Shown here: one piece after another, positions 1 to 64,000 of the stretch
Position numbering within the stretch: the first letter of the stretch is position 1
Layout: each line of letters opens with the position of its first letter
Origin: Naegleria gruberi
Lineage: Eukaryota
Length of the DNA stretch: 64,000 nt
Strand: one strand, 5' to 3'
Assembly (NCBI GenBank): GCA_000004985.1
Contig: GG738923.1
The notes under the pieces: generated by a model
What the model was told of the DNA's origin: nothing
Databases searched by the model: none
The model's input: only the letters and a program-made list of their open reading frames with translations
Made by a program: the position numbers and the translations under genes

Positions 1-1287
1 AACCAAAGTATTGTTCATAGCTCGCCTTAAAGTTTCTACTATATTCCAATAGACCAGAAGCTTGAATATCAAAGCTGTAGGCCAATTTTGGAACAATATC
101 GACCCAGACAGGGATACCATAAATATTAAACTTGAAATTGATGGTTGAAAGTGTTGCTAGAATATCACCTTTAGAATAACTTAAACTTTTGCTTAAAGAT
201 GCTTTGAGTGTTGCATCACCTTCAATCTTACCACCAATCAATGCTTGTGCTTTAGTGATTGAGAGCCATGACCATTCAAATTCAACTCTAAACTCTGCAT
301 TCATGTAGACATAACACTTTTCACAAACAACCTTGAAATCTCCATAACTGGTTGAAGTTGAATAAAGAGGAAGAGATTCTTGTTTGACAGAACCTGTATT
401 GACATCATAGTTGAAACCAACAGCGTAGAGTCGTTGTGTCCATGAAGAACGAGAATTCTTCTTTGCATCAGTTGAGTAGAGGGAAGTGAAATTCTTGTCA
501 GTTTCTCTGGCAACAGGAGTTGACTTGTATGAAAGTTGACCATTCAAGAAGAGTTCGTTAGTCTTTAACATTCTAACATTGAAACTGATCTTGACCATTT
601 CTCCTTGTTCTAATAAGATTGATCTAGACAAGACAAGGAATGCGAGTTGATCTTCTTTGCCATATTGGTCAATTGTGGAGCTGCCAAAACAATTCCACTT
701 CTTACCAATAACCATACGAGTACCTGGAATCCACTTACGAGCAGTAAAGTGTCCATTAGCAAAATCAACTTGAATAGAACCATCTTCTTTACCACATTTG
801 ACATCCCATACACTTTCTTCTTGATCAAGAAAGGCGACACCTGTCAACATGTTTGCCTCAAAGGAATATGAATGAAGTGATCCATCTTGGATGAAGTTGG
901 CATGTTCATTCAATGATACATAATCTACACCTTCTACGAATAGCTTTCTAACATTTCTTATGTTAGAATTGGTTTCGTGTTGTTGGATTAGTTTTCTTGA
1001 AACAACTTCAGAGTGTGAATAGTGCTCAGTGGAGAAGGAGTATGGATCCTCTTCTCTTACACGATGCAATTGCTGAATAGTTTCGTATGGATGCATGGTT
1101 GGTGGTGTGAAAGGAATATTCTTTGACTTTCCAATAAGAATATTGAAAGAATCATCAGAATTGGAGGTTGTGCTTTCATGACTAAACATGCGCTTTCTTG
1201 CAAACTGAAGTGTTGTATCAGAGTGTACAACTCTCATACAAGCAGCCAAGCAAACAATGAATAGAACAAACACTATAGTTTTCATTG
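1..1287 (-). CDS. Secreted protein of unknown function, partial; the C-terminus runs off the window start. The N-terminus MKTIVFVLFIVCLAACMRVVHS is a signal peptide.
   Basis: An open frame runs on the minus strand from the ATG near 1285-1287 to position 1 with no stop. The first ~22 residues are hydrophobic. The shorter track ORFs in other frames (301..543, 610..840) are antisense artefacts. No homology recognised. Confidence 0.45.
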
Positions 1288-1690
1288 TTTAGGATTTTTT
1301 TGAGATGATGATTAAAGCAAAGCAAACTTTGCAACAATGGATAAAGATTCTATGAGTTTTGAATTCCTTACGCAAATATTTTGAATGGTCTTTACATTTT
1401 GTATGGAATGGTACAACAACTGAAGAATTGACAAAATTGATTGGCTGAAAAATTGTAAAGTGTTAAAGGTGATGGACGAATCAAGGGATTAAAGTACTTT
1501 TTTATCCTTAATTGCTCTTGTTTAGAGGGCAACAAGAACTGAAAATTTCTTTTTGTTCAAACTTGTCATCAATAGGATTTTTAAAAGTAAATTCTGTATA
1601 ACTCTACAATGTTAATCATTTTGTAAGAACCTGTAAAATGGATGTACTAAAAGGGGTAGTAATCGAACAATTTGAATAAGCTATGCTGAA

Positions 1691-2749
1691 TTATTCATCA
1701 ATTTCATCATCACTATCTGTTAACTCAGAAGTAGTAATGTATTCCTTCCATGAAAAATTTGAGAATTTCATATTCCAATCCTTTTGGTCTGGTTCTGTAA
1801 TAATTTTCAAATTATCTCCTTCCTTCACACTACAATTATAAATACTTGACATTGCATGATCATAACAATTATCAATTAAATAAAAATCATATCTATAATA
1901 GGTGATTTTGTAGAATTCATAAATAAATGTTGCAATTGAATGGGTGTTGATAAAACAATCCTTATTGACATCTATGTATTGATGTAATAGAAGAAGTTCA
2001 AGAGGGTTATCATTCAACGACAATCTTTGAACATAATCAAATCTCATTCGTTTAAATCCAAGCTTTAAATAAATCAATTGTCTCACTTTTGGATCCATTA
2101 CTTCATTTGGGGAATCAGAATGTTCACACTCAACAATAAATGAGAGAGGCAACTTGTACAGAGTTTCTGAAATATAATCATCCACATTCAGGCCATTAAC
2201 ATTCAAATATTTCATTTGAAGATTCAAAATTTCTCTATCTTTCTCATTCACTCGTTTCAGTAAAATTTCCAAATTTCTATTCAGAGATTCTTCTTTCAAA
2301 ATTTGTTTTGAATACTCCATTAGCTTGTTTGTCAATCTCTGCCCTCTGTAATTTTCATCCACAACTAAATAGCCCAATAATCCACAATTTGACATTGGAT
2401 AATACTCAATTGTGGCAGCTGCTGCAATAGTTCCATAATTATTACTTGTTTCTTGTTTGCACCCTAAATCTTCAAGAAATAAAAAGTGATGAAATCCACA
2501 AAAACCATCATTAAATGTCTTTTCTGATAATAAATAAATAAATTCCTCAAATTCTTCCAATTCTTCTTTCAGTGGAAAATTAGGAACCAACAATTCATCA
2601 TAGAATTTTTGTAATAATTCACGAATTTCCGGTTTAATTTCTTCTACATCTTGATAACGAGTAGTAGAGTGTTTTATTGTTGATTCTTCCGATGTGGTGA
2701 CAAAATACTCTTTGTGTGCATGATTTGTAAGGTGATGAAGTTTAAACAT
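1691..2749 (-). CDS. Hypothetical 352-aa protein; possible acyl-CoA N-acyltransferase-like fold (weak).
   Basis: Complete ATG-to-stop ORF on the minus strand with coding-like composition. The motif GYLVVDENYRGQRLTNKLM loosely resembles GNAT motif A but is not canonical. The C-terminus is acidic (DSDDEIDE). Confidence 0.4.
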   Translation of the reverse strand: MFKLHHLTNHAHKEYFVTTSEESTIKHSTTRYQDVEEIKPEIRELLQKFYDELLVPNFPLKEELEEFEEFIYLLSEKTFNDGFCGFHHFLFLEDLGCKQETSNNYGTIAAAATIEYYPMSNCGLLGYLVVDENYRGQRLTNKLMEYSKQILKEESLNRNLEILLKRVNEKDREILNLQMKYLNVNGLNVDDYISETLYKLPLSFIVECEHSDSPNEVMDPKVRQLIYLKLGFKRMRFDYVQRLSLNDNPLELLLLHQYIDVNKDCFINTHSIATFIYEFYKITYYRYDFYLIDNCYDHAMSSIYNCSVKEGDNLKIITEPDQKDWNMKFSNFSWKEYITTSELTDSDDEIDE

Positions 2750-2805
2750 TTTTTAATAATTAAAAAATTAAAAAGTATAGAATTGAAAAATTAATAAGAA
2801 ATTAT

Positions 2806-4086
2806 TTATTTACGTAAGTGTCTAGCACAGAATTGTTCCAATCTATCATAAGCTTCAACGAGGTCATTCTTAGATGGACAAGTAACAACTCTGAAAAAGT
2901 TCTTCATTCTGAAACATTGACCTGGTAACACGATGAGACTTTCTTCTTTCAATAAAAGTGAGGAGAATTCAACATCGTCATTGATTTGATCATCAAACAT
3001 GTCAATATCAATGCCAATCATACAATACATGGCACCTTGTGGTCTAATGGCTGAGAGTCCCTTAATATTTGAAATTCTTTCAGCTGTATAGTCTGAACTT
3101 TCTTTCAATGATCTATTGAGATTCTTATAGAAGGATGGTTCAACCTTTTCGAAAATATAAGGTAAAGCACCTTGTACGAGAGTATTGGCACCCAAAATTA
3201 ATGTAGTCAATCTTTGAATACCATCTCTGAGTTGATTCATGTAACCCATCTTGTCATAAATGATAATCCAACCAACTCTATAACCTGGAACAAGGAATTG
3301 CTTAGCAATACCACCAACACTCAAAATTGGAACAGTATCTGTCAATTCAGCCATGTGAATGAACTTTTCAGTTTCATCGAAAATCATGTCAGCATAAATT
3401 TCATCAGCAATAATTGGAAGTTTGAATTCTTCAGCAAAATTAATGATATCCTTCAAGTGAGCAGCATCATAGACAGAACCACATGGATTGGATGGATTAT
3501 TTACAAGAATAGCTCTAGTCTTTGATGTAACAAGTGATCTAGCATGTTCCAAGTCAACTTTCCAAGCATCATTTGACTTGAGATTATAATATTTGGCTTC
3601 AATACCTTTGCTACCGGCTAAAGTAGTATAGAGTGAAAAACCTGGTTGTGGAAGTAAAATTTCATCTCCTTCATTACACAATGCTTGAATGCAAATATCG
3701 AGAGCACCACTGGCACCACTACAAATAACGACATCCTATTGTTTGTTCATCAAATGATGCAAGTTCAACATCAACATCATGATATCATTATTAAAAGAGA
3801 AAGAACACTAATAAATACTTACAGACATCTTGACTGAATGATTCTTTAAACTATATCTTGTAGCAACTGCCTTTCTGGCATCATCTCTGCCCATTGATGG
3901 AGCATAACCATTACATTTGCCTTCTTGAACAGCTTTAATGATAGCTTCTTCGACCATCTTGTCTGTCTTTAAATTACCAAATACTGTTGGGTCACCAATA
4001 GAAAGTGAAAGTTTGCTCTTATTTGGATTCATATCTTCATCACGCAGTTTATCAACAATTTGTCGGATTGGATTCACAGTTCTCAT
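2806..4086 (-). CDS. TAT: Tyrosine aminotransferase (PLP-dependent class I aminotransferase). Two exons: 3823..4086 and 2806..3735, with an 87-nt intron 3736..3822 (GTAAGT...CAATAG).
   Basis: Exon 1 encodes MRTVNPIRQIVDKL...SLSIGDPTVFGNL, matching the TAT N-terminal region (FNPIRAIVD, SLSIGDPTVFGNL). Exon 2 encodes DVVICSGASGALDICIQAL...NNPSNPCGSVY...SVGGIAKQFLVPGYRVGW, aligning along its length with vertebrate TAT. The splice keeps the frame: MS then GTAAGT; the acceptor precedes GAT GTC. Confidence 0.85.
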
Positions 4087-4798
4087 CGAGGATTCTGATG
4101 GTTTAATAGACCATGATGATGATGTGGTGTAATTGCAGCATCTGTAGGCATTTGTTTACTTGTTTCTTCGTTAGTTGTAGTAATTGTTGTGGTTGTGATT
4201 GGGGTTGCGGAATTAATATTGGACAATGATGTATTATTCATGATGATTAGAGTGTTGTTGTTAGGGGGAAGTAAAATAAATTAATGGGGAGGTGAGAGTG
4301 CGCGCCGTATTGAATGAGCAAAATTGGGAAGGAAAACTTCGAGGTGGGTATTTGGGATTTTTTTTTGTAAACTCAGTCTCAGATTCATGCTTTGAATTGT
4401 TTGTTGAAGATTTTCCCGCTTTTTAACTGAGGACCTTGGTTTATATTTAGGTCAAATTGACTGGTAGTGATGGATATTCAAAATACAAGATGCATTGAAT
4501 TAAACGGTAAATTAAGAGTTTGAGGAAATTCGATTTGAAAATTCATATGTTCAATGTTCCGTAATAAGCGAATTTTTGAGGAAAGGTTTCTGAAATTAAT
4601 AGTGAACGACAGGAAACAGAATTAAGAGTCTGTAAAAAGATGAAATTTTTTTACTATTTCACAGAGCTTGAAGAAAGTTTAAATTGATGTTTTTCTCAAT
4701 ACAATTCGTTTTCTGTTAGATTCCATTTCTTTAAAATCTCTTCCAATTCCACTTTCTATGCAAATTGCTTTCCATTTACCATCAAATTTCACAAAAAA

Positions 4799-7700
4799 AT
4801 GGCGCAAGTTCTCATCCACACCAGCTGGCCATCAAATAGGCTATTTTTCTTCTGTGTGCTGATGATAACAATTATTTACTTGGCACAAAAAGCATCTCCT
4901 CTCGAATCAAGATTGGAAACTAATTGTCTTGATTGTACTGATAGTGCAATCGGAGGTGGAATTTGGTGTGCTATGGAGAATCGATGTGTTTCATCTGCCA
5001 GTGAATGTTATTCCTCTTTCTATTCAAAATTGAATTCTAATGATGATGGTAATAGATTGTCATTATCCGTGATGATGAATCGGATGAAATCTTTTGTGAA
5101 TATTCATCCTCAAGATGAGAATGAACAAATTTCCGTATTGAATACTAATGAAAATAGAGAAACAGAAGGAATACAAGATTGGAGTAACATGTTTTGGTTT
5201 CTGAAGAATTATACCATGATGAAGGTTGTGAGTAATGATACAGAAGAAGTGGATGAAGAATTTGATGAAGAAAAACATGAACCAATGGAATGGATATCGA
5301 GAATTCCACAACATTGCATGGATGGAGTGATTGACCATCCAAGAAAGTGTCCAAGATTTAATGGTAAGTTATTTAGAGTGAAGAAATGTTAAATATTTGA
5401 ATAGTTTCAATTGCTAGAGAATATTCTCGTTCAACGAGAAATTTAGTGGAACCTATTCCAATTCAACCACAATTGATTTTGGATTCTGTAGATTTATCAA
5501 TTAAGAATTCTATATATGGAAATACTAGTTATCAGGCATTTGTTGGTGCTTTCTTTCCAGATCAACAATTATTTAAAAAGCAAGGATATTTCTTTTCTTA
5601 TGAATTTCATGTTCAAAGAAAAGGAATATTTAAGGTAAAGAAGGGAAAAATTACATTTACTGATCTTTCAATTGCTGCCTCGACTAAGGAGAATCATAGA
5701 TTGGGATTTGGTGTGATGGTGGTGAGTGGATTGAATGGAAGTCTGACAACTGTAAATACCTCAATTCAGTGTGGATTTGTAACATCTTCAAAACCAATCT
5801 ATGTAGAATCTGTTACCATGTACTTTTTATTGAATCCTCATGTATTCGTAGCCCTTCCAATATTCCTTATTGCTATTTCATTAGTTTATATTCAAGTGAC
5901 TTGCTGCTCAAAGAAATATCACCTCAATGATGACATTATAGAGGCAGATACGATAGCTTTGGATGATGACTTACAAGAAGTACCAAAGAAGGAGAGTAGG
6001 ACCTTTTTCACATTGAATTCGAATAGAGATATGGAAGATAAACCATTACTGGGTAAAGCTGTCCAATTTTTCAAAAATTTAGCAATTCACATTGTTGAAT
6101 CAACAATTTCCTTGTTTAGCACCTCTGACAGCGAAATTGTAAGGAAATGTGGAACAGATGTCTATTACTTTTTATGGTTCCAAAAGTATCTCATTCTATT
6201 TGTTACAGTTTGTGGAGCCATCTCAATGATAATACTTTTGCCAATTTATATATTGAGCAAACAGTACGATTATTCATTTAGAGATTTTTCAATGACCACC
6301 ATTGCCTCTATTAACGTAAAGACCAGTATATTGACAATTTTATTTTTCATTATGAATGGTGTTATTCCAGTAATTGGATTTGGTTTATTGTGGAAGATTA
6401 GAAGACTTGCCAGACACATGATTAAGGCAAACAACAATTTTGGAAGCCTATACACTGTGATGATTTCAAATGTGGACAAGACTTTGAAAGATAAGGATAT
6501 TCTCTTACGTGAGTTGAGAGCCATGTTTGGAGATAACTCAATTGTTGATTGTCACATTTGTTTTGATTATTCAAAGATTAATGCACTGGAAAAGGATATT
6601 GAAATCTTGAAAACAAAATTGAGTCTTTTAGACGAGAATAGAAATGTTACTATTAATTACATCAAATCCCTCCATTCAAAACTTGTTAGAAACATGTCTT
6701 TACAGGAGTATTACACGAGTGAAATTGAAAAATCGGAAACCAAACTCTCTGAACTCAAGAAGGAAAATGAAATTTGTGGAACTGGTTTTGCCTTTGCAAC
6801 ATTTTCATCCCTTAAAATGGCTCAACAAGTTTGTGATGAATATGTTACTGACTTTATGGGTTTTATGGTCTCTAAAAAGTATATCCTAAACAAATTTGCA
6901 AGAATCAAGAGTTATCTAACAAATAGTCCAAGTGCTGTACCATCTATTAGAAATAGCTACAACTTTAAACCAGCATGTGAAGCTGTTGATGTAATGTATG
7001 ATAATTTGCAATGTACTACCTCAGAGAGAACTCTTACCAATATTGTTTCCAATGCTCTACTCACATTCATTTTGATTATTGCGTATGCTATTTTAATTTT
7101 CAATAGTTCAATTCCTTGGTACTTTAATCAAAATAAGTCGGAAGTTTATGATTTTGCAGACGGTTCAAAATACTCAACCAATACTATATTCAATTCACTT
7201 CTTGTGTTTTTTGAATTGACTCCTGAAATTATTTCACTCATCAACGAATCTATCAAACCAATTGTTGAAAAACTTGTTGCTTGGGAAAAACCTAAAACTA
7301 GAATGCATGAAAGGAAATCCATTCTCAGAAGAACTACCTACTTTTTCATTATGAGTACTATCATTTTCCCATATGCTTGGACTTATTACAAATCTGTTTG
7401 GAGAATATTTAAATCATTGCCTCCATTCAATAATGAGATTTACTTTTTCAATTTTATTGGAATTGAATTGATTATTACCACTTTGGTATTGGCATGTACT
7501 TCAAAAGGTTTGGATATGATTTTCACCTCAATTTCAATGCTGTATGATTATTGGAGGACTGGAGAATTACACAGACCTAAATTTGATTATGAAGCTGAGT
7601 ATAGCATCAAGATTACATTACTAATAATGTGCCTATTTTATGGAACTTGCATGCCACTAGTTTATATTGCAGTAGTTTTATACTTTATATTCACATATAT

Positions 7701-8292
7701 TGTTGAAAAGTATTTAATCATGTATTGGTATGAAAGATCAATTGAAAGTGATGGAAAGATTCTCAATACTGTTGCAGAAAATATTGGATTTTGCTTTATT
7801 CTTTCACCATTCTACATTATTGTCCTAATGCCAGTTCTACTGAGTAGAAAAATGACCTATTTGTTGGGTATTCCAATAGTAATTCTAATTATTATTGAGC
7901 TTTACTTTTTGATTAGAAAAACAGCTAATAAGGAAAGAGATGCTATCATTATCTCACTCAAGGAACGCTCAGAACAATCACACAAGAAAGAGGACATTGT
8001 TGAAGAATTGGACACCACTCCAACCAATAACACACCAACCAATATTCAAGACGCTTCAGAATATACACGTAAAAATATTGAGGAGGATCATGATTTTATC
8101 AAATTGGAACAAAATGATTGGTTTGAGCATTCACTCCAAGATAAAAGATATCCACCAACCTTTGATAAATTACACGAAATTCTCAACACTGAGGAAACGA
8201 GAATTTTTGAAGAAGATTTGAATTTGGATGTGAACAAATTGTCGAGACAGTATCGCCATCCTTATTTGAGAAAGTTACTGAGGTTTCAGTAG
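4799..8292 (+). CDS. Multi-pass membrane protein of the OSCA/TMEM63/CSC1-like cation channel type (three N-terminal TM helices, a cytosolic domain, then a 7-TM block). Two exons: 4799..5363 and 5492..8292, with a 128-nt intron 5364..5491 (GTAAGT...CTGTAG).
   Basis: Exon 1 (MAQVLIHTSWPSNRLFFFCVLMITIIYLA..., signal/TM plus a Cys-rich segment) ends in phase 1 at the donor GTAAGT. The acceptor at 5490-5491 joins in frame to DLSIKNSIYG.... The downstream 948-aa frame has many TM helices and a TVMISNVDKT...RELRAMFGDNSIVDCHICFDY segment resembling the OSCA cytosolic region. The family call is pattern-based only. Confidence 0.55.
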
Positions 8293-8575
8293 TCAATATT
8301 TAGTCATGATAAGTTGGTTTCTTGATATTTTTCTTTCTCTTTCTCATTCCATTCAATTATTCCAATTTCTTCTAATTTCCAAATAGTACAATTTAGGTTC
8401 TAATAAACATTATTCTAAAGTTTGTGATCTTTCCCTCAGTAACTTTCTCAAATACTGTAACTGTGCCACTCAATCCTTAGCCACATGTTATGGTACTTTA
8501 CCTTCCAGTAGTTCAGTTTGTATTGGTAAAAGAACATGCACAGCTCAATATATTTGCTCATGTTTCCTCCTCAAT
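8293..8575 (+). repeat. Left arm (copy A) of a ~280-bp inverted repeat, lying in the immediate 3' flank of the channel gene.
   Basis: 8293-8575 (agtcaatatttagtcatgataagttggtttcttgatattttt...ccacatgttatggtactttaccttccagtagttcagtttgtattggtaaaagaacatgcacagctcaatatatttgctcatgtttc) is the reverse complement of 13625-13905, with a ~75-nt indel near the inner end. Directly visible in the sequence. Confidence 0.7.
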
Positions 8576-8995
8576 TGCTATCAGATTTATTTGCGCAAAT
8601 ATTAATAAGTAACAATGACGATGGTAGTTGTTCCTCTACTTCATTATTAACAACAACTTGATGCTATTGTGTTTTTAACTTGGGTTATTAGTCCTTCTTC
8701 TTCTCCGTCACTCTCACAATCTTTTTCCTCCATACTATTTATGAATTTAGTAATATCATTAATACGTTGCATAATTGCAAGATGGTTACATTTTGATGTT
8801 GTAGTAGGTGAGGAATCAAAAGAAGGGGTATAATGAGGGAATGATGGTGATGGTGTGCATGACATTTTTTATGTTTCATTACCAACTTTCACGATTAAGG
8901 CCTTTCCATCAAGTACTGGAAGAACGCCTGCCTCCTTCCATGGTACACATTCTAAATGATTAAATTTTGATTCGTGCGAGCAAACATCTTGAGCT

Positions 8996-9425
8996 GTTAA
9001 CATGTTCCTTTACCACTACAAACTGACCTACTGGAAGGTGAAACACCAAAACATGTGCGAATAAGGATTGAGTGACGGTTACAGTACTATCATAAGTTAA
9101 TGAATTTGGATGTGAACAAGTTGTCGAGAGCGTATCGTCATCCTTTGTGAACAGTCAAATCATGATAACCAATAGGAAAATGTTTACCTGATGGAATCAA
9201 CCATGCTGAACAATTGTTCCAGATTGAAAGTTTTTCCAAATCTGTGATGATGATTTTAGTGAAAATATTGAATTTCACTAAAATATTACTAATATAATAA
9301 ATAACAATGATGATGGTTGGTAGTTGTTCCGATGATCATATATCTTCCTCAACCATTCGAGCCATTCGAGCAACAGCCAATCTTCCTCTTCTTCATTATT
9401 AACAACAACTTGATACTATTGTGAG
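8996..9425. repeat. Degenerate composite copy B of the same repeat family, including a pseudo-exon copied from the channel gene 3' end.
   Basis: 8996-9095 (catgttcctttaccactacaaactgacctactggaaggtgaaacaccaaaacatgtgcgaataaggattgagtgacggttacagta) is ~80% similar to 13660-13750, i.e. the orientation of copy C. 9098-9150 (gaatttggatgtgaacaagttgtcgagagcgtatcgtcatcc) copies the last ~17 codons of the channel gene (8216-8270). 9290-9425 is a direct copy of 8610-8680 with indels. Confidence 0.6.
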
Positions 9426-9777
9426 ATCTTGTGCATTTAGCACCTTATCAAATCCAAAAATCATTTTTTAATTAAATTATAAAAAATATCAAAATAACGA
9501 ATCCTTCATCATACTTTGATCATCATAATTATGAAAATAATTAGTACCAACAAGTGTATAGAATGTGAATGTTCAATCTCATCCTGCAACAAAATACATT
9601 GTAAACAACTCGATGGAAGGACACACTTGTTTGTGCTCCAAACAAAAATTTTCGTCCAGTATTAATAGATTGATGGTTGCTGCTGTATAAAAGGGACCAT
9701 AAACTCTCCATCAAAACAATAATCAAAGAAAAGCAATAACAATAATCAGTGTAAAGTTGTAGTACATTCAGTTGAAA

Positions 9778-12700
9778 ATGGGCAAGAGAAAAGCAAGTAG
9801 TAGTATTGGCAATAATGCAAAGACGGTCAAACTTTCTCAAGTAGTACCATCATCATTGCCTGTTCAAAATAGTTCCAATGACAAGGAGATTGTCTACCCT
9901 GCTAGTTTTAATTCTACTTCAGAATTAATGAAAAAGGTCAAGGTACTCTTTACTTCCAATCGTGACGAATGTGAGAAGGAATTATCAATTCTCAAAGAAA
10001 TTAAGGGAATGTTGGATAATGTCAAGGTGTCCTACTTTAAAAATATTACTAAAGGACATCCAATGAAATTAGCTGAAGAAAATCTTAATTCATGCATTGA
10101 CAAGATTAATCAAGTAATTGGTGTTGATGTTACTTTTGTTGGTAGTTCTGGTTTAGGTAAGAGTAGTCTTATCAATATGATTATTGGAGAACCAATTCTT
10201 CCTTGTGGTGATGACATTGGTCACATTACAAGATCAATCTTGGAATTATCTTATGCTAAGAACTATGAAGTAATAGTACAATATTGTAATGAGGAGGAAT
10301 TCAATAAGAGAAGAGCCCTAGCTCCAAAAGAGTTTGCTTCCATTACCTATGAAGAAAAGAAAGATTCTCATGAGACAGTAAATAGTGTCGGGGATATTAG
10401 AGAATTTCTTGATAAACAATTTAGGGAGATGAAAGACCTGGATTTGATCAAAGTTGACAAAATTCTAGGTAAATTACCTGTACAATTGTTACAAGACTTT
10501 AATTTAACTATTCGTGATACTCCAGGATATAAATCTGGTACATTTAGTAGAATTTATCAACATTTCATTGAAAAATCAATTACAAAGACTAATATGATTT
10601 TATTTTTCAGTGAAGGATGTAGGGGAGATGTTTCTACAAGTATATTTAGTGATTTTATTAATCCTATTTTAATGAAAGCTCACAAGAATCCACCATCAGT
10701 TAAAATGCTTATTGGAGGAAGAAATATCAGTGATGAAAAGGTTATGCAATTTAAAAAACTCAAAGAAAAAGTTTCACCAAACAAGATTGATTTTGCTAAA
10801 TTATTATCCATGTATACTGATATGGATCTTGAAGATGTAATTCAAAAGTTGGAACCATTTACTGTAGATTTACCAGTAAATGCTCAATTACCTACACTCC
10901 CTGTTGGTGAAGAGTTTAATATTAAGAACTTGAGAGAAGTTTGCATTTCAATTATTAATAGATTTAATACTCTTATTGTTCCTCATTTGGAATCAAATGA
11001 ATTTGAATCTCAAAAACAAGATTTTCTTGAAAATTTCATGCATGGGCTTGTTGAAGAACAAGGTAGAATCTTACATTCAGAGAGAAAGAATATTATTGAA
11101 ATTACTTGTGCACTTGTACCATTATTAATGTCAATTTGTGTTAATAACTTTTCAGAAAAGCAAACTCAATATTATTTAAGAAAGATTGAAAATGATTTAT
11201 GTGCCTATATGTATGATATTACTCAAAAATTCTCTGATATTGCTATTGAAGAATATAATAATGATTGTGCTATTGAATCTTATGATTTATATATGGATAA
11301 ATTAAGAAAGTCAATTTCCAAAAGACTTAAAGATACTATATCATTTCAAGGATTTAAGAAAATTGCTTTAAATGCCATTTCTGAAGTATCAGAAAATTAT
11401 CCATCAATCACTCTATCCCATAATAGAAAAACCCTTTTACTTTCTAATATTGAACAAGTTTTAACTAGTTGCAAACGAAATATTACAACAGTTTGCAAGC
11501 AATTGTATGAAAATTTGACTAGTAATCCAATTTTTAGAAAAGAGTTCCAAAAGAACACACATTTGAAACAACACACAAATATTAAGAATGAAATCAAGAC
11601 TAATATGATAGTACTGACTAATTTTTTCAATTCTTTATTTGATAAAAATAATAATGCTAAAGTTAATTTAATAGTTGAAACAAAATTCAAACTTACCGAA
11701 TTATTTGAACATTACAAACATGAAAGTCAAGATGATGAATATATCTATTCTATTAATTCAAACTTACCAATTCCATCAAAAGAATCTATTAATCATACAT
11801 TCAAACTCACTCTTCCAACTGAACCACTTAAATATTGGACAAATCATGATGAAAAAGAACCATGGAATCATCTCTCAAACTGTTTAGCTACTAATGACTC
11901 ATTATTGAAAGAGAAAATATTGAGAAATCCAAGTAAGATGAACAGAGAATTAATAGTTGATTTCAATGGTACTAGAATTGACTTTTCAAATCAAAACAAG
12001 ATTCAATTATATAATCTACCAGTGATTCATAATTTGAGTAAATTCCAAACATTATTTACTGGTAATGACGAATTTATTGCACCAATAATGATATTTGCCA
12101 AAGATGAAATCAAACAAAACTTGATTTGCAACACCCTTTCAAAGAATATCAATTCAGATAATTTTTTGGTATTTATATTTTGCCAAGAATCAAATTGGAG
12201 TTCTATTTCTAAACTCGTTAAAGATAATTCATCCTGTTATGTTATTAAGGTTAAGAGTAAGAAATTTAATAAGGGAATATTTGAAACATCAGCTTTAGAA
12301 ATTTCAAAGCATTACAATTTCCCTATTTATCATACAATGACACAATATACAGGAAGAGTTCAAGAATATGTCAGTGATCTCAAATCGTTCAAAACAGCTT
12401 CATTTACATTCATAAGATATTTACGTTTTTCTCAAATAACCATGAAGAAAGAACTATTAGAAATTGATGTAACAAACTTGAAGAAAAATATTGGACAATT
12501 CTTGGCTAGAGTGAGAATATTTATAACTAAACTCACAAGTAATGATTATCAGTGTTTTTTCGATGATACTTTTGAAACTTCTAACTTGATGAACAATAAT
12601 TCAGATTCAGAATCTTTCATGTTGAAATTGAGAGAATTAGATGAAGCAACTGGTACTTCCTTTGCTGAAGACTTTCTCAAAATTAGATTAGCCACAAATA

Positions 12701-13005
12701 AGGCACGTTTAGTGCTTTGGAATGGATCCTCCAATATGGTTAAAGAGTTTAAAGTATTCAATGTCAAGAAAAATAATTATTTCATTAGTTATAGACATGA
12801 TTTAAATTCTATCAATACTTGTTATACTCCATCAATGGTTAATGCTTTGGATGATCAAAAACTTTTTGATTGTGCTTGTTTAGAAGAATATTGTGAACAA
12901 AGTTTGAAGAGTGGATTATTATTTTCAGGAGCTGGTCAATTCATTTGTTATGGATTTAAATTTGAAAAGTTTAATGATGACGATTATGAAAGTGAAAATG
13001 AATAA
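9778..13005 (+). CDS. Large orphan P-loop GTPase (~1075 aa). The N-terminal septin/AIG1/IRG-like TRAFAC G domain is followed by a ~750-aa extension of unknown function.
   Basis: Single uninterrupted ORF. The track start at 9772 is TTG; the first ATG is 9778. G1 is VTFVGSSGLGKSSLINMIIG (cf. septin GESGLGKSTLINSLF, AIG1 GKTGSGKSATGNSILG). G3 is LTIRDTPGY (DTPG). The C-terminal 750 aa have no recognisable domain and are very AT-rich. Confidence 0.7.
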   Translation: MGKRKASSSIGNNAKTVKLSQVVPSSLPVQNSSNDKEIVYPASFNSTSELMKKVKVLFTSNRDECEKELSILKEIKGMLDNVKVSYFKNITKGHPMKLAEENLNSCIDKINQVIGVDVTFVGSSGLGKSSLINMIIGEPILPCGDDIGHITRSILELSYAKNYEVIVQYCNEEEFNKRRALAPKEFASITYEEKKDSHETVNSVGDIREFLDKQFREMKDLDLIKVDKILGKLPVQLLQDFNLTIRDTPGYKSGTFSRIYQHFIEKSITKTNMILFFSEGCRGDVSTSIFSDFINPILMKAHKNPPSVKMLIGGRNISDEKVMQFKKLKEKVSPNKIDFAKLLSMYTDMDLEDVIQKLEPFTVDLPVNAQLPTLPVGEEFNIKNLREVCISIINRFNTLIVPHLESNEFESQKQDFLENFMHGLVEEQGRILHSERKNIIEITCALVPLLMSICVNNFSEKQTQYYLRKIENDLCAYMYDITQKFSDIAIEEYNNDCAIESYDLYMDKLRKSISKRLKDTISFQGFKKIALNAISEVSENYPSITLSHNRKTLLLSNIEQVLTSCKRNITTVCKQLYENLTSNPIFRKEFQKNTHLKQHTNIKNEIKTNMIVLTNFFNSLFDKNNNAKVNLIVETKFKLTELFEHYKHESQDDEYIYSINSNLPIPSKESINHTFKLTLPTEPLKYWTNHDEKEPWNHLSNCLATNDSLLKEKILRNPSKMNRELIVDFNGTRIDFSNQNKIQLYNLPVIHNLSKFQTLFTGNDEFIAPIMIFAKDEIKQNLICNTLSKNINSDNFLVFIFCQESNWSSISKLVKDNSSCYVIKVKSKKFNKGIFETSALEISKHYNFPIYHTMTQYTGRVQEYVSDLKSFKTASFTFIRYLRFSQITMKKELLEIDVTNLKKNIGQFLARVRIFITKLTSNDYQCFFDDTFETSNLMNNNSDSESFMLKLRELDEATGTSFAEDFLKIRLATNKARLVLWNGSSNMVKEFKVFNVKKNNYFISYRHDLNSINTCYTPSMVNALDDQKLFDCACLEEYCEQSLKSGLLFSGAGQFICYGFKFEKFNDDDYESENE

Positions 13006-13624
13006 ATCTCAAGATTAATCACTTGTTAACACATCAAGCTACTGTTCAATCAGGAGGTTCTCTTTTTGCTAATCAAAATATGACTATTGATTTGGATTTC
13101 ATTCAGGTTGGACAGCATTGTATTGGGATTTGCCACAAGTCCGATCACCAGCAAGATTGCAATTACAATCCTCCACTTGGATTCTATTGTACACTAGCAG
13201 ACCTTTAGGGATGGATAAACTTAAAACTAGCCTACCCTTGATAAATTTGTAATATAATAATTGGATAGTTTCTTAATAATATCAGATATTCAAATTACAG
13301 CTGATTGATTCACATCCAAAAAGTGATTTAACGTTTTCACGTTTATGGAAAGAAATTCATCCTCAAAACCAGTCATGGAATTTGGAAAATGAAACTCTTA
13401 CCATGAATAATAGTTTTAAGCTTGTTTAAATTTGGTATTGACAATTTGCTTTTAATGCATTTCCTTTGACAATTGAACTGAGAATGAAGCAACACCTTCT
13501 CCTTATCGCCCACCATTGAAACAGTTGCAGTAAATTTAGAGTAACTATTCACAGTGGAGGGAATAATGAGATTTTAATGCTTGAAACTTGAATGGTTGAG
13601 GTGGATGTTTCACATTTACTACCA

Positions 13625-13905
13625 CTGTATCCTATGAAACATGAGCAAATATATTGAGTTGTGCATGTTCCTTTACCGATACAAACTGAACTACTGGAAG
13701 GTAAAGTACCATAACATGTGGCTAAGGATTGAGTGGCACAGTTACAGTATTTGAGAAAGTTACTGAGGGAAAGATCACAAACTTTAGAATAATATTTATT
13801 AGAACCGAAATTCTTCTATTGGAAATTAGAAGAAATTAGAATAATTGAATGGAATGAGAAAAGAGAAAGAAAAATATCAAAAAACCAACTAGAGCAAATA
13901 CCAAA
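13625..13905 (-). repeat. Right arm (copy C) of the inverted repeat. It overlaps the 3' coding end and 3' UTR of the minus-strand gene at 13836..14444.
   Basis: The reverse complement of 13625-13905 matches 8293-8575. The similarity extends weakly to 13585-13610 (cttgaatggttgaggtggatg), which matches the tandem ccattcgag motif of copy B. Confidence 0.7.
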
Positions 13906-14444
13906 AATAGTAAAGGAAGTAAGGTTGATAATGCTGAACCTGCTAAACATCCAGAACTTATCATGACTAAATATTGTACAAATCTGAGAAAGTAATATTT
14001 GAGAAAATACCACAATCCACCATAATTCTTATAATAAATACTAAACTCATCGTCTAGATCATCTTGCAATTTAGTTTTCTTCTTTGTTTTGGCTTGCTGC
14101 ATGAATTTTCGTCCTAGCTTTAGCAAACTCTTCATTGGTTGATTGTGTTTTTGAACCCTTTCATTTTGCATAATAATTGGTTGTTGTTGTTGGTTTGGTA
14201 CCAAGATTGAATTATTCGAAACTAATTGTTCGTTACTTGATTTTTCAATAGGGAACTCTTGAATGATTTCATTGTTTGTTATTGTATGTAAATTCTCTCG
14301 TTTCGGTTGTTGAACAAAATACTTTCTGTAATATTGAATTGATTTCTTCTTTTTCAAAGGAGAAGAAAGGTTTCCGATAGTAGTTGAATAGTTTCCACTC
14401 GAAGCTATTGTATTAGAAGAAAAAGATTGAGAGGAGGGATTCAT
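13836..14444 (-). CDS. Hypothetical tail-anchored low-complexity protein (~203 aa from the first ATG). The C-terminal TM segment is encoded by repeat-derived sequence, so it may be a chimeric or spurious ORF.
   Basis: The minus-strand ORF is N/Q/S-rich, has a basic stretch (KTKKKTK) and ends in a C-terminal hydrophobic helix LLPLLFLVFALVGFLIFFFLF. The track start at 14495 is TTG; the first ATG codon is 14442..14444. The last ~40 codons lie inside inverted-repeat copy C. Confidence 0.3.
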   Translation of the reverse strand: MNPSSQSFSSNTIASSGNYSTTIGNLSSPLKKKKSIQYYRKYFVQQPKRENLHTITNNEIIQEFPIEKSSNEQLVSNNSILVPNQQQQPIIMQNERVQKHNQPMKSLLKLGRKFMQQAKTKKKTKLQDDLDDEFSIYYKNYGGLWYFLKYYFLRFVQYLVMISSGCLAGSALSTLLPLLFLVFALVGFLIFFFLFSHSIQLF

Positions 14445-15465
14445 TTCCGTTTGTTTTTCTTGATGTTTCAAATTTGTGAAACTGCCAACAGTCAAATCAA
14501 TTTAGAAAAGGTAACAGATGAGGAAGTTGTTAGGAAAGAAGTATTAGCGATAATGGTAGAGTCTGAATTTGAGAGTTGGGCATAAAGAGAGATGTTGATT
14601 TTGGACCTTTTTCTTTGAATTTATTAAACTTTCTAATTTTATTAATAATATGAGAATCGTGTTTCGTATAATTAAAACGGAATATTTAAACAATTACAAT
14701 AACGTTATTAATTGAGATTCATTGACAGAATGATAAGTTTCTCTTTAATACTTATTCCTTAATAGCTAATTTCTTTTTTACTAAACCAAAAACTTTACAA
14801 AAAAGATAAAATTGAAAAGGATAACAAATTAAAACTAAAATGGAACGAATAAAATCTAGCCCAATGCCACATATCCAAAATGACTAGACCACAGTCTTAA
14901 ACTGCCAGATATCAAAATAATCGAATCCAAATCTAAAAATGGCAATAATCTATTCTTATCATAATATTGTGTTATCTCTCCCTCAGTCAACCTCTTACAA
15001 TGATATTGATAGAAAATTATCTTCTGTAATATTTATTATTATTTTGTGTTGTTAAGCATTGGCCATGGTTTCAAAGTTGCACACTTTTGAAAGAGATCCT
15101 CAAGCTTGATAAAACACCAACACGCTCAGCACCATAACGCAGGTATTCAATAAAATTCGCGATGTTGTTTGAGAGCGGGAGACATTTTTGTAATAAATAT
15201 TACCCTGGTTTACTTATTATTTTTTTTCTTCTCTCTAAAAAAAGTCTCCATTTTGGCTTGATATATTTGAGTGACCAACCAAGCGTGAGAGGCAATTAGC
15301 GTGCACATCAAAGCAAGTTCAAGTGGAGTAGCTTTTTTTAGTTTAGAGCACACAACAACGAACGTATTCAATACGAACAACATAATCTCTTGATTTCATC
15401 AATCTTTATAGTTGTGATCATAACTAGTAAATAGACAAACTTGTACATATTTAAGAACCTTTCCA

Positions 15466-16693
15466 TGATGCAATTTACTACAACTGTTCCTTTCAACAAG
15501 ATGGAACTCATCAGAGAATTTCACCACCAACAAATTCACTTCCGTAAACAAGTCTCCACTCTTAAAGTTTTACTTGCTGGATCCGAGAATGATAGCAAGA
15601 CTCCAACCACTACAACCTCCACAATTATTGTTGAACCAACTACTAACACAAGTACCTCCAATAATACAACAATTCCCTCCACCAATAATACTAATTTCTC
15701 CTCTACTAACAATGACATGATGCCAGTTTCACCAACAACTGGAAGAACCAAAAGACCAACAAATAATCATGGTTCTAGATGTCGATCCCCATACAAGAAA
15801 GATTCTCCTTCCAAAATGAAAACTACTTTGGCAAAGGCTGCAGTCCTCAAAACCAAGACAGTGAGACAAGCTTTGGTTCTTCTTTATATGGTGCTGAGAG
15901 TTTCGAACAATACACTGAGCTTAAAAGAGTTAGTTTAGATTCTATTAACAAGTTGGGTACATTGAAAAACGCAATGGAAAATGGAATCAAGGAGTTGTCA
16001 AACTTGTGGGAAATTTTAACCGAGATGGATGAAGAGCAACCTGGTTCTCTCTTCCTTATGGATTTTGAAGAAGATGGTGAGGAAACAACTCCTGCCTTCT
16101 CCATGTCCAATAGCCAAACGAGTTCAAATAAGGTGAATTTGAGAGCACAAAGAATTCAAATCTGTGACCAAATTACCAAACTCATTAATATTGAGAGTAC
16201 ACTTTTGAATATTATAGAATCACACCAAAATATGCTCGAGAATAACTTTGGTTACTCATTGCCAAACAATAAGGAAGATGATCCAACTTATACAAAGAGT
16301 AGTTCTTCCTCCAATCTTTTACCATCCACTAAAAAGTTGGCAAGTACAAACTTTAAGGACATTATGGATTATATAGATTTTGCAAACCACATTCAAAGGA
16401 CAGTATCTTGCTCTACACTTTTTGAAAAGGCCAGGAAGTTAATAATCCCTGATGAACAAGAAGCCAACGAGTTTTGTGCTGTGCATGGAGATGTAACTGG
16501 AATGACTGGTGCAAGCCCTGTTATCAGGTCTCTTCCTTCAGCTACATTCCCAAATAATACAGGAACTAATCCAAATGTAAAGTGGAGAGAATTTATCAAG
16601 TTGGAAAAACTCAATAAGAAATTCCAAAGAAAGCTGAATGAATTTGAAGGTGTTATCGTGCAATTTGTACAAATGAAACAACAATATAAATAA
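15466..16693 (+). CDS. Hypothetical protein; the gene model has a frame break. The clean ORF 15779..16693 (304 aa, ATG start) is preceded by an overlapping T/S/N-rich ORF 15466..15938 in another frame.
   Basis: Two long overlapping forward ORFs sit in frames differing by +1. There is no usable GT-AG intron between them, so this is either a frameshift or sequencing error, or the real start is the ATG at 15779 (MSIPIQERFSF...). No family recognised. Confidence 0.4.
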
Positions 16694-17023
16694 ATAACAA
16701 GTATTAACAAGTTGTTCGAATGAAAATTGGTGATATTCTTTGTTTACATTTTCCCCTTTCTCTCAGCCTCAAATGTCTTAAAGTGCGCACGCTTCAACCA
16801 AAAGGACCTTATGTTGTGCTCTACTTCAATCAAACAAGAAAACTGCGCTCAATTATCCTCAATGAATTGCTACGGTACCTCGGAAAGAGTCTATTGGAAA
16901 ATAGAATTAATAATAGACATACATTAGCACTTCTAAAACGTTCGGTTTGAAGAGGTATAAAAAGGAGTCCTCAACACTATTCTCTTCACAATATTCCAAT
17001 AACAAAAAAACTGCCACAACAAC

Positions 17024-18391
17024 ATGTTCAGCGCAAAACAAGTAACTGCTAGTAAACATTTCAAAGTTTTCCTTTATGAAAACTCCTCAATTCAACCACT
17101 CTCTGAAACAACCTTGAAGGAGGAAAAACCAAAGAGTGTCCACAGACTCATTTTGGATCAAAGTGGCATTACCTTTGAGGAATTCGTTCAAAAATTGAAA
17201 ACCAAATCCATTGTCACAGATACCAATTTCAAACTCTTCTATCTCGACGATCAAAATGATTGGGTATCCTTGTCAGATGAAGAAGATTGGAAGATTTTGA
17301 ACTCAATTCTCGCTTCTGAAACTGTTATCAAGATTGTCTGCCAAAATATTGTTCCAAAGAGTGAAACTGATAACAATGATAGTCCAAAGGATCCATTTAG
17401 TGAAATTTTCAAGAATTTCAATTTGCATGGTGGTAGAAGAGGTCAAGGACATTGTCCATTTGGTGATGCTCGTCCTCAATCTGGTTGTCCATGGTCACGT
17501 GGTGGTTGTAGAAGAAGAGGTGGTATGGGAGCTGGTTTTGAACAATTTGCTCCACTCATTGAAAATGTTGTTGGATCCTTGTTCAATAATCCTAATAATG
17601 GTCAACAACAACAAGGAGCCAATCCATTCGATTTGTCATCATTGTTGAATAATCTCTTCCCAGGAGCAGCCCAACAACAACAAACTCAAGAAAATGCTCC
17701 ACAACAAGAAGAATCAAAGGAATCATCCAATATTGCCAATTCTCAAATTCCACCTCAATTCAACGGTTGGAATGATTTGATTAAGAACTTTTGTGGAAAT
17801 TTGAATGATAAGGCCAATAATGGATCTTTTAATATTCCACACTTTGGCATTGTTTGTGATGGATGTGGAAAGAGAAACTTTACTGGATCAAGATGGAATT
17901 GTGCTGATTGTGGTGATTTTGATTTTTGTCAAGAATGTTTTGAAACTAAGGCAAATGATCACTTTGATGGATTCCACAGTTTCAGCCAAGTTGAACCAAA
18001 GGCCAAGAGTTTCCTCTCAAATTTTGTAAAGAAGATGGAAGGTAATCAATCCGAATCAGCTCAACAAGAAACACCAACTCAACAAGATTCAGTTCCAGAA
18101 ACTCAATCCCATGAAAGAACTGAACAAGTTCTCCCAGAAGAAAAGCTCGATGAAGAATTATACCCATCAGTTGACAATGTCACCACTTCACAACTTCTCT
18201 CCAGTCAATTGGATTTACCAACTGCTCCTGTTGAACAACCACAAACTCCAGTTGAACCAACACCAGTCGTTGAATATGCAGTCGAGCAACAATTATTAAG
18301 AGACATGGGATTCGTTGATGATCAAGCCAATACTAGATTGTTAAAGAAGCACAATGGTAACATTCAAAAAGTCATTACTGATCTCCTCTAA
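17024..18391 (+). CDS. SQSTM1: Sequestosome-1/p62-like selective autophagy receptor with PB1, ZZ zinc finger and UBA domains (455 aa, single exon).
   Basis: N-terminal PB1 domain (KHFKVFLYE... and an OPCA-like FYLDDQNDWVSLSDEEDW). ZZ finger CDGCGKRNFTGSRWNCADCGDFDFCQECF...H. C-terminal UBA (EQQLLRDMGFVDDQANTRLLKKHNGNIQKVITDLL). An RG-rich linker and Q-rich segments lie between them. Confidence 0.8.
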   Translation: MFSAKQVTASKHFKVFLYENSSIQPLSETTLKEEKPKSVHRLILDQSGITFEEFVQKLKTKSIVTDTNFKLFYLDDQNDWVSLSDEEDWKILNSILASETVIKIVCQNIVPKSETDNNDSPKDPFSEIFKNFNLHGGRRGQGHCPFGDARPQSGCPWSRGGCRRRGGMGAGFEQFAPLIENVVGSLFNNPNNGQQQQGANPFDLSSLLNNLFPGAAQQQQTQENAPQQEESKESSNIANSQIPPQFNGWNDLIKNFCGNLNDKANNGSFNIPHFGIVCDGCGKRNFTGSRWNCADCGDFDFCQECFETKANDHFDGFHSFSQVEPKAKSFLSNFVKKMEGNQSESAQQETPTQQDSVPETQSHERTEQVLPEEKLDEELYPSVDNVTTSQLLSSQLDLPTAPVEQPQTPVEPTPVVEYAVEQQLLRDMGFVDDQANTRLLKKHNGNIQKVITDLL

Positions 18392-18507
18392 ATTGTCTCT
18401 ACAATCTCTGTAAATATATCAACTAACTATCTATATCTTGTAAATAATAAAAACTCATTTCCCAAAAACATTAATCTTACTTGATTAAATAGTTTTACAA
18501 TAAAAAA

Positions 18508-19009
18508 ATGAGTCAAATCATAAAGAGAGGTTATCAAGCTAAAGGAAAGTAAGTTTTCCTTCATTGTGACGAAGAACACTTTCCGAATCAATAATAGATG
18601 CCAAGGTGTAATGTTCCGACAAACCATTATTCGAGTATGTGATCATCACTTGTTAATAATTATTTAAATTATCATTAAAAGGCAATGAGCAAGGTAGATT
18701 TTACATTAAATTAATTTGGAAATATTAAATTAATATTAATAATTTAAATAGTTTGGAGTGAAAGGAGGAGCTAGCAATGATAAAAAGGATAAGGATTGTG
18801 TTTGGATTACCATGGAAGGAGAAGAAACCATTATCACTGAATTAGCCTCAAAATTAATCAACACCAAACCACTCAATTCTTGGGGAGCACAATTAACTCA
18901 ATTGAGTGAATTATCCTCAGACAAAGTAATGGAAATTGAAAAACATCAAGTAACAACAAATAATGTCGATGAATTCAAATGGAATAAGAATGTGCAATTC
19001 TATCTATAA
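18508..19009 (+). CDS. Small conserved-looking protein (~100 aa). Two exons, 18508..18549 and 18752..19009, with a 202-nt intron (GTAAGT...AAATAG).
   Basis: ATG AGT CAA ATC ATA AAG AGA GGT TAT CAA GCT AAA GGA AAG is followed immediately by GTAAGT. The acceptor at 18750-18751 puts FGVKGGASNDKKDKDCVWITMEGEETIITELASKLINTKPLNSWGAQLTQL... in frame. The track ORF 18758 starts at a GTG inside exon 2. Family not recognised. Confidence 0.4.
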
Positions 19010-19184
19010 ATAATCCGATTGATTCCATTGAATTAAATATTCTACTCGTTGTATGAAACTTGAGCTTTTTAGTTTTTTCTTGTTAGCCTTGGTTTTGTCT
19101 TTTTGGCGCCAAATCAAATACAAAAAAAATAGCGCAAAGGCTTGTTATATTTATTGAAGGAGGTTTTTGTTGAGAGAATACACA

Positions 19185-20587
19185 ATGGTGCAATTTGAAA
19201 ATTTAATGATGAGGTAAGATTTAAATTAATTTGGTTGAGTATTAAATAAATATTAATGTATTCTTATATTGATGTAGTGATTCGGAAATGAATCCTTTGG
19301 AAGCACAAAGACAAATCAACAACTTGAAAAATTTTGAGATTAAGGATATTGGATCGGAAAAGTAAGTGTTTAATTGAATGATGAATGTGACAATATTATA
19401 GATGGATGAAACAGAGAGAAGTAATTGAAATGCTCAATATTCAAGCCCATCAAGATGCTGCTCTGAATCAAGATGAATATGTTGCACAAGCTTTTATTTC
19501 CAATCAAATGGTTGAAATTCTAATTAAAGAATTAGTTAGTGTTGAAATTTGGAAGAATAAGGTGGCTTCACTCATCAAGGATGATTTAGCTGATGCAACA
19601 AAACAATCAATCAAACCATATTTGATTTTCTATCATGAAGCTACATTGTGTAATTTATTGGAATGTGTATTATATCATAAGGATGCAGTAGTTTATTGTG
19701 ATGAATCGCTAATGATTGAATTAGTGGACTATTGTCAAAGAAAAATGAATTTCCTCGTGCATAAGTAAGTTCAAAACACTTTTTTTCATAAATAACTTTG
19801 GGAATAGTAAGGATTTAATGAATAGACAGGATCAAAAAGATTTATTGAAATTAACAGATATTGATATTTGGGAGGATCAAAAGAAAGAAATTGAATTCAA
19901 TTGCTGCATGTATTCACTGACAATTTTCAGATTCATTACCGATCAGTTGAAGGAATTGTCTCCAGGAATAATTAATAGAATTCTGGAGAAGCATGATACT
20001 CCAATCTCTCTAGTCTACATTATTGAAGATTCCCCATTCAAGAAGAAGGAGAAATCTGGTTTCAAAAAATATAATGGAAACAAGTGGGAAACTGTGCAAT
20101 ATGATGAATACTTGAAAGTGTCGCAATATGAAGCTCAAGTATGGTTAGCCATCAATAATTTACTCGTTGAACCAGAGACAAGAAACCAATACGAATATAA
20201 CAACTTTAGAAAAGAAACTGTTTTAAGGGTATGTTCCATCAATTTAATTTCACTAACCTGTTTCTTTAGTTGAAGAAATTTTTTACAGATATCCTTATTG
20301 ACCAAATTCCAGTATTGGTTGATTTAGTAAGAACTGTGGAAAGTTTGCAAATTATGAACCCTCCTGTTGCATCAAAGAATATTTTCATTGTTGAAATGGT
20401 AGCAGAGTTTAGAGAAAATTTGTTAAGCTCTCTCGATTTTGAACAAATAGCCCAGGATCAACTTGCCTCAATCTGTTGTGAGGACGATGAAGCAAGACAA
20501 GAGCAAGTCATGTCCATGGCTAAACGCTTCGGAGACTTGTTAGAATTGATGGAACAAGGAAAGGAATTTGATAATATTAAACTTTAA
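19185..20587 (+). CDS. ZMYND10: ZMYND10-like protein (axonemal dynein arm assembly factor) without a MYND zinc finger. Five exons: 19185..19213, 19278..19362, 19415..19764, 19808..20228, 20270..20587; introns of 64, 52, 43 and 41 nt.
   Basis: The spliced product MVQFENLMMSDSEMNPLEAQRQINNLKNFEIKDIGSEKREVIEMLNIQAHQDAALNQDEYVAQAFISNQMVEILIKELVSVEIWKNKV...IFYHEATLCNLLECVLYHKDAVVYCDESLMIELVDYCQRKMNFLV...WETVQYDEYLKVSQYEAQVWLAINNLLVEPETRNQY...LKKFFTDILIDQIPVLVDL aligns block by block with human ZMYND10 (ENLEKLNMQAILDA..., [20 protein letters not shown]..., [54 protein letters not shown]). All donors are GTAAGT or GTATGT and the phases are consistent. It stops at EFDNIKL with no CxxC MYND motif. Confidence 0.75.
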
Positions 20588-20704
20588 CCTTTAATAATTT
20601 CTGCTACTGCAAACAAGTACGATGTCGTACCATGACAGAAAAGAAATAAAGTGATGAATAATTTAATAAATGTTTTTTTTATGTTGGTAAAGTGATTAGT
20701 GGAT

Positions 20705-20983
20705 TTACTTTTGTTCCTTCTTTCCGCTTTCCTTCTTCTTTTGGGCAATTTGTTCGACTCTTTCCTTCTTCTTGAGTTTGATTTCTTGTTGTTGAGCAAT
20801 GGTGTTCAACTTCATTCTGAGTGGATTAGTACCCTTCTTCAATGATTGGTATCTCTTGTTGCACAAGAATCTCTTCTTTGCTCTACCAGTCTTTCTCTTA
20901 CCCTTGAATGGTTGCTTGTCAACCTTTGGAGTTTGATTTTTAACCTTACCGGCTCTGGCCAATGATCCGTGAACCTTACCCAT
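20705..20983 (-). CDS. RPS30: 40S ribosomal protein eS30 with a ~40-aa Lys-rich C-terminal extension; convergent with ZMYND10.
   Basis: [21 protein letters not shown]...[16 protein letters not shown] matches the eS30 core ([19 protein letters not shown]...TGRAKRRMQYNRRF). The ORF then continues ...[45 protein letters not shown]. No ubiquitin-like exon is evident upstream. Confidence 0.7.
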
Positions 20984-21638
20984 TTCTATTCGTTGTTGAA
21001 AAATTGTTGATGATGTTCATCGATTTGAAAAGGAAGCACGTTTATGTTTTGATAAATAAATGCTGGCTGAGATGGTACTTACTGTTTTTCGATTTTTTTT
21101 TAACAAAGAAATAAAAAACTTTTGGGGTTGACTCTGTATTTGCTGATTTTACAACGGAAAAAATGCCCTGCCATTTTATCAAGAAAAGAGAAGGCAGCAC
21201 AGAATTGAATCAAAATCAATACAATATCCACTATTCTGATAAGAGTAAATATACTTTATTGTACTTATAAATATATGAAGGTGGTTTTCTATATTTTTCC
21301 AAACCAACAGATATTATCTATTGGCTCAGTATTAATATCAAAGACGTATTATTTGGTCAATAAGGATATCTGTCTTTTTTGTTTCAATGGAAATTAAATA
21401 TCAGAAAGTGCATGTCATAAGTCCACAAAACAATTCATTCTAGAATATCAATCTCAGAATATATTCTTACAATACAAAAACACTCAAAATTGTCAAGGAA
21501 TATTTTCTTCATTAATATTAAAGGCCAGGAAGTAAAATTTGTAACGCGGCAGCTTCAATAGGCGCCATTTTTAAAAAAATTCCAACCAAGTTGTTGACTA
21601 AAACCCTCTCGTCAAATTTAAAACCGCTTTTGAGGAAT

Positions 21639-22806
21639 ATGAGTCGTGCTAAAGTGTACGCTGATGTAAACTTGAGAAAACCAAAGGAATATTGGGATTA
21701 TGAAAGTTTGCAAATTAACTGGGGGTAAGTTGTTGATTAATAGAAGAATATTAAAATCGAGAAAATTAAATAATTGATGGTGATGATGATGAAATTGAAT
21801 AACAATAACAACTATGGATAACAATAATAATAATAACTATATTTAAATTGGATAATAATACAGTTCTCAAGATAAATATGAGATTGTTCGTAAAGTAGGT
21901 CGCGGAAAGTATAGTGAAGTCTTTGAGGGAATAAATGCTGAGACTAACGAAAGATGTATCATTAAAGTTCTCAAACCTGTAAAGAAGAAGAAAATCAAGA
22001 GAGAAATCAAAATTCTTCAAAATCTTTGTGGAGGAACAAACATTGTCAAACTTTTAGATGTTGTTAGAGATCCAGAATCAAAAACACCATCACTTGTGAT
22101 GGAAAATGTCGATAATACTGACTTCCGTTATTTATATCCAACATTCACAGATTTTGATATTAGATTCTACATGTATGAATTATTGAAGGCTCTCGATTTC
22201 TGCCACTCTATGGGTATTATGCACAGAGATATCAAGCCTCACAATGTCATGATTGATCACAAGCAAAAGAAACTGCGTGTTATCGACTGGGGTCTTGCTG
22301 AATTTTATCACCCTGGACAAGAATACAATGTTAGAGTTGCCTCAAGATACTTTAAGGGACCAGAACTTTTGGTAGACTTTAGAGAATATGATTACTCTCT
22401 TGATATGTGGAGTTTAGGATGTATGTTTGCTGGAATGATTTTCAGAAAGGAACCATTCTTCCATGGTAGAGACAATTATGACCAATTAGTTAAAATTGCA
22501 AAGGTTTTAGGAACTGAAGAATTGTATGATTATTTGGATAGATATTCAATTACTCTCTCCGCTCACTATGAAGGAATTCTCTCTAGAAATAGATATCCAA
22601 GAAAACCTTGGTCAACATTTGTTAACAAGGAAAATGCTCAATTGGCAAATGAAGAAGCTATTGACTTTTTGGATAAATTACTTCGATATGATCACAAACA
22701 AAGAATGACAGCAAAGGAAGCTATGCAACATCCTTATATTAGTAGTATATTTTGCAAATTAGAAAATAACCAATCGTCCACTGGAAATATGGACACCCAT
22801 GAGTAA
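21639..22806 (+). CDS. CSNK2A: Casein kinase II catalytic subunit alpha. Two exons, 21639..21724 and 21864..22806; 139-nt intron GTAAGT...ATACAG.
   Basis: Exon 1 encodes [29 protein letters not shown]. Exon 2 encodes [54 protein letters not shown]...[16 protein letters not shown]...[31 protein letters not shown]...[22 protein letters not shown]..., a near-complete match to CK2 alpha. The track ORF 22096 begins at an internal GTG. Confidence 0.9.
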
Positions 22807-23180
22807 ATTCATTCTTCAAATAACAACAAAAAATAATCTTTTTAAACCCTTAAAAAAAGAAATTATATTTTAAATTTAATATTAAAAAATTAAATTCCTT
22901 AATGAATTTTAAATTGTTTAGAATTAACAAACACTTTACGTTTTAATGAATCTATTTAAGTCTAAGGCTCCATTCTTTTTGCTTGGTATACTTCTCGCTG
23001 TAAAATGCTATCTCTCAGCATTTGATTGCCTGGCAATCATTTAGGTACATTCTAATTTTCTGTTGATCTATAATTGCACTTCAATGTGTGTGATCATCAT
23101 GATTCACTGTGGTTTTGTATTATTATTAACACTCAAATCCTATTGTCTCAATAGTGTTGAATAGGAAAACAATTAAAAAA

Positions 23181-26085
23181 ATGCCTCCAAAATATAGTAA
23201 CAACTCCTATCGAAATTCGAATAATAGGAACAGTCATCATCATACACCATCAACAACAACACCAATCACTCCAACACCTTCATCTGGAGTACCTATTTCT
23301 AATAAAACACCAACACAAACAACAACTGATCCATCTCGTATCATTCCACAACCGCGTAGACGAAGATCAAGTGTTAATCGTGAGCAACAATCTTCTCCTT
23401 CAGGAGAATTAGAACATACAACAACAACAACAAGTCCAAATACAACCAATGGTTCTAACAATCATTCAACAACAGTACATAATAATAATACAACAAGTAC
23501 TCAAAATAATTTAGATGATGATTGCGAAAATCAAGCAGGACTTGCTACTAATGCTATTGAAAAAATCTTTAGTACCACTCTTCAATTTAATGCAGAATCT
23601 ATTCTTTCTGCTGTTGATTTGCTTCAACAAAGAAGAGAAGAACAATATCCAAATGAAAAGAGAAAGAGATTTACCATTAGAGAAATTCTCGAAGTTGGTA
23701 CAAAAAATCCAATTTGTAATGATAGACACAATGATTTACCAGATCTTGACTATAGAAAATTAGATTGGGGAATTACTCCTGTTCCACCAAAAGCAGCAGA
23801 ACTAGCAAAAAGGTATGTTTTTATTATTGTTGTATTAATAATAACAATTGGATAACTTTTTACACTACTTTAGACCATCAAGACAATCCTCTGGTATCAA
23901 TCAAAATGAATCTCTATTCGGAAGCAAACCATTCTCAGGAAGAGGAAGATCACTCAGCAGAGAAAATAATGCTATTCCTTCCAATAATACATCTAATACA
24001 TCGTCTTCAACAATAACAAATTCTTCATCAGGTAGCAGTAGATTTGCCTCATCTGCTATTACTAATAGTAGTAGCACTGTTATGAGAACAAGTGGAAAAG
24101 GAGCACTTTGGTTTGACCCTGGTATTGATACAAAGGAAAATAATCCTCTTGAATTAACCAATGAGGAAATTGAAAGAAAGAAAGCCTTTGAAGAGTTTAG
24201 AAAGATTAACCATGCTACAGTAGGAGCAGGTTCCTTCTTTGACTTTGGAGGAGAGGAAGGAGAGTCTCTTGAATCTGGACTTCATAGCTTTGATGATGAA
24301 TTACTTGATGAATCCCTTGAACCAACTTCTATGGATGAAATGGGCGGAAGTAATGCTAGTGACTTGGAGAATTACTTTAATACACTCAGCACTGGAGGTC
24401 ATCAAACACAGTTTGGTGGAATTGGAGCATCCCACTTTACTGAAGCTTCCCTCTATCCAAAAGAACAACAATTGAATGAAATTGAAGATGAATTTATTAG
24501 TCTTCCAACACCAAAATCAATGATTCCATCCCAAAAGAGAGACAAGCCACTATTTGCTCTTGATGATTCCTTGAATAAGGAACCAGTCAAACCTGTACAC
24601 AAAGGAGATCCTGTCATTTCCTCAGTACTTCAAAATAAGTCTGGAAAGTCTAGATTTGGTTTTGGAGACGGATTTGAATCTGATATTCAACCACAACAAC
24701 ATTCACAACCTCTTCCATTCACAACAAACAATGGTGGAGCAAGCAAATTCTTAAATATCAATAATCAACAAACTGGCTTGAATGTTGAAGATCAAGCTAT
24801 TTTACCAATCCATCATCAAACTCATACAGGAGGTGGAGCAACTATTAATGTAACAGCACTATTTGGAGGCTCATCAGCAATGCCAAGTCGTAAACAATCA
24901 AATCCTCCTATTCATCATCATGAAGCTTTCAATAATTTTGCACCTACAACAATTGAAAAGCATCCAGAAGAGGAAATTAATCATAACATTCACTTGGAAC
25001 AATTCCCAGTTATTGATGCATCAAATCAAATTTCAATGATGAGTGCCGAAGATTTAGAACTTCAATTCCTTAAATCATTAAATGATACAAACCAACCATC
25101 AATGCAAGAGTCTCAAGTACCTGAAGCAAACAAGATTAATCAACTTTTTAAACCAATTTCAAATGAACAAAATGTTGCACATCAAGAAGCTACCACTCAA
25201 CAACCAACTTCACAATTTGTTTCTCCATTCCAAAAATATCAAGAACAAAAACAAAATGAAAAGTCAGAAACTAAATTACCTGAAGATTTATCCCTCACTC
25301 CTTCAAAACAATCATCAGTTTCCAAGACCAGTGCAACTTCACCAGCATCGGCTGCCCAAAGAAAACTTTCAAAGACATCAGCTAATTCTCCATTTGTTCC
25401 ATCACATTTGATGAAAAAGATGGGTACCAATACTGAAAAGAAGATTAAGCTTAAGGTTAACACTCCAGTTACAAATACAGCAGCTGCAACCAAAACAGCA
25501 ACATCTCAACCAAGTAATGTTACAACATCAACAAATAATGGTTCATCTAATGTTACCACATCAACAGCTAATGTTGCATCTGTACCTGTACAACCAACTG
25601 TAGAAACTCAACAATCACCAATGATTAATCAACAACAAATGCCAATCATTCCTCAAAATGAATTTTTATCACAAAATAATATGGTACATTTGAATCCAAA
25701 CTTACTTCCACCAAATGGAAATCAACCTCCAGTTTCTCCAACCATTCCAATGAATATGGGAATGCCTATTAGCCCTCTCATGAATCAAAATCAACCTCCA
25801 ATTAGAATTTTGCAAAAGCCACCAACAGGTTTTGTGCCATCCCAACCATATCCAAACAGTCCAACTGCTTTCATTCCATTTAGTCCCCAAGGCCATCCAG
25901 TTCATCCTGGAATTCCTGCTGGTTTTATTCCACCAAATGGTAATATGTTCCCAAATGGATTCATTCCAAACAATGGCATGTTCCCACCACATCCAAACAT
26001 GTTCATGGGTAATCAACAACAAGATTTCTCTTCTCAAGCTCTTTCTCTCGAAGATTTGGAAAAAGAACTCATGAATCAAAAGTAA
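23181..26085 (+). CDS. Large low-complexity (S/T/N/Q/P-rich) protein of ~950 aa; two exons, 23181..23812 and 23874..26085, with a 61-nt intron (GTATGT...CTTTAG). Function unknown; it may be an mRNA-regulatory scaffold.
   Basis: The first ATG is 23181 (the track start at 23154 is GTG). The donor GTATGT at 23813 and the acceptor at 23872-23873 join phase 2 in frame (..AAELAK R PSRQSSGINQNESLFG...). The protein has an Arg/Ser stretch, an FTIREILEV motif reminiscent of YxxxxL-phi eIF4E-binding sites, and a P/Q-rich C-terminus (FIPPNGNMFPNGFIPNNGMFPPHPNMFMG). Confidence 0.55.
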
Positions 26086-26218
26086 ACACCATTGTATCCA
26101 TAAAATAAATCTTATTGTAATCATATTTCTGACAGTTAATGAACCTAGCAGATCAATAAATTTCAACAATCTTTGTTGACATTTAATGAGTGGATTCTTT
26201 TTTTCACAACACAAAAAA

Positions 26219-27264
26219 ATGATGAAATCATCATCCCTCCTACTCATTGTCTTGTACTTCTTGGTTTTAACGTCATCAACTATGGTTGATGCCCATGCCA
26301 GATGGAAATATCCAACGTAAGTCATAAATCAACTTTAATATGTTGAATCAACATTGTTCTCTTATCAAATGAAAATAGTCCAAGAACATCTGATTCTGGT
26401 TTAAAGTGTTAGTACTTTATTTTTATGTGTGACATTAATTATCCAATAAATAGCTTATCCTTGTGGAGGTATTGAATTCTTCGGAAATGGTCAATCAATA
26501 ACAACTCTTCAACCAGGAAAACAAACTCTTCAATTTGAAGAAACTATTTCACATACAGGAGCTCCCTTCAGAATTGCTTTGAGTATTGATTCCGATTCTA
26601 ATTATGATTCATTGTAAGTTAGATTGCTCCTTTTTAACATGATTCGAATAGATTTTTGTTATTATAGTATTCTCATAGATCACATTCCACACAATGATGC
26701 AACTGAATCCTCTTCACTCAAGATTTATCAATACGAAGTAACAATTCCAGACATTGATTGTCCAAAGTGTTCACTTGCTTTGACTAATCCAATGACTGAT
26801 AAGATCGCTGCTGGAACTTGTTGTGCTTATCCTAAAGCATCTTCTTCAAGTCCTCAATGTGGAAGTGTTTATCACAGTTGTGCCAATATTGTTATTAAGG
26901 GTAAAATTCCAGTTGACCAATTCAAAGCTAACTATACTTATACTGGTCCATGTGGCGATTATCAAAGAGAATCTGCTGTAAGTTTTTCATTCTATTCGAA
27001 ACCATTCCTTAAACTAAACTAAATGTTTAGACCTGGGTAAGACAATCTGATTCTTCATGGAAATTGAGTGCAACTTTCACCAATTTTTATGTTCCACCAA
27101 CTTCACAACAATGTCCAATTTTCAATTCAACATGTGCCACTGGATCAAAGAGAACTTCCACCTCAACTGCCAACACTAATAATTCATCATCTTTGAGAGG
27201 ATTGCATAATGTAATGCTTATTGGATTTGTGGTTGCATTGATTTCAGTAATTGGATTATTTTAA
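26219..27264 (+). CDS. Secreted, probably GPI-anchored, Cys-containing protein with an N-terminal-His LPMO-like (AA10/AA15-type) signature. Five exons: 26219..26316, 26379..26407, 26454..26613, 26668..26977, 27031..27264.
   Basis: Signal peptide MMKSSSLLLIVLYFLVLTSSTMVDA is followed by the mature N-terminus HARWKYPTPRTSDSG (H-x-x-[WY]-x-x-P-x-P-R, as in LPMO HGYVxxPxSR). A second His sits in ETISHTGAPFRIALS. There are several Cys pairs, a Ser/Thr-rich stalk and the hydrophobic C-terminus VMLIGFVVALISVIGLF (GPI-signal-like). Donors are GTAAGT, GTTAGT, GTAAGT, GTAAGT and the phases chain correctly. The family call is tentative. Confidence 0.5.
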
Positions 27265-27934
27265 ATATTTAAACTCTGCAGAATAAACTCAAAACTATCA
27301 ACTATATAAAACTATAGTTTCAACAATTCGGAATTAGTTTTTGGAAATATTCAAAGAGAAAACTTAAAGGTTTCTCGGTTCATCTTCATTCTTTTAATGT
27401 TCATAGTTAATTTCTCTGAATGGCTTGTTATAAAAGAAGCAATTTAACTTTTCTGATAAAAATCATTAGATTCCATTGTATATGAAGAGTTGACGAGTGG
27501 ATAATTTTCTATAGACTATCTAATCTGAAATAAGTGTACACATACGCATTGTAAAATGCGTTATTGATGATTTATAAGGTAAATTGCCAAAATTAAACAA
27601 CGATTCGAATAAGTTGTGATCTCGATTTACAAATCTATTCGAAAGGATCTTGCAAATTATTGAAAAAACATAGAAAAATTCTTCAATTTAATTCAACATT
27701 TAACAATACCCACTTTTCTATTAAAGTAAAACGCTAAATTAACTTCATCCTTTTTGAAAACATGTGACGAGTCAACTGCAATTAAATTATCAATTGGATT
27801 GAAGTAAACAACCAACAAATCAACGCTAATTACTCAAATGGAATGAAGGGAACAAAGCATTATGCTGACTTACCTATGTTTTTATTCATTCAGAAAAAAA
27901 CAAATACTTTCATCTGAGTACTCGGCTAAAGATC

Positions 27935-29656
27935 ATGGAAACTAAACAAACTAATGTTGCAAATTCGGAAACAAATTGTTTGACCTCATCAAATAGTAAA
28001 TCGAACAATTCATTGACTAGATGCGTTAGCAATATTTTACATAAGGGTTTTAGTAAGAAGAGAAGTGAGTCAGAGCAAGGATCAAATTCTTGTATACGAA
28101 AGGATGGACGAAACTCCAAGTCCTTAATGCAATCAGAATACAAATGCACAACAACAGCTCCTGCATTCTCATCAAAAGGAGCGCCAGCGTCCACTCTCAC
28201 CATTGCAACTCCTCAAAAGATTCCTTCACCTTCACTAGACGAAACCAATGATAACAATTTCTTCCACTCCCAACACAATTGTACCAAGAGGAGAAGAAAC
28301 ACAGTCTTCTTTCCCTCAACTCCAAGTATTGATGGTGTGAAAACTCCAACTTCTCCAAGTGGCTTGTTTCACTACTCGAGGCGATTGAGTGTTGATCATG
28401 CAACAATGGGAAACATTTTAGGAAGAATTATGTTTGTTGAGGAGAGACAAGTCATGTTTCTTAATTTCGAGAATTTAAAGATTGAATCGATCAAACATTT
28501 GGAGAATATTGCTGCATGTATTCGAATGTTGGTAAAAACTTCGATGGAGTCAAAGAGGAAAGATGGTCAATTTGATGGAAAGATTAAATGTTTTTTGAAT
28601 GATGACGATTTAGATTGTGATTCACATTTGTTTGATACCTATACACAAACAGTTCATATGAACCCTCTATTCGAAACTGTCACTCGATACACCAATAAGA
28701 GTTTATTTTCAGATCATCAGAGAAAAATCCAAAAATCCCTCAGAGATTGTGAAGTCTATGTAAAGACATGTCCATGCATTCTGGATCGTTATGTTTTCAT
28801 GGTCGATGATCAGATTGGTAAGGGAACTTATGGAACAGTTTCACTTGCAATGGATTTGAGTTTGGGAAGAAAGGTAGCTGTCAAGAGATTATGTAAGAAA
28901 ACTGTCAAACTCATTGGTATTGAAGAGTATGTGCAAAATGAAATGGAAATTATGAAACTCTTGAGGGATAATCCACATGAAAATATTGTCCAGGTATTAG
29001 ATATTCATGAAAGCGAGGCAGAATATCTATTTGTAATGGAGTACTTGTCAGGTGGTTGTCTGGATAATCCCTTCGATGAATTTGAAATCATTCCAGAAAG
29101 TCAAGCACAATTATACTTTTGTCAACTGGTGGATGCTGTTGATCATTTGCATTCAAAGTTAAAAGTTTTGCATCGAGATATACAGCCATCTAATTGTTGC
29201 TTTCTAGATACTGAAAAGAAATGGTTAAAATTGGTTGACTTTGGTTTGAGTTGTCAACCAACAGATTTCACTAAGAAGGAACATACATTATTTTGTGGAA
29301 ATAGTAATTATGCATGTCCTGAACTGTTACTAAAGAAGGCATATGGATCTGAAGTTGATGTCTATGCACTAGGAGTCCTTCTCTATAAGATACTGTTTGG
29401 TTGTTTCCCATTTCGTGGAGCTCAACAGAAATTGCTCATGCACTTTACAGTTCCACTGAAGGATGATGTAAATGGAGATGATGCAATGGGAAGTGATGAT
29501 TGTGGTCAGAATATTTCGAAATGTTGTAAAGATTTGTTGCATAATATTTTGGAAGTCAATTGTGAAAAGAGATTTTCCATACAAGATATCAAGAATCATC
29601 AATGGTACAAGATTGGAAAAACTCAGAAGGTGGATTTACTAGAAAGTCACGAATAA
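27935..29656 (+). CDS. Ser/Thr protein kinase (CAMK-like) with a ~280-aa Ser-rich N-terminal extension; single exon.
   Basis: Kinase subdomains: GKGTYGTVSLAMD...VAVKRL (ATP site), VLHRDIQPSN (a catalytic-loop variant of HRDLKPEN), DFGLS, the APE-like CPELLLKK, and a DVYALGVLLY motif. Confidence 0.75.
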   Translation: METKQTNVANSETNCLTSSNSKSNNSLTRCVSNILHKGFSKKRSESEQGSNSCIRKDGRNSKSLMQSEYKCTTTAPAFSSKGAPASTLTIATPQKIPSPSLDETNDNNFFHSQHNCTKRRRNTVFFPSTPSIDGVKTPTSPSGLFHYSRRLSVDHATMGNILGRIMFVEERQVMFLNFENLKIESIKHLENIAACIRMLVKTSMESKRKDGQFDGKIKCFLNDDDLDCDSHLFDTYTQTVHMNPLFETVTRYTNKSLFSDHQRKIQKSLRDCEVYVKTCPCILDRYVFMVDDQIGKGTYGTVSLAMDLSLGRKVAVKRLCKKTVKLIGIEEYVQNEMEIMKLLRDNPHENIVQVLDIHESEAEYLFVMEYLSGGCLDNPFDEFEIIPESQAQLYFCQLVDAVDHLHSKLKVLHRDIQPSNCCFLDTEKKWLKLVDFGLSCQPTDFTKKEHTLFCGNSNYACPELLLKKAYGSEVDVYALGVLLYKILFGCFPFRGAQQKLLMHFTVPLKDDVNGDDAMGSDDCGQNISKCCKDLLHNILEVNCEKRFSIQDIKNHQWYKIGKTQKVDLLESHE

Positions 29657-29856
29657 ATATATAGCCAATGTTCAAGATTTCCAATCAATCTGTTAAATTC
29701 TTTCTTTCATTATATTTTACACACTTTATATTGTGAATCATTTCCACACATATATATGAGAATTGGAGAGATAACAGTTTGGATTGAAGAAGAGCTAATG
29801 ATGCACATTTATTTTGATTCGAATTTTCAAAAAAGTTGCCTCAAATCATCACTATA

Positions 29857-30516
29857 ATGGTTGTAGAAATTGTTTATTTCAAAGCTCACGAAGAGGTAAT
29901 TATATTCCGCACATACTGATGGTTTACAATATTTATCACAAAATTGAAAAAGGAATTATTGAAATTAATTGCACAAGTTGGTAAAATTGAATACCAATTA
30001 ACTGGACTCGAAGGAGAATCGTGGAAAAATCATAAACCATTTACAAGATATGGTCAACTTCCCTACTTGAAAGTTTCCGATGATTTTCATGTTTATCAAA
30101 CATTGGCAATTGCCAGATATCTTGCTCAGGAAGGTAATTTATATCCTCTCAATGAAAGAAGGGATGCAATTCTCACTGAAGAAGTAGTTGCTTCCTTAAA
30201 TGAAGTTTTGCTTGAATTCTTTAGAGTTTTCTATGAAATTAGTAATGAAAAAGAGAGAGAAGAAGAATTGAAGAAATTTAAGGAAGGAACTTTGCAAAGA
30301 GTATTTAGTGGATTGAATAATTTATTGAATGGAACTAAGTGTGGATATTTCATTGAAGGAATGTTGACGTGGGCTGATCTTTTTCTTTTGGAAATTGTAT
30401 TAAATTTGGAAAGTGTTGGAATTGATTATTCATTTGCTAATGGAATTCAAAGATTGAAACAAATTTTAATGGAAAATGAGCAAGTTAAGATTCATTTGGA
30501 AACGAGAAGAAAATAA
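29857..30516 (+). CDS. Sigma-class glutathione S-transferase (haematopoietic prostaglandin D synthase-like). Two exons, 29857..29895 and 29953..30516; 57-nt intron GTAATT...AAAAAG.
   Basis: Spliced product MVVEIVYFKAHEE/ELLKLIAQVGKIEYQLTGLEGESWKNHKPFTRYGQLPYLKVSDDFHVYQTLAIARYLAQEG... aligns with HPGDS / sigma GST (YKLTYFNMRGRAEIIRYIFAYLDIQYEDHRIEQADWPEIKSTLPFGKIPILEVDGLTLHQSLAIARYL). The track ORF 29944 starts at an internal TTG. Confidence 0.8.
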
Positions 30517-30653
30517 ACAATTTCATTAATCAAAATCTTTGTCGACATGTTGATATCATTCGAATGTTAAATAAGAATTGTAATCTCCAAGATATTCTCA
30601 TAAAAAAAACATAATTATATTACAAAATCTACAAATTCAATCCAATAAACAAA

Positions 30654-31255
30654 TTAATCCAATTTTTGTTTGATTGGCCACAAGGCAGCAAACAATGGAG
30701 TTCCAATTGCATTTCCAATCATTGGTCCAACGATCATTGGTTTCTTCTTTAAGGTGAAAAAGATTGCAGAACCCAAAACTGAGGCAACCCAAATTTGATC
30801 CCAAAACATATTCATCTTATTGTGTGCAATTCTGAAAGCTCTATCATCAAAATTATTCTGTGTAAAGGTTCTAGTTCTTCCATAATACATGGCTGCAGTC
30901 AAGACAAATCCAATCGATGTACCTATCGAAATGAATCGAGGAAGTTTAATCTTGATTGATTCACCAAGTGAATGAGCAAGTGGCTTTTTAAGAATATACT
31001 GTTTGGTAGCAAAGTGAATTGGAGTATAGAGGGCACCTTAATCAATAATGATGATCATAACACAAATCGGAATGATCAAAACCTACCTAAAAATCCTCCC
31101 AATTGTATTCCTTTTAGCACTACATGATTAAAGACTGCCATTTTGGGATTTGGAATTTTCTGATCCTCTGGAATGTATACTTCGTCATTGTTTGTGGTTG
31201 TTTTTTGAGTGACCACAGAAGTGGAAGAGGCAGCAGAGCTGTTTGTTGTCGACAT
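30654..31255 (-). CDS. Small multi-pass membrane protein (~184 aa), family unknown. Two exons, 31087..31255 and 30654..31036; 50-nt intron GTAGGT...GATTAAG.
   Basis: Exon 1 (MSTTNSSAASSTSVVTQKTTTNNDEVYIPEDQKIPNPKMAVFNHVVLKGIQLGGFL) ends in phase 1 at GTAGGT. Exon 2 continues GALYTPIHFATKQYILKKPLAHSLG...AAMYYGRTRTF...IWVASVLGSAIFFTLKKKPMIVGPMIGNAIGTPLFAALWPIKQKLD. Confidence 0.5.
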
Positions 31256-31492
31256 TTTTTTTCTCCTGTTGGAAAAGTGTTTGTAAGAGAAACTTGGTTG
31301 AGCAGAGGTAATTTTTGATTGGTTGGAAATTGTCCTCTAAGAAAAGGTGGACTTTATGAAATTGTACGCAAATATTGAAATAGAAACATGCCACTCTCGT
31401 CTTTTTCTCATTAATTTTCTCATTATTTTGGAATTAAATATGATAATATTTTGTAAAAATTAAAAAGTTTTTGTTTTATTTGACTTTAAAAA

Positions 31493-33209
31493 ATGAGTGA
31501 ATTTGAATACTATCATGATGGAGACATTCATTATGTAAATCATCACCAACAAGCTTCCAATTCTCATCAACAACAACAACAATATCAATCATCATATAGG
31601 AGTAATGATTATTCATCATCACCATCATCATCGGAATCATATCTTGATGATGGATATGTTCTTTTTCAATCTATACAAATATCAATTCCTATTTTACCCT
31701 TCTTGATCATGATGGGATTTGTATTATTCGTGATGGGATTAAGAGCCATTAAATATTTCCAATTATCTGTAAATTGGCATGTAATTACGAAGAGTTTCAA
31801 ACATCAAATTATATTGTTGAGTTTGTTTTTCCAAATTCCCTTGCTGTGCTTTTACTTGTATTCATTAATTAAATTCGGAAAGAGTGATGCATCACTAGTT
31901 TTAATTATAATTTTGAATTCAACTATTGGAGGAATGGCAAGTTTTATCAATGAGAAGAGTTTGGGTTATTTTGTCGTCATGTTGGCGTGTTTTATTTCAA
32001 GTTTATTGGTGCAAGAGGCTCACGTCAAGACAATTTTGATTTGCTTGTGTTTTCTTGTAGTTGCATTGGTAAGTAGATACAGTGATGATTCTTTTCATGA
32101 ATGGAATGTAAATGTCTAAATGGAAAACTTGATCTAAATTAATTGACAATTCATTACAATTACATCTCCACTTTATCAAATATATCCAGAAAATTCAAAA
32201 AATCATCTTCCAAAGAAATAAGCAATTCGAGCCAGAGGATTTCACAGAGGTCAGGACAACAATTGAACAAGATGATCTTGTCAAGGGTTCTTCTCACAAT
32301 TTTAGACAAGTACTAACCAATGCTGATAGAGAAGGTAGCTATGACAATAACAGATTTTACAGTGGACAGAATCGATTCCAACAACATGGACATGAACCTT
32401 ACAACCGCCTTAAACCATCCCTTTTCCAAAATAATGCCTTCGAATACAACCACCAACCAACTCCAACTGTTAACAAGTTACATTCGGTTGCAGGTTTGAA
32501 GAGGGAAGTTCATAATGACCTGCATAATAGAGAGGACATTTACGTACCTAAAACCTCAAATTGGAATTGGTTGGGTTCTGTGTTTTCGAACATGAAATGG
32601 TTCAGCAAAAAACAAGAGCCTGACATTCTGGAGAGAAGACATGTTAAACTTCAAGTTCCTGACAGACAAAAAGTGCTCTTTGACAAGCCAGTTAACAATG
32701 TCAGAGTGAATTTTGTAGAAGAAAGAGAAGAAAGAGAAGAAAAAGCCAAGCTGTCCTCTTCCTCAACAATGAATTCATACACCCCTCTTTATCCCTCCCT
32801 ATCTACAAACATTCCTCCTTCCGTGAAACCAGAGGAATCACCAAGAGCAGGTATTTCACCTTATTTGTTAAATCACTCTTTGCCTTTAACACAGTCCAAT
32901 ACAACAAGGAATTCAATGAAGCCACAACAGGAGAGCGAAAAGCCTCCCACATTCCAAACAAAGGAGAATTTCAAAGTCCCAATGGAACCTGAGGAGGAAC
33001 CAAATAGATATTTTGAAACAAGACAACAATTCCATGTTGCTAAAAGAGTTCAACAAGTCCCACAACCTGAATCTCAATCTGCCTTCAAACCAAGAGCAGG
33101 AGCTTTAGTTTCAAAACAAAGACCTCCCATTGTACACACTGTTGTTGAGGAAGAAGAGTTCATACCAACTGCTTCTACATTTGATGGGGATGATGATGAA
33201 GAAGAATAA
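31493..33209 (+). CDS. Hypothetical protein: an N-terminal polytopic membrane domain plus a long disordered C-terminal region. Two exons, 31493..32107 and 32190..33209; 82-nt intron GTAAAT...ATCCAG.
   Basis: ORF 31493 runs to a donor GTAAAT at 32108. The acceptor at 32188-32189 continues the frame (KIQKIIFQRNKQFEPEDF...) for ~100 codons with no stop before the track ORF 32496, which starts at an internal TTG. The C-terminal part is P/E/S-rich. Confidence 0.45.
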
Positions 33210-33844
33210 ATGGCCCCTTAATAATTGACAACATACATTTTAAGGCCTAAAGATGTTGAAATTAATACACAGTAAGACCAAATTAATTGTTACAACCACA
33301 ACAAACCGGACACGAGTATTACAAAATTTGCAACTACAGTACTCATCACTATTTGGAACAAGACCACGTTGAGGTGAGTCCATTTAAAGTGCCGTACACG
33401 AATTCTCTCTGTAAATGCTTCACATTAGAAGGGCATTAACATGTAGGGAGTTAAATAACCATGTTAGTCACTCAACTACAGTGAATCATGCTGTGAGGAG
33501 CAACTTAATGTTCCTTCACAACAACAATCACAACACAAGCCCACCAACACTTCGCGCTTTCAACACACTGTGTTCTCAACTTCTAGACAACACAAACATC
33601 ATTGCATGACCAAGAAGAAGTGAACCCAAACAACCTTACAACCTTAACAACAACACAACCGTTAAAAAAAGAAACAACAACAATACAAGTTCAACAAGAA
33701 CAGCAACAACAGAAAGACAGTAACAATTAGAGCTGACATTATCTTAATTCTCCTACAAAATAGTGTGTTGTGTCGTTTTATTTGCCCTCCATTTCTCAGT
33801 AGTAGTATTGTTGTTGCATATCTAACATCTTCATCATCTTCTAA

Positions 33845-33913
33845 TATATATATACGGTGAAAATATCTGCACAACAGAAGAAAAACAAACTCCTCTAAGA
33901 CTCTATATATAAC
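33845..33913 (+). promoter_or_regulatory. Candidate TATA elements (tatatatata at 33845-33854; ctatatata at 33903-33911), 100-170 bp upstream of the cyclase-like gene ATG.
   Basis: Sequence motif and position only. Confidence 0.2.
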
Positions 33914-34016
33914 TAAATATATTACCTAGCTTAAAAGCAGTAATAATTTCACACTACACACAACAAATACTTAAATTATTAATCTCCATTACATAACAAT
34001 ATAAAAACAAAACAAA

Positions 34017-36545
34017 ATGGGAACGAATAGAGTTGTGCCTAATAATCATCATCATAATGAAGAACCAGCACTTCAATCTAAAATGTCTTCAAAACCAAAT
34101 CAACAACAACAAGAAACAGAGAGTTTTGATATAAAGAAGAGAGATGATTTGGATTCAGTGGATGGATCCATCAGTGAACCCTTAGTAGCAAAAAAGCGAA
34201 ATCCAATATTGGGTTGCTTACTTTCAATCCGTTTGTTCTTAATTCTGGTCATTACAGGTCTGATTCTGTTAACTGTCTTTTCAATTTGGATAACTGCTTT
34301 TGAAATGAATCAAGTTGCTTCAATTGATAACTCGAAAACTACAATGAAAATCATGTATGAAAAAGTGTCGAATTTCCTCATGTCTCAATTATTGCCTGCA
34401 AAGAGTATGGCAGATACAGTTGCTCAAGATTATCACATGTTTACGATAACACCTGGTTTCTTAGCAATGAAGAATTATCTATTCACGAAAATGATTAACT
34501 TTCCAATAACAGGTGCCAATTTATGTTTTGGAGAAAATAATATGAGTGTCATTCATGCTTACAATTTGAATCAGTTTCCAACTGAGCAGTTATTCTTTGC
34601 TTGGCAAGATACAGCTGCAAACAGATTTTGCATGTACAGCGTTAATCACACAGATGCAAACATAATGACCATTGCAAGGAATATTACCTATGTGGTCGCT
34701 AAAACAGATTGGTATATGGCTTCTGTGGAAATGCTCAAAACTAATCCAAATGGTGGTTATGGTCCCGTCTATAAAGTGTTGAATGGTGGATTGGCCATGT
34801 ATTGGAGTTCGCCCGTATATGATAGAGAATTACTGAAAGCAAATATCAAGCAAAGAGTTGGTATTGTAAAGATCAACTTGAATTTGCTCAAGATTTCACA
34901 GTACCTTCTTTCAACCAAGTTGCTTAATACTGGTTTCCTGGTGGTTACTGAACTGGGTCCTGATGCCTACGTCATGGGTGCTTCTTTCTCAATTAAAAAT
35001 CTGGATTCTGAGAGAATTCCAGTTAGAAATGTTCAAGAAAGAGGTATTGGAAGCTTGATGAAAGCATTCTTGGATATGAAAGTAGAAGAAGGAAATGTTG
35101 TTACAGTTGACAAGTATTTGGTTTCTTCGTATCAATTCTCATATGCAAATATTGTTTGGCAAATTACAATGTTTGTAGAAGAAACAGAAGTTAAGGCAAG
35201 TGCCATTCTTAGTAGTTACGTTATTCTTGGTGTTACATTATTCTTTGCCATTTTTGGTGTTGTTTTAAGTATCGTTATTGGTACAGTCGTTACAAAACCA
35301 TTTAAGAATCTTGAAAGTGATTTCCAGAAAATTGAAATCATGGACCTTATGAGCATTGAGCAGCATAGATCATTATTTACTGAAGTTAGCAATATTTATG
35401 GAAGTTTAACAGAAACTGTTGGTCAATTGAAAGAATTTAGAGCGTTCCTTCCAGAATCAGTTTTGAACCAATTCGAATATTTGAAGAATGATAACAATAA
35501 TCTTGCAAATAAGGATTCTTCTAAGAATGCTGGGAATCCAAACGAATTGAGTAATGGATTCAGTTTTAGAGAAGGAGATGCAAAGCCATCGTTTACAACC
35601 ATGTCTGAAAATGGACATAACGGAAGTGGCCACTCAAAGTTTTCTGAACACAGAGGAAAGGCAAATTCAAGCATGTTCAAATTAGGACTTTCTTACAAGG
35701 ATTTGTGTATTGTTTATGTGAAAATTCCAGGATTAGATGATAGGCACTATTCAAATTATCATGAATTGTCTCATGTTGTTTGTAGATTGATTTCAGGAGT
35801 ATCGTCTATTTGTAAATCCATGAAAGCAGATTTAGAAATCAAGTCCCATGATGAATTTATGATTAAGATTGATAGATTTAGTTCTTCTTGTGCTGATATT
35901 GCCCTCAAGATTAGTACTGCTTTAACCTCAAATAATGAAACTTTCAAGAGGGATGGTCAACCTTCTATTAAGGTTCATATTGGTGTTGCTTCTGGTAACA
36001 TGTTGAGTGGTAATGTTGGTAACAAGACACTTAGATACAGTGCCCATATTGGTTCAGTTATAGATAGAGCCATTCATTTGTGTAATTTGAATGCATTTAT
36101 TGGAACCAGTGTTCTTATTGATGAAGAAACTCATTATTTGTGTGGTGCTCAATTTGTTGACAGACCTGTTGACAGATATGCCAACCCAAAGAATGGAGAA
36201 AAGAATGTAGAGAATGTTTATGAATTATTGAGAAATAGTAGTGTTGAAAACGATGAATGGATGTATGAATTGCAGCAAAAGAAGGAGAATGAAAAGTTCA
36301 GCCATTACAATGAACACTTTAAAAAGATTTTCTCTAGTACTTGTGTTGGAGATGATGTAACTCAAGCAGTTGCCTATTTTGCAGAGATGAGAAACCACAA
36401 TCCAAGAGACCTGGTACTGCCAAAGTTGGAAAGATTTATAAGAACAGCTATGGAAGACTCTGATGAATTTGACTTTTCTGGATATCACTCAAGAACTTCA
36501 ACAGAATTATTCCACTATATGAATCAAAATAAACTAAAGTATTAA
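34017..36545 (+). CDS. Receptor-type class III nucleotidyl cyclase-like protein (842 aa). Layout: N-terminal TM helix, ~300-aa extracellular sensor-like domain, second TM helix, cytoplasmic cyclase-homology domain; no kinase-homology domain.
   Basis: Hydrophobic helices at ILGCLLSIRLFLILVITGLILLTVFSIWITAF and AILSSYVILGVTLFFAIFGVVLSIVIGTVV. C-terminal cyclase-homology motifs: FMIKIDRF (IKTIGDAYM-like) and VHIGVASGNMLSGNVGNKTLRYSAHIGSVIDRAIHLCN (GxHxGxVxxGxxGxxRxxYxxxGxxVNxAxR). The first metal-binding motif is degenerate: LCIVYVKIPGLDD instead of F(S/T)DIVGFT. Confidence 0.65.
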   Translation: MGTNRVVPNNHHHNEEPALQSKMSSKPNQQQQETESFDIKKRDDLDSVDGSISEPLVAKKRNPILGCLLSIRLFLILVITGLILLTVFSIWITAFEMNQVASIDNSKTTMKIMYEKVSNFLMSQLLPAKSMADTVAQDYHMFTITPGFLAMKNYLFTKMINFPITGANLCFGENNMSVIHAYNLNQFPTEQLFFAWQDTAANRFCMYSVNHTDANIMTIARNITYVVAKTDWYMASVEMLKTNPNGGYGPVYKVLNGGLAMYWSSPVYDRELLKANIKQRVGIVKINLNLLKISQYLLSTKLLNTGFLVVTELGPDAYVMGASFSIKNLDSERIPVRNVQERGIGSLMKAFLDMKVEEGNVVTVDKYLVSSYQFSYANIVWQITMFVEETEVKASAILSSYVILGVTLFFAIFGVVLSIVIGTVVTKPFKNLESDFQKIEIMDLMSIEQHRSLFTEVSNIYGSLTETVGQLKEFRAFLPESVLNQFEYLKNDNNNLANKDSSKNAGNPNELSNGFSFREGDAKPSFTTMSENGHNGSGHSKFSEHRGKANSSMFKLGLSYKDLCIVYVKIPGLDDRHYSNYHELSHVVCRLISGVSSICKSMKADLEIKSHDEFMIKIDRFSSSCADIALKISTALTSNNETFKRDGQPSIKVHIGVASGNMLSGNVGNKTLRYSAHIGSVIDRAIHLCNLNAFIGTSVLIDEETHYLCGAQFVDRPVDRYANPKNGEKNVENVYELLRNSSVENDEWMYELQQKKENEKFSHYNEHFKKIFSSTCVGDDVTQAVAYFAEMRNHNPRDLVLPKLERFIRTAMEDSDEFDFSGYHSRTSTELFHYMNQNKLKY

Positions 36546-36719
36546 AACAATTTACTTCTTTTTCTTGGTTCCTTTCTTTGTCTTGGTAGTCTTTTTGGCA
36601 GTTTTAGGTTTCATTGACTTGTTGAATATTGGTATTTCAACTGGTGTGTATGGGGTAGCTGCAACAGTATCAAATGATGAGCTGCTTAACTTGTTGGAAA
36701 CAAAAAGAAACTTAACAAC

Positions 36720-37565
36720 TTACTGTTTCAAAAAGTTTGTTCTAAATCTGTTAAAATTTCTGTTAGCTATGGAGCTTCTAGGATGTGAGGGTCCTAACTT
36801 TTCATTTAGAATTGAAATTCCCTTATTATACATATCATGAGCTGCAGGAAAATCTCCCACACATTGAAGACAGGCTGCAACGTTTATCATTGAAACTGCT
36901 GTATCAACACCTTCACCCAAATAGGTCTGTCTAATTTCCAGAGATTTTGTATAGTATTTTTGAGCTAGTAAGAACTGTCCTACATGATAGAACACACTTC
37001 CAATGCAACTTAATGGAATTGATGAATCACTGTCATTCATTGCTTGAGCAAACTTTTTGGCTTCCATAAATTCTGAAAGAGCCAACTCATCATTACCCAA
37101 ACTTTGATAAACTAATCCAATTGCACATCTGAAAAATACCAATTCTCTTGGTGTTAGATAATCCTTTTGTCCATTCTCAATCATTTCTTCCTCAACTTCT
37201 TTTTCCATTTCCTTTTTTCTTTCTAACTGTTCGTGCAAATCCCAATTTTTAGTCGACTCAAGAAAGTCATCCATTCTGGAATCCAAAATTTCCTTCTTCC
37301 TTTTTGCATACATGTATTCCAACCAAATATTTTGAGCTCTAATATATACATCGATGGCTTGTTGATATAAACTTGAATTATGATAATTCAAAGCAACTTC
37401 AATTAATTTTGTAACATCCTCGTTCGGACAGTAAGGTGCTAACAAAACCTCCCTAATCAAACACGGAATATCCTGCTCCTGTGGTTCATACCTCTGTCTA
37501 TATGAATAGGAATGGAGAGATGATCTTAATCCTCCTGCAGAAGTGGGTGATGTGGTTTGCATCAT
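36720..37565 (-). CDS. TPR-repeat protein (281 aa as an unspliced ORF). A 42-nt intron (36682..36723, GTAAGT overlapping the stop) may add a Lys-rich terminal exon 36543..36681.
   Basis: TPR-like helical repeats (AIGLVYQSLGNDELALSEFMEAKKFAQ; AQKYYTKSLEIRQTYLGEGVDTAVSMINVAACLQCVGDFPAAHDMYNKGISILNEKLGPSHP). The ORF stop TAA is embedded in caGTAAGTtg. With the acceptor ...ttaagcag, the frame continues HSSFDTVAATPYTPVEIPIFNKSMKPKTAKKTTKTKKGTKKKK* and ends at the cyclase gene's stop. Confidence 0.55.
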   Translation of the reverse strand: MMQTTSPTSAGGLRSSLHSYSYRQRYEPQEQDIPCLIREVLLAPYCPNEDVTKLIEVALNYHNSSLYQQAIDVYIRAQNIWLEYMYAKRKKEILDSRMDDFLESTKNWDLHEQLERKKEMEKEVEEEMIENGQKDYLTPRELVFFRCAIGLVYQSLGNDELALSEFMEAKKFAQAMNDSDSSIPLSCIGSVFYHVGQFLLAQKYYTKSLEIRQTYLGEGVDTAVSMINVAACLQCVGDFPAAHDMYNKGISILNEKLGPSHPRSSIANRNFNRFRTNFLKQ

Positions 37566-37625
37566 TTTTTTTAAAAATGAAAAGCAACGATTTTATTGTA
37601 GTTGAGAGCGCGCCAAAATCTGTTG

Positions 37626-40550
37626 TTACCATTCTTCTTCGGTCATTTCAATGCCAGTACTATCTTCTGCTTCTTTGTGTTGGGAATCAGATGGTTGTGG
37701 TTCATTGTTTGTCTGGTGATTGGTTTCGTCTTCTTCATCAGTTGGTACATCATCTTCAGGGTCTGCAGCTAGATTGTTATTAATGACCTCCTGTTTGAGA
37801 TTATGGGATATCAGTGGTAGGGATGGTGGTTGTTCTTCTACAGGTTCATCATCGTCATCATCTATAATCTCTGGATCTTCTTGAGTGTTCGATGGAGGTG
37901 GTTTATATTGAGGTCGTTTAGGTCTATTGTTCGAAACAACTGTATCGTCTGTGATGTCGATCGATGATGATGCTCCATTACTGCTACGATGGTGAGCTAC
38001 CTGTGGAGGGAATGGTTGTCTGTGGTAGTGTTGAGGTTGAGGATGGTAATGACCATTTGGAGAAATATTTTCATGCTGTTGTAAAAAGGTATGATTAGGT
38101 TGGAAAGAAAAGCCAGGTTGTTGATGTGGATGTGGGTGTGGAATTTGATTGTGTTGTGAGTGATAAGGTAAGGGTTGATTGTGTTGTGGATGAGGCATTT
38201 GTACATTATTAGGTTGTTGATGATTGTGGAATACCTGTTGTTGAGGGTGATTTATAATGTAAGCCTCAGGAACTCCCAATAAATGGGGTGGTATTGGGAA
38301 AATTGGTTGAGCTGAAGCTGAAGAGGAAGGTGCATGTCTTTTCTTTAACTTGGGATTCCTGGCAGGTGAACTCAAATCCACAACTTGTTGTTGCTGGTCT
38401 TGTAGTTTCTGCTCGTGTCTCTTCACATAATTGGTAATAGTGTGATTTTGTTGAATGAAAGCATCCTCTTCATAATTGAATGTTTCATTAATGTCGTCAC
38501 TTTCAATATTGTACAACATATCGTGCCAAGTGATTCCATCAATTTCCGAATAAGCTTCCAATTGTTTTACATGGTTTCCTAGTTCCTCATAAATTTCACC
38601 TTTTGGATGCAACTCAGCCAATAATTTCTTAGTCTCAGATGATTGCTTGTCTCTTAAAGTCAAAACTTCCAATAATTCCTGATCTGAAGTGAAGTATCTG
38701 TACTGATTCTCTTTTGTGAGTGTATTCTTAATTAACCCGTCTTTGATAACTTGTCTTCTATAAACTACTTCTTCCAAGGTTCCTACTGTAATAAGTCTGT
38801 ATGTAACAACGTTTTTGGTTTGGCCAACTCTATAAGCTCTATCTACAGCTTGTTGATCTACAGCAGGATTCCAATGTGGATCTATCAATATGACTCTATC
38901 AGCTGCAGTCAAAGTCAAACCAACACCTCCACTACCAGTTGTCAGCAAAAAGCAAGAATACATATTGTTTTTTTGAAACAAGTCTACTCTGGCTTGTCTT
39001 TCTTTTGCTGCTACACCTCCATCAATTCTCAAGGTTTTCAACTTTAAGTGTTCTGTAATTATTCTCTCTACAATGTCCAACATTGTTTTGTATTGGGAGA
39101 ATATCAAGGTTCTGTGCCCTGTCTTCTTGTGTTCCTTCAATAGTTTAACAATTATTTGAAGCTTTGAGCTTTCTTCAATTAATTCCTTGCAGGTCATTCC
39201 AGATGTATCTAAATAATCTTTGTCATCTCCTTCTGATATAAAATTCTCAAAGGCTTCATCTTCATTAACATCCTTATTTAAAATTTGTGCTGACCCATTA
39301 TTAAGTCTTGGATGATTGCACAACATTTTCAATGTACTTAGAGCAGAGAAGATACATGATCTGTTTGATTTCTTTCCTAAAATTTGTTTAACAATTTCGG
39401 ATTTGAGATATTGGGTATAAACACGGTCCTGTGTCTTGCTGAGGTAACACCACAATACAAGTTCATTCTTTTGGGATATTTTAGCTTTACCAGTGCTCTG
39501 CTTTTTAAGAATTGTTCCTAATCCTACATTGTGATCACTTTCTAAAACCTGATTTTTGTGTCTTCTCAAGATGTATGGCTGAATTAAAGATCTCATTTGT
39601 TGGGAGAGTTTGTTTCCTAGTACCTTTTCAGTATTTGAGGCATCCCTTTTACGAGATTTTACAATTGACCTCTCAAAATTTGTTTTAAATTCTTTCTTGT
39701 CTCCTAAAATATTGTCTCCATAAAAAACATAATCATAAATAGACCACATTTCCATAAGCTTGATAAATATGAATGATAAATATACAATGTTATAATATTA
39801 ATATGAATGTAAATATAAATTGTTAAATATTAATAAAAATAAAGGATAAATACCTTATTCATAATAGGAGTTCCAGTTAGACAAAACTTGGCTCTAGAAC
39901 CAATCTTTCTCAAATTTTTAGAAATTCCAGTTTGGTCATTTTTGATTTGATGCGCTTCGTCAACAATTGTGATATCAAATTCTTGCTTTGCACATAGTGA
40001 AGCAAGAGTAACCGTATATGTGACCAGAGTTCTGAATGTGGTAATTATGGCAGCTGACTTTTGTTGTTTAGCACATCCATGAAAATCTCTTGCCATACTG
40101 TTGTACTGTTCTTTGGATGATAAATTATGGAATACAAAGGTTTTGATATTTGGTGCCCATTTATCTAGCTCGCTAGCCCAAGTTTGAAGCACTGATAATG
40201 GAGCAATAATTAAATAACGTCTTGTTTTGCTTTGAGCCAAACCTCCTAGAAAGGCTGAAACTTGAACAGTTTTGCCCAATCCCATTTCACTTAAAGTTGA
40301 AATTAAATATATTAGAGACCCTTAATAATACTTACTCTGCTAATATTCCACCTCTGTACTTGTCGGCATTGAATCTTGTATTGAGCCACTTGATTCCTTC
40401 TTTTTGGAATGAATATAGTTTCGTGTAAACATCTCTGTCTAGAATGAGACCTCCATCCAAGTAATAGTCGTCGTCTGCGTCCTTTTTCCAACCATTTCCA
40501 ACATCTATAAGCTCAGCCATGTTTGTAGTTTTTTGGGCTCGCTTCTTCAT
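37626..40550 (-). CDS. SNF2-family DNA-dependent ATPase/helicase (ERCC6/RAD26/ERCC6L-like) with a long Q/H/P-rich acidic C-terminal tail. Three exons: 40336..40550, 39854..40289, 37626..39758; introns of 46 and 95 nt.
   Basis: Exon 1 encodes MKKRAQKTTNMAELIDV...LYSFQKEGIKWL...GGILA. Exon 2 encodes DEMGLGKTVQVSAFLG...IVDEAHQIKN...LTGTPIMNK (motifs I, II, III). Exon 3 encodes LMEMWSIYDYVFYG...LRRHKNQVL...SGGVGLTLTAADRVILIDPHWNPAVDQQAVDRAYRVGQTKNVVTYRLIT (helicase motifs IV-VI). Donors are GTAAGT and GTATTT and the phases are consistent. Upstream, 40583..41472 encodes an acidic Ser/Lys-rich region in two other frames. Confidence 0.8.
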
Positions 40551-40582
40551 TCTTTCTTTGAATTCTCTTTCTTTTTTAGAAA

Positions 40583-41472
40583 AACTTTCTGAAGTGAGAA
40601 GTGTACCTATTTCATCATCACTAAACGAGATTTCATCCCAATCATCATCACATCACCTTGAGAATATGGTACTTCTTCTTCATCCTCAGTTTCTTCCTGA
40701 CTTACTTCTTCATATTCTTCCTCTCCCTCTTTATCACTTTCTTCCTCTTCTTCGTCCTCATCCTCATGAACAATAAAGTCTTCCAATTCTCTTTCCGAAA
40801 GTTTCTTCTCTCGAGTTTTCCTTAAAATTCTCGAAACTTTTTCAGGAGAAACTACTCTATCCTCTTCAGAGTCAGAATCTGTATCCTGTCGTGACGTTCT
40901 CTTTTTTTTAAAATTCAGATATGTTTGAACTGTGTATTTTGTTTCACTGTCCGCTTTACTACTACTAGCTTTAGCAGGCTTTGATTTACTACTACTAGGA
41001 CTAGATTTAACATTATTCTACTCGATGCATGGTGGCCTCTATAATTAAGAATATGTTGTACAGAAGAATCAACATCATCGTCTTCCTCATCAGATGATAT
41101 TAATATGGCAGAATTATTTGAAGGAGGACTTTTCTCCTCATCACTACTATCCGATATCACAGAGATATGACTAACCTTCGAAGCAGAATGTCCAGCCTCT
41201 TTCATCTTCCGAAAACTATCAATACTCTTATGTATAGTCGATCTATTATCCTGCTTTACCTTCTTAAAATTTGTTTGTTTTTCCGAACCTGATGATGGTG
41301 ATTCCTCGTCATTGGAAGAAACCACAGAATTTTTTCTCTTCTTACTATTTATTTCTGGATCGAGGCTAGGTGGTGATGAAATGATCTTTTTAGCCTTTGA
41401 AAATGTATTTTCCTCCTCTTCATCCTCCGAAAGATCGAATACGACTTGATACGAATTAGGTCGTTGTGGCAT
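40583..41472 (-). other. Acidic Ser/Lys-rich coding-like region upstream of the SNF2 helicase, split across two frames. It is either the SNF2 N-terminal region with frame errors, a decayed upstream gene, or a separate disrupted gene.
   Basis: The minus-strand frame 40915..41472 (MPQRPNSYQVVFDLSEDEEEENTF...SDSSDEEKSPPSNNSAILISSDEEDDDVDSSVQHILNYRGHHASSRI) switches near 41030 to another frame (...NNVKSSPSSSKSKPAKASSSKADSETKYTVQTYLNFKKKRTSRQDTDSDSEEDRVV...EEVPYSQGD). That frame hits a stop 30 nt before the SNF2 ATG, and a third shift is needed to reach the helicase frame (DDWDEISFSDDEIG...). Confidence 0.35.
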
Positions 41473-41782
41473 TTTTTTTTAAATTTTCTTTTTGGCGCTG
41501 GAATTTAAAATGTTGCTAACCTACAAATGTTGTAAAAGAAACGTGAATTATTGTTAAATGTCATAAAAAACTTTATTCTCACAGGATGATTTTTGACTTT
41601 TCAACAAATTCAATACTTATTGTAAACAATAAAGTATGGAAATGCCGGTTGCAATTTTTGAAACTTGCAACTCACAACTTTATTTCTCATTGAGTTTCCA
41701 GGAATTTTGCAACCAATCTAAACATAGCAAGACAGCTTAAAAATTCTCCACCAGCTAGTCTTGCTATGAATACTTTAAAAAA

Positions 41783-43694
41783 ATGTTGCAACATTTGCCT
41801 TCTGATATCTTTCTCTTTCACTTGATTCCGTACATGTCGGGAGTGAAGGCTTGGATATCTATGTGTAATTCGTGTTCAACAATCCGATCAAAATTTAAAC
41901 AATCTTCATTGACTTTGGAATGTGAAGGAAGGGATTGTTTTCAAAATAGTAAATTTATGAGAGATTCTGTATCGGAAACTGATTGGGGAATGCAATTGCA
42001 TGAAGGCTTTGTTGCCATGTTGGAATCTGGTTTATTTTGTAAAGTTCTCTTGAATTTTAGGTGGACTAAGCTTTCAGAAGCTATGGCAAAATTACTAACG
42101 AAAGAATCTAAATGTTTGGATTTAATTTCACAATTGGAAGTTTTTGATTGTGTTGGGCGGGCAGAATCATTAATTTTGAACGCAAATTGGAAACAACTTT
42201 CAGTATTAACATTTTCGCATAAGAGCACGATTCCAGCAAAGAAACAAGAAAACCAATTGGTAGATTTTACAAAAATTGTAAATTTGGAAGTATTTGAAAT
42301 GGGAGAGAATATTAGATTTGAATTTCCAAGGAACAAAGAGCATTATTTCCAATTTGAAAGAATTGAAACTTGCAAGACATGATACTTCATTTTATGAGGA
42401 AATACTCAAAAAGTGTGATTTCTCTAATTTGGAATGTTTGGAAATTAGAAATTGCCACTTGGGAAAATTCAATTTTTCAGATATTCAATCATTTAAATTG
42501 AAATCTTTAAATCTATCAAATTCTACATTTCATAACTTAAATGAATTATTCCAACTTAAGCAATTAATTAATTTGGAAAGTTTAAGTATTATAACAGATA
42601 ATGGTAACATTTTAAAGACATTATTCGAATCTTCTATATTTCACAAAACTCTTTCTAAATTAGAAATAGAAAGACGACATACCGGCTACCATCCATGGAA
42701 TGGTGATTTGATTTGGGAATGGTTTTTGAATGGAAATTTGAAAAACATCAAACACTTAGCAATCCCTTGGATGGACATGAATGCTAATCATCTAGAAGCA
42801 TACAAAAAATCCAATATACAATTAGAAGGATTGGTTATATGTCAACTAAGTGGTGTTAATCAGAAACAAATGAAAGTGTTCAAAAATTTAACGCATTTAA
42901 AGATTAAATATCAAACAGATTACACTTTAGTTAGTGAACTGAAAAAGTTGAAATACCTATCATGTAATTGTTATGGTACTGTAATACTAAACTTACCTGA
43001 TCTTGAAAGATTAGAAATGAATTATGTTGATCGTATCTCATTGGAAACTAATAATTTGAAACACTTTAGTTGTTATTCTAGTTCTATTTACGGAATTGTT
43101 AACTCAATAATTGGATCACAAATGAAATTGGAATCATTTAATCTTTCATGCAGATATTCTAATGATAGTCAAGACCAAGTTGACGATGCTTTGTATAATA
43201 TTGCCACACACCCTAATTTCAAAACTTTGAAAGAACTTTATTTAGATTATGAATTAAGTGATGAGAATTTAGAAGATTTAGCATATAGTCAATTGAGTTT
43301 AAATAGCTTGACACTAAATTCACGATTTTTAACATGTAATTCTGCATATGAATTATGTGATGGAAGTATTGAAGCCAAAATGATCCAAATACGATTTACC
43401 CATAATTTTGTTCAAGATCCATTATTATATAGTGGCAGTTTAAATGGATTAATTCAACTATTAACTGATTTGGAAAATACGGAATGTAATGCTGATATTA
43501 TTGAGGAAGATGATTCTTGGTTTTATTATACTGGGCCAGTAACTCGATTCTTAACTTATGATGACTATTCTGATGTTTTCGGAAGAGATATTGTTTCAGA
43601 ATATAACTTTGATGATTCCCACAAAAATAAGTTTAAATCTGACAAGATTAGAGTTATCAGTAGAATTAAGTTTAATATGAAAATTTATTTGTAA
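41783..43694 (+). CDS. F-box-like / leucine-rich-repeat protein (~635 aa) with a single frame disruption near 42290-42330.
   Basis: The N-terminus MLQHLPSDIFLFHLIPYMSGVKAWISMCNSC is F-box-like. Both overlapping ORFs 41783..42382 and 42294..43694 have LRR periodicity (NLEVFEMGEN..., SNLKELKLARHD, NLECLEIRNC, LKSLNLSNS, LESLSII). The frames differ by +1 and no GT-AG intron of suitable length lies between them. The second ORF's track start is TTG. Confidence 0.5.
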
Positions 43695-43709
43695 TGAGTT
43701 GTCCACTTG

Positions 43710-44696
43710 TTAATAAGCCACAACTGCAAGCAACAAATTGAAAAGAAAAGAACCACAAGTAATACACAAACAAGCAAGTGATGCACCAACAGTATATACA
43801 AATTGAGCAATCAAGAACGGAGAAATCATATCATAAATTACAGGATATTGAACATAACATTGAGATTCAAAATTGTAAAATGCCATAAAAACCAACAAGA
43901 TGGTAATTGCAATGCCATTCAAAGTTTTGATAGATCCACAACAAACTCTAAAGAAAGAATGAGTGCACAATGTATACTTATTCAAGTTGATACTACAGCA
44001 GAAACATGCAGAGATTGAATTACCACGAGTTTGTTCGTAATGCATTTCGTATGATTTCTCTCTGTAATTATTTGGAGTTGGTTCACTGTATTGAACTTGT
44101 GGTTGAGTGGTTGATTGCATTTCAATGCCTTGTGCTGTGGAAACTGAAATTGCTTGTTGAGTTTGAGGATTCATTCTATCAACACTTGAACTCATATAGA
44201 CTGGATCTTGAGCTGGTTGATTTTCGAATATTGTTGGAGATTCATTAATCCAGTTTTCTCTCAAAACTGCATAACCACCATCCTCAGTTCCTGGTGAATA
44301 ATTACCACTATTGAGAACTCGATTAGTTCTAGAGAAAGTATCAGAAAGTACATCAAGGAAACCTGAACACATAGCTACAAATCCAAGAATTACTCCAAGA
44401 AATTCCAAACATGTGACAGCTAACATCATATTTACAAGTGTTCTCCCTAAACATGCAGTAGAATCTGCCAATGGATTTGGACTAATCATGTTTGGTCTGT
44501 TGGTAGCAGTATCACTTGATGAAACGATGAATAGGAAGAGTGACCAAATAGCAAATGCTATGGAAAAGCAAATTCCAAGAGCATGAATACATGCAGTCAA
44601 TCTGAAATAAAGTTTATATTTGTCAAGATGAAAACTATTCGAAAGTGTAAATAGTACTTACAGCCAAGTCCTTCTTGCATCAGTATGTCTTGACAT
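43710..44696 (-). CDS. Four-TM (tetraspan-like) membrane protein, family unknown. Two exons, 44662..44696 and 43710..44601; 60-nt intron GTAAGT...TTTCAG.
   Basis: Exon 1 is ATG TCA AGA CAT ACT GAT GCA AGA AGG ACT TGG CT followed by GTAAGT (phase 2). The acceptor ...ctttatttcag joins to LLTACIHALGICFSIAFAIWSLFLFIV... The track ORF start at 44600 is TTG. Four hydrophobic segments and Cys-rich extracellular loops. Confidence 0.5.
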
Positions 44697-44865
44697 TTTT
44701 TCAAAGTTATTAGAATAAAAGTAGGATCGCTTATAACAGAAAAGATTTGAATTATTTGGAGTTTGTTTCATGTCTTTCCATAAAAAGTTTACTATTTTGG
44801 GCGACTTCTAAAAATGATTCATTTTCAACATTGCTTTTTTGAAAGAATTAATCTGTTTTATTGTT

Positions 44866-45758
44866 TTAGTAGTTGAGTTTTCCAATTGTTTTAATATCTA
44901 CATGGACACTTTCATCAGTGTCAATTCCAATTTCTTCCGTTAGATCTGCTAACTTCATCTCTGCTTTGTCTGCAAAACCGAGTAGCATAGTCATGGCCAA
45001 CTCTTTTCTCTTTCTCCATTCTTTCAGATACTTTTCAAGACCTGCAACAGCATCCTTCTTTTCTTGTGGAGATACTAATTTGATTGAACCATTCTCTAAT
45101 CTTTCTAATTTCTCACGCCTTCCCAAAAGATCTTTTCTTTCCTTTTCAATCATACCCTTCAATTCTTCTGTTGTTGGTGCCTTGTTCAACTTGTTGAGTT
45201 CGGCAGTAAGCTCTTGGTTAGAAATCTTGTATGATGATAACTCCTTTTGAATATCTCTGATTTCAATATCTATTTGTTTGAGTTCCTCCTTTGACAAGAC
45301 TTCGAGATCAGCCTGATTTCTGAACCACATCTTTTGCTTTCCATTTGCTTTCATCACCAACTCTCCTTCACCCTCCAATTTATCCAAACACTTGGTCACC
45401 ATAGCCTTTTTAATTTGACCTCCCATATTATCAATTACTTGTTGAAGACTGTAAGGTCTAAACATCATCATTAGAAATACATTATCGGAATATGAAAAAC
45501 TTACCTATTCTGATTCTTTAAATATTCATGGATCATTGACTTGGCTTCTGATTCATTCTTGATGGTTGGTTTGGCTCCCTTCTTTGCTGCTCCTTTTGTT
45601 GCAGTCTTCTTTGCAGGAGCCTTCTTGGTTGTTTCCTTCTTCTTTGTCTTTTTAGGCTTCTTTTCAGTCTCCTCTTCCTCTTGAGTTTCTTCCTTACTAC
45701 TTGTTTCGTCAGCAGACTCTTCCTCTGCTTCAGCTGCTCTCTTTCTCTTACCTGCCAT
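44866..45758 (-). CDS. PSMC3IP: HOP2 / PSMC3IP (TBPIP) meiotic homologous-pairing protein with a Lys-rich N-terminal extension. Two exons, 45505..45758 and 44866..45457; 47-nt intron GTAAGT...TGTTTAG.
   Basis: Exon 1 encodes MAGKRKRAAEAEEESADE...KPTIKNESEAKSMIHEYLKNQN(R). Exon 2 encodes (R)PYSLQQVIDNMGGQIKKAMVTKCLDKLEGEGELVMKANGKQKMWFRNQADLEVL...KEWRKRKELAMTMLLGFADKAEMKLADLTEEIGIDTDES. It matches HOP2 (YLQEQNRPYSSQDVFGNLQ; GKQKIYF; KEWRKRKRMA; EEVGIETDED). Phase 2 joins AG+A to give Arg. Confidence 0.8.
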
Positions 45759-45858
45759 TTGTCAAGTGTTTTGTTGTTTTTTTTGATTGTGTTTAAAACA
45801 CAGTGCTTCTATTAATAAGGTGAAAAAAGGCTTTGTGGAATACATTGTAAAGTCAAGC

Positions 45859-48119
45859 CTAAAAATCATCATCGCCAATTAACTCTTCTCTGTGTTTTGC
45901 CAATACCATTTCTGTTTGACGGAGTTTTTCTTGAGAATTGACAAGATTTTCTGTCAACTCTTGAATTTGAGCATCTTTCTTTGAGATGACTTGTTTGATA
46001 TTCTCCATCAAACCTTCCATCTCTGAATTCTTTTGTTCGGTCAACTCTTCAAGTTCAATCTTGTGATCTTCCTCGGCCTTCTTGAATGATTCTTCCAATT
46101 CTGCCTTTTCTTCAACAATATCATCTCTTTCCTTTGAGATTTGTTTAATCTTGGATTCCAAATCCTCACGAACACTCTTCATCGTGATAGACAAATCTTC
46201 CTCCTTCTTTGACATTTTCTTCTTTAATGTACTGAGATTGGATTCATCATCTTCAATTCTTTGCTCTAGTTCCTTGATTGTGTTATCCTTTTCCTTGAGT
46301 TTAGTCTCCAGTTGATTACTATTCTTGGCACTATTCATATACTTTTCTTTCCAATCATTGGATTCAGACTTGATTCTTGAAATTTCATTATCAGAGTCAT
46401 TTCTTGTCTTTTCAAGTCTCTTTTCATAATCTTTGATAATTTGTTGTTTGTTTTGATAGAACTCATCCTGTAACTTGGAAATAATCATTTCAACTTGGTC
46501 TTCCATTTGCTTGTTCATCTTCTCATATTGAGATTTTTGCTTTTCTCTTAATTCTTGTTGGCACTTTTGAGCATAATTATTTTGCCACTGCTCCTTTTCC
46601 AATTCCCATTTTGTTTTGAGTGTTGTTACATCCTCTGATTGTCTCTTTTCATAGTCCTTGTGTATCTTCTCAATTTCGAGTCTATGTTTTTCCTCGAGTT
46701 CTTTTTCTCTTGCTTTGACTTTTTCCAGATTGTCTTGATAGATTCTACGTTCTTCCATGAGAAGTTTTTCGGCCCTGTCTCTTTCATTCTTGATTTGAAT
46801 ATTATATCTTGATTCCAAATCATCCAATTCCTTTTGTCTTCTTTGTTTCTGAAGTTCAACTTCTGAAACGCTTTCATTCTTTGCTCTATCAAGAGAATAT
46901 TCAAATTCACGTTTAAACTTTTCTCTAAGCTCCTCCATTTTTGAGTCAGCTTGTTTCAATAGCTCAGCTTTTTGTCTTCTCATTTCATTTTGATAAAAAT
47001 CTTCAAGCTTTGCTTTTTCTTGCTTGTGTCCTAATAACATTTTCTGAATTTCTGGTTCCATATCCTTGATCATCGTTTCCTTAACTTTCTTTTCTTTATC
47101 AGCCATCCAGTTAGTTCTCCTAACCTTTTCAGCAGCTTCCCAATTTTCCTTAGATCGTTTCAGATCATTTTCATATCTTTCAGACAACATTTTAATCTTT
47201 AGTTCATACTTCTCATCAATTACCTTTGCCTCCTTTCCCAGTTCAGTACATTTGTTATTCAGAGTTTCCTTCTCCTTTAATAGTTTTTCAATTAATTTGA
47301 TTTGTTTGGCGAATGTTGTTTCAAATTCCTTTTGTTGTTGTTCCAAAATTTGCTTTTCGTGTTCCTTACTATTTCAAGATCAGGCTATTCTAAAAAAATA
47401 AATAATTGGAATACTTACAATTTCTTCTCCACACTATTGTAGGCATCCTTTAGCTTTGTTATTTTTTCTTCCAACAGTCCAATCTTTCTATCCTTTTCCT
47501 TAATTGTGGCCTTGAGTGTATTCATCTTATTCTTTACCCCATCGTAGAGTGAAGCTGCCGCAGCTGGTTATGTCAATAAGATAAAAATCCTGAAAGAAAA
47601 CATACCAGTTGGATTTGCTTTTTCATTTTCAATTCCTGAAATTGTTGATTCCTCATCGAAAGAACTATCTAAACTATATGGTCTCTGATTGGAAGCTGAT
47701 GAATTAATGGAAATGTATGAGTGAGAAGGAGATGGTGGAACAATGGAGAGAGGATTTGATGTTGTTGAATAACTCTTAACTTCGGGAATTACTGCTGGCT
47801 TATCGGCCTCTTCCAAGTATTTGAGAAAGTTATTTAATTTGTCATTCTTTTGTCCTCCACTAACGCTGTTATTACTACTCGTTGCTGATGTTGTAGAGGT
47901 TGTTGATGTGGTTCTTCTCGTTGATGAAGACGGCCTTCTTATTGTAGATTGAGACAAGGTCGATTTCACCTCATCGGTTTTCTTTGTAGACATTCTCTCC
48001 AGTGTTTTAAGTGTCTTCATAGAGAGTCCTGTTGATGCTGACAGATCCGAAGAAGAAGAAGGAGGAGACCTGTTCTTTCTACGTGATGATTCAAAATTAT
48101 CAGTTTCTTGTCCTATCAT
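45859..48119 (-). CDS. Large coiled-coil protein (~720 aa) with a Ser-rich N-terminal region. Three exons: 47606..48119, 47419..47563, 45859..47368; introns of 42 and 50 nt.
   Basis: Exon 1 (MIGQETDNFESSRRKNRSPPSSSS...IENEKANPTG) ends at GTATGT. Exon 2 (AAAASLYDGVKNKMNTLKATIKEKDRKIGLLEEKITKLKDAYNSVEKK) ends at GTAAGT. Exon 3 begins F KEHEKQILEQQQKEFETTF... and continues as a ~500-aa heptad-rich E/K/Q coiled coil. The track ORF starts (47346, 48176) are TTG. No specific family recognised. Confidence 0.6.
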
Positions 48120-48219
48120 TTTTTTCTGTTTAAATTTTGGCGGTAAAAAGAATTGAGGGATGATGTTCCCAGACAAAATTGTAACAAGAATTGATTTTTA
48201 ATTGTTTTTTGATGAATAA

Positions 48220-49290
48220 TTATTGATCGAATCGTTGAGTGTATGGTGTTTCAATACCAATCTTTTTAAGGGCATCAATTGGTAAGGCAAAGGTTGGATC
48301 AATAGTCTTTAAACCATACTTGTCTCCATAACCTAATAAACTCAAACCACCAATTCCAAAGAAGGTGTGGAATACATCAACCATATTATTTGGTCTATCA
48401 CTGATACCTCCCTTTTCAGTGTCTTGACAATTGCAAATGTAGTCATGTAATTTTTCAGCATTAATCCAATGAACACGATCCATAATTCCCAAAGCACTTA
48501 AAACCCACCACGAGTAACAGACATCTGAAAGTTTTTCTGGTCTACCATTGAGACCTCCATTTTCGCATTGTCTTTCACACAACCACCATGAAAGAGTATC
48601 ATGATCAAATCTATCCAATGCTTTGGCAATTGACAAGGCACCAACACAAGTAAAAATTTGTCCAGCATGTGATTCAGCTCCAGGACAAACACCAAATCCT
48701 CCATCAAAGTTTTGGCATGAAAGTACATAATCTACAGTTTTTTCTACATTGATATATTTCTTATTATTGATCTTGTCACCTCTATAATTTGAACAAGTTT
48801 CAAGAAGACCCAATAATGCTAAACAATTGAGTGCACAATAACTAAATCTTGTGTCAATTTCTCCCCATTTATCTCCTGAAAAACTACCATCTTCCTTTTG
48901 TAAAGATCCAATAAATTCACCAATTTTTTCAATTTGTTCAAGAGTTAAAAACTCTTCAATATTACTTGTCAAGAGAACCAATAATTGAACAGCTGATAAT
49001 GTATACAAAATATGAGCATCATGATTAGGAGCTCCAGCAAACCCACCAACATCAGCATGATAACTATCTCTAATAAATTGCAAAATATGTTCTCTATTCA
49101 TTTTCGATGATTCACTCATCAAATCCATACCTGTTAATCCCCAATACATTCCCGACATTCTCAAATGTTCCGTAACACAATACTCGAAGGTTGTTTGTTC
49201 CTTCTCCTCTAAATGTTGAATATAATCAATGTGTGCATGTTTGGCAAATTCTTGTACTGAAGATGATGGTGATGTTTGTTGTTGACTCAT
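48220..49290 (-). CDS. RABGGTB: Rab geranylgeranyltransferase (GGTase-II) beta subunit; single exon, 356 aa.
   Basis: Prenyltransferase alpha-alpha toroid repeats. It aligns strongly with RABGGTB: YCVTEHLRMSGMYWGLTGMDLM, ILYTLSAVQLL, LQKEDGSFSGDKWGEIDTRFSYCAL, LSCQNFDGGFGVCPGAESHAGQIFTCVGAL, WWLCERQCENGGLNGRPEKLSDVCYSWWVLSAL, GGISDRPNNMVDVFHTFFGIGGLSLLG. Confidence 0.85.
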   Translation of the reverse strand: MSQQQTSPSSSVQEFAKHAHIDYIQHLEEKEQTTFEYCVTEHLRMSGMYWGLTGMDLMSESSKMNREHILQFIRDSYHADVGGFAGAPNHDAHILYTLSAVQLLVLLTSNIEEFLTLEQIEKIGEFIGSLQKEDGSFSGDKWGEIDTRFSYCALNCLALLGLLETCSNYRGDKINNKKYINVEKTVDYVLSCQNFDGGFGVCPGAESHAGQIFTCVGALSIAKALDRFDHDTLSWWLCERQCENGGLNGRPEKLSDVCYSWWVLSALGIMDRVHWINAEKLHDYICNCQDTEKGGISDRPNNMVDVFHTFFGIGGLSLLGYGDKYGLKTIDPTFALPIDALKKIGIETPYTQRFDQ

Positions 49291-49481
49291 TTTTTGTTCT
49301 TATGATTTCATCAAAACCAAAATCTTGCTTATTGGTGGCAATTACCTCATCATCATACTTTACAATTTATTATTTATTAAATTATTAATGGTAAAACATG
49401 ATGAGAGAGAACTTTTAACTAGTAGTGTGCGGAACAAAAGTTCATGAACTATTGATAATAATCATAGAAGAAAAAAACAAA

Positions 49482-50442
49482 ATGTCGAGTCAGCCTAAAA
49501 GATTGAAATCTGTTGGATTAACAGGTATGTGTTATTATTGCTGATGTATTTATCATCTTCATCAACAACGTTATATTACGTAATAAAACAACACAGGAGG
49601 TATTTGCTCTGGAAAGAGTACTGTCGTATCCTATCTGGGCGAACTCATCAAGGAATATGAACAATTACACTCACAATCACCATCAGAGCACCACAAGATA
49701 TTCTTCCATGTTATTCCTACTGATGAATTGGGTTGGAAAGCCTATAGTGTTGGCACTGAATGTTATAAACAGGTTGTTGAGGTTTTTACTCCTCTAGTGA
49801 AGCAAATTGTAGGAGAGGAGGCTTCTCTTCTGGATGAACAACAACAAATTAATAGAAGAATGTTAGGTAATTATATTATATAATCTATTCTCACCTCTGT
49901 ATACATGATCAAAATAATTATTTTAATAATTTAATAATTATTAATTTAATATTGGATTATTGAATAATGATTAATAACAACAAATAGGGAGGGTAGTATT
50001 TGGAAATTCGGAATTGATGAAGAAACTCACAGATATTGTATGGCCAGAAGTTAAACGATTAATCAATGTGGAAATCTCCAAGGCTGAACAAGAAGCCATC
50101 AATGAGAAGGTTGTCTGCCTAATTGAATCAGCAGTTCTAGTCGATGCTGAATGGCAACAAGGAATTGATAAAGTTTGGGTCATTGATGTGAGTAATACAG
50201 AGGAGAGAATTCAAAGACTCTGCAGTAGAAATCAATTGACCATTGAGGAAGCAAAACAAAGAATCAATTCACAAGCAATTGCATCTGTTGTGCTTGAAAA
50301 ATTAGCTCACTATAATGATAATGTCATTCCACATAATCCAATTGAAGTGACCTACTTGGATACTCATAATTTAACATTGGATCAGGTGAAGGAAAAGACT
50401 AGAGAAATGTTTTATTCACAAATTGTTGGAGATTGGAAATAG
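49482..50442 (+). CDS. Dephospho-CoA kinase (CoaE / COASY DPCK domain). Three exons: 49482..49524, 49597..49866, 49988..50442; introns of 72 and 121 nt.
   Basis: Exon 1 MSSQPKRLKSVGLT(G) is followed by GTATGT. Exon 2 GGICSGKSTVVSYL... gives the DPCK P-loop GLTGGIxSGKST, followed by GTAATT. Exon 3 RVVFGNSELMKKLTDIVWPEVKRLI...VWVIDVSNTEERIQRLCSRNQLTIEEAKQRINSQ matches the DPCK lid and C-terminal region. It is divergently arranged with RABGGTB, sharing a ~190-bp intergenic region. Confidence 0.8.
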
Positions 50443-50563
50443 TTTAATTAGACGGTAGCTACCAAATCCAATAACATGAAATATCAAAAGGATTCGGTAG
50501 CCATACCTATTAGACAGATGACTTGATCAACACTTTTCCAGTTTCGAATAAAAAGTGAAAAAA

Positions 50564-52993
50564 ATGTCATACTTTTCCTCTCGTTCCAATGTATTGAGTG
50601 GAAGTGAAGATCTTTCTCTCTTGAGTTCCCGTCAAGTCCCTTCAAAAGAAGAATCCGATTCTGACCATTTAGTTGATTTGAAACATTCTCTCAAGGATTT
50701 ATCTTCTTTTGCATTATACGAAAGGATTGAACAACAACATTTAAAGCATTCTGATTTGTTTAAATTATATTGTCAGAGTATTGCTCCAAATTCGATACCT
50801 CCTTTAACTGTTTCTAACACTAGTAATTCATCATCATCAACAACACCATTACTTGTTCACTCTCGTTCCGAGAATAGTTTACTTTCGAATTCTTCATCCA
50901 ACAATGTATACAAATCACTATTAGAAATGGTAAACTCCAATGATATTCTCTTTTCCATTGTTATTTGGATTGCCACTCAAATCCCACTCAGTCAAAGATA
51001 TTCGAAAAGTTTAAAAAAGAATTTTGACAAAGTTTTCACATGCAAGACTTTTATTTCTCTCTTAACTTCACAACTTCACAAACAACAAATGCTCTACTTT
51101 CCAAGTATAAACTATGCTGGAATTAAGAGTCATATGGATATTGTTGAGAAAATCAATTCACTCTACAAGATATTTAATCCATCGAATCAACTGCAGCAAC
51201 AATCAGTACTTTCGTATAATGATGAATCATTCTCTTTTAAACAAGCTTGGTCAAAGGTTCAGGCTGAAACTTTTGGTCAATTTCTATTAGAAATTGGAAT
51301 TATTCAAAATATTAAGCCAGAGAAGAAGAGAAAATTTGCAGAGAGGTCTCACTATTACATGTTTAGTATAGAAACCATCTTGTACTATGCTGAATTGTTT
51401 TTTGAAGATAAGGTTTCAAGTCAACAACAACAAAATGTTCTCAATCAATTCAGAAATCCAAGTTTTAATGATAGTGGCTTTACTGCATTTTCACAAAATG
51501 TAAATTCTCCATTCTTGTCCAATATTTCAGCTGCCTCAATGCATTTGGTTTCAATTGGACAAAATTTACAAAAGAGTTCCTTATTGAATTTGATTGTTTC
51601 TCAGGAGAGAGAATTTGAAATGATTCAGGGTCATATTAAGAAAACTCATGAAGAAATTGCTCAAGAGTCTAATTCTAGTGGCTCATCATTGGATGTTACT
51701 TCTCCGAGAAGTGGAGAATCACCATCACAACTCAGTGATGCCACAAGTAGTGCATTCTCATTGGTATTTAGACAGGACCATCAACGATCCAAATCGAGAG
51801 ATTTTGCCAGAACTGCACCAAAAGTTAATCACCACAGAATGAGCACCAATTTAAGTTTAAATACTGATCAGATTTGGAATCAACCAAAAGATTTGGAACT
51901 CAAAGAGGTCATTAGAGGAAAGAATCAACACTTATTCGAAACTCCAACCTTGTCACCTCGTTCTAGATTTTACGAAGAAAATGGAATCAAGGCCAAGATT
52001 CAATCCGTTCAACAAGCTCTCAATAATCCAACTATCAATGAGGAATTCACACAATATTGCACCAAGGATCATTCAGAGGAAAATATTCTTTTCTGGAAGG
52101 AAATTCAATCCTATAAAAGGATCCAATCTCCAAGTGAAAGAAAGCTAAAATTCAAAGAATTGGTTTCTCAATTTGTGTCAAGCAATTCTCCACATTCTAC
52201 TCCAGTCAATTTAGAATCAAAGATTGTAACAAGCTTTTTAACACTTGCTGAGGAAAATGAGGAAAATATTTCATTCTTTTCCACTGAAGTTTTCAATGAA
52301 TTGGAATGGTTGGTCGTCAATAATTTGAAAGACACCTTTACAAGATTCAACGATGAAAGAAATAAGGAAATAGATTCTCAAATTGATGAATTACAACAAA
52401 ATCTCAGACTTGAAGCAATCAAGAAGGAGCAACACTCAAAGAGTTTCCTCTCCCAAGTAGCCAGTGCCATTGGTCGTAAGAAGACAAACAGTACATCAAC
52501 AAATAATGCACACAACAATCTCATAATACCACCTCCAAAGCTACAAGTTGCAGTTGAGGAAAACAAGAAGGAAATGGAAAGAGTACCAGCGCATGAGTAT
52601 TGCACTCTTGAGGCTGTTCTTTGCAGTCCCAATGCCAGAAAACAATTTAGAATATTCTGTAAGAAGGAGCATGCTGAGGAGTACATTTTGTTCTTGGATT
52701 CCGTTGATGAGTACAAGACATTTACAGGAAAACTCGACAGATGCAAGAAGGCACACGAAATTTTCAATATATTTATTGAGCTACCAACTTCTGGATCATT
52801 CCTACATGAAGAGGATGTTCGTACTCTCGACTGTACAAAAGATGAAAGAGAAACCATACGTAAAAAGTTAGATAGTGGTGAATTGGAAATGTTTGATGCT
52901 GTAGTAATCAGTATTCAAAATCAAATGTTGGATGTTTACAATCGTTTTGCAACAGCTCAAATGGAATGGAAAGCAAAGAAAATGCTAATGTAA
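50564..52993 (+). CDS. Regulator of G-protein signalling protein with two tandem RGS domains (~810 aa, single exon).
   Basis: First ATG at 50564; the track start at 50555 is GTG. RGS domain 1: FTQYCTKDHSEENILFWKEIQSYKRIQSPSERKLKFKELVSQFVSSNSPHS...VNL. RGS domain 2: FRIFCKKEHAEEYILFLDSVDEYKTF...AHEIFNIFIELPTSGSF...DVYNRF. The N-terminal half is low complexity. Confidence 0.7.
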   Translation: MSYFSSRSNVLSGSEDLSLLSSRQVPSKEESDSDHLVDLKHSLKDLSSFALYERIEQQHLKHSDLFKLYCQSIAPNSIPPLTVSNTSNSSSSTTPLLVHSRSENSLLSNSSSNNVYKSLLEMVNSNDILFSIVIWIATQIPLSQRYSKSLKKNFDKVFTCKTFISLLTSQLHKQQMLYFPSINYAGIKSHMDIVEKINSLYKIFNPSNQLQQQSVLSYNDESFSFKQAWSKVQAETFGQFLLEIGIIQNIKPEKKRKFAERSHYYMFSIETILYYAELFFEDKVSSQQQQNVLNQFRNPSFNDSGFTAFSQNVNSPFLSNISAASMHLVSIGQNLQKSSLLNLIVSQEREFEMIQGHIKKTHEEIAQESNSSGSSLDVTSPRSGESPSQLSDATSSAFSLVFRQDHQRSKSRDFARTAPKVNHHRMSTNLSLNTDQIWNQPKDLELKEVIRGKNQHLFETPTLSPRSRFYEENGIKAKIQSVQQALNNPTINEEFTQYCTKDHSEENILFWKEIQSYKRIQSPSERKLKFKELVSQFVSSNSPHSTPVNLESKIVTSFLTLAEENEENISFFSTEVFNELEWLVVNNLKDTFTRFNDERNKEIDSQIDELQQNLRLEAIKKEQHSKSFLSQVASAIGRKKTNSTSTNNAHNNLIIPPPKLQVAVEENKKEMERVPAHEYCTLEAVLCSPNARKQFRIFCKKEHAEEYILFLDSVDEYKTFTGKLDRCKKAHEIFNIFIELPTSGSFLHEEDVRTLDCTKDERETIRKKLDSGELEMFDAVVISIQNQMLDVYNRFATAQMEWKAKKMLM

Positions 52994-53149
52994 AATGTTC
53001 AATATTTTCATCAATCAATGTAAAATAAATAATTTCTTTAAATCCAAGTCCATACAATATTTACATGTTTTATAGCCAACAAGTTCGAAATCATTTGTTA
53101 GAAATTTTGGTTCCAAAGACACATTGTAATGAGATAAGGAAATAGTAAA

Positions 53150-54766
53150 TTAATTTGAATGCAATCTTTCCAAACTTGGAATATTTCTTCTGATGATGTA
53201 CTTAATGGTCATGTCTTCTTCCTCTTCCTCTTCTTCATCTTGAATCCATTCTTTACCAAGAGATGTATCACTAAAAACGAGGTCTGGGTTTTCAGTCAAA
53301 TCCAAAACTCTTAACTTTTTTAGTTGACTTTCCTTTGAAGCAAGCAAAATAGAAAACTCGTTAGCGATATTACAATGGCGCAACCATAAATGCTCCAAAT
53401 TGGACAAGAATGGGCTTTTGATAAGTGTACCCAATCCAATATCACCCATTTGGTGGGAAAACAGCTTTAGGATTTTGAGATTTTTCATATTGGAACAATT
53501 AAAATACTGATAGCTCATAGATTGGTCTCGGCCCGCCAACTCTAGCTCTGTAAGATTGTTCAATCTATTGGTAATGTATTTTGTAGACTCTATTGAGAGA
53601 TTATCAACTCCATATAACAGCAAAGATGATAATTTGGTAAATGAGGATGTAATTAGATCTATAGAGTGATCTGTAAGTTTTTCGTTATATGAAATATCCA
53701 GCCTTTTCAATGTCTTTCCAAATTCTCCTCCACATAAAATCTGTATTTCTAGATCAGTTAGTCCACTATCAGGCATTGCTAAAGTCTCTAGTTTACTCAA
53801 TTGGTGCAACTGATCTATATTGATAACTGTTGCTCCCTCAAACTCTAATATTTTCAAATTAGAAAACTTGGGATGCTTGAAATAATTTCCACTCATATCA
53901 ACATAACAAGAATGTGTAATTAATTCCACAATGTTAGAAATATGTTGACAATTTGCCAATTCTTCCATTATTGATACGTCACAAACGTCAGAAATATACA
54001 GCTTGGATAAATTTTTCATATTTTCGTTTTGGAGAAGTTGTTTAAAACTACCTTCCTCAATATTACAATGTTTCATCTGAAGACAAGTTAAACTTTCCAT
54101 TCTAGAAATAGCCTTGCAAGGATCTCTAATACCATTCAATTTGATTGTTTTCATATTTTTTCTCAAAATTTCATTATTAGCTATCGGATAAAGGTTTTCA
54201 ATACTTGAATTGAATTCCAAGTTCAATTCAATCAAATTGCACATGAATTTCTCATCAATTAGTCCACAAAATTCACAAATATTTTCATCTGATAAATGAT
54301 TGGAACTCAAATCAAGACTGGTCAAGTTGGGAAATAAGGAAATGTCTGTATTGGACTCTTTCAGTTCCCTGAAAACCTCAATTCCATCTCCTAAACAGCA
54401 TCTAGAGAATGTTAAACATTTCAATCTATCCTTCAATACTTGACTTTCAAAAATTGATTCTAAATACTCTTTACCTTCATCATTACTTGCAGTAATTTCA
54501 ACAAATTCCAACGAATAATCCAAGAGTTCAGAAGCATGCCACCAATCCACAGAAATTAAACGAGCCACCGATAATACAAACTGACTATCCAAATATTCGC
54601 AAATATTAAAACATAAATCCTTGGAAAATACAGATATTAGCCTTCCGAGTGATTTTCTTTTCTTATTTGATGATGATCCGTTAATATTGCCATCATGATC
54701 AGAATCACTATTATCATCATCATCGGAATGGGTGTGAGCATCAATCTGTTCTACTTGTCTTTTCAT
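53150..54766 (-). CDS. Leucine-rich-repeat protein with an F-box-like N-terminal region (538 aa, single exon).
   Basis: ATG at 54764-54766. After an acidic His/Asp/Ser-rich leader comes RLISVFSKDLCFNICEYLDSQFVLSVARLISVDWW (F-box-like). Multiple LRRs follow (LTSLDLSSNHLSDENI, LIELNLEFNSSIENL, LTELELAG, LKILKLFSHQMGDIG, LEHLWLRHCNI, LRVLDLTENPDLV). Confidence 0.6.
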   Translation of the reverse strand: MKRQVEQIDAHTHSDDDDNSDSDHDGNINGSSSNKKRKSLGRLISVFSKDLCFNICEYLDSQFVLSVARLISVDWWHASELLDYSLEFVEITASNDEGKEYLESIFESQVLKDRLKCLTFSRCCLGDGIEVFRELKESNTDISLFPNLTSLDLSSNHLSDENICEFCGLIDEKFMCNLIELNLEFNSSIENLYPIANNEILRKNMKTIKLNGIRDPCKAISRMESLTCLQMKHCNIEEGSFKQLLQNENMKNLSKLYISDVCDVSIMEELANCQHISNIVELITHSCYVDMSGNYFKHPKFSNLKILEFEGATVINIDQLHQLSKLETLAMPDSGLTDLEIQILCGGEFGKTLKRLDISYNEKLTDHSIDLITSSFTKLSSLLLYGVDNLSIESTKYITNRLNNLTELELAGRDQSMSYQYFNCSNMKNLKILKLFSHQMGDIGLGTLIKSPFLSNLEHLWLRHCNIANEFSILLASKESQLKKLRVLDLTENPDLVFSDTSLGKEWIQDEEEEEEEDMTIKYIIRRNIPSLERLHSN

Positions 54767-54869
54767 TTTTTTTTGTAATCAACAAAGTTATTTTTACTCA
54801 TATTAAATTATTAATTTATTAAATATTTATTCCATTTGAAATAAAAGAAAGTTTTAAATGTGTATTATT

Positions 54870-56048
54870 TTAAATATTTGAAATATCTGGTAGAGCACTC
54901 CATGCACTACTTTCAATTCCACATTCATCAGCACCTCTCAACATCCAAAACATTCCATTCTTTTAAAAGATATTGATATTATCTAATTGACATGGAAATA
55001 GATGAAAAACTTACATTTCCCCAATCCGTTCCAAACTCAAATACACAAATCCCTTTAAAGTGTTAATTATTTAACATGATGAAATATTGTAAACTTACAA
55101 TATGGAGTTTGGTCTTCAGCAACTCCCCAACCAATTATTTTAGTGGATGAAAAAGATCCAATATCTTGATCCAAATGTTGATAAACTCCACTCTTGTAAT
55201 TATATAAATCACTTGTGTCAAAGTTTCATTCACACTTTTTGTAAACTCAAATGTACTTACAAATACATCTTGAATCCTGCAGTAATTGAACCATATTTCA
55301 TAATGTCCCTTTGCATGTCTGTGATAATATCCAATGAACCAACACTTCCCTTCTTTATCTTGTATCTTTTCAATGGAGATCCATCTTTACATTGGGTTGA
55401 ACAAGAATCAAACACTTCACCACCTCCACTGCTATATGGAATACATTCCTCAGTAGTTGTTCCATTTCCTTCCAAATAGCTAAAAATATTAGATTCTACT
55501 GCACCTTGACAACCTTGTCTGTCTCTGTCACATTCCAACATGTATTGAGATGAGAGGAGTTTCTTGAATTTTCCACCAGTTGCAATGCAAAATCTATCAG
55601 AAATGGAATCAACAATTGTGAATGTGCCAACTGCGCTGCAACTCATAATATTGTTGGCTGGGAATACACACCCAGGCCATTTCTCTCTCACATCAAATGT
55701 TAATGGAATATCATCATTGTTTTCTTGATGATACACATGTCTCTTTCCAATTCTGGAGGTAAATGATGAAGGAGAATTTGCTAATGAATCATCAATTTGA
55801 GGAAGATTCTTCACAAAATCCTTCCACTCTTGTGTTTCAAACTTTTCATATCGTGTGGCTTTCCATTTTGAATTCGGATTGGAATTAATCTTATCGATTT
55901 TATCCTGGCTCATTTGGAAACCATTTGTTAAGATTACAAAATTTGTGGACATGATGATCATGGTAGAGAGTAAGACCACTACAAGGAAGGCAATGGATGA
56001 TGAAGACCTTCTTGCAGTTAATTGATTGCCTGTTACTAGATGTTTCAT
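54870..56048 (-). CDS. Cathepsin B-like (papain family C1A) homologue that is predicted non-catalytic. It has an N-terminal signal-anchor and four exons: 55261..56048, 55099..55211, 55015..55052, 54870..54959; introns of 49, 46 and 55 nt, all GTAAGT donors.
   Basis: It aligns with cathepsin B: FDVREKWPGC...SCSAVGTFTIVDSISDRFCIATG vs FDAREQWPQC...[23 protein letters not shown] (the catalytic Cys position is Val); DIMKYGSITAGFKMY / DLYNYKSGVYQH / GSFSSTKIIGWGVAEDQTPYW vs DIMAEIYKNGPVEGAFSVY / DFLLYKSGVYQH / GGHAIRILGWGVENGTPYW (the catalytic His position is Ser); ...NGMFWMLRGADECGIESSAWSALP vs [25 protein letters not shown]. The N-terminus MKHLVTGNQLTARRSSSSIAFLVVVLLSTMIIMSTNFVIL is a TM anchor. 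Confidence 0.7.
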
Positions 56049-56233
56049 TTTTTTTAGGAATTTTAAATCAGGAGCTTGGTTGTCCGGAGTTTATTTGAAG
56101 ACCTCCGTGGAAAATAAATCAAAGGTTACTAAAAAATTTTAGAAATTTCCTTATATTCCTCAATGATAGAAATTTCTATTAATTGTGAATGAATGTATAG
56201 CCAACTTGTTCAACCTTAAAAGAATTCCATGTT

Positions 56234-56836
56234 TTACAATTCATCGTGTTTTGTTGATTTACATTCACAAGCTTCTTGAATACTTTTTGTATAGGCATCA
56301 CATCCAAAAGCATTCACTCCCCAACTGAACATTGTTGCTGTTGTAGAACATTCATCCTTTTCCTTCTTTTTCTTTGTTTTGCAGTGACCATTTAAACATT
56401 CGGTAAATTCCGAATCACATTGCTCCTTACTCTTAGAACAATCAGTGTAACAAATATCATGTTCATTACAACAATTAGTAAATCCAATCTTGTCTGAAAT
56501 GTGGTTAAATTCACCCGAAGGTCCACATCCATTAAAAATAGCCTTATAACCTGCTTTTTTAATTAATGATTGTCCCTTTGGACAAGTCATTCCACAGACT
56601 TCATTCTCTCCACCTCCGAATAAATCCTCCAAATTAATTTGTTGCATATTTGAATTTTTAGCTGAGACATTCTCAATGACAAAATACGACACAATCACGA
56701 TGATGATGGTAATCATCAGAACAACAAGGAAGCTTTTGCCTACCACATGTTGATTCATTTTTTTTAATTCCGGAATAAAAAACGTGTTTTTTGTACTGCC
56801 TTTTCGATATCTTTCAAATTTCACAAAGATTTTCAT
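56234..56836 (-). CDS. PLA2G12: Group XII-type secreted phospholipase A2 homologue ending in the ER-retention-like motif HDEL. The signal peptide probably starts at the internal Met (56756..56758).
   Basis: CGMTCPKGQSL...NGCGPSG...TNCCNEHDICYTDCSKSKEQCDSEFTECLNGHC matches human PLA2G12A (CPKGFKP...NGCGSPLFG...KCCNQHDRCYETCGKSKNDCDEEFQYCLSKIC). This includes the catalytic CCxxHDxCY and the Ca-loop GCG. The C-terminus is ...KSTKHDEL. The first ATG is 56836; the hydrophobic MNQHVVGKSFLVVLMITIIIVIVSYFVIENVSA begins 26 codons later. Confidence 0.75.
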   Translation of the reverse strand: MKIFVKFERYRKGSTKNTFFIPELKKMNQHVVGKSFLVVLMITIIIVIVSYFVIENVSAKNSNMQQINLEDLFGGGENEVCGMTCPKGQSLIKKAGYKAIFNGCGPSGEFNHISDKIGFTNCCNEHDICYTDCSKSKEQCDSEFTECLNGHCKTKKKKEKDECSTTATMFSWGVNAFGCDAYTKSIQEACECKSTKHDEL

Positions 56837-56970
56837 TTTCTAAGGTCTTGATAATCAAGGGAGTAATTATTAAAAATCATGCTATCGAGCAAGTCTCAAG
56901 TACGCACGCAGATTGTAATCTCTTTAAATTTGTTACTCGTCATGACTTGAATGTGCCCACAATCAAAAAA

Positions 56971-58041
56971 ATGTCCACAACCACACAAGCACTCATTTTC
57001 ACTAATTATCCTGAAGGAATGATCAAGGAGACAGATTTTGAATATACCGATCAAGTTCCGTTCAATTTTGATCAATCACTTGATCAAGATCAAATTATGG
57101 TCCAATTATTGCACATTTCTGTTGATCCATATTTGAGAGGAAGAATGAGAAAGAATGCAATGGCAAAACATTATGCTGCAACCTTTCAAACTGGTAAGCC
57201 TATCAGTAGTGGATGTGTTGCCAAGGTTTTAAAATCCAATCATTCAGTTTTTAAAGAAGGAGATGTTCTTGTTGGTCATTTCGAATGGCAATTACATCAA
57301 ATTGTAAAGATTGACCAAGATCAAGTGAAAAATTATCAAAAAGTTGACCCAAATATTGGTAAAATTCCACTTTCATATTATTTGGGAGCTCTTGGTATGC
57401 CTGGAATGACATCTTACTTTGGATTCTTGGATATTTGTCAACCAAAAGAAGGAGATGTTGTGGTTGTTTCTGCTGCATCAGGAGCTGTTGGAAGTTTGGT
57501 AGGTCAAATTGCCAAAATTCATGGATGTAAAGTTATTGGTATTACTGGACAACCTGCAGAAAATCAACAAGAATTGAAAGATTTAGGATTTGATGTCATT
57601 CTCAATTACAAAGATTACAACAATGATCCAATAGCTCTCAAAGATGCAATTGAAAAAGCAGCAGAACCAAAAACTGGAATTGATTGTTATTTTGATAATG
57701 TTGGAGGTTTCGTTTTGGATGCAGCAACTCTTGCCATGAATAGATATGGCAGAATCTCATGTTGTGGATCAATTAGTGATTATAATATTGAAGATAGAAT
57801 GAGTAATCTTGGACCAAGATTGAACTATCTCTACATTACCAGAGAATTATCTGTTAAGGGATTTATCGTCTCTTCCTTTTACAATCGATTGGATGAAGGT
57901 GTCAAGAAAATGACTCAATGGGTTAATGAGGGAAAACTCAAGGTTTTGGAATCAAAAGTACAAGGTTTGGAAAATGTACCAAAGGCCCTCATTAAACTCT
58001 TTACTGGTGATAAGTTTGGAAAGATGATTATCGATTTGTAA
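56971..58041 (+). CDS. PTGR1: Prostaglandin reductase 1 / leukotriene B4 12-hydroxydehydrogenase-like NADP-dependent medium-chain oxidoreductase (356 aa from MSTTTQ; single exon).
   Basis: GALGMPGMTSYFGFLDICQPKEGDVVVVSAASGAVGSLVGQIAKIHGCKVIG...GFDVILNYK...DCYFDNVGG...RYGRISCCGSISDYN... aligns with PTGR1 ([52 protein letters not shown]...GFDVVFNYK...DCYFDNVGG...KFGRIAICGAISTYN). The track ORF begins upstream at 56791 in the same frame, overlapping the PLA2 5' end. ATG 56971 is the likely start. Confidence 0.8.
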   Translation: MSTTTQALIFTNYPEGMIKETDFEYTDQVPFNFDQSLDQDQIMVQLLHISVDPYLRGRMRKNAMAKHYAATFQTGKPISSGCVAKVLKSNHSVFKEGDVLVGHFEWQLHQIVKIDQDQVKNYQKVDPNIGKIPLSYYLGALGMPGMTSYFGFLDICQPKEGDVVVVSAASGAVGSLVGQIAKIHGCKVIGITGQPAENQQELKDLGFDVILNYKDYNNDPIALKDAIEKAAEPKTGIDCYFDNVGGFVLDAATLAMNRYGRISCCGSISDYNIEDRMSNLGPRLNYLYITRELSVKGFIVSSFYNRLDEGVKKMTQWVNEGKLKVLESKVQGLENVPKALIKLFTGDKFGKMIIDL

Positions 58042-58089
58042 ATTAAAAAATTGGTTTAAAATTTAATTGTTTTTTAAAAAGTAAAAAAA

Positions 58090-59605
58090 ATGTCTGCAAA
58101 CATCCTTAAATTACCCGAGATTGTGGCTTCCATCTTTTCATTTTGTATTAGACCAGCTGTTTTATTTCGATACAATCTGGTCTGCAGTGCTTGGAATCAA
58201 GTGGTTGAAGAGGGCGATTTCTTCAAGGAACATTCAAAGGAATGGAAGCCATTGATTACCAGAATTGATAAGGCTTTTATGTGGACTGAATATTATACCT
58301 TGTATGATCCGATTGTTTATGATCATTATTTGGAATTTAAAAGACGATTAAGAATATTATCGAGTGATGATGAACAACACTGTTCAGTTAGAGCTTGCTT
58401 CCGACCATGAAAGGTTCACTTTCCGATTAATGTCACTATCTAAGGATAATTTTGTGATTGAAACTGAATGTGATGATGATAAGAATATTGTTAGTAATGG
58501 AAGAACATTAACAATTCATGCCATTAGATCATCTTATTATGATCACATGGTGGAGACTGATATTGAGGAAGTGAAAGAGATAAATCTTCAGAGTTTGACT
58601 TCATTTAAGGATTCACACTTTCCAAATGTCCCTATTGATGGGTTTTATTCAATTTTGATGAGTTTGGTTAATGGGGAATACAGTTCTAATGTTAATGATT
58701 ATTTGATAGATTATGGAATTGATGGGTTTTTTAGAAATATAGAAAAATCAAAGGAGAAGGTAATGAAATTATACAAGGACCATCATTTTGACGATTCTTT
58801 ACTGCTTCGAACTTTGAAATGTAAAAATATTGAACTCACTGAAAATCTTATGAAAAAAGGCCACATACTAACTTTGGAACAAATGCAAAACATTACAAAA
58901 AATATCAAGAATGTTGATTCATTTACTGTCTTATTCACATGCAAATATTTGAAATTCAACAATATTGATTTTAATAGATTTCTCCCAGATGTTGAATCGA
59001 TTCTAGATAGCACTCCCGAGGTTTGTGAAATATTCATAGAAGAAAAGATTGTCGAATGCCCAGATGTCTTGATTGATATTGTTAATGAAACCACTCATGT
59101 AAACTATCCTGCTCTCCAATATTTGAAGCAAGTCAAACCAAGTCTGATTTGTCCACTAGATACTCGTTCAATTAAGAAGAAAGGTCAACCAAAGATACTA
59201 ATTCTCTTTGAGAATCCAGCACACGAAAAAGAACAAAAATACCTCTACTCATCCATGACACGAATAACTTGTAAAATATTCCCTCAAAGTTTGGATAGAG
59301 AGAAGGTACTAAATAATCTTACTGAGAAATGTAGCAATATGGATGTAATTCTATTTAGGCCAAAAACTTTCTCTGAGGATAAATTGAAAGAAACCTTGGA
59401 ACTAATTCAAAAGGCCACCATCAATACCAAACCAATTATTGGAATAGTTTGTTTCTATTCAAATCTATCAGAAAACAAACAAGCACTCAGGGAAGTGTTT
59501 AGAGCGGTGAGAGATGTCTATTTGATAATAGAAATCTATCCATGTCCACCTTTTTCTCAATTTACAGAAATATTTTACTGTAATCAAAATCTATGCAACA
59601 TGTAA
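58090..59605 (+). CDS. F-box protein with a +1 frame disruption between ORFs 58090..58410 and 58364..59605; either an assembly indel or a pseudogene.
   Basis: The N-terminus MSANILKLPEIVASIFSFCIRPAVLFRYNLVCSAWNQVV is an F-box motif. The downstream 413-aa frame is coding-like but opens only at 58352, and there is no intron-sized GT-AG between the two frames. Confidence 0.45.
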
Positions 59606-59857
59606 ATACAATTTTCCAGGTTATTGTTTGAAATCCGAATAATGATGAGATAGTTTCATTTAGCAATAATCCCCCAATCCATCACTCCTATTTTTTCATC
59701 ATGAAAATTACTCATTCTCTTCATCGGAATGAAAAATCAGATATGAACCTTGTGTTGTTGTGTTACTTGGAGAAGTAACTATGCACTTTGAACATAGCTC
59801 ATTCATTATTGTAACAATTCATCTCTCTTATTGCTTTTGTTTTCAATTACAAATCAA

Positions 59858-60211
59858 CTAAATATGAACCGTTGGACAATGAGAAATTTGTAAGCTACAA
59901 GATACCAGTATGTAAAGTGGAGCATCAAGTTTGCCTATTATTTCTTTTGAGGTTGCTTTGGGTACGGTTTTCCTGTTTCGCTCTAAATAGTAACCTTGAT
60001 TAAATTGATAAACCTCTTCCTCGTTCAGATTATGTTCACTTTGTTTGGAAAGGTTTTTTGATAACTTGTCACCATGAATTGATTCCATACCGAAGAGCCA
60101 ATTCTTGAAGATATTTACAAATTGTAAAGTTATTGAATAGTAGACCGGAAAGTTTGGTTTAGAGAAATATTGAGGCAAACAAATGAATTGAGCACATGAA
60201 ATTTTGACCAT
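59858..60211 (-). CDS. Hypothetical 117-aa ORF between the F-box and G-beta genes (weak).
   Basis: An ATG-to-stop ORF with moderately coding-like composition; no homology or splice signals recognised. Confidence 0.15.
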   Translation of the reverse strand: MVKISCAQFICLPQYFSKPNFPVYYSITLQFVNIFKNWLFGMESIHGDKLSKNLSKQSEHNLNEEEVYQFNQGYYLERNRKTVPKATSKEIIGKLDAPLYILVSCSLQISHCPTVHI

Positions 60212-60783
60212 CCATGTAAAAGGGAACTTTTAATTTATTTATCACATTTTTCTCCGAATTGTCTTTCGTTCACAACTTATTCGAAACGAAACTATTTGCC
60301 CAGAAACAAACTGCAACTAATCAACATGAACCTAATATCTTTATCAGTGATTGTTAAAAAGATTTGTTCTTTGTTCATTATCAACCCTTTCATGATGCAA
60401 TTCATTATTGATATCAGGTTCCATCAACACAGATATTCTTCACTCAATTAACCATCAATGGATGACGTTCAGAATTTGGTTAGTGTTGTGTATGACAACT
60501 GTTTCATCACCCAACTTCTTTTTGACGCTGGTTGATGGTGGACTTTTGACAGCCAATTTTTTGATGGCACGTTCCCAAACGAGATGCGCGTCAACCTCAT
60601 GAAAAACATTTTAAAAAAAATTGCTTCAACTTGTGTGTGTTTGTAGAGCGCGCCGTTTTAACGACATTTCAACTTCTCTCGAACCGCAAAACAAACTTTT
60701 TACTTTACGAGCGCAACGTTCATTGATCAAAACAACAAGAATAACAACAACTAAATAGAATAGAACAATATATATAGAATACA

Positions 60784-62020
60784 ATGGCTTCTATTCAAGA
60801 ACAAATTAACAAGGCTCGTCAAGAAGCCCAATCTTTGCAAGATCAAATCAAGAAGAGTATGGAAGGTGGTAATGATGCTAAACGTAAGTATATACTTTGT
60901 ATTCGAAATGGTCAATTAACCAATCTATAACCAATATTATTTTGTTGTTGTTTTACAATGTTTTTTCACCGTTATCTAAACAAATAATTTTTACACTTGT
61001 AACAACAATAATAACCAACTAATAATAACAATTTAAATTTGATCAAAACTAGTCAACAAACTTGATGTTCCAGCTGTTGGCCCATATAAATTCAAAGTTA
61101 GAAATACTCTTCGTGGACATTTGGGTAAAGTTTACAGCTGTGCTTGGAGTCCAGTTCCAGATAGCAAATTGTTGGTTTCTGCCTCTCAAGATGGTAAACT
61201 TATTATATGGAACGCATTGACAACATTCAAACAACATGCTATTACTCTCCGTACTAACTGGGTTATGACTTGTTCATACTCAAATTCTGGTCAATATGTT
61301 GCTTCTGGTGGTTTGGACAATATTGTTTCCATCTTTAACATTAACCAATTGACTGATGCTTCTGATAGTACTCAACCAACAACACCTCACCGTGAATTGA
61401 GTCAACACACTGGTTATATCAGTGCTTGTAAATTCATTTCAAATGATAAGCAAATCTTGTCAAGTTCTGGTGATATGACTTGTATTTGTTGGGATATTGA
61501 AATGGGTCGTCCAATCAAGACTTTCCAATCACACACTGGTGACTGTATGTCTGTCTCTGTTTCTCCTGATGAATCTCAATTCGTTTCTGGTGGTTGTGAT
61601 GCCTATGCCAAGTTGTGGGATATTAGATCGGGGAAGTGTGTTGCTACCTTTGGTGGTCACGACTCTGATGTCAACTGTGTTCAATTCTTCCCTAATGGTT
61701 TGTCATTTGCCACTGCTTCTGATGATAACACTTGTAGACTCTTTGATATTCGTGCCAGCAGAGAATTGATGGATTATAAGGATGATTCCATCAGAGAAGG
61801 TGCTACTTCCATTTCATTCAGTAAGTCTGGACGTTTGATGTATGCTGCCTACGATGAAAAATCTGTTGTTGTGTGGGATACTTTGAAGGGAAAGATTGTT
61901 CAAAATTTGACAAGCGAACAAAATGGTCCAGAAGGAAGAGTTGCCTGTCTCGCTGTTAGTCCTGATGGTAATGCTTTAGCTACTGCCTCTTGGGACTTTA
62001 ACTTGCAAGTTTGGGCTTAA
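60784..62020 (+). CDS. GNB: Heterotrimeric G-protein beta subunit (seven WD40 repeats). Two exons, 60784..60883 and 61053..62020; 169-nt intron GTAAGT...AAACTAG.
   Basis: Exon 1 encodes MASIQEQINKARQEAQSLQDQIKKSMEGGNDAK (the N-terminal coiled coil, cf. GNB1 [24 protein letters not shown]). Exon 2 encodes LNKLDVPAVGPYKFKVRNTLRGHLGKVYSCAWSPVPDSKLLVSASQDGKLIIWNALT...WDIEMGRPIKTFQSHTGDCMSVS...CRLFDIRASRELM...ASWDFNLQVWA, which is near-identical in pattern to GNB1. Confidence 0.9.
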
Positions 62021-62255
62021 ATTATTGTAGTTTTTACACAATAATTCTCTCTTATTCTCTCATTCTCCTCCTGCCACCCAATGTTTGTTCGCACAACCAC
62101 AAACATCATCACCATCAACTCATTCACATCATCATCATGTACACTTTCTAAGTTTGTAAACTTACACACACAATAAATCTAAAATTATTTAAAAAACCTT
62201 CCTTACAACAATAGTACTACAACAACTAATTTTCAATTGTTTGCTTTACTAAATC

Positions 62256-64000
62256 TCAGTAAATTGGAATAACTGGAATGTAATTAGTATTGGCATTACT
62301 AATAAATGATGTTATATCACCACCAAATCCGTTATCAGCATGATATTTCATTCTCAATTGAAATGCTCTTGCATTCAAGTTGGAATTGAGTGGTTGAGCT
62401 GGGAGGGAAATTAACGTACCAGCCACCGAAAGAGTTTTTGAACTTCCTGTTGCATCATACGAAAAGTAATCAAGTGAATAGGTAATAGTGAACGGACTCA
62501 AAAACTGTGGAAGTGCAAACTCTGCAACTTGTTGAAAATAATCTTTGGAAGTTATTTGTATTGAAATATTGGTTCCAACATTCAGATTAAAGTAAATGTA
62601 ATAATTATTGTGGTATCTAGTACTGACTGAGAATGGAACCTTGAAATAAATCCAACCATTGGTTTGATTTTGCATTTCAATGGTTTGGAAAGATATGGTT
62701 GGAGGTATAAAGTTCTCATTCACAAAGTACATATCCAATTCCATTGGCACACCATCTTCTGTCAATGATCTGACAGTTTTCAAGATTTTAATGGATGAAG
62801 GAATGCTTCCAGGAATCACTTTTAAAACTCTATTGTTATTCGAATTGTCCAATTGTAAATAATTAGAATAAGAACCAATTGCCTGATTATTATTCAAATA
62901 ATCGAATGCAGTTAAAGCTCCAGCTCCAGAAACTGCCAACCAATTTGGTGGCTTTAGCATGTAGAGAGAATAGGATGTGGCAGCTGCAAATGCAAACCAA
63001 TGACCTACACCACTTGAATAACCCCAACTTATTCCAGACGAGTCGGTCCATCCAGAGTAAGCAATTCCATTAAAAGCTCCCATATAATTAGATGCAGTAT
63101 AGACATATTTTCCCACACTTACAAATGCATGAACTCTTACTGAACGACTTCTTCTCAGATAGATATTCGCTGGAATGCTAATTACTGTGCTATTTGCAGC
63201 AGCAGACATTATGGAATCCATATCTGAATCACACTTTGTGTCTGGAACTATAGTATCTGTGCATTTCCATGAAATACTACTCAATGGATCTGCGAAGGAA
63301 GATTGAGGAAAATTGAGAGTAAGTTTGTATGGGAAATCAGGAGAACTGGATGTGAAAGTGGTAACAGTGGTTGCTGTGAAGGATATTTTGGTCAGGACAG
63401 GAATGAAAATCAATCGATGACTTCTCGAAATCAGCAGTTGGTTGGTTGTCATGTTGTAAACTCTCAAATTGATTGTGTAATTTCCATAACCTGATACGGT
63501 ACTCTTGACAATTGCCAGTTCGTAATTAGTATTTTCAGTACAATTGTAATCAAATATTGTGGTTGTTGGTTTGACATTTGCAGAATTCAAAACTTCCCAA
63601 GCAACTTTCACAGTTGGATGGTTGACTTCAATACCATTAATGGTAATTTGTTTCTTGATAATGAATGACTGAGTTAGCGTTGTTACTAAATCAGTGGTAT
63701 AGTAGAATGGGTTTGTGTTCAATAAAATCTTTGCTGAAATTATAGGAACTGAGTTTTGACTTGAGCTACTTGTTGAACTATCTAATAATTTTGTTATATT
63801 CAAAAATGCTGATTCGCTCCAAACATTGAATCTGTTTTTCAGTTTCAACTGAATCACATGACTACCGACTGGTAAATTAGTCAATTTAATGGATTTTGCA
63901 TTCGTTCCACTCTTTGCATGAATAGATTGATTCAGATTTGAAATTTCTTGAATGGAATTCAATGAGCTAGTAAATAAATACCATTCGAAATATAAATTCT
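62256..64000 (-). CDS. Large S/T/N-rich protein, probably extracellular or cell-surface; 5'-partial because the frame runs off the window end. Function unknown.
   Basis: The minus-strand frame from the stop at 62256 stays open through 63962 (the track start is TTG) to position 64000 with no stop. It is rich in Asn/Ser/Thr/Tyr with many N-x-S/T sequons; no domain recognised. Confidence 0.5.
   Translation of the reverse strand, partial: NLYFEWYLFTSSLNSIQEISNLNQSIHAKSGTNAKSIKLTNLPVGSHVIQLKLKNRFNVWSESAFLNITKLLDSSTSSSSQNSVPIISAKILLNTNPFYYTTDLVTTLTQSFIIKKQITINGIEVNHPTVKVAWEVLNSANVKPTTTIFDYNCTENTNYELAIVKSTVSGYGNYTINLRVYNMTTNQLLISRSHRLIFIPVLTKISFTATTVTTFTSSSPDFPYKLTLNFPQSSFADPLSSISWKCTDTIVPDTKCDSDMDSIMSAAANSTVISIPANIYLRRSRSVRVHAFVSVGKYVYTASNYMGAFNGIAYSGWTDSSGISWGYSSGVGHWFAFAAATSYSLYMLKPPNWLAVSGAGALTAFDYLNNNQAIGSYSNYLQLDNSNNNRVLKVIPGSIPSSIKILKTVRSLTEDGVPMELDMYFVNENFIPPTISFQTIEMQNQTNGWIYFKVPFSVSTRYHNNYYIYFNLNVGTNISIQITSKDYFQQVAEFALPQFLSPFTITYSLDYFSYDATGSSKTLSVAGTLISLPAQPLNSNLNARAFQLRMKYHADNGFGGDITSFISNANTNYIPVIPIY

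What the first reader, a model, noticed from the sequence alone, without database searches (positions are those of the whole stretch)
8216..13990. Orphan large GTPase gene bracketed by ~280-bp inverted repeats derived from the neighbouring gene's 3' end
Positions 8293-8575 and 13625-13905 are reverse complements of each other, with a ~75-nt indel. They sit 5.0 kb apart and enclose only one gene, the 1077-aa GTPase (9778..13005). The left arm is the immediate 3' flank of the OSCA/TMEM63-like gene, and the homology extends into that gene's last codons and its stop (8262-8292). The right arm overlaps the 3' coding end of the minus-strand ORF at 13836..14444. This geometry fits one of three things: terminal inverted repeats of a DNA-transposon-like mobile unit carrying the GTPase; an inverted segmental duplication able to drive flip-flop inversion of the 5-kb segment; or a shared 3' UTR element that was recruited twice.
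Basis: seen in the sequence. Interest (0 to 1): 0.65.

Follow-up and report, generated by a model that had tools for sequence, protein, structure and literature searches.

The report
Rearrangement scar around an inserted GTPase gene
The inverted repeats are real, but they are not transposon ends: one arm is a decayed backwards copy of the junction left when a 5.5-kb block carrying a Naegleria-specific GTPase gene was inserted into the last codons of a conserved membrane-channel gene, so this is an ordinary, if tidy, structural scar.

Summary
The window is Naegleria gruberi NEG-M. The inverted repeat is real. The left arm is 8294-8574 and the right arm is 13596-13976. They share 272 matches and 10 mismatches. 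The right arm has two extra segments of 68 and 32 nt.

The arms are built from host gene fragments:
- the last 141 coding nt of the minus-strand gene 13836-14444;
- the 43-nt spacer after it;
- 45 nt reading YLRKLLRERSQTLE* (13748-13792);
- about 110 nt of an EGF-like relic.

The 45-nt piece is the authentic ancestral end of the OSCA/RSN1-like gene. N. lovaniensis and N. fowleri orthologues end ...RQYRHPYLRKILRDRFSQQ*. The window gene now ends ...RQYRHPYLRKLLR-FQ* at 8292.

So the ancestral convergent pair (OSCA gene, 202-aa gene) was split by about 5.5 kb carrying the GTPase. A perfect 21-nt repeat sits on both sides of that block.

The right arm is the original. The left arm is a decaying inverted copy. 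It is missing in a 98-99% identical strain from a metagenome.

I found no target-site duplication, no transposase and no further copies in the 64 kb. The GTPase belongs to a small, fast-evolving, Naegleria-restricted Dynamin_N family.

Verdict: a multi-step local rearrangement scar. Inversion between the arms is structurally possible but untested. Interest is low to moderate.

The parts
5446..8292 (+). Main exon of the OSCA/TMEM63-like (RSN1/PHM7 family) gene, N. gruberi NAEGRDRAFT_82055. Its conserved C-terminal tail is cut short after YLRKLLR and ends with two new codons, FQ*.
   Evidence: Pfam RSN1_TM, PHM7_cyt and RSN1_7TM. Annotated protein P0014 and orthologues P0005 and P0006.
8219..8262 (+). 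Segment Y: native OSCA codons LNLDVNKLSRQYRHP.
   Evidence: Conserved in the N. lovaniensis and N. fowleri orthologues. Aligns at DNA level with L003.
8263..8283 (+). Segment X, left copy: a 21-nt sequence coding YLRKLLR. It is contiguous with Y, as in the orthologues.
   Evidence: Perfect 21-nt match to 13748-13768 (direct) and 8434-8454 (inverted). Orthologue alignment.
8284..8293 (+). 10-nt junction filler, TTTCAGTAGT, which supplies the new codons FQ and the stop.
   Evidence: Read directly from the sequence. It has no counterpart in the orthologues.
8294..8574 (+). Left arm: a decayed inverted copy of the right junction. It contains the 3' end of the 202-aa gene with a frameshifting 68-nt deletion, the spacer, the inverted OSCA tail (X' at 8434-8454) and the EGF-like relic.
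   Evidence: Seven left-arm-specific substitutions plus indels, at sites where the right arm and the sister strain agree. Absent in the sister strain.
8598..8671 (+). Direct-repeat patch R1, a partial copy of 9291-9423 (83-95% identical, with a ~60-nt indel).
8978..9100 (+). Third, older copy (W3) of the EGF-relic/X junction, in the same orientation as the right arm and 79-83% identical to it.
   Evidence: tblastn with the EGF peptide matches 9086-9000.
9101..9145 (+). Segment Y3: a relic copy of Y, 91% identical, reading MNLDVNKLSRAYRHPL*. In the sister strain the OSCA gene is fused directly to it.
9778..13005 (+). Large GTPase gene of 1075 aa with a Dynamin_N domain at residues 118-288. It belongs to a Naegleria-restricted family.
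13552..13815 (-). EGF-like relic ORF on the minus strand (...CNCATQSLATCYGTLPSSSSVCIGKGTCTTQYICSCFIGYSGSKCE...). It runs across the inner boundary of the right arm.
   Evidence: Translation. Pfam EGF_2, E=2.4e-4, 21.8 bits against a 22.1 cut-off.
13596..13976 (-). Right arm, the source copy. It is contiguous on one side with the intact 202-aa gene and on the other with the rest of the EGF-like relic.
13748..13792 (+). Stranded ancestral end of the OSCA gene, YLRKLLRERSQTLE*: the X right copy plus the original last codons and stop.
   Evidence: Translation. Aligns with the N. lovaniensis gene end, YLRKILRDRFSQQ*, at DNA and protein level.
13836..14444 (-). Gene for a 202-aa predicted membrane protein (P0002). 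It was the ancestral convergent neighbour of the OSCA gene. Its last 141 coding nt lie in the right arm.
   Evidence: 100% match to an annotated N. gruberi protein. The 98% identical P0003 is in the sister strain.

Best explanation
The repeat is an inverted segmental duplication inside a multi-step rearrangement scar. It is not a mobile-element terminus.

Ancestral state: the OSCA-like gene (+) and the 202-aa membrane-protein gene (-) were convergent neighbours, with 43 nt between their stop codons.

Insertion: a block of about 5.5 kb came to lie inside the last codons of the OSCA gene. It carries a lineage-specific Dynamin_N GTPase gene and, convergent to it, the 3' part of an EGF-like gene. 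The 21 nt coding YLRKLLR (segment X) now sit on both sides of the block. The gene's original last seven codons and stop are stranded 5.5 kb away, next to the old neighbour.

Inverted copy: later, about 350 nt spanning that right-hand junction was copied in reverse orientation to the position just after the truncated OSCA gene. The copied stretch holds the EGF relic, the stranded OSCA tail, the spacer and the 3' end of the 202-aa gene. This made the left arm, which has since decayed. Older direct copies (8978-9145 and 8598-8671) show there were earlier rounds of local duplication.

Strain difference: in a sister strain, 882 bp including the left arm are absent. The most likely cause is recombination between the 45-nt direct repeats Y and Y3.

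Shown:
- the identity of each piece;
- the split of the conserved tail;
- that the right arm is the source and the left arm the copy;
- the polymorphism between strains.

Inferred:
- the order of events;
- the mechanism, which is probably break repair or replication template switching between nearby sequences, with some later gene conversion between the arms.
For: Organism and genes.

Split tail:
- The orthologues end ...RQYRHPYLRKILRDRFSQQ*.
- The window gene ends ...RQYRHPYLRKLLR|FQ* at 8292.
- 13748-13792 reads YLRKLLRERSQTLE*.
- N. lovaniensis DNA aligns with the composite 8146-8283 + 13769-13780 better than with the current left sequence, 86 against 77. It also aligns directly with the right arm through AGGGAAAGA---TCACAA.

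The right arm is native on both sides:
- It continues into the intact gene 13836-14444.
- On the minus strand it continues into a canonical EGF end, CSCFIGYSGSKCE.
- The left arm instead breaks into unrelated sequence at both ends.

The left arm is the decaying copy:
- It carries a 68-nt frameshifting deletion in the copied coding part, with AGTT microhomology.
- It has 7 private substitutions and 2 one-nt indels, against 2 private substitutions in the right arm, using the sister strain as outgroup.

Not a transposon:
- No target-site duplication.
- No transposase ORF.
- No further copy in the 64 kb.
- No other annotated N. gruberi protein matched the query built from the 202-aa protein (truncated at the putative splice donor) plus the EGF relic.

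Polymorphism:
- The sister-strain contig L002 joins 8118-8218 directly to 9101-9240.
- Its contig L001 keeps the right arm.

Y3 looks like a relic that escaped constraint. It has a two-nt change at the conserved Gln codon, CAG to GCG. This favours deletion in the sister strain over insertion in NEG-M.
Against: - The exact history cannot be reconstructed. The perfect 21-nt duplication of X flanking the whole insertion has no assigned mechanism.
- The left arm sits within 10 nt of the left insertion junction, which is an uncomfortable coincidence for two independent events.
- The arm variants form a mosaic. The left arm and the sister strain's right arm share the same 32-nt deletion. Yet the two NEG-M arms share a derived T at one site where the sister strain and the third copy both have G. 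Explaining this needs gene conversion or allelic recombination.
- The divergences are uneven: 4% between the arms, 9% for Y/Y3 and 17-21% for the third copy.
- Only 64 kb of the genome could be searched. A 221-aa gene model identical to the OSCA C-terminus, including the new FQ* end, lies on another scaffold. So at least the left junction exists twice in the assembly, and its context is unknown.
- Synteny with N. lovaniensis is lost apart from the OSCA gene. The ancestral adjacency therefore rests on the stranded tail alone.
Confidence: 0.75

Rival explanations
1. The arms are terminal inverted repeats of a DNA-transposon-like mobile unit (8294-13976) that carries the GTPase as cargo.
For: The geometry fits: arms of about 280-380 nt bracket a single gene. 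In N. lovaniensis a GTPase paralogue lies 3 kb from a gene with a piggyBac-type DDE_Tnp_1_7 domain. That may well be coincidence.
Against: - No target-site duplication at the outer ends.
- The arms consist of host coding and intergenic sequence that is native at the right-hand site.
- No transposase is present in or near the unit.
- No other copy in the window.
- The sister strain keeps the right arm but lacks an 882-bp piece bounded by direct repeats, not the unit.
- Helitron-type ends (5'-TC...CTRR-3' inserted at an AT) are absent at the insertion boundaries.
Confidence: 0.03
2. The arms act as substrates for homologous recombination that flips the ~5-kb GTPase segment back and forth, making it an invertible cassette.
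For: The arms are inverted, 5.0 kb apart and share a perfect 115-nt block. The mosaic of shared variants suggests the arms have exchanged sequence.
Against: - Only one orientation is available to look at.
- The present orientation is the one in which the right arm is still contiguous with the rest of the EGF relic, so no crossover inversion is fixed here.
- An inversion would change nothing obvious except the direction of the GTPase gene.
- The one structural variant actually seen in another strain is a deletion between direct repeats.
Confidence: 0.1
3. The left arm is retained because it gives the truncated OSCA gene a working 3' end. It supplies a stop, a 3' UTR and a poly(A) signal borrowed, in the sense orientation, from the 202-aa gene. 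This does not exclude the best explanation.
For: On the + strand the left arm is the same sequence as the transcript end of the minus-strand gene. It includes AATAAA at about 8402-8407, which corresponds to AATAAA about 45 nt after that gene's stop. The OSCA gene lost its own stop and downstream sequence to the insertion.
Against: - The sister strain does without it. There the OSCA gene ends ...RAYRHPL* in other sequence.
- The left arm accumulates substitutions and indels faster than the right arm.
- No transcript data are available.
- Poly(A) signal use in Naegleria is assumed here, not tested.
Confidence: 0.2
4. The inverted duplication arose as the by-product of an inversion made by staggered breaks. 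In this model the arms are the filled-in breakpoint regions, as described for Drosophila inversions.
For: Such events leave inverted duplications at both ends of an inverted segment, which is the same geometry as here.
Against: Undoing such an inversion would separate the right arm from 13605-13635. Together they form a canonical EGF end, CSCFIGYSGSKCE, and that cannot have been created by chance. Undoing it would also fail to remove the second copy of X.
Confidence: 0.03
5. The left arm is an assembly artefact of the NEG-M draft.
For: The left arm is seen only in this assembly. A second gene model containing the same left junction lies on another scaffold, so haplotype redundancy or mis-joins exist.
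Against: - The arms differ by 10 substitutions and 4 indels, which is not what a collapsed or duplicated read set would give.
- The flanking relics (R1, W3, Y3) form a coherent diverged structure.
- The sister-strain contig confirms Y3 and its downstream sequence independently.
Confidence: 0.03

Closest known systems
Inverted segmental duplications and complex rearrangements made by break repair or replication template switching (FoSTeS/MMBIR-type events, DUP-TRP/INV-DUP-like structures)
   Same: - Short patches copied from sequences a few kb away, in both orientations.
- Junctions with a few nt of filler or microhomology (the 10-nt filler and the AGTT at the 68-nt deletion).
- Gene fragments duplicated as pseudogene pieces.
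- Secondary deletion between the resulting direct repeats.
   Different: The patches differ in age (4%, 9% and 17-21% divergence), so this is not one event. No junction carries a diagnostic microhomology that I could show. The comparison rests on my own knowledge of these models, not on a test.
Terminal-inverted-repeat DNA transposons with captured genes (Pack-MULE or transduplication type)
   Same: Inverted repeats of a few hundred nt bracket host-derived coding sequence.
   Different: No target-site duplication, no element-specific termini, no transposase and no other copies in the window. The right arm is native sequence at its own site.
Invertible segments bounded by inverted repeats (for example the yeast 2-micron flip region, or plastid and palindrome-mediated inversions)
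   Same: Inverted arms with a perfect block of over 100 nt, a few kb apart.
   Different: No recombinase, no evidence for a second orientation and no functional switch that the inversion would operate.
Dynamin-superfamily large GTPases (the gene between the arms)
   Same: N-terminal Dynamin_N GTPase domain. Weak P-loop-region similarity to mitofusin and mitochondrial dynamin chains.
   Different: The remaining ~800 residues match nothing outside Naegleria. Only 7 proteins among 1.84 billion representatives reach E<=1e-3, all at or below 34% identity apart from the protein itself.

Membership tests
TIR DNA transposon | Target-site duplication directly outside the two termini | tested here: not met
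   The outer flanks are ...GAGGTTTCAGTAGT| and |TACAAATCTGAGAA. They share no direct repeat.
TIR DNA transposon | A transposase gene in the element, or related autonomous copies | tested here: not met
   Between the arms there is only the GTPase ORF, plus short ORFs that show no obvious transposase features by inspection. Pfam finds no transposase among the neighbouring ORFs that were scanned.
TIR DNA transposon | Multiple dispersed copies with the same termini | tested here: inconclusive
   There are no other copies in the 64-kb window, and two JGI metagenome scans returned nothing (the second pattern was mistyped to the third-copy variant). The rest of the N. gruberi genome could not be searched.
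TIR DNA transposon | Termini are element sequence, not native host sequence at the site | tested here: not met
   The right arm is contiguous with the intact 202-aa gene. It also contains the ancestral OSCA tail, which aligns with the N. lovaniensis orthologue.
Inverted segmental duplication (pseudogene-fragment copy) | One copy is native in its context; the other is truncated at both ends and embedded in unrelated sequence | tested here: met
   The right arm continues into gene and EGF relic. The left arm ends abruptly at 8294 and at about 8574.
Inverted segmental duplication (pseudogene-fragment copy) | The copy shows disabling changes and faster divergence | tested here: met
   A 68-nt frameshifting deletion and 7 private substitutions in the left arm against 2 in the right arm, polarised with the sister strain.
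Inverted segmental duplication (pseudogene-fragment copy) | Presence/absence polymorphism among close relatives | tested here: met
   The sister-strain contig L002 lacks 882 bp including the left arm. L001 keeps the right arm.
Recombination-driven invertible segment | Inverted arms long and similar enough for homologous recombination | tested here: met
   Arms of 281 and 381 nt, 272 matches, and a 115-nt perfect block.
Recombination-driven invertible segment | Both orientations present in a population or in reads | not testable with these tools
   No reads and no second assembly covering the interior are available.
Helitron | Insertion at a host AT with 5'-TC and 3'-CTRR ends and a 3' hairpin | tested here: not met
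   The insertion boundaries read ...CATCCTT|TGTGAAC (Y3 side) or ...CTGAGG|TTTCAG, and ...TTACAGTA|TTTGAG. Neither has TC/CTRR ends.
Dynamin superfamily (GTPase gene) | Dynamin-type N-terminal GTPase domain | tested here: met
   Pfam Dynamin_N, E=1.8e-13, 51.3 bits against a cut-off of 27, residues 118-288.
Dynamin superfamily (GTPase gene) | Middle/stalk and GED-type helical domains | not tested
   No Pfam hit beyond the GTPase domain. No structure was predicted.
OSCA/TMEM63 (RSN1/PHM7) family (left neighbour) | RSN1_TM, PHM7_cyt and RSN1_7TM domains in order | tested here: met
   All three are above their cut-offs. The orthologues carry the same domains.

The most novel reading that the evidence does not exclude
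The ~5.5-kb GTPase block could be a non-canonical mobile or recurrently rearranging cassette of Heterolobosea. On this reading it inserted with a perfect 21-bp duplication of its target inside the last codons of a conserved gene, it is still structurally unstable, and its inverted arms permit orientation switching. It is bounded by inverted repeats, by direct repeats and by a second copy of the left junction on another scaffold. The evidence does not exclude this, because only 64 kb of the genome and two short contigs of one other strain could be examined.
Probability: 0.06. Interest if true: 0.6.

Novelty: new member of a known kind. Interest (0 to 1): 0.25.

Why it matters
This is a clean, datable example of how a lineage-specific gene came to sit between two conserved neighbours in a compact protist genome.

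- The conserved C-terminal tail of the OSCA-like protein is literally split. Seven codons and the stop lie 5.5 kb from the rest of the gene.
- That fixes the insertion point to the nucleotide.
- It also shows that the host gene survived with a new two-codon end.

The locus is still variable between near-identical strains. It could therefore serve as a marker for strain history and for haplotype structure in the N. gruberi complex.

It does not reveal a new kind of element or mechanism. For annotation, it warns that 13552-13815 and 8294-9145 are gene relics and not regulatory or mobile sequences.

Tried and rejected
- Exact look-ups of the GTPase and of the 221-aa duplicate gene model in the contig index found nothing. 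The N. gruberi genome is not in that index. The rest of the genome could therefore not be searched for more copies.
- Two JGI metagenome scans gave 0 hits. That scan was wasted.
- Synteny with N. lovaniensis: only the OSCA gene is shared with the first 32 kb of the window. The ancestral neighbour could not be confirmed that way.
- I suspected that 9146-9560 is a diverged copy of the 202-aa gene region. The local alignment score of 21 was within the range of shuffles (maximum 25, z=3.3). Rejected.
- I checked whether the minus-strand gene next to the N. lovaniensis GTPase paralogue is EGF-like, which would support a conserved GTPase/EGF gene pair. It is not; its first exon translation is not visibly Cys-rich or EGF-like.
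- The ENA contig carrying GTPase relative P0008 comes from a different metagenome. It shares only the GTPase domain with the window.
- The staggered-break inversion model and the large tandem-duplication model were considered and rejected. The first conflicts with the EGF continuity. The second conflicts with the absence of a second GTPase or W copy in the window.
- Literature searches for Naegleria repeats or transposons, for Naegleria dynamins and for the ENA project number gave nothing usable.
- I tried to build a full step-by-step history: target duplication plus insertion, then unequal crossover between the X copies, then decay of the first copy, then inverted copying, then deletion in the sister strain. 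This order explains the arrangement R1...W3-X~-Y3...R2...W-X, but it has too many free steps to be claimed.

Full report
**Origin of the window.** The 1075-aa ORF at 9778-13005 is 100% identical to a predicted protein of Naegleria gruberi on a 326,815-bp scaffold. The other two genes at the site are also annotated N. gruberi proteins:
- the OSCA-like protein P0014, NAEGRDRAFT_82055, 1150 aa;
- the 202-aa protein P0002.

The window has about 33% G+C and carries ordinary host genes all around: kinases, an SNF2 helicase, a TPR protein and an aminotransferase.

**The observation.** The inverted repeat is real.
- BLAST of the region against the window gives 8312-8566 vs 13890-13636 at 95.7% over 256 nt (E about 1e-115).
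- 8294-8315 vs 13976-13955 match at 100%.
- A global alignment sets the arms at 8294-8574 and 13596-13976.
- It shows 272 matches, 10 mismatches, two 1-nt indels and two right-specific segments of 68 nt and 32 nt.
- The longest perfect block is 115 nt.

The main claim holds: arms of about 280 nt, about 5 kb apart, around one intact gene. No other copy of the arm exists in the 64 kb.

Two things were missed:
- a third, older partial copy at 8978-9103, 79-83% identical and in the orientation of the right arm;
- directly after it, a 91% copy (9101-9145) of OSCA codons 8219-8263.

**What the arms are made of.** Read on the minus strand, the right arm runs through four pieces.
- The last 141 coding nt of the 202-aa gene, a hydrophobic C-terminal segment with its stop at 13836-13838.
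- 43 nt of spacer.
- The reverse of a 45-nt stretch.
- About 110 nt that continue beyond the arm into ...VCIGKGTCTTQYICSCFIGYSGSKCE. This is a canonical EGF-type cysteine pattern. Pfam EGF_2 scores E=2.4e-4 and 21.8 bits, just under the 22.1 cut-off.

Read on the plus strand, the 45-nt stretch (13748-13792) is YLRKLLRERSQTLE*.

**The key comparison.**
- The OSCA-like proteins of N. lovaniensis and N. fowleri end ...LARQYRHPYLRKILRDRFSQQ* and ...RQYRHPYLRKILGDRISQQ*.
- The window gene ends ...LSRQYRHPYLRKLLR, then two unrelated codons and a stop (FQ*, 8284-8292).
- The missing end is exactly what the right arm holds.
- At DNA level, the N. lovaniensis gene end aligns with the composite 8146-8283 + 13769-13780 (score 86), and less well with the present left sequence (77).
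- It also aligns directly with the right arm through TATTTGAGAAAG...AGGGAAAGA---TCACAA.

So two contiguities are both ancestral: 8219-8283 (Y-X) on the left, and 13748-13792 followed by the 202-aa gene on the right. Everything between them, 8284-13747, is inserted relative to the ancestral gene. The 21-nt X (TATTTGAGAAAGTTACTGAGG) is present, perfectly, on both sides.

The ancestral state was a convergent gene pair with 43 nt between the stops. Synteny with N. lovaniensis is otherwise lost, so this adjacency rests on the stranded tail.

**Which arm is the source.** The right arm is native on both sides. It runs on into the intact 202-aa gene, and it runs on into the rest of the EGF-like relic.

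The left arm breaks into unrelated sequence at both ends.
- Its copy of the coding part carries a 68-nt frameshifting deletion bounded by a 4-nt AGTT repeat.
- With the sister strain as outgroup, the left arm has 7 private substitutions and 2 one-nt indels. The right arm has 2 private substitutions.

The junction between the EGF relic and X is not a native contiguity, yet it is present in both arms. It therefore formed once, at the right, and was copied afterwards.

**A sister strain.** The ENA metagenome ERZ929261 holds two contigs from a Naegleria that is 98-99% identical.
- L001 (963 bp) covers the 202-aa gene and the right arm.
- L002 (3392 bp) carries the OSCA gene. Its 3' end runs from the equivalent of 8218 directly into 9101-9240, and the protein ends ...SRAYRHPL*.

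That strain therefore lacks 882 bp, including the whole left arm. The switch point lies in the 19 nt shared by Y and Y3.

Y3 carries a two-nt change at the conserved Gln codon (CAG to GCG), as expected for a relic that had escaped constraint. I therefore read the sister allele as a deletion between the direct repeats, not as the primitive state. This is an inference.

No GTPase fragment from that metagenome appeared in the protein search. That may only reflect low coverage.

**Signs of sequence exchange.**
- The left arm and the sister strain's right arm share the same 32-nt deletion, with an identical junction (CATGTTTCCTCCTCAA).
- The NEG-M right arm keeps those 32 nt. They must be ancestral, because they complete the EGF motif and because the third copy has the same cysteine spacing.
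- Conversely, the two NEG-M arms share a derived T at one site where the sister strain and the third copy both have G.
- The 115-nt perfect block contrasts with about 8 differences in the neighbouring 97 nt.

Together these suggest gene conversion or allelic recombination. The sites are few.

**Not a transposon.**
- The outer flanks share no direct repeat.
- The interior holds the GTPase gene, gene relics and short ORFs that show no obvious transposase features by inspection.
- No transposase was found among the neighbouring ORFs that were scanned.
- Helitron-type ends are absent.
- A staggered-break inversion origin is contradicted, because undoing the inversion would split the EGF motif that spans the inner edge of the right arm.
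- A large tandem duplication is contradicted by the absence of a second GTPase or EGF-relic copy in the window.

**The gene between the arms.**
- The GTPase has a Dynamin_N domain (E=1.8e-13) and nothing else recognisable.
- An exhaustive search of 1.84 billion representative proteins found 7 proteins at E<=1e-3. One is the protein itself and the other six are distant relatives.
- The four named hits are all from Naegleria: the query protein itself, N. lovaniensis C9374_003664, and N. gruberi NAEGRDRAFT_58724 and NAEGRDRAFT_80834. The other three come from metagenomes.
- The paralogue NAEGRDRAFT_58724 aligns at both the N- and C-terminal thirds at 23-26% identity.

The gene is therefore a member of a small, fast-evolving, genus-restricted family. 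It is not a true orphan, and there is no sign of foreign origin. Solved structures give only marginal P-loop matches.

**Likely mechanism (inferred).** There were several rounds of local duplication and repair.
1. The GTPase block, with the 3' part of a convergent EGF-like gene, was joined into the OSCA tail, with duplication of X.
2. Older direct copies (W3 with Y3, and R1 against 9291-9423) fit an unequal exchange or tandem duplication whose first copy has largely decayed.
3. Then came the inverted copy of the right junction.
4. Last came the 882-bp deletion in the sister lineage.

Short patches copied from nearby sequence in both orientations, a 10-nt filler and small microhomologies are what break repair or replication template switching produce. 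That comparison comes from my own knowledge of those models and is not a test.

Two points remain unexplained: the perfect 21-nt duplication, and the placement of the left arm only 10 nt from the left insertion junction.

**Possible consequences (inferred).**
- On the + strand the left arm gives the OSCA gene the same downstream sequence as the 202-aa gene, including AATAAA at about 8402. It may serve as a borrowed 3' end. The sister strain manages without it.
- X and its inverted copy 150 nt downstream form a perfect 21-bp stem in the predicted OSCA 3' RNA (z=-4.1).
- The arms could support inversion of the 5-kb segment. No data bear on this.

**Verdict.** The feature is real and its anatomy is well explained. 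It is an inverted segmental duplication within a rearrangement scar, polymorphic between strains. It is ordinary in kind, and instructive mainly because the split conserved tail pins the insertion to the nucleotide.

Noticed in passing
window 7630-8292 (protein P0013): A separate N. gruberi gene model, NAEGRDRAFT_64869 (221 aa), sits on a different scaffold of 613,270 bp. It is 100% identical to the C-terminal 221 residues of the OSCA-like protein, including the new FQ* end. So the left junction exists at least twice in the assembly, either as a haplotig or as a recent segmental duplication. Its DNA could not be retrieved.
   Followed up: partly
window 13816-13901 (minus strand): An 86-nt interval with GT...AG ends would, if spliced, join the 202-aa gene in frame after ...LLPLLFL to the EGF-like ORF 13815-13552. 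That would give a membrane-anchor plus EGF protein. The annotated model is unspliced, and the sister strain has a net 33-nt loss that removes the last EGF cysteine.
   Followed up: partly
window 8263-8283 and 8434-8454: A perfect 21-bp inverted repeat, 150 nt apart, encloses the OSCA stop codon. It is predicted to form the dominant stem of the 3' RNA (MFE -46.5 kcal/mol, z=-4.1). It could be a substrate for small-RNA processing; this is untested.
   Followed up: partly
window 4799-5392 and 5446-8292: The Cys-rich ORF 4799-5392 (weak PSI/plexin-repeat hit) is the upstream exon of the OSCA-like gene. The annotated 1150-aa protein runs ...STRNL|VEPIPIQ across an intron of about 50 nt. An extracellular Cys-rich N-terminal extension on an OSCA/TMEM63-type channel is unusual. 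It is shared with N. lovaniensis.
   Followed up: no
L005:12007-15042 (N. lovaniensis): The N. lovaniensis GTPase paralogue (L005:6001-9042) lies 3 kb from a 1338-aa gene with a piggyBac-type DDE_Tnp_1_7 domain. This is probably coincidence. The window has no counterpart.
   Followed up: no
window 11001-13000: The GTPase gene body has the lowest G+C of the window, 26-28% against about 33%. Its relatives are all from Naegleria or metagenomes, so this is probably compositional drift of a fast-evolving gene and not foreign origin.
   Followed up: partly
window 13487-13582: An imperfect 96-nt palindromic self-match (67%) lies just inside the right arm, between two EGF-like relic stretches. A second degenerate CNC...TC motif lies at about 13110-13200 on the minus strand.
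   Followed up: no
L002:3240-3250 vs window 8205-8218: The sister strain has a 3-nt deletion (GAAGAAGAT to GAAGAT, losing one Glu) right next to the inferred recombination point in the OSCA tail.
   Followed up: no

What the first reader, a model, noticed from the sequence alone, without database searches (positions are those of the whole stretch)
9778..13005. 1077-aa septin/AIG1/IRG-like GTPase with a ~750-aa uncharacterised extension (candidate immune-type large GTPase)
The G domain has the TRAFAC septin-like signature: G1 GSSGLGKSSLINMIIG and G3 DTPG. These are shared by septins, AIG1/GIMAP/Toc34 and IRG proteins, and the last two families are repeatedly expanded as innate-immunity GTPases in invertebrates. 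I recognise nothing in the remainder of the protein. Its codon composition is more AT-biased than that of flanking genes, and the gene is isolated between inverted repeats. All of this is typical of fast-evolving or recently mobilised immune gene families.
Basis: partly seen in the sequence, partly recalled or inferred. Interest (0 to 1): 0.6.

Follow-up and report, generated by a model that had tools for sequence, protein, structure and literature searches.

The report
Naegleria-only dynamin-like GTPase, unknown tail
The gene is real and encodes a large GTPase of the amoeba Naegleria gruberi that belongs to the dynamin superfamily (closest to mitofusins and bacterial dynamin-like proteins), not to the septin/AIG1/IRG group, and it carries a conserved C-terminal domain of unknown function found only in a handful of Naegleria-type proteins.

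Summary
The ORF is real: ATG 9778 to stop 13005, 1075 aa. It is 100% identical to Naegleria gruberi "predicted protein" NAEGRDRAFT_75306, so the host is a heterolobosean amoeba, not an invertebrate.

The G1 and DTPG motifs are present but are not specific to septins. Pfam places the G domain in Dynamin_N (1.8e-13) and finds no Septin, AIG1 or IIGP match. A family profile hits the mitofusin G domains best. The switch I sequence IGHIT is identical to that of human MFN1. All 49 significant Foldseek matches are dynamin-superfamily proteins.

An exhaustive HMMER scan of 1.84 billion representatives found six relatives. Five are full-length and share the architecture, in three deeply diverged clades (17–22% identity between clades):
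- two N. gruberi paralogues
- one N. lovaniensis protein
- two proteins from one metagenome sample

The sixth is a 347-aa fragment matching only the G domain.

The extension splits into a predicted helical stalk and a conserved ~350-aa α/β domain. This domain has no sequence-family match and only a weak, low-confidence resemblance to the GT-A fold.

The flanking inverted repeat is real (256 nt, 95.7%). It is a duplicated fragment of a neighbouring gene that encodes an EGF-like module, not transposon ends. The AT bias is mild. An immune role has no support and was not tested.

The parts
9778..13005 (+). Complete single-exon CDS, 1075 aa plus stop (NAEGRDRAFT_75306)
   Evidence: ORF list. 100% identical over its full length to the public N. 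gruberi protein.
9778..9915 (+). N-terminal aa 1-46, Ser/Asn-rich, predicted unstructured; begins MGKRK
   Evidence: AF2 pLDDT 26-31 with no secondary structure. Does not align across the family.
9916..10110 (+). Two long helices before the G domain (aa 47-111), as in the N-terminal helix of the mitofusin/BDLP helical bundle
   Evidence: AF2 secondary structure H47-91 and H97-111, low confidence. The PDB profile alignment to MFN2/MFN1 begins before G1.
10120..10767 (+). Dynamin-type G domain (aa 115-330)
   Evidence: Pfam Dynamin_N, aa 118-288, E 1.8e-13. It is the only confidently modelled part, pLDDT 55-87. Foldseek matches are all dynamin superfamily.
10141..10164 (+). G1 / P-loop GSSGLGKS (aa 122-129)
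   Evidence: G125, G127, K128 and S129 are invariant in the family alignment A1.
10198..10230 (+). Switch I LPCGDDIGHIT (aa 141-151); IGHIT is identical to human MFN1 switch I, and T151 aligns with the catalytic Thr109 of MFN1
   Evidence: L141, P142 and T151 are invariant. HMMER alignments to MFN2 and MFN1. Catalytic Thr109/Thr130 as stated in PMC6820788.
10516..10527 (+). G3 DTPG (aa 247-250)
   Evidence: D247, P249 and G250 are invariant.
10723..10734 (+). Candidate, non-canonical G4 NISD (aa 316-319); not conserved across the family
   Evidence: Alignment A1 has GGRNISD / GGRSISE / GGKNLDP / GGRSFQE / NDKSNPA / NNPNIVE at this position. The assignment is my inference.
10930..11757 (+). All-helical middle region (aa 385-660), the likely stalk or helical bundle; the least conserved part
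   Evidence: AF2 predicts long helices only, at pLDDT about 40. Foldseek alignments to bacterial DLPs span 550-790 columns. Identity to the other clades is 15-23%.
11758..11937 (+). Linker (aa 661-720), predicted unstructured
   Evidence: AF2 shows no secondary structure, pLDDT 26-31.
11938..12963 (+). Family-specific C-terminal α/β domain (aa ~721-1062). Invariant residues: P769, I800, G833, H852, E863, K869, R880, E892, R977, W981, S1004, T1014, G1051, G1053, F1055, F1060
8294..8566 (+). Left arm of the flanking inverted repeat; starts 2 nt after the stop of the upstream OSCA/CSC1-like gene; truncated copy of an EGF-like coding segment
   Evidence: No Pfam hit for this truncated copy.
13636..13976 (-). 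Right arm of the inverted repeat. On the minus strand it covers the 3' end of ORF 13836-14495 and an EGF-like module (…CYGTLPSSSSVCIGKGTCTTQYICSCFIGYSGSKCE…). It has 64 nt (13891-13954) that the left arm lacks.
   Evidence: Pfam EGF_2, E 2.4e-4, 21.8 bits against a cut-off of 22.1.
8978..9086 (-). Third, degenerate copy of the same segment (82-83% identical) with stop codons

Best explanation
The gene encodes a dynamin-superfamily large GTPase that is restricted to Naegleria and its close relatives.

Architecture:
- N-terminal helices.
- An extended dynamin-type G domain. Its P-loop and switch I are closest to mitofusins and bacterial dynamin-like proteins.
- A poorly conserved all-helical stalk.
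- A flexible linker.
- A conserved ~350-aa α/β domain that is unique to this small family.

Shown here: the family assignment of the G domain; conservation of the whole architecture in three ancient clades; and the absence of the C-terminal domain from every sequence library searched.

Inferred mechanism: like other dynamin-superfamily proteins, it binds and hydrolyses GTP through nucleotide-dependent dimerisation of its G domains. G1, the switch I threonine and G3 are all intact. It would transmit the resulting movement through the helical region to the C-terminal domain, which acts as the effector or targeting module. No conserved transmembrane segment is present, so if it acts on membranes it is recruited peripherally. 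What the C-terminal domain does is not known. The only lead is a weak resemblance to the GT-A nucleotide-sugar transferase fold.
For: G domain:
- Pfam Dynamin_N, E 1.8e-13, 51.3 bits against a cut-off of 27; 4 of 6 family members hit it.
- Family profile against PDB sequences: MFN2 6.3e-7 and MFN1 1.3e-5 are the top hits; BDLP scores 0.01.
- Switch I IGHIT is identical to MFN1, and T151 aligns with the catalytic Thr109.
- Foldseek of the full-length model: all 49 hits at E<=1e-3 are SynDLP, Campylobacter DLP1/2, BDLP, MFN1/2, Fzo1, IniA, Drp1, dynamin, EHD or Vps1.
- G1 to G3 spacing is 122 aa, and the intervening insert is the best-modelled region (pLDDT 74-87).
- hhalign to a giant-virus dynamin-like protein covers G1 to G3 with probability 96% and E 1e-9.

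Family and architecture:
- An exhaustive HMMER scan of 1.84e9 representatives gave only 7 hits including the query itself.
- The five full-length relatives align end to end, with invariant residues in G1, switch I, G3 and the C-terminal domain.
- The C-terminal domain is as conserved as the G domain and more conserved than the middle region.
- Its homology is significant by tblastn on its own, E down to 3e-16.

No conserved hydrophobic segment: the most hydrophobic stretch, aa 439-457, is amphipathic in the paralogues.
Against: - Both AF2 models are poor (mean pLDDT 44 and 46). The stalk and the C-terminal fold therefore rest on low-confidence predictions.
- The G4 motif is not canonical and is not conserved, so nucleotide specificity is uncertain.
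- There are no expression, localisation or biochemical data, and no paper mentions the gene or its paralogues.
- Clade a has only this one member, so purifying selection on this particular gene could not be measured.
Confidence: 0.75

Rival explanations
1. One reading: a septin/AIG1(GIMAP)/IRG-type TRAFAC GTPase from a fast-evolving, expanded innate-immunity gene family.
For: - The GxxGxGKS and DTPG motifs are present.
- The family profile gives weak hits to IRG proteins (2e-3 to 1e-2), septin CDC10 (0.036) and Toc34 (0.044).
- The family is lineage-restricted and very divergent.
- Some dynamin-superfamily members (Mx, GBP, bacterial DynA) do act in defence (established knowledge; bioRxiv 10.1101/2025.03.27.645684, listed).
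Against: - No Pfam Septin, AIG1 or IIGP match at E<=1, while Dynamin_N passes its threshold.
- The IRG, septin and Toc hits cover only the P-loop region and are 3 to 5 orders of magnitude weaker than the mitofusin hits.
- No such family appears among the Foldseek hits.
- The G1-G3 spacing fits the dynamin type.
- The host is an amoeba, with only three ancient paralogues and no expansion.
- The only PADLOC match is a marginal one to LeoA, itself a bacterial dynamin (E 0.0012).
Confidence: 0.05
2. A divergent mitofusin/Fzo-type or BDLP-type membrane-fusion or tethering protein, that is, a housekeeping organelle-dynamics GTPase that has drifted beyond recognition.
For: - The best sequence matches are the MFN1/MFN2 G domains, and switch I is identical to MFN1.
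- The top structural matches are bacterial DLPs and mitofusins.
- Helices precede the G domain and a helical region follows it.
Against: - Similarity stops at the G domain.
- There is no conserved transmembrane or paddle segment.
- The extra 350-aa α/β domain has no counterpart in mitofusins or BDLPs.
- The family is limited to Naegleria-type organisms among 1.84e9 representatives.
- Mitofusins are, to my knowledge, confined to opisthokonts.
Confidence: 0.1
3. Cargo of a mobile element, or a recent horizontal acquisition (for example from a giant virus), as suggested by the flanking inverted repeats and the AT-richer composition.
For: - A 95.7%-identical inverted repeat brackets the gene.
- Gene GC is 2 SD below the window mean.
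- Giant-virus MAGs encode dynamin-like proteins whose G domain is related.
Against: - The arms are copies of the neighbouring gene's 3' end plus an EGF-like module. A third decayed copy and further patchy local duplications lie nearby.
- No transposase ORF lies between the arms.
- The repeat occurs nowhere else in the window.
- Another ORF in the window is even more AT-rich (27.7%), and GC3 is only 1.3 SD low.
- The C-terminal domain has no relative in IMG/VR.
- Paralogues with the same architecture sit on other N. gruberi scaffolds and in N. lovaniensis.
Confidence: 0.05
4. A decaying, functionless paralogue: an orphan copy that keeps an open frame but has lost its activity.
For: - It is the only member of its clade.
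- It is only 19-22% identical to the other clades.
- It lacks the acidic DxD-like motif seen in clade c, and its G4 is non-canonical.
- It sits in a rearranged region full of gene fragments.
Against: - A 1075-codon frame without a stop in 29%-GC DNA is not compatible with neutral decay.
- The invariant residues of G1, switch I, G3 and the C-terminal domain are all retained.
Confidence: 0.07

Closest known systems
Mitofusins / Fzo1 (MFN1, MFN2)
   Same: - They are the best sequence match for the G domain (6e-7 and 1e-5 with the family profile).
- The P-loop context is GxxxxGKSsxIN.
- The switch I motif LP.G..IGHIT is identical to human MFN1 over IGHIT.
- A helix precedes the G domain and a helical bundle follows it.
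   Different: - There are no transmembrane segments and no HR2.
- Similarity ends after the G domain.
- This protein has an extra ~350-aa α/β C-terminal domain.
- The G4 NRWD-type motif is not conserved.
- The family is restricted to Naegleria-type organisms.
Bacterial dynamin-like proteins (Nostoc BDLP, Campylobacter DLP1/2, SynDLP, IniA, LeoA)
   Same: - They are the top Foldseek matches, with long alignments across the G domain and helical region (E 8e-9 to 1e-6).
- BDLP scores 0.01 by sequence profile.
- LeoA is the only PADLOC hit.
   Different: - TM-scores are low (0.11-0.16) because the model is poor.
- No paddle or hydrophobic tip is conserved.
- The added C-terminal domain is absent from all of them.
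Dynamin-like proteins of giant viruses (Nucleocytoviricota), e.g. the 675-aa ORF at L001:4836-6863
   Same: The G domain from G1 to G3 is homologous, including the insert after switch I (hhalign probability 96%, E 1e-9). Giant viruses that infect Naegleria encode dynamins (PMC11043551).
   Different: Only 152 columns align. The viral protein has a plain helical C-terminal part and a canonical TKID G4. The Naegleria C-terminal domain has no viral relative.
Nuclear GTPase SLIP-GC / NUGGC-like Dynamin_N proteins (a lead from my own knowledge, not tested)
   Same: They are eukaryotic Dynamin_N-only large GTPases with a similar G1/switch I context (…GKSSLLNALL…LPT…CT…). Hit P0006 (a metagenome fragment, 9e-6) has this look and carries what looks like a SAM domain by eye. 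Clade b and one clade c paralogue carry NLS-like basic tails.
   Different: The window protein itself has no strong basic cluster.
GT-A-fold nucleotide-sugar transferases (for the C-terminal domain only)
   Different: - The model has pLDDT 46.
- Foldseek finds nothing at E<=1e-3 and returns a mix of Rossmann-like folds.
- No Pfam glycosyltransferase family matches.
- The DxD-like motif is absent from the window protein (HTMTQYT) and from clade b.

Membership tests
Dynamin superfamily (Pfam Dynamin_N, PF00350) | Match to the Dynamin_N profile above the curated gathering score | tested here: met
   E 1.8e-13, 51.3 bits against a cut-off of 27, aa 118-288. 4 of 6 family members match.
Dynamin superfamily | Enlarged G domain with a long insert between switch I and G3 (G1 to G3 about 90 residues or more, against about 45-55 in Ras-like, septin, AIG1 and IRG G domains; established knowledge) | tested here: met
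   G125 to D247 is 122 residues. The insert is the best-modelled region, pLDDT 74-87.
Dynamin superfamily | Helical stalk or bundle following the G domain, and overall structural similarity to solved members | tested here: inconclusive
   All 49 Foldseek hits at E<=1e-3 are superfamily members. However, the helical region is modelled at pLDDT about 40 and TM-scores are 0.1-0.16.
Dynamin superfamily | GTP hydrolysis stimulated by G-domain dimerisation or assembly | not testable with these tools
   Needs biochemistry. G1, switch I Thr and G3 are intact; G4 is non-canonical.
Mitofusin / Fzo | Full-length homology including the C-terminal transmembrane region and HR2 | tested here: not met
   The PDB profile alignment covers only the pre-G1 helix to switch I, plus a weak stretch at G3. 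There is no conserved hydrophobic segment. The C-terminal profile A2 hits no mitofusin.
Septin (PF00735) | Match to the Septin profile; AKAD-type G4 and septin unique element | tested here: not met
   No Pfam Septin hit at E<=1. The best PDB septin hit is E 0.036 over 44 residues around the P-loop. No septin appears among the Foldseek hits.
AIG1 / GIMAP / Toc34 (PF04548) | Match to the AIG1 profile | tested here: not met
   No Pfam AIG1 hit at E<=1. Toc33/34 score E 0.044-0.074 over about 36-40 residues.
IRG / IIGP (PF05049) | Match to the IIGP profile; IRG helical domains | tested here: not met
   No Pfam IIGP hit. Irgb6, Irgb10 and Iigp1c score E 2e-3 to 1.2e-2 over the pre-G1 and P-loop region only, 3-4 orders of magnitude weaker than MFN2. 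None appears in Foldseek.
GT-A glycosyltransferases (C-terminal domain) | GT-A fold | tested here: inconclusive
GT-A glycosyltransferases (C-terminal domain) | Conserved DxD metal and nucleotide-sugar binding motif after β4 | tested here: not met
   The window protein has HTMTQYT and clade b has HVVRQQ, HIVKEK and HLVKLN. Only clade c has HDD or HDS.
GREB1 / TAGT DNA- or protein-modifying glycosyltransferases (reported in Naegleria-like Heterolobosea, PMC7968844) | Sequence or profile similarity to the GREB1/TAGT GT domain | not tested
   Pfam scans of the six C-terminal domains returned no glycosyltransferase family. I did not check whether Pfam holds a GREB1/TAGT model, and no GREB1 or TAGT sequence was available for a direct profile comparison.
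Two-headed DLP fusion (DynA-like) | A second, possibly degenerate, G domain in the C-terminal half | tested here: not met
   hhalign of the G-domain sub-alignment against the C-terminal sub-alignment gives probability 0.06% and E 0.76.

The most novel reading that the evidence does not exclude
The family couples a dynamin-type mechanochemical GTPase to a GT-A-like nucleotide-sugar (or nucleotidyl) transferase domain. No such combination is known to me. GTP-driven dimerisation or assembly would gate or position an enzymatic (clade c, with HDD) or substrate-binding (clades a and b, without DxD) domain. In the paralogues that carry KKRK-type tails this might happen in the nucleus. The system would be confined to Naegleria-type amoebae.
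Probability: 0.1. Interest if true: 0.6.

Novelty: new variant of a known kind. Interest (0 to 1): 0.3.

Why it matters
It corrects the family assignment from septin/AIG1/IRG to dynamin superfamily and removes the case for an "invertebrate immune GTPase".

What remains is an uncharacterised family restricted to Naegleria-type amoebae. In it a mitofusin/BDLP-like G domain and stalk are permanently fused to a conserved domain that has no detectable relative among about 1.8 billion representative proteins. If that domain proves to be enzymatic (GT-A-like), it would be a new way of using a dynamin-type motor.

Because the genus includes the pathogen N. fowleri, and a clade b member exists in its close relative N. 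lovaniensis, proteins specific to the genus have some practical interest. On present evidence, however, this is a modest annotation-level finding.

Tried and rejected
Searches that added nothing:
- The word-indexed homologue search returned only the query, both with the single protein and with alignment A1. With the C-terminal alignment A2 it returned nothing. The candidate lists were probably swamped by low-complexity or P-loop words.
- The look-up of encoding contigs has no record for this protein.
- The search for related loci with A2 on IMG/VR found no relative.
- The search for related loci with the single protein on JGI metagenome contigs found none.
- Pfam at E<=10, PHROGs, NCBIfam and PADLOC gave no consistent family for the C-terminal domain.
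- PDB sequence searches with A2 gave only noise.
- The AFDB Foldseek library was not available.
- The literature has nothing on the three N. gruberi locus tags or their accessions.

Ideas rejected:
- A second degenerate G domain in the C-terminal half (hhalign probability 0.06%).
- A paralogue cluster in the window (tblastn found none).
- Transposon terminal repeats (the arms are gene fragments).
- A conserved transmembrane anchor.
- Nuclear targeting of this particular protein (no strong basic cluster, unlike its paralogues).
Full report
**1. The observation**

The window holds an open frame at 9772..13005 on the + strand. Read from the ATG at 9778 it gives 1075 aa. This is identical, end to end, to a public "predicted protein" of Naegleria gruberi: NAEGRDRAFT_75306, XP_002669687.1, UniProt D2W1M4. 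The window is therefore from a heterolobosean amoeboflagellate, not an invertebrate animal.

The window has about 33% GC, and its other ORFs carry ordinary eukaryotic domains:
- an OSCA/CSC1-like channel
- an NBR1-like PB1-ZZ-UBA protein
- a protein kinase
- a cyclase
- an SNF2 helicase
- an RGS protein
- an LRR protein
- an alcohol dehydrogenase
- a prenyltransferase

G1 GSSGLGKSSLINMIIG is aa 122-137 and DTPG is aa 247-250. A 1075-codon frame without a stop in 29%-GC DNA cannot arise by chance.

**2. The G domain**

The two motifs are shared by many TRAFAC GTPases and do not identify a family. Four lines of evidence place the domain in the dynamin superfamily.

- Pfam gives one significant assignment, Dynamin_N: E 1.8e-13, 51.3 bits, gathering score 27, aa 118-288. 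Only sub-threshold P-loop matches follow (RsgA, MMR_HSR1, ABC). Septin, AIG1 and IIGP do not appear at E<=1.
- A profile of the family alignment, searched against all PDB sequences, ranks the families as follows:

| Family | E-value |
|---|---|
| MFN2 | 6.3e-7 |
| MFN1 | 1.3e-5 |
| IRG proteins | 2e-3 to 1.2e-2 |
| BDLP | 0.01 |
| Septin | 0.036 |
| Toc34 | 0.044 |

  The IRG, septin and Toc34 matches cover only about 40-60 residues around the P-loop.
- The alignments show a mitofusin-type switch I. The protein has LPCGDDIGHIT and human MFN1 has LPSG--IGHIT. T151 takes the place of the catalytic Thr109 of MFN1 and Thr130 of MFN2 (PMC6820788).
- G1 and G3 are 122 residues apart, which is a dynamin-type enlarged G domain. 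The insert between them is the best-modelled part of the AlphaFold model (pLDDT 74-87).

Foldseek with the full-length model found 49 PDB matches at E<=1e-3. All are dynamin-superfamily proteins: SynDLP, Campylobacter DLP1/2, BDLP, MFN1/2, Fzo1, IniA, Drp1, dynamin, EHD and Vps1.

The G4 position is not canonical (GGRNISD) and is not conserved in the family. Nucleotide specificity is therefore open.

**3. The family**

The word-indexed search found only the protein itself. The exhaustive HMMER scan of 1.84 billion representatives found seven proteins at E<=1e-3, including the query. The six relatives are:

| Protein | Source | Length | E-value |
|---|---|---|---|
| P0002 | N. lovaniensis C9374_003664 | 1013 aa | 3.8e-35 |
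| P0003 | metagenome sample ERZ27315067 | 1063 aa | 2.4e-32 |
| P0004 | N. gruberi NAEGRDRAFT_58724 | 1013 aa | 1.3e-27 |
| P0005 | metagenome sample ERZ27315067 | 1130 aa | 7.5e-10 |
| P0006 | JGI metagenome fragment | 347 aa | 9.0e-06 |
| P0007 | N. gruberi NAEGRDRAFT_80834 | 1288 aa | 1.9e-04 |

P0006 matches only the G domain.

The six full-length proteins align from end to end. Invariant residues lie in G1, switch I, G3 and a series of C-terminal positions: H852, E863, K869, R880, E892, R977, W981, G1051, G1053, F1055 and F1060.

They form three clades:
- Clade a is the window protein alone.
- Clade b is P0002, P0003 and P0004, 38-47% identical to each other.
- Clade c is P0005 and P0007, 35% identical.
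- Identity between clades is 17-22%.

The C-terminal homology is significant on its own: tblastn E 3e-16, 1e-15 and 1e-13. The C-terminal domain is about as conserved as the G domain and more conserved than the middle region.

The window holds no paralogue. JGI metagenome contigs hold no close relative. N. gruberi therefore has three ancient paralogues, not a recent expansion. No paper mentions any of them.

**4. The ~750-aa extension**

AlphaFold2 with the six-sequence alignment gave poor models: mean pLDDT 43.8 for the full length and 46.2 for the C-terminal 403 aa. Read cautiously, the extension has three parts:
- an all-helical region (aa 385-660), the likely stalk or bundle
- an unstructured linker (aa 661-720)
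- an α/β domain (aa ~721-1062) with a β-α-β-α-β-α-β core modelled at pLDDT 50-77

This last domain has no match in Pfam (even at E<=10), NCBIfam, PHROGs, PADLOC or PDB sequences. It is not a degenerate second G domain (hhalign probability 0.06%).

The DxD motif that defines most GT-A enzymes would fall after the strand that ends in the invariant His. It is HDD or HDS in clade c, but HTMTQYT in the window protein and non-acidic in clade b. The GT-A idea is therefore a lead only, and the defining motif is not met for this protein.

The family has no conserved hydrophobic segment.

**5. The surroundings**

The inverted repeat is real:
- 8312-8566 matches 13890-13636 at 95.7% over 256 nt.
- 8294-8315 matches 13976-13955 at 100%.
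- 64 nt (13891-13954) are present only in the right arm.
- A third, decayed copy lies at 8978-9086 (82-83%).

Read on the minus strand, the right arm covers the 3' end of ORF 13836-14495 (hydrophobic C-terminus). It then covers an EGF-like module, CYGTLPSSSSVCIGKGTCTTQYICSCFIGYSGSKCE (Pfam EGF_2, E 2.4e-4, just under its cut-off). The left arm is a truncated copy that begins two bases after the stop codon of the upstream OSCA/CSC1-like gene.

Further short duplications link 8219-8671 with 9101-9423. No transposase-like ORF lies inside, and the repeat does not recur in the window. This looks like local inverted duplication of a neighbouring gene fragment in a rearranged intergenic region. It does not look like the ends of a mobile element.

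The composition claim holds only weakly. GC is 28.6% against 34.3% (z = -2.0) and GC3 is 21.3% against 27.7% (z = -1.3). One other ORF in the window is more AT-rich.

**6. How it most likely works**

*Shown:*
- a dynamin-superfamily G domain with intact G1, switch I Thr and G3
- a conserved multi-domain architecture
- a conserved family-specific C-terminal domain

*Inferred from what is established for the superfamily:*
- nucleotide-dependent G-domain dimerisation drives hydrolysis and a movement of the adjacent helical bundle
- here that movement would act on, or position, the C-terminal domain

The substrate or partner of that domain is unknown.

An immune role is neither supported nor excluded. 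The only links are generic. Some superfamily members act in defence, and giant viruses, including one that infects Naegleria, encode dynamin-like proteins (PMC11043551). One giant-virus MAG protein shares the G1-to-G3 region with this family (hhalign probability 96%).

**7. Verdict**

It is a large, lineage-restricted GTPase with an unrecognised extension. It is a dynamin-superfamily protein of an amoeba, not a septin/AIG1/IRG-type GTPase of an invertebrate. The "mobilised immune gene" reading rests on features that have more ordinary explanations.

I rate it a new variant of a known kind and of modest interest. The C-terminal domain is the part worth following up.

Noticed in passing
window 8219-9423 and 13636-13976: The intergenic region upstream of the GTPase gene is a patchwork of local duplications. 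There are three copies of an EGF-like coding fragment: two inverted at 95.7% and one decayed at 82-83%. Direct repeats also link 8219-8263 with 9101-9145 (91%), 8603-8625 with 9295-9317 (91%) and 8631-8671 with 9383-9423 (95%). The last 20-70 nt of the upstream OSCA/CSC1-like gene take part in these repeats, so its C-terminal tail may have been reshaped by the rearrangement.
   Followed up: partly
window 13891-13954: A 64-nt stretch is present in the right repeat arm, inside ORF 13836-14495 on the minus strand, and absent from the left arm. I did not resolve whether it is an indel or an intron-like segment.
   Followed up: no
window 13005-13836, minus strand: An EGF-like module (Pfam EGF_2, 21.8 bits, cut-off 22.1) lies downstream of the stop of the 219-aa ORF 13836-14495 and is not part of any long ORF. 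It may be an exon of a spliced gene or a pseudogene remnant.
   Followed up: partly
paralogues P0002, P0003, P0004 (C-terminal tails) and P0007 (aa 22-51): Strong NLS-like basic clusters (SRKKRK, TKRKRN…SKKKKD, DKKRKS…SKKRKKEK) occur at different ends of the protein in clades b and c. This hints at nuclear localisation for those paralogues. The window protein has only MGKRK at its N-terminus.
   Followed up: partly
family alignment A2, columns about 210-225 (window aa 851-857): A DxD-like HDD or HDS motif after the strand that ends in the invariant His is present only in clade c (P0007, P0005). If the domain is GT-A-like, clades a and b would be catalytically different or inactive.
   Followed up: partly
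L003 and L004 (ENA sample ERZ27315067): The two metagenome members (clade b P0003 and clade c P0005) come from the same sample. This suggests one uncultured Naegleria-like organism that carries at least two of the three clades.
   Followed up: no
L001:4836-6863 (giant-virus MAG GVMAG-M-3300018428-35): A 675-aa giant-virus dynamin-like protein (GQSGSGKSTLIN, DLPG, TKID) shares the G1-to-G3 region with the Naegleria family (hhalign probability 96%). It has a plain helical C-terminal part.
   Followed up: partly
P0006 (JGI metagenome fragment, 347 aa): Its N-terminal region looks SAM-like by eye and is followed by a Dynamin_N-type G1/switch I (GTTGTGKSSLINALLG…LLPTS…CT). This resembles SLIP-GC/NUGGC-like GTPases as I remember them. 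It may be a bridge between this family and a much larger eukaryotic group.
   Followed up: no
window 17024-18391 (+): The ORF has PB1, ZZ and C-terminal NBR1-type UBA domains, an NBR1-like selective-autophagy receptor architecture in Naegleria.
   Followed up: no
window 42294-43694 (+), 23154-23855 (+) and 23848-26085 (+): ORFs with no Pfam match and unusual composition. The 466-aa ORF at 42294 is the most AT-rich in the window (27.7% GC). The ORF at 23154 has GC3 of only 12% with GC2 of 45%. The 745-aa ORF that follows it has no family.
   Followed up: no

What the first reader, a model, noticed from the sequence alone, without database searches (positions are those of the whole stretch)
34017..36545. 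Receptor-type cyclase-like protein lacking a kinase-homology domain and with a degenerate metal-binding motif (possible pseudo-cyclase or sensor)
The domain order is TM, large extracellular domain, TM, then a cyclase-homology domain. It resembles protist and fungal receptor adenylyl cyclases rather than metazoan receptor guanylyl cyclases, which carry a kinase-homology domain. The second-half motifs (IKIDRF; GxASGNMLSGNVGxxxxRYSAHIGSVIDRAIHLCN) are well preserved. Where class III cyclases have FSDIVGFT with the first metal-binding Asp, this protein has YVKIPGLDD. That suggests either altered catalysis or a regulatory, non-enzymatic partner that would need a second subunit.
Basis: partly seen in the sequence, partly recalled or inferred. 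Interest (0 to 1): 0.55.

Follow-up and report, generated by a model that had tools for sequence, protein, structure and literature searches.

The report
Dead-cyclase membrane receptor of Naegleria
This Naegleria gruberi gene encodes a membrane receptor built like a bacterial ligand-sensing adenylate cyclase, but its cyclase domain has lost five of the six catalytic residues; it belongs to a large, undescribed family of such "dead" cyclase receptors that share a new, almost invariant DEWMYEL motif.

Summary
Nt 34017-36545 (+) is one intact 842-codon ORF of Naegleria gruberi. Its order is TM1, ~300-aa ectodomain, TM2, cyclase-homology domain (CHD), with no kinase-homology domain and Lys at the first metal-binding Asp.

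Tools add four points.
- The ectodomain is a double-Cache (dCache) sensor.
- TM2 is followed by a HAMP domain and a cyclase-transducer element (CTE).
- The CHD keeps the class III fold (TM 0.74-0.77 to solved cyclases) but only 1 of 6 catalytic residues: K569, I608, D612, A676, D683, H687 against D, K, D, T/D, N, R. It can supply neither half of a class III active site, so a partner subunit cannot rescue catalysis.
- It belongs to a large family. Among the 150 best 50%-identity representatives, 129 are degenerate (Naegleria, Willaertia, Acrasis, one prokinetoplastid transcriptome).

The family is collinear with canonical dCache-HAMP class IIIb cyclases (hhalign E 7e-72). It differs by the lost catalytic residues, a ~50-aa disordered insert between CTE and CHD, and a DEW[ML]YE[LM] motif after the CHD (81/129 degenerate, 0/18 canonical).

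Best reading: a ligand-gated receptor pseudo-cyclase with a non-enzymatic output. The output step is inferred. This is a new variant of a known kind, of moderate interest.

The parts
34017..36545 (+). Complete uninterrupted ORF: 842 aa plus stop. Naegleria gruberi receptor pseudo-cyclase.
   Evidence: ORF listing. 100% identical to N. gruberi 'predicted protein' P0001 over 90% of its length. Homologues align from M1 to the C-terminus of the unspliced ORF. The chance of an ORF this long is about 1e-28.
34017..34196 (+). Residues 1-60: disordered, poorly conserved cytosolic N-terminus.
   Evidence: pLDDT below 50. Mean pairwise identity in the family is 0.20. In some relatives ankyrin repeats take this position.
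34212..34301 (+). Residues ~66-95: transmembrane helix 1.
   Evidence: Hydropathy maximum 2.7. It forms a helix continuous with the long N-terminal dCache helix in the model.
34302..35204 (+). Residues ~96-396: extracellular double-Cache (dCache_1-like) sensor domain.
   Evidence: Foldseek matches to dCache ligand-binding domains (Mlp24, PctC, TlpA, HK1S-Z; target TM-score up to 0.70). The ectodomain profile hits solved dCache domains: 6mni E 1.1e-8, Mlp24 7e-7, PctA 2.8e-4. Pfam dCache_1 is found in relatives. pLDDT is 85-97. The RxWY motif of canonical relatives reads T230-D231-W232-Y233 here.
35205..35297 (+). Residues ~397-427: transmembrane helix 2.
   Evidence: Hydropathy maximum 2.8. 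Helix 389-440 in the model.
35286..35429 (+). Residues 424-471: HAMP domain.
   Evidence: hhalign of this segment against canonical relatives gives prob 96.3%, E 1.7e-9. Residues 424-471 align to P0174 residues 377-424, which lie within that protein's Pfam HAMP hit at 373-424. Pro428 and Glu456 are conserved. Pfam and PDB sequence searches on the segment alone were not significant (Af1503 HAMP in register, E about 1).
35430..35486 (+). Residues 472-490: cyclase-transducer element (KEFRAFLPESVLNQFEYL).
   Evidence: Aligns to EQLLLNILPAEIAERLMRT of the canonical cyclase P0174. EFRAFLP is invariant among the nearest homologues. Together with HAMP it is the most conserved domain-level segment (pairwise identity 0.42). 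The AC9 helical domain plus C1a match starts here.
35490..35675 (+). Residues 492-553: disordered Asn/Ser/Gly-rich linker inserted between the CTE and the cyclase core.
   Evidence: pLDDT below 50. It is unaligned in the hhalign comparison with canonical cyclases. The distance from the CTE Pro to beta1 is 89 aa here, median 78 in degenerate relatives and median 28 in canonical ones. Pairwise identity is 0.13.
35676..36251 (+). Residues 554-745: class III cyclase-homology domain, catalytically degenerate.
   Evidence: Pfam Guanylate_cyc scores 21.8 bits against a cut-off of 21.9 for this protein alone. The family profile hits CyaB 3r5g at E 1.7e-11 over the whole domain. Foldseek target TM-scores are 0.70-0.77 with rmsd about 3 A to CyaB, Cya2, CyaC, Rv1625c and sGC.
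35721..35723 (+). K569: position of the first metal-binding Asp (D to K).
   Evidence: Alignment to CyaB. Among 120 degenerate relatives this position is R in 26 and K in 24, and D in only 7.
35838..35852 (+). I608-K609-S610-H611-D612. I608 is at the purine-specifying Lys position. D612 is the retained second metal-binding Asp.
   Evidence: IDKFVGD of CyaB aligns with EIKSHDE. K609 is one residue out of register.
36042..36077 (+). A676 (specificity Thr/Asp position), D683 (transition-state Asn position) and H687 (transition-state Arg position).
   Evidence: DYTIIGREVNLASRLE of CyaB aligns with YSAHIGSVIDRAIHLC.
36252..36272 (+). Residues 746-752: DEWMYEL, the signature motif of the degenerate family, at the start of the helix that follows the CHD.
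   Evidence: Present in 81 of 129 degenerate representatives and 0 of 18 canonical ones. Pairwise identity is 0.74, against 0.29 for the CHD. It is a gap in the canonical profile. D746 and W748 are nearly invariant. Helix 748-771 in the model.
36273..36542 (+). Residues 753-842: helical (TPR-like) C-terminal tail inherited from the canonical cyclases.
   Evidence: Three helices, pLDDT 75-91. The hhalign alignment with canonical relatives extends into it. Similar tails are seen in Legionella P0128 and in P0058/P0064. There is a weak TPR_21 hit in relative P0063.
36296..36369 (+). 74-nt GT..AG stretch removed as an intron in the public gene model. It is probably coding.
   Evidence: The P0001 tail maps to another frame from nt 36371 and stops after nt 36460, at the TGA at 36461-36463. 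The unspliced reading matches the tails of the homologues.

Best explanation
The gene encodes a type of membrane receptor with these parts in order: cytosolic N-terminus, TM1, extracellular dCache ligand-binding domain, TM2, HAMP, cyclase-transducer element, disordered linker, class III cyclase-homology domain, DEWMYEL helix, helical tail.

It descends from bacterial-type dCache-HAMP-class IIIb adenylate cyclases, which still exist in catalytically canonical form in heteroloboseans. Its own cyclase domain keeps the fold but has lost five of six catalytic residues. It therefore most likely makes no cAMP or cGMP, either alone or with a partner.

Proposed mechanism:
- A small ligand binds the dCache domain.
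- TM2, HAMP and CTE, the best conserved domain-level segments, transmit the change to the dimeric dead cyclase domain.
- That domain acts as a conformational switch rather than an enzyme.
- The output is read by other proteins, probably through the family-specific, almost invariant DEWMYEL helix and the tail.

Shown here: the anatomy, the homology, the loss of catalytic residues, family membership and the pattern of conservation. Inferred: lack of activity, dimeric signalling and a protein-interaction output.
For: Anatomy and homology:
- dCache by fold and by profile.
- HAMP and CTE by profile-profile alignment.
- CHD by profile (E 1.7e-11) and by fold (target TM-score 0.74-0.77).
- Whole-length collinearity with canonical cyclases (E 7e-72).

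Catalytic hexad:
- It reads K-I-D-A-D-H against D-K-D-T-N-R.
- Of 120 degenerate relatives, 112 keep two or fewer canonical residues, and the substitutions differ from protein to protein. These positions are therefore no longer under selection.

The protein is nevertheless constrained:
- The ORF is intact.
- The model is confident (mean pLDDT 80).
- The CHD is more conserved than the linker or the ectodomain (pairwise identity 0.29 against 0.13 and 0.25). HAMP and CTE reach 0.40-0.42 and DEWMYEL 0.74.

Derived family characters:
- The DEW motif and the linker insertion track the degenerate state.
- All DEW-bearing sequences form one clade of 113 tips with no canonical member in a rough neighbour-joining tree.
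- The same HAMP-CTE-dead CHD-DEW module is joined to other N-terminal parts: EGF repeats and ankyrin repeats. That is how an output module behaves.
Against: - No activity or binding data exist.
- D612, the second metal ligand, is retained, and the fold is intact. Unusual catalysis is therefore not formally excluded.
- The roughly 60-aa disordered insert between CTE and CHD could uncouple sensor from output, which would weaken the relay model.
- DEWMYEL sits in a confidently predicted helix. It may be a purely structural cap of the tail rather than a docking site. I could not inspect model coordinates.
- The tree is a neighbour-joining tree without bootstrap, and fast-evolving sequences can group artificially.
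- Expression and the true 3' splice form are unverified.
Confidence: 0.6

Rival explanations
1. It is still a nucleotide cyclase. Either it uses non-canonical residues, or the invariant acidic pair D746/E747 replaces the lost metal ligand, or it works as one half of a heterodimer.
For: The fold is fully retained. D612 is retained. An invariant Asp-Glu pair lies next to the domain. A few distant family members keep one complete half-site, for example DSDASE and DGDAGD with both metal Asp. Heterodimeric arrangements may therefore exist somewhere in the wider family.
Against: This protein lacks both half-sites: K569 on one side, and I608, A676, D683 and H687 on the other. The four N. gruberi members identified (KIDADH, RINTYN, QVFTVK, QIKSSK) also lack them. 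The replaced positions vary freely among relatives, which is not what a re-wired active site would show. The phosphate-binding loop after beta1 is not conserved either.
Confidence: 0.1
2. It is a regulatory or dominant-negative partner. It heterodimerises through TM, HAMP, CTE and CHD with a catalytically competent dCache-HAMP cyclase and silences or tunes it.
For: Canonical enzymes with the same architecture exist in related eukaryotes: Willaertia P0098, and P0064 on a eukaryotic contig. One Cache-containing bacterial-type cyclase has been reported in Naegleria (PMC4822843). The dimerising segments HAMP and CTE are the best conserved. By class III geometry, a dead subunit would inactivate both sites of a heterodimer.
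Against: Degenerate members far outnumber canonical ones: 129 against 18 among the best 150 representatives. The family-specific linker and DEWMYEL motif are not needed for simple poisoning. No canonical N. gruberi partner was recovered here. None lies in the window.
Confidence: 0.15
3. The dead cyclase domain is a nucleotide-binding sensor. It would bind ATP, GTP or a cyclic nucleotide without turnover, as some degenerate GGDEF domains do, and so add a metabolic input to the extracellular one.
For: The fold and part of the pocket scaffold are kept: the glycine-rich hairpin GxxxxGNxG and D612. There are precedents in other degenerate nucleotidyl cyclase folds (own knowledge).
Against: The purine-specifying and phosphate- or metal-binding positions are neither canonical nor conserved within the family.
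Confidence: 0.1
4. It is a decaying gene, a young pseudogene of a cyclase with no function.
For: The Pfam score is just under the family cut-off (21.8 against 21.9). Catalytic residues are lost. The public annotation needed an odd intron.
Against: The 842-codon ORF is intact in a 33% GC genome (P about 1e-28). The same degenerate architecture is conserved across Naegleria, Willaertia and Acrasis, with dozens of paralogues. The model is confident. The new DEWMYEL motif is strongly conserved.
Confidence: 0.03

Closest known systems
Bacterial-type dCache-HAMP-class IIIb adenylate cyclases. Examples: Legionella spiritensis WP_232001726 (P0128), Microcoleus vaginatus P0174, Willaertia magna KAL9647366 (P0098), and M. 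tuberculosis Rv2435c, cited as a dCache cyclase in PMC4822843.
   Same: Same order of parts and homologous throughout: TM1, dCache, TM2, HAMP, CTE, CHD, helical tail (hhalign E 7e-72 over 673 columns). Presumably the same dimeric transmembrane relay.
   Different: The canonical proteins carry D-K-D-T/S-N-R and RxWY in the sensor. They have about 28 aa between the CTE Pro and beta1 and no DEWMYEL. The window protein has K-I-D-A-D-H, TDWY, an 89-aa spacing with a disordered insert, and DEWMYEL.
P. aeruginosa CyaB catalytic domain (PDB 3r5g) and other solved class III domains (Cya2 2w01, CyaC 1wc1, Rv1625c 4p2f).
   Same: Same fold: target TM-score 0.74-0.77, rmsd about 3 A, about 200 aligned columns. 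CyaB is the best sequence match in the PDB.
   Different: 15-18% identity. All catalytic residues except the second Asp are replaced.
Dictyostelium ACG and trypanosomatid receptor-type adenylate cyclases
   Same: Single-domain receptor topology: ectodomain, one TM before the CHD, no kinase-homology domain (own knowledge of those families).
   Different: Those proteins are active enzymes with CHASE-type or periplasmic-binding-protein-like ectodomains. Here the ectodomain is dCache and is followed by HAMP and CTE, and the CHD is degenerate. They did not appear among the nearest relatives examined.
Metazoan receptor guanylyl cyclases (e.g. NPR-A, GC-C).
   Same: Ligand-binding ectodomain, a single TM before the cytosolic part, and a helical dimerisation/CTE segment before the CHD.
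   Different: No kinase-homology domain. No ANF-receptor ectodomain. PDB matches to NPR1 and GC-C are weak (E 0.06-1). The CHD is inactive.
Degenerate sites and subunits of heterodimeric class III cyclases (mammalian tmAC C1/C2 forskolin site, sGC alpha/beta), and other signalling pseudoenzymes (receptor pseudokinases, degenerate GGDEF domains).
   Same: A catalytic fold is kept for regulation or scaffolding after catalytic residues are lost (own knowledge).
   Different: In tmAC and sGC each subunit still supplies one complete half-site. Here both half-sites are lost from a homodimer-type domain. The loss also characterises a whole receptor family with its own added motif.

Membership tests
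Class III nucleotidyl cyclase (CHD, Pfam PF00211) | Sequence homology to the CHD profile | tested here: met
   The single sequence is borderline: 21.8 bits against a cut-off of 21.9, E 1.6e-4. The family profile hits CyaB at E 1.7e-11 over the full domain, and 30 other cyclase chains at E<0.01.
Class III nucleotidyl cyclase (CHD, Pfam PF00211) | Beta-alpha-beta-beta-alpha-beta cyclase fold | tested here: met
   Foldseek target TM-scores 0.70-0.77, rmsd 2.9-3.9 A to many solved CHDs. Domain pLDDT is 84-95.
Class III nucleotidyl cyclase (as an enzyme) | Two metal-binding Asp (beta1 FxDIxGFT; beta4 GDxY) | tested here: not met
   K569 replaces the first. D612 is retained. No offset Asp is conserved.
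Class III nucleotidyl cyclase (as an enzyme) | Substrate-specifying pair (Lys or Glu; Asp, Thr or Cys) | tested here: not met
   I608 and A676. K609 is one residue out of register.
Class III nucleotidyl cyclase (as an enzyme) | Transition-state Asn and Arg (GDxVNxASRxE) | tested here: not met
   D683 and H687 in GSVIDRAIHL. These positions vary freely among relatives.
Class III nucleotidyl cyclase (as an enzyme) | cAMP or cGMP synthesis | not testable with these tools
   Needs an enzyme assay or cya complementation.
dCache_1 extracellular sensors | Long N-terminal helix plus two PAS-like modules between two TM helices | tested here: met
   Model helix 71-140 followed by two alpha/beta modules. 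Foldseek matches to Mlp24, PctC, TlpA and HK1S-Z. Profile matches to solved dCache domains at E 1e-8 to 3e-4. Pfam dCache_1 is found in relatives but not in this sequence alone.
dCache_1 extracellular sensors | Distal-module RxWY ligand-pocket motif, and the amino-acid-sensor variant with its Asp (the latter recalled from the literature) | tested here: not met
   Canonical relatives have TRAWY, TRDWY or TRPWY. This protein has KTDWY and its clade has TD(Y/W)Y. The ligand class is therefore unknown.
HAMP domain | About 50-aa helix-connector-helix directly after TM2, homologous to PF00672 | tested here: met
   hhalign prob 96.3%, E 1.7e-9 onto the Pfam-defined HAMP of P0174. Direct Pfam and PDB sequence searches were inconclusive.
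Cyclase-transducer element | [quoted passage not shown] | tested here: inconclusive
   The sequence element is present and aligned (KEFRAFLPESVL to LLLNILPAEIAE). It is not immediately N-terminal, because a disordered insert of about 60 aa separates it from beta1.
Metazoan receptor guanylyl cyclase | Kinase-homology domain between the TM helix and the CHD; ANF-receptor ectodomain | tested here: not met
   No Pkinase or ANF_receptor hit at E<=10.
Heterolobosean 'DEW' degenerate-cyclase family (defined here) | Degenerate hexad, long CTE-to-CHD linker, and DEW[ML]YE[LM] after the CHD | tested here: met
   KIDADH, 89-aa spacing, DEWMYEL at residues 746-752. The protein groups with the 113-tip DEW clade.

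The most novel reading that the evidence does not exclude
The dead cyclase domain together with the invariant DEWMYEL helix is a new, cyclic-nucleotide-independent signalling output. It would be used by a large family of discoban (heterolobosean, possibly kinetoplastid-related) surface receptors with interchangeable sensors: dCache, EGF repeats and others. Ligand binding would switch the pseudo-cyclase dimer and expose or hide the DEWMYEL helix to recruit a still unknown cytosolic effector, much as receptor pseudokinases do.
Probability: 0.3. Interest if true: 0.72.

Novelty: new variant of a known kind. Interest (0 to 1): 0.55.

Why it matters
Naegleria is cited for an unusually large set of adenylate/guanylate cyclases ("at least 81" in PMC9928731). 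Cache sensors were reported in only one Naegleria protein (PMC4822843).

This analysis shows that an unknown number of the cyclase-like receptors are not cyclases at all. They form a large, conserved family of pseudo-enzymes. Several members carry dCache sensors that domain scans miss: two N. gruberi paralogues give no Pfam hit whatever.

That changes how cyclic-nucleotide signalling capacity should be counted in these amoebae, which include the pathogen N. fowleri's genus. It also provides a clean natural example of a bacterial-type sensor enzyme turned into a non-enzymatic receptor. The short invariant motif DEWMYEL can be mutated or used as bait to find the new output pathway.

Tried and rejected
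K569 is in register with the conserved Gly, and D574/D575 are not conserved.
- Paralogue in the window: none by tblastn.
- Census of N. gruberi paralogues with the word-indexed protein search: it recovered only 6-10 proteins even with a 36-sequence profile. The exhaustive representative search was needed. No full census was obtained.
- Search for a canonical N. gruberi partner with the Willaertia enzyme as query: only bacterial relatives were returned.
- HAMP by Pfam and by PDB sequence search: not significant. Settled by profile-profile alignment.
- Idea that a basic residue at the first metal site pairs with the retained acidic second site as a salt bridge: no association across the family (Fisher p = 0.45).
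- N-glycosylation sequon enrichment in the ectodomain as topology support: none, 1.0 per 100 aa on both sides.
- Amino-acid-sensor reading of the dCache domain: the Arg of RxWY is absent.
- DEWMYEL as a known short motif: no paper contains the string. By my own inspection it does not fit LIR or WxxF patterns, and it lies in a predicted helix.
- Literature search for 'pseudo-cyclase' terms: no hits.
Full report
**The object.** The window is Naegleria gruberi DNA. The ORF at 34017-36545 (+) is 842 aa, and 90% of it is 100% identical to an N. gruberi 'predicted protein' (P0001). At 33% GC, a stop-free run of 842 codons has a chance of about 1e-28.
- YVKIPGLDD at residues 567-575
- IKIDRF at residues 616-621
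- the glycine-rich segment at residues 656-690

Two strong hydrophobic segments (about residues 66-95 and 397-427) enclose a ~300-aa domain. Pfam finds no kinase-like domain even at E<=10. It finds Guanylate_cyc at 21.8 bits, just under the 21.9 cut-off.

**Gene model.** The public model (790 aa) removes nt 36296-36369 as a 74-nt GT..AG intron. That shifts the frame, and the protein then ends just before the TGA stop at 36461-36463. Homologues from N. lovaniensis and environmental assemblies align with the unspliced reading to its end, including conserved tail positions. I therefore treat the uninterrupted 842-aa ORF as the protein.

**Anatomy.** A first AlphaFold model from six sequences was poor (mean pLDDT 55). 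A second model from 36 family members reached mean pLDDT 80.4. Only residues 1-60 and 492-553 fell below 50. The domains are as follows.
- *Ectodomain.* Fold search places it with double-Cache ligand-binding domains of bacterial chemoreceptors and histidine kinases (Mlp24, PctC, TlpA, HK1S-Z; target TM-score up to 0.70). An ectodomain profile hits solved dCache domains by sequence: 6mni at 1.1e-8, Mlp24 at 7e-7, PctA at 2.8e-4.
- *HAMP and CTE.* Pfam and PDB sequence searches did not recognise the segment after TM2. Profile-profile alignment against canonical relatives gives 96.3% probability (E 1.7e-9). Residues 424-471 fall on the Pfam-defined HAMP of a Microcoleus cyclase. KEFRAFLPESVLNQFEYL falls on its LLLNILPAEIAERL cyclase-transducer element.
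- *C-terminal domain.* It superposes on solved class III cyclase domains at target TM-score 0.70-0.77 and about 3 A rmsd (CyaB, Cya2, CyaC, Rv1625c, sGC). The family profile hits CyaB at E 1.7e-11 over the full domain.
- *Tail.* Three helices follow the CHD (residues 748-814).

**Catalytic positions.** In the alignment to CyaB the six canonical positions D-K-D-T-N-R read K569, I608, D612, A676, D683, H687. Only the second metal Asp survives.
- The Lys at 609 is one residue out of register.
- The two Asp residues after the Gly of beta1 are not conserved in homologues, so there is no offset metal ligand.
- A class III site takes the two Asp from one subunit and Lys, Asp/Thr, Asn and Arg from the other (established enzymology). 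This protein can supply neither half. A competent partner would not restore a site.

**The family.** The word-indexed search found only five relatives. The exhaustive profile search found 158 representatives (50%-identity clusters) at E<=1e-30.
- Of the best 150, 129 have a degenerate hexad and 18 are canonical D-K-D-T/S-N-R.
- Of 120 degenerate sequences with complete signatures, 112 keep at most two canonical residues. The replacements differ widely.
- Named members come from N. gruberi (at least four: this gene, NAEGRDRAFT_75884, NAEGRDRAFT_64367, XP_002676245), N. lovaniensis, Willaertia magna and Acrasis kona. One comes from a transcriptome of the prokinetoplastid Apiculatamorpha spiralis, where contamination is possible. 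Others come from metagenomes.
- Canonical relatives with the same architecture come from Willaertia magna, Legionella spiritensis and cyanobacteria. One lies on a 73.6-kb metagenomic contig whose neighbouring genes are eukaryotic (NRDE-2, MOCOS-like, DSPc, RGS).
- The degenerate and canonical groups are collinear over 673 columns (hhalign probability 100%, E 7e-72).

**What is new in the degenerate group.** Three characters travel together.
1. The catalytic residues are lost.
2. A disordered insert lies between the CTE and beta1. The distance from the CTE Pro to beta1 has a median of 28 aa in canonical proteins and 78 in degenerate ones. It is 89 here.
3. A heptapeptide DEW[ML]YE[LM] follows the last CHD strand. 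It occurs in 81 of 129 degenerate and 0 of 18 canonical representatives. It is a gap in the canonical profile.

In a 30-sequence core alignment, mean pairwise identity by segment is as follows:

| Segment | Mean pairwise identity |
|---|---|
| DEWMYEL | 0.74 |
| CTE | 0.42 |
| HAMP | 0.40 |
| CHD | 0.29 |
| dCache | 0.25 |
| Tail | 0.18 |
| Linker | 0.13 |

In a rough neighbour-joining tree, all DEW-bearing sequences fall in one clade of 113 tips that contains no canonical sequence. There is no bootstrap, and long-branch effects are possible. The same HAMP-CTE-dead CHD-DEW module also occurs behind EGF-repeat ectodomains and with N-terminal ankyrin repeats.

**Sensor pocket.** Canonical relatives carry the dCache RxWY motif (TRAWY, TRDWY, TRPWY). 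The degenerate clade has TD(Y/W)Y, and this protein has KTDWY. The ligand is unknown. The carboxylate-binding Arg of amino-acid sensors is absent (that role is recalled from the literature).

**Interpretation.** The best-supported reading is a ligand-sensing receptor whose output domain is a catalytically dead cyclase domain.
- The high conservation of HAMP and CTE, and the constraint on the CHD fold, argue that the sensor still drives a conformational change in a CHD dimer.
- The invariant DEWMYEL helix, a derived character of exactly this group, is the best candidate for what the cell reads. This last step is inference.
- Four rivals are weighed in the Rival explanations section, and none is excluded by experiment: residual or re-wired catalysis, dominant-negative pairing with canonical paralogues, nucleotide sensing without turnover, and gene decay.
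- The first and last rivals are disfavoured by the free variation of the catalytic positions and by the strong conservation of everything else.

**Relation to the literature.** Genome papers count Naegleria cyclases by domain ('at least 81'; PMC9928731). [quoted passage not shown] I found no paper that uses pseudo-cyclase terms or contains the DEWMYEL string. Within the searchable library the family appears undescribed. Two N. gruberi members give no Pfam hit at all. Background on the CTE lying directly against the cyclase core is in PMC5995499. That makes the inserted linker here a real departure.

**Verdict.**
The protein is a pseudo-cyclase and sensor. It is not like protist or fungal receptor cyclases, and a second subunit cannot rescue catalysis.
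- It is a new variant of a known kind: a receptor pseudo-enzyme derived from dCache-HAMP class IIIb cyclases, and a member of a large unannotated family with its own signature motif.
- Interest is 0.55.

Noticed in passing
window 36296-36369: The public N. gruberi gene model splices out a 74-nt GT..AG stretch. The result is a frame-shifted 790-aa protein that ends just before the TGA at 36461-36463. Homologues support the unspliced 842-aa ORF, so the annotated intron is probably wrong.
   Followed up: yes
window 36720-37565 (-) and 37626-39755 (-): Immediately downstream on the other strand lie a TPR_12 repeat protein (281 aa) and an SNF2/Helicase_C ORF. The helicase ORF starts inside the SNF2 domain, which suggests an upstream exon.
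   Followed up: partly
window 5446-8292 (+), 9772-13005 (+), 27935-29656 (+), 50555-52993 (+): Other large ORFs in the window are an RSN1/OSCA-like 10-TM channel, a dynamin-family GTPase, a protein kinase and an RGS-domain protein. None is cyclase-related.
   Followed up: partly
L001 8001-10175 (JGI metagenome 3300062347, 73.6-kb contig): P0064 is a catalytically canonical (DKDTNR) dCache cyclase and, with P0058, one of the two canonical relatives closest to the degenerate family. It lies among eukaryotic genes (NRDE-2, MOCOS-like, DSPc, RGS). The active ancestor type therefore persists in an uncultured, gene-dense eukaryote.
   Followed up: partly
P0128 (Legionella spiritensis WP_232001726): An amoeba-associated bacterium encodes a canonical relative with the same architecture, including the helical tail that ends PPEHWDGV. 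This is compatible with gene transfer between amoebae and their bacteria. The direction of transfer was not tested.
   Followed up: no
P0006, P0020, P0097, P0108 (JGI metagenomes); P0065: The HAMP-CTE-dead CHD-DEW module is also found fused to long N-terminal ankyrin-repeat regions and, in P0065, behind teneurin-like EGF repeats.
   Followed up: partly
P0070 (EukProt, Apiculatamorpha spiralis transcriptome): A degenerate member (NVDTSI, DEWMYQL) is attributed to a prokinetoplastid. If this is not contamination, the family extends beyond Heterolobosea within Discoba.
   Followed up: no
P0103 (DSDASE), P0145 (DGDAGD), P0135 (DADSNN), P0067 (NKDSNG): A few distant relatives keep one nearly complete half-site: either both metal Asp, or Lys/Ser/Asn. 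This hints that true heterodimeric cyclases may exist elsewhere in the wider group.
   Followed up: no
P0008 and P0157 (N. gruberi paralogues): Two N. gruberi family members give no Pfam hit at E<=0.01. Domain-based counts of Naegleria cyclase-like receptors and Cache sensors therefore miss them.
   Followed up: partly

Follow-up and report, generated by a model that had tools for sequence, protein, structure and literature searches.

Introduction

Cathepsin B-like proteins that can no longer act as peptidases have evolved independently more than once. TINAG carries an N-terminal somatomedin-B domain, and its catalytic Cys is replaced by Ser. In Trichobilharzia regenti, the inactive cathepsin B TrCB1.6 is trans-processed by active cathepsins/legumain and only then binds cystatin (PMC7054455). 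The EhCP-C proteins of Entamoeba histolytica, whose function is unknown, feature a hydrophobic region 11–28 residues from the N-terminus that is predicted to be a signal anchor; they are filed under C1A, yet no structurally related cysteine peptidase is known for them, and the active-site residues of members C9, C11 and C12 are not identifiable (PMC1913524). Naegleria gruberi has 35 C01 genes versus 20–21 in N. fowleri, a difference accounted for by at least three cathepsin B expansions specific to N. gruberi (PMC8296547).

The gene described here lies in a 64,000-nucleotide stretch of the N. gruberi NEG-M genome, the whole of which is referred to as the window. An earlier note, made from the DNA letters alone, had proposed that it encodes a membrane-anchored cathepsin B paralogue with both catalytic residues replaced. 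Our analysis indicates that the product is probably a catalytically inert, procathepsin B-like pseudoprotease that is specific to the N. gruberi lineage and is being kept as a gene.

Results and Discussion

Gene structure and annotation

The minus-strand gene at 54870–56048, whose limits coincide exactly with its start and stop codons, consists of four exons (Table 1). In the corrected model described below, the coding sequence is in frame over 1029 nt and encodes 342 amino acids, and each of the three introns (49, 46 and 55 nt) has the form GTAAGT...AG. The window has a G+C content of about 33% throughout and is dense in genes, with few and very short introns. Five of its single-exon ORFs match annotated NEG-M proteins exactly, among them the immediate downstream neighbour at 53150–54766, the LRR protein EFC37000.1. 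Scans for tRNA and Rfam families over the 50–60 kb part of the window returned nothing.

The gene is already known to databases, but only as an uncharacterised "predicted protein" of 335 amino acids (EFC37001.1 / XP_002669745.1 / UniProt D2W1P7 / NAEGRDRAFT_75331, in the 90%-identity cluster of the best match), and literature and supplement searches on the gene identifiers revealed no mention of it. The EFC37001.1 model uses an acceptor AG at 55191–55192, 21 nt further downstream than ours, which extends intron 1 to 70 nt and eliminates the residues DLYNYKS. In the corrected model, this segment fills the near-invariant family columns D-F-x-x-Y-K-S, where EFC37001.1 is gapped. The AlphaFold2 model of EFC37001.1 has a pLDDT of 59 in the block 261–270, which is exactly the altered splice junction, and is confident in the rest of the domain. 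The fit to these columns and the low confidence at the annotated junction thus favor the 49-nt intron, which on alignment and structure prediction appears to be the better model.

Table 1. Positions in the window of the cathepsin B-like gene and its features, following the corrected model.
Feature	Position	Strand	Evidence or comment
Whole gene, ATG to stop (NAEGRDRAFT_75331 / EFC37001.1)	54870–56048	-	Exon/intron structure; tblastn with active homologues gives the same exon limits
Exon 1, 788 nt, residues 1–262 plus 2 nt	55261–56048	-	Uninterrupted ORF, then GTAAGT at 55260
Exon 1 content: N-terminal hydrophobic segment, pro-region, and L-domain with mutated Cys site	55261–56048	-	
Hydrophobic segment, residues 19–41, IAFLVVVLLSTMIIMSTNFVILT	55926–55994	-	Possible type II signal anchor, or else the core of a long signal peptide
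Pro-region homologue, about residues 44–113	55710–55919	-	Weak Propeptide_C1 match and zymogen alignment of the model
Ile134, codon ATT, oxyanion-hole Gln position	55647–55649	-	Alignments
Val140, codon GTT, catalytic Cys position (Cys29 of cathepsin B)	55629–55631	-	Alignments; same motif in strain variant P0001
Intron 1, 49 nt (corrected model)	55212–55260	-	Upstream acceptor brings back DLYNYKS
Exon 2, 113 nt, with mutated His site	55099–55211	-	Translation and tblastn
Ser284, codon TCA, catalytic His position	55148–55150	-	Alignments
Intron 2, 46 nt, GTAAGT...AG	55053–55098	-	
Exon 3, 38 nt, with Phe305 (55039–55041; catalytic Asn position) and Phe307 (conserved Trp position)	55015–55052	-	Alignments
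Intron 3, 55 nt, GTAAGT...AG	54960–55014	-	
Exon 4, conserved C-terminus NGMFWMLRGADECGIES, stop codon TAA at 54870–54872	54870–54959	-	ORF, translation, tblastn

Fold and family assignment

Alignments and structure prediction point to a complete papain/cathepsin B fold that has the four core disulfides, a cathepsin B-type prodomain and no occluding loop. Pfam Peptidase_C1 (PF00112) matched residues 114–334 (E = 1.6e-37; 130 bits versus a cut-off of 20.7) over profile positions 1–218 of 220. Propeptide_C1 (PF08127) gave a weak match at residues 47–71 (22.3 bits versus a cut-off of 32.7), and the Pfam scan of the 342-residue protein found no domain besides these two. In a HMMER search against PDB chains, the closest solved structure was the S. 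mansoni procathepsin B1 zymogen (E = 6.6e-39), and all of the top 25 matches were cathepsin B or cathepsin B-like.

AlphaFold2 and Foldseek were run with the annotated 335-residue protein EFC37001.1. The resulting model had a mean pLDDT of 83.8 and a pTM of 0.80, with values above 90 through most of the C1 domain. Its best Foldseek matches were the procathepsin B zymogens 4i04, 5fpw, 1pbh, 1mir and 4hwy (E about 1e-22 to 1e-20), with alignments of 303–328 columns that include the pro-region (TM 0.74–0.81), and all of the top 32 matches were (pro)cathepsin B. All four core cathepsin B disulfides are represented by their cysteines (C127, C137, C154, C173, C180, C202, C216 and C220), eight in total, which occupy invariant columns, in keeping with the earlier description of a four-exon gene with most structural cysteines conserved, and some 35 further fold-defining residues are likewise kept in invariant columns. 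A MAFFT alignment revealed that the occluding loop, the defining feature of vertebrate cathepsin B with its two His residues and disulfide, is missing from this protein and from every nearest active protist relative.

Catalytic site

The two strings quoted in the earlier note as marking the lost dyad are both present in the translation, SCSAVGTF at residues 136–143 and GSFSSTKIIGWG at residues 281–292. Three alignments agree on the substitutions: HMMER to PDB chains, a profile of about 280 relatives, and the MAFFT alignment, which included human cathepsin B and Naegleria/Willaertia paralogues. In this cathepsin B-type C1 domain, Val140 replaces the catalytic Cys and Ser284 the catalytic His, as had been claimed. 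The oxyanion Gln is also lost, as had been noticed, with Ile134 at its position. The damage extends beyond what had been described: the catalytic Asn is replaced by Phe305, and the flanking Trp residues are replaced by Gly141 (after the Cys position) and Phe307 (the Trp of the NSW motif, two residues past Asn). The substrate-binding GCxGG motif is altered at its second Gly as well (CQGAV), and the replacements at the lost active-site positions are mostly hydrophobic (Ile, Val, Phe, Phe). As Gln, Cys, His and Asn are all replaced, the protein is predicted to be a non-peptidase homologue (pseudoprotease) of cathepsin B.

Among 289 near-full-length relatives, 271 carry Q-C-H-N-W at the five tabulated positions, and the combination I-V-S-F-F is found in this protein alone. 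In about 17 of these 289 relatives, one or more catalytic residues have been lost independently, and loss of catalysis is thus recurrent and unremarkable within the cathepsin B subfamily.

An extremely improbable explanation of these substitutions is an artefact of the gene model, with the true transcript restoring Cys and His, or a still-active enzyme that uses other residues. The annotated model does contain one splice error, the acceptor placed 21 nt too far downstream, but Val140 sits inside the uninterrupted 788-nt exon, and the flanks of the exons that encode Ser284 and Phe305 align perfectly with homologues. The same Val140 motif is present in an independent strain. Searches of the 64-kb window by tblastn with two active relatives matched only the known exons and revealed no second cathepsin gene, no further cathepsin-like coding sequence, and none of the alternative exons restoring Cys and His that the earlier note had named as a way in which its reading could fail. 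Also speaking against this explanation, all four catalytic positions are replaced, together with the Trp residues that shield the dyad.

N-terminal segment

The first 18 residues, MKHLVTGNQLTARRSSSS, form a polar, basic N-region (K2, R13, R14), which is followed by a 23-residue hydrophobic run at residues 19–41. The Kyte–Doolittle maximum over 19 residues is 2.4, at residue 22, and AlphaFold2 models residues 18–40 as one continuous helix. In the active paralogues, the hydrophobic segments are shorter: they start at residues 3–14 and terminate in small-residue cleavage motifs. The hydrophobic core of a typical signal peptide spans 7–15 residues. A type II signal anchor at the N-terminus of the pseudoprotease, as the earlier note had suggested, is therefore plausible from its sequence and predicted structure.

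The stretch could also be a long cleavable signal peptide, in which case the dead cathepsin B-like protein would be soluble and either lysosomal or secreted. This is a tenable but doubtful possibility. All of the active paralogues have signal peptides of the cleavable type, with peak hydropathies of 2.1–2.7, so that the value of 2.4 is no higher here than in proteins that are presumed to be cleaved. The hydrophobic stretch is also followed by a small-residue motif, T-N-G before F (residues 41–44), and the conserved propeptide motif begins only about five residues past it. Nevertheless, an N-region of 18 residues with three basic residues and a hydrophobic run of about 23, above the typical length, are poorly accounted for by a cleavable peptide, as is the single continuous helix of the model. 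The hydrophobic segments of Entamoeba EhCP-C are similarly placed and are predicted signal anchors.

Relatives and origin

An exhaustive HMMER search with exon 1 as the query against 1.84 billion cluster representatives returned only one match above about 41% identity, the 98% identical protein P0001. It is encoded on a metagenome contig, L001, which is 97.1% identical to the window across 3.2 kb, and this level of identity indicates that L001 derives from another N. gruberi-like strain. The nearest sequences are protist cathepsin B proteins without an occluding loop (34–42% identity), and no terminal branch in a neighbor-joining distance tree of 191 sequences is longer than that of this protein.

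The closest named Naegleria protein is the active N. fowleri enzyme FDP41_010956 (38% identity). It appeared as the sister in a first neighbor-joining tree but was rejected as an orthologue, as it has its own 61% identical orthologue in N. gruberi and the grouping vanished when more sequences were included. The FDP41_010956 locus has an unrelated, non-syntenic neighborhood. Searches for an orthologue of the pseudoprotease turned up none in N. fowleri, N. lovaniensis or Willaertia. A GGTase-II beta gene neighbors the pseudoprotease in the window, but neither the loci around the GGTase-II beta genes of N. fowleri and N. lovaniensis nor that of FDP41_010956 have other neighbors in common with the window; synteny is not conserved there. 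A dead, fast-evolving singleton of this kind is an expected by-product of the cathepsin B expansions in N. gruberi.

A contrasting origin would be a long-standing family of dead cathepsin B-like proteins in Heterolobosea with a conserved non-catalytic function, shared with Willaertia magna (KAL9654558.1) and several environmental eukaryotes. A neighbor-joining tree with 57 sequences unites the N. gruberi protein with four homologues in which Gln and Cys are missing: one from W. magna (P0143) and three encoded on metagenome contigs (P0146, P0213 and P0247). In each of the five, the Gly before the catalytic His position is gone, and N-terminal residues (MKHL...IAFL) are common to P0143 and the N. 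gruberi protein. We nevertheless consider such a family improbable. The bootstrap value is only 19% and the sister group varies among replicates, which suggests that the grouping is probably a result of long-branch attraction. The motifs D-E-G-x-C-G, CSGGFL and GPVQAV are common to the other four but absent here, identity to those four (30–36%) is no higher than to active relatives, and no member was found in N. fowleri or N. lovaniensis. A more specific form, in which the protein is the N. gruberi member of an ancient Heterolobosea family of membrane-tethered dead procathepsin B, shared with W. magna and uncultured relatives, and has a non-proteolytic job at the phagosome or cell surface (as a receptor, or in sequestering endogenous or prey-derived cysteine-protease inhibitors), is very improbable. 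If it were true, the excess of amino-acid changes between strains, described below, would reflect adaptive evolution of a binding surface.

Maintained gene or relic

Comparison with the L001 strain revealed 5 substitutions in the 854 nt of exon sequence compared. The flanking DNA has 8 in 234 nt (3 in the 49 nt of intron 1, and 5 in 185 nt of the 5' intergenic spacer, plus indels), a rate at which about 29 exon differences would be expected instead of the 5 observed (Poisson P about 4e-8). The exons are thus about fivefold less diverged than the adjacent non-coding DNA, which indicates that the coding sequence is constrained.

Each of the five exon differences is non-synonymous: three are in the pro-region linker, one is N187D, and the last, F213V, falls in the loop that stands in place of the occluding one. 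Relative to L001, the neighboring ADH gene differs by 1 non-synonymous and 6 synonymous substitutions (Fisher p = 0.015 versus 5:0 here). The dN of 0.0074 is about 0.27 of the neighbor gene's dS, and no synonymous change occurs where 4.7 would be expected (P = 0.009). As the coding changes are all non-synonymous, unlike those of the ADH gene, constraint on the protein would be weak, and the comparison, which covers few events, suggests only weak purifying selection on a gene that is maintained but weakly constrained. The five changes could reflect neutral drift in variable regions or, possibly, some positive selection.

These data also bear on whether the gene is a functionless relic, that is, a recent duplicate that has lost activity and is drifting towards pseudogenization, with a frame that is intact only because the loss is recent. 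Its branch is the longest among the 191 relatives, the 5:0 ratio relative to the close strain is compatible with neutrality (P = 0.32), unlike that of the neighboring gene, and no orthologue is known beyond N. gruberi-like strains. Neither spliced isoform was found among the transcript-derived proteins of the databases searched, and the cathepsin B family is large and redundant. We still regard a relic as unlikely. At 30–40% identity to its relatives, the protein has kept eight disulfide cysteines, about 35 invariant residues, three canonical introns and an open frame, and such divergence without any disabling mutation makes neutrality unlikely. The fivefold lower divergence of the exons relative to adjacent intron and intergenic DNA (P about 4e-8) and the confident AlphaFold2 model likewise argue against it.

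Proposed origin and role

For the lineage-specific, maintained pseudoprotease that we favor, the following course is proposed. The gene most likely stems from a cathepsin B duplication specific to N. gruberi; it would then have lost catalysis and evolved rapidly, the intact gene still being kept under weak purifying selection. The N-terminal hydrophobic segment would send the protein to the secretory or endolysosomal pathway. The segment probably serves as a type II anchor that stays uncleaved, so that the C1 domain would face the lumen or the cell exterior; one N-glycosylation sequon, at N195, is consistent with this topology.

Peptide cleavage and self-removal of the propeptide should be impossible, so any function would be non-catalytic. 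One possibility is a binding or regulatory module tethered to the membrane, perhaps once active cathepsins have processed it in trans, as they do TrCB1.6; another is a permanently zymogen-like scaffold. Without the nucleophile there would be no auto-activation, so that the protein should stay in a zymogen-like state in which the former cleft is covered, unless it is trimmed by a different protease. Such a state, as modeled, weakens the idea of a substrate or inhibitor receptor, although TrCB1.6, which binds cystatin once it has been trans-processed, leaves room for it. The receptor for protease substrates or inhibitors that the earlier note had envisaged is speculation, and a binding or regulatory role is one that we infer purely from analogues.

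The significance of this locus is modest overall. The analysis provides a corrected gene model for a "predicted protein" of N. gruberi, which can now be labelled a "non-peptidase cathepsin B homologue", and contributes a protist case to the set of dead cathepsin B proteins of independent origin (TINAG, TrCB1.5 and TrCB1.6). When protease complements are compared between the harmless N. gruberi and the pathogenic N. fowleri, the 35 C01 genes of the former include at least one that cannot be counted as a protease. If expressed and membrane-bound, the protein would be a tractable case for studying the role of dead lysosomal proteases in a free-living phagotroph.

Comparison with known systems

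The earlier note had matched the protein to the non-peptidase cathepsin B homologues TINAG and TINAGL1. TINAG proteins belong to the secretory pathway, as the present protein probably does, and both have a cathepsin B-like domain without the catalytic Cys, but the match does not hold beyond the common C1 fold. TINAG and TINAGL1 are metazoan matrix proteins with a Cys-rich N-terminal domain (SMB) and a Cys-to-Ser replacement, whereas the N. gruberi protein has no cysteine before residue 127. The TINAG-like match P0154 keeps Gln and has Ser, while here Gln, Cys, His and Asn are all lost and the occluding-loop region is absent. The protein is placed outside the metazoan TINAG clade, among protist cathepsin B proteins that lack the occluding loop, and this placement indicates that the resemblance is convergent, with an independent origin within the protist group.

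That group (MEROPS family C1A), which includes FDP41_010956, Fowlerpain-2 and the N. gruberi paralogue P0284, has the same fold, four disulfides and short loop, and apparently the same type of pro-region. Its members keep Q-C-H-N and Trp, whereas the present protein has I-V-S-F with Gly/Phe, an extended N-terminal region, and a branch far longer than any other.

Closer parallels in terms of function may be TrCB1.5 and TrCB1.6, which are also lineage-specific dead paralogues in an expanded cathepsin B family and do not auto-process; by analogy, we consider them the best functional counterparts and, among such proteins, the model best studied by experiment. TrCB1.6 differs in having a single Cys29-to-Gly replacement in an otherwise intact active site, in keeping its occluding loop, and in being soluble and highly expressed. 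For the predicted signal-anchored architecture, the best analogue appears to be EhCP-C. These proteins are much longer (473–627 amino acids) and come from an unrelated eukaryotic supergroup, so that the signal anchor would have been acquired independently. Overall, the N. gruberi protein falls outside every named family but behaves like other C1 pseudoproteases, with nothing mechanistically surprising about it.

The public model of the cathepsin B-like gene, EFC37001.1 (335 aa), uses the acceptor for intron 1 tabulated under its name, and in the AlphaFold2 model of this annotated form confidence drops precisely at the resulting junction. Choosing the alternative acceptor listed in the table regains DLYNYKS, a stretch of seven residues that is near-invariant across the family.

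Comparison of window positions 55261-56048 with positions 2284-3075 of L001, a metagenome contig from a 97%-identical environmental strain, revealed five non-synonymous and no synonymous differences, versus one non-synonymous and six synonymous differences in the adjoining ADH gene. For the cathepsin B-like gene, 4.7 synonymous differences were expected where none was observed (P about 0.009).

Directly upstream and on the same strand lies a homologue of the group XII secretory phospholipase A2 (PLA2G12). Its likely N-terminus, MNQHVVGKSFLVVLMITIIIVIVSYFVI, also appears signal-anchor-like, so that two genes of the secretory pathway adjoin each other. An ORF with an RGS domain is found two genes from the cathepsin B-like gene. 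With the loci L003 and L005, from N. fowleri and N. lovaniensis, this N. gruberi region has just one gene in common, the one for GGTase-II beta; none of twelve neighbouring window ORFs matched these 20-kb loci (tblastn, E below 1e-3), thus indicating poor local synteny within the genus at this region.

Features of the region and catalytic positions of loop-less homologues
Feature	Location	Strand	Detail
GGTase-II beta gene	48220-49290		
RGS-domain ORF	50555-52990	+	812 aa; E=1.9e-21
Intron 1 region	55190-55260	-	
Acceptor, EFC37001.1	55191-55192	-	
Acceptor regaining DLYNYKS	55212-55213	-	
PLA2G12 homologue	56234-56836	-	E=1.3e-20
P0143 (Willaertia magna KAL9654558.1)			Gln/Cys/His/Asn = E-N-D-T
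L006, metagenome	3001-3864		E-S-S-?
L007, metagenome	3001-3828		E-T-H-N
L008, metagenome	2449-3372		V-N-H-N

Relatives from transcriptomes and metagenomes include proteins of 550-770 aa in which active cathepsin B domains stand in tandem pairs or triplets, and others in which an ML/MD-2 lipid-binding domain (PF02221), placed N-terminally, or saposin domains are fused to cathepsin B (P0002, P0003, P0131, P0282 and P0283; P0004 and P0010; P0014 and P0019). Other loop-less cathepsin B homologues differ in which of the catalytic residues at the Gln, Cys, His and Asn positions are lost. The four tabulated, of which the metagenome ORFs end early, at introns, have the D-E-G-x-C-G and CSGGFL motifs in common, and may represent a genuine dead clade in heterolobosean-like amoebae.
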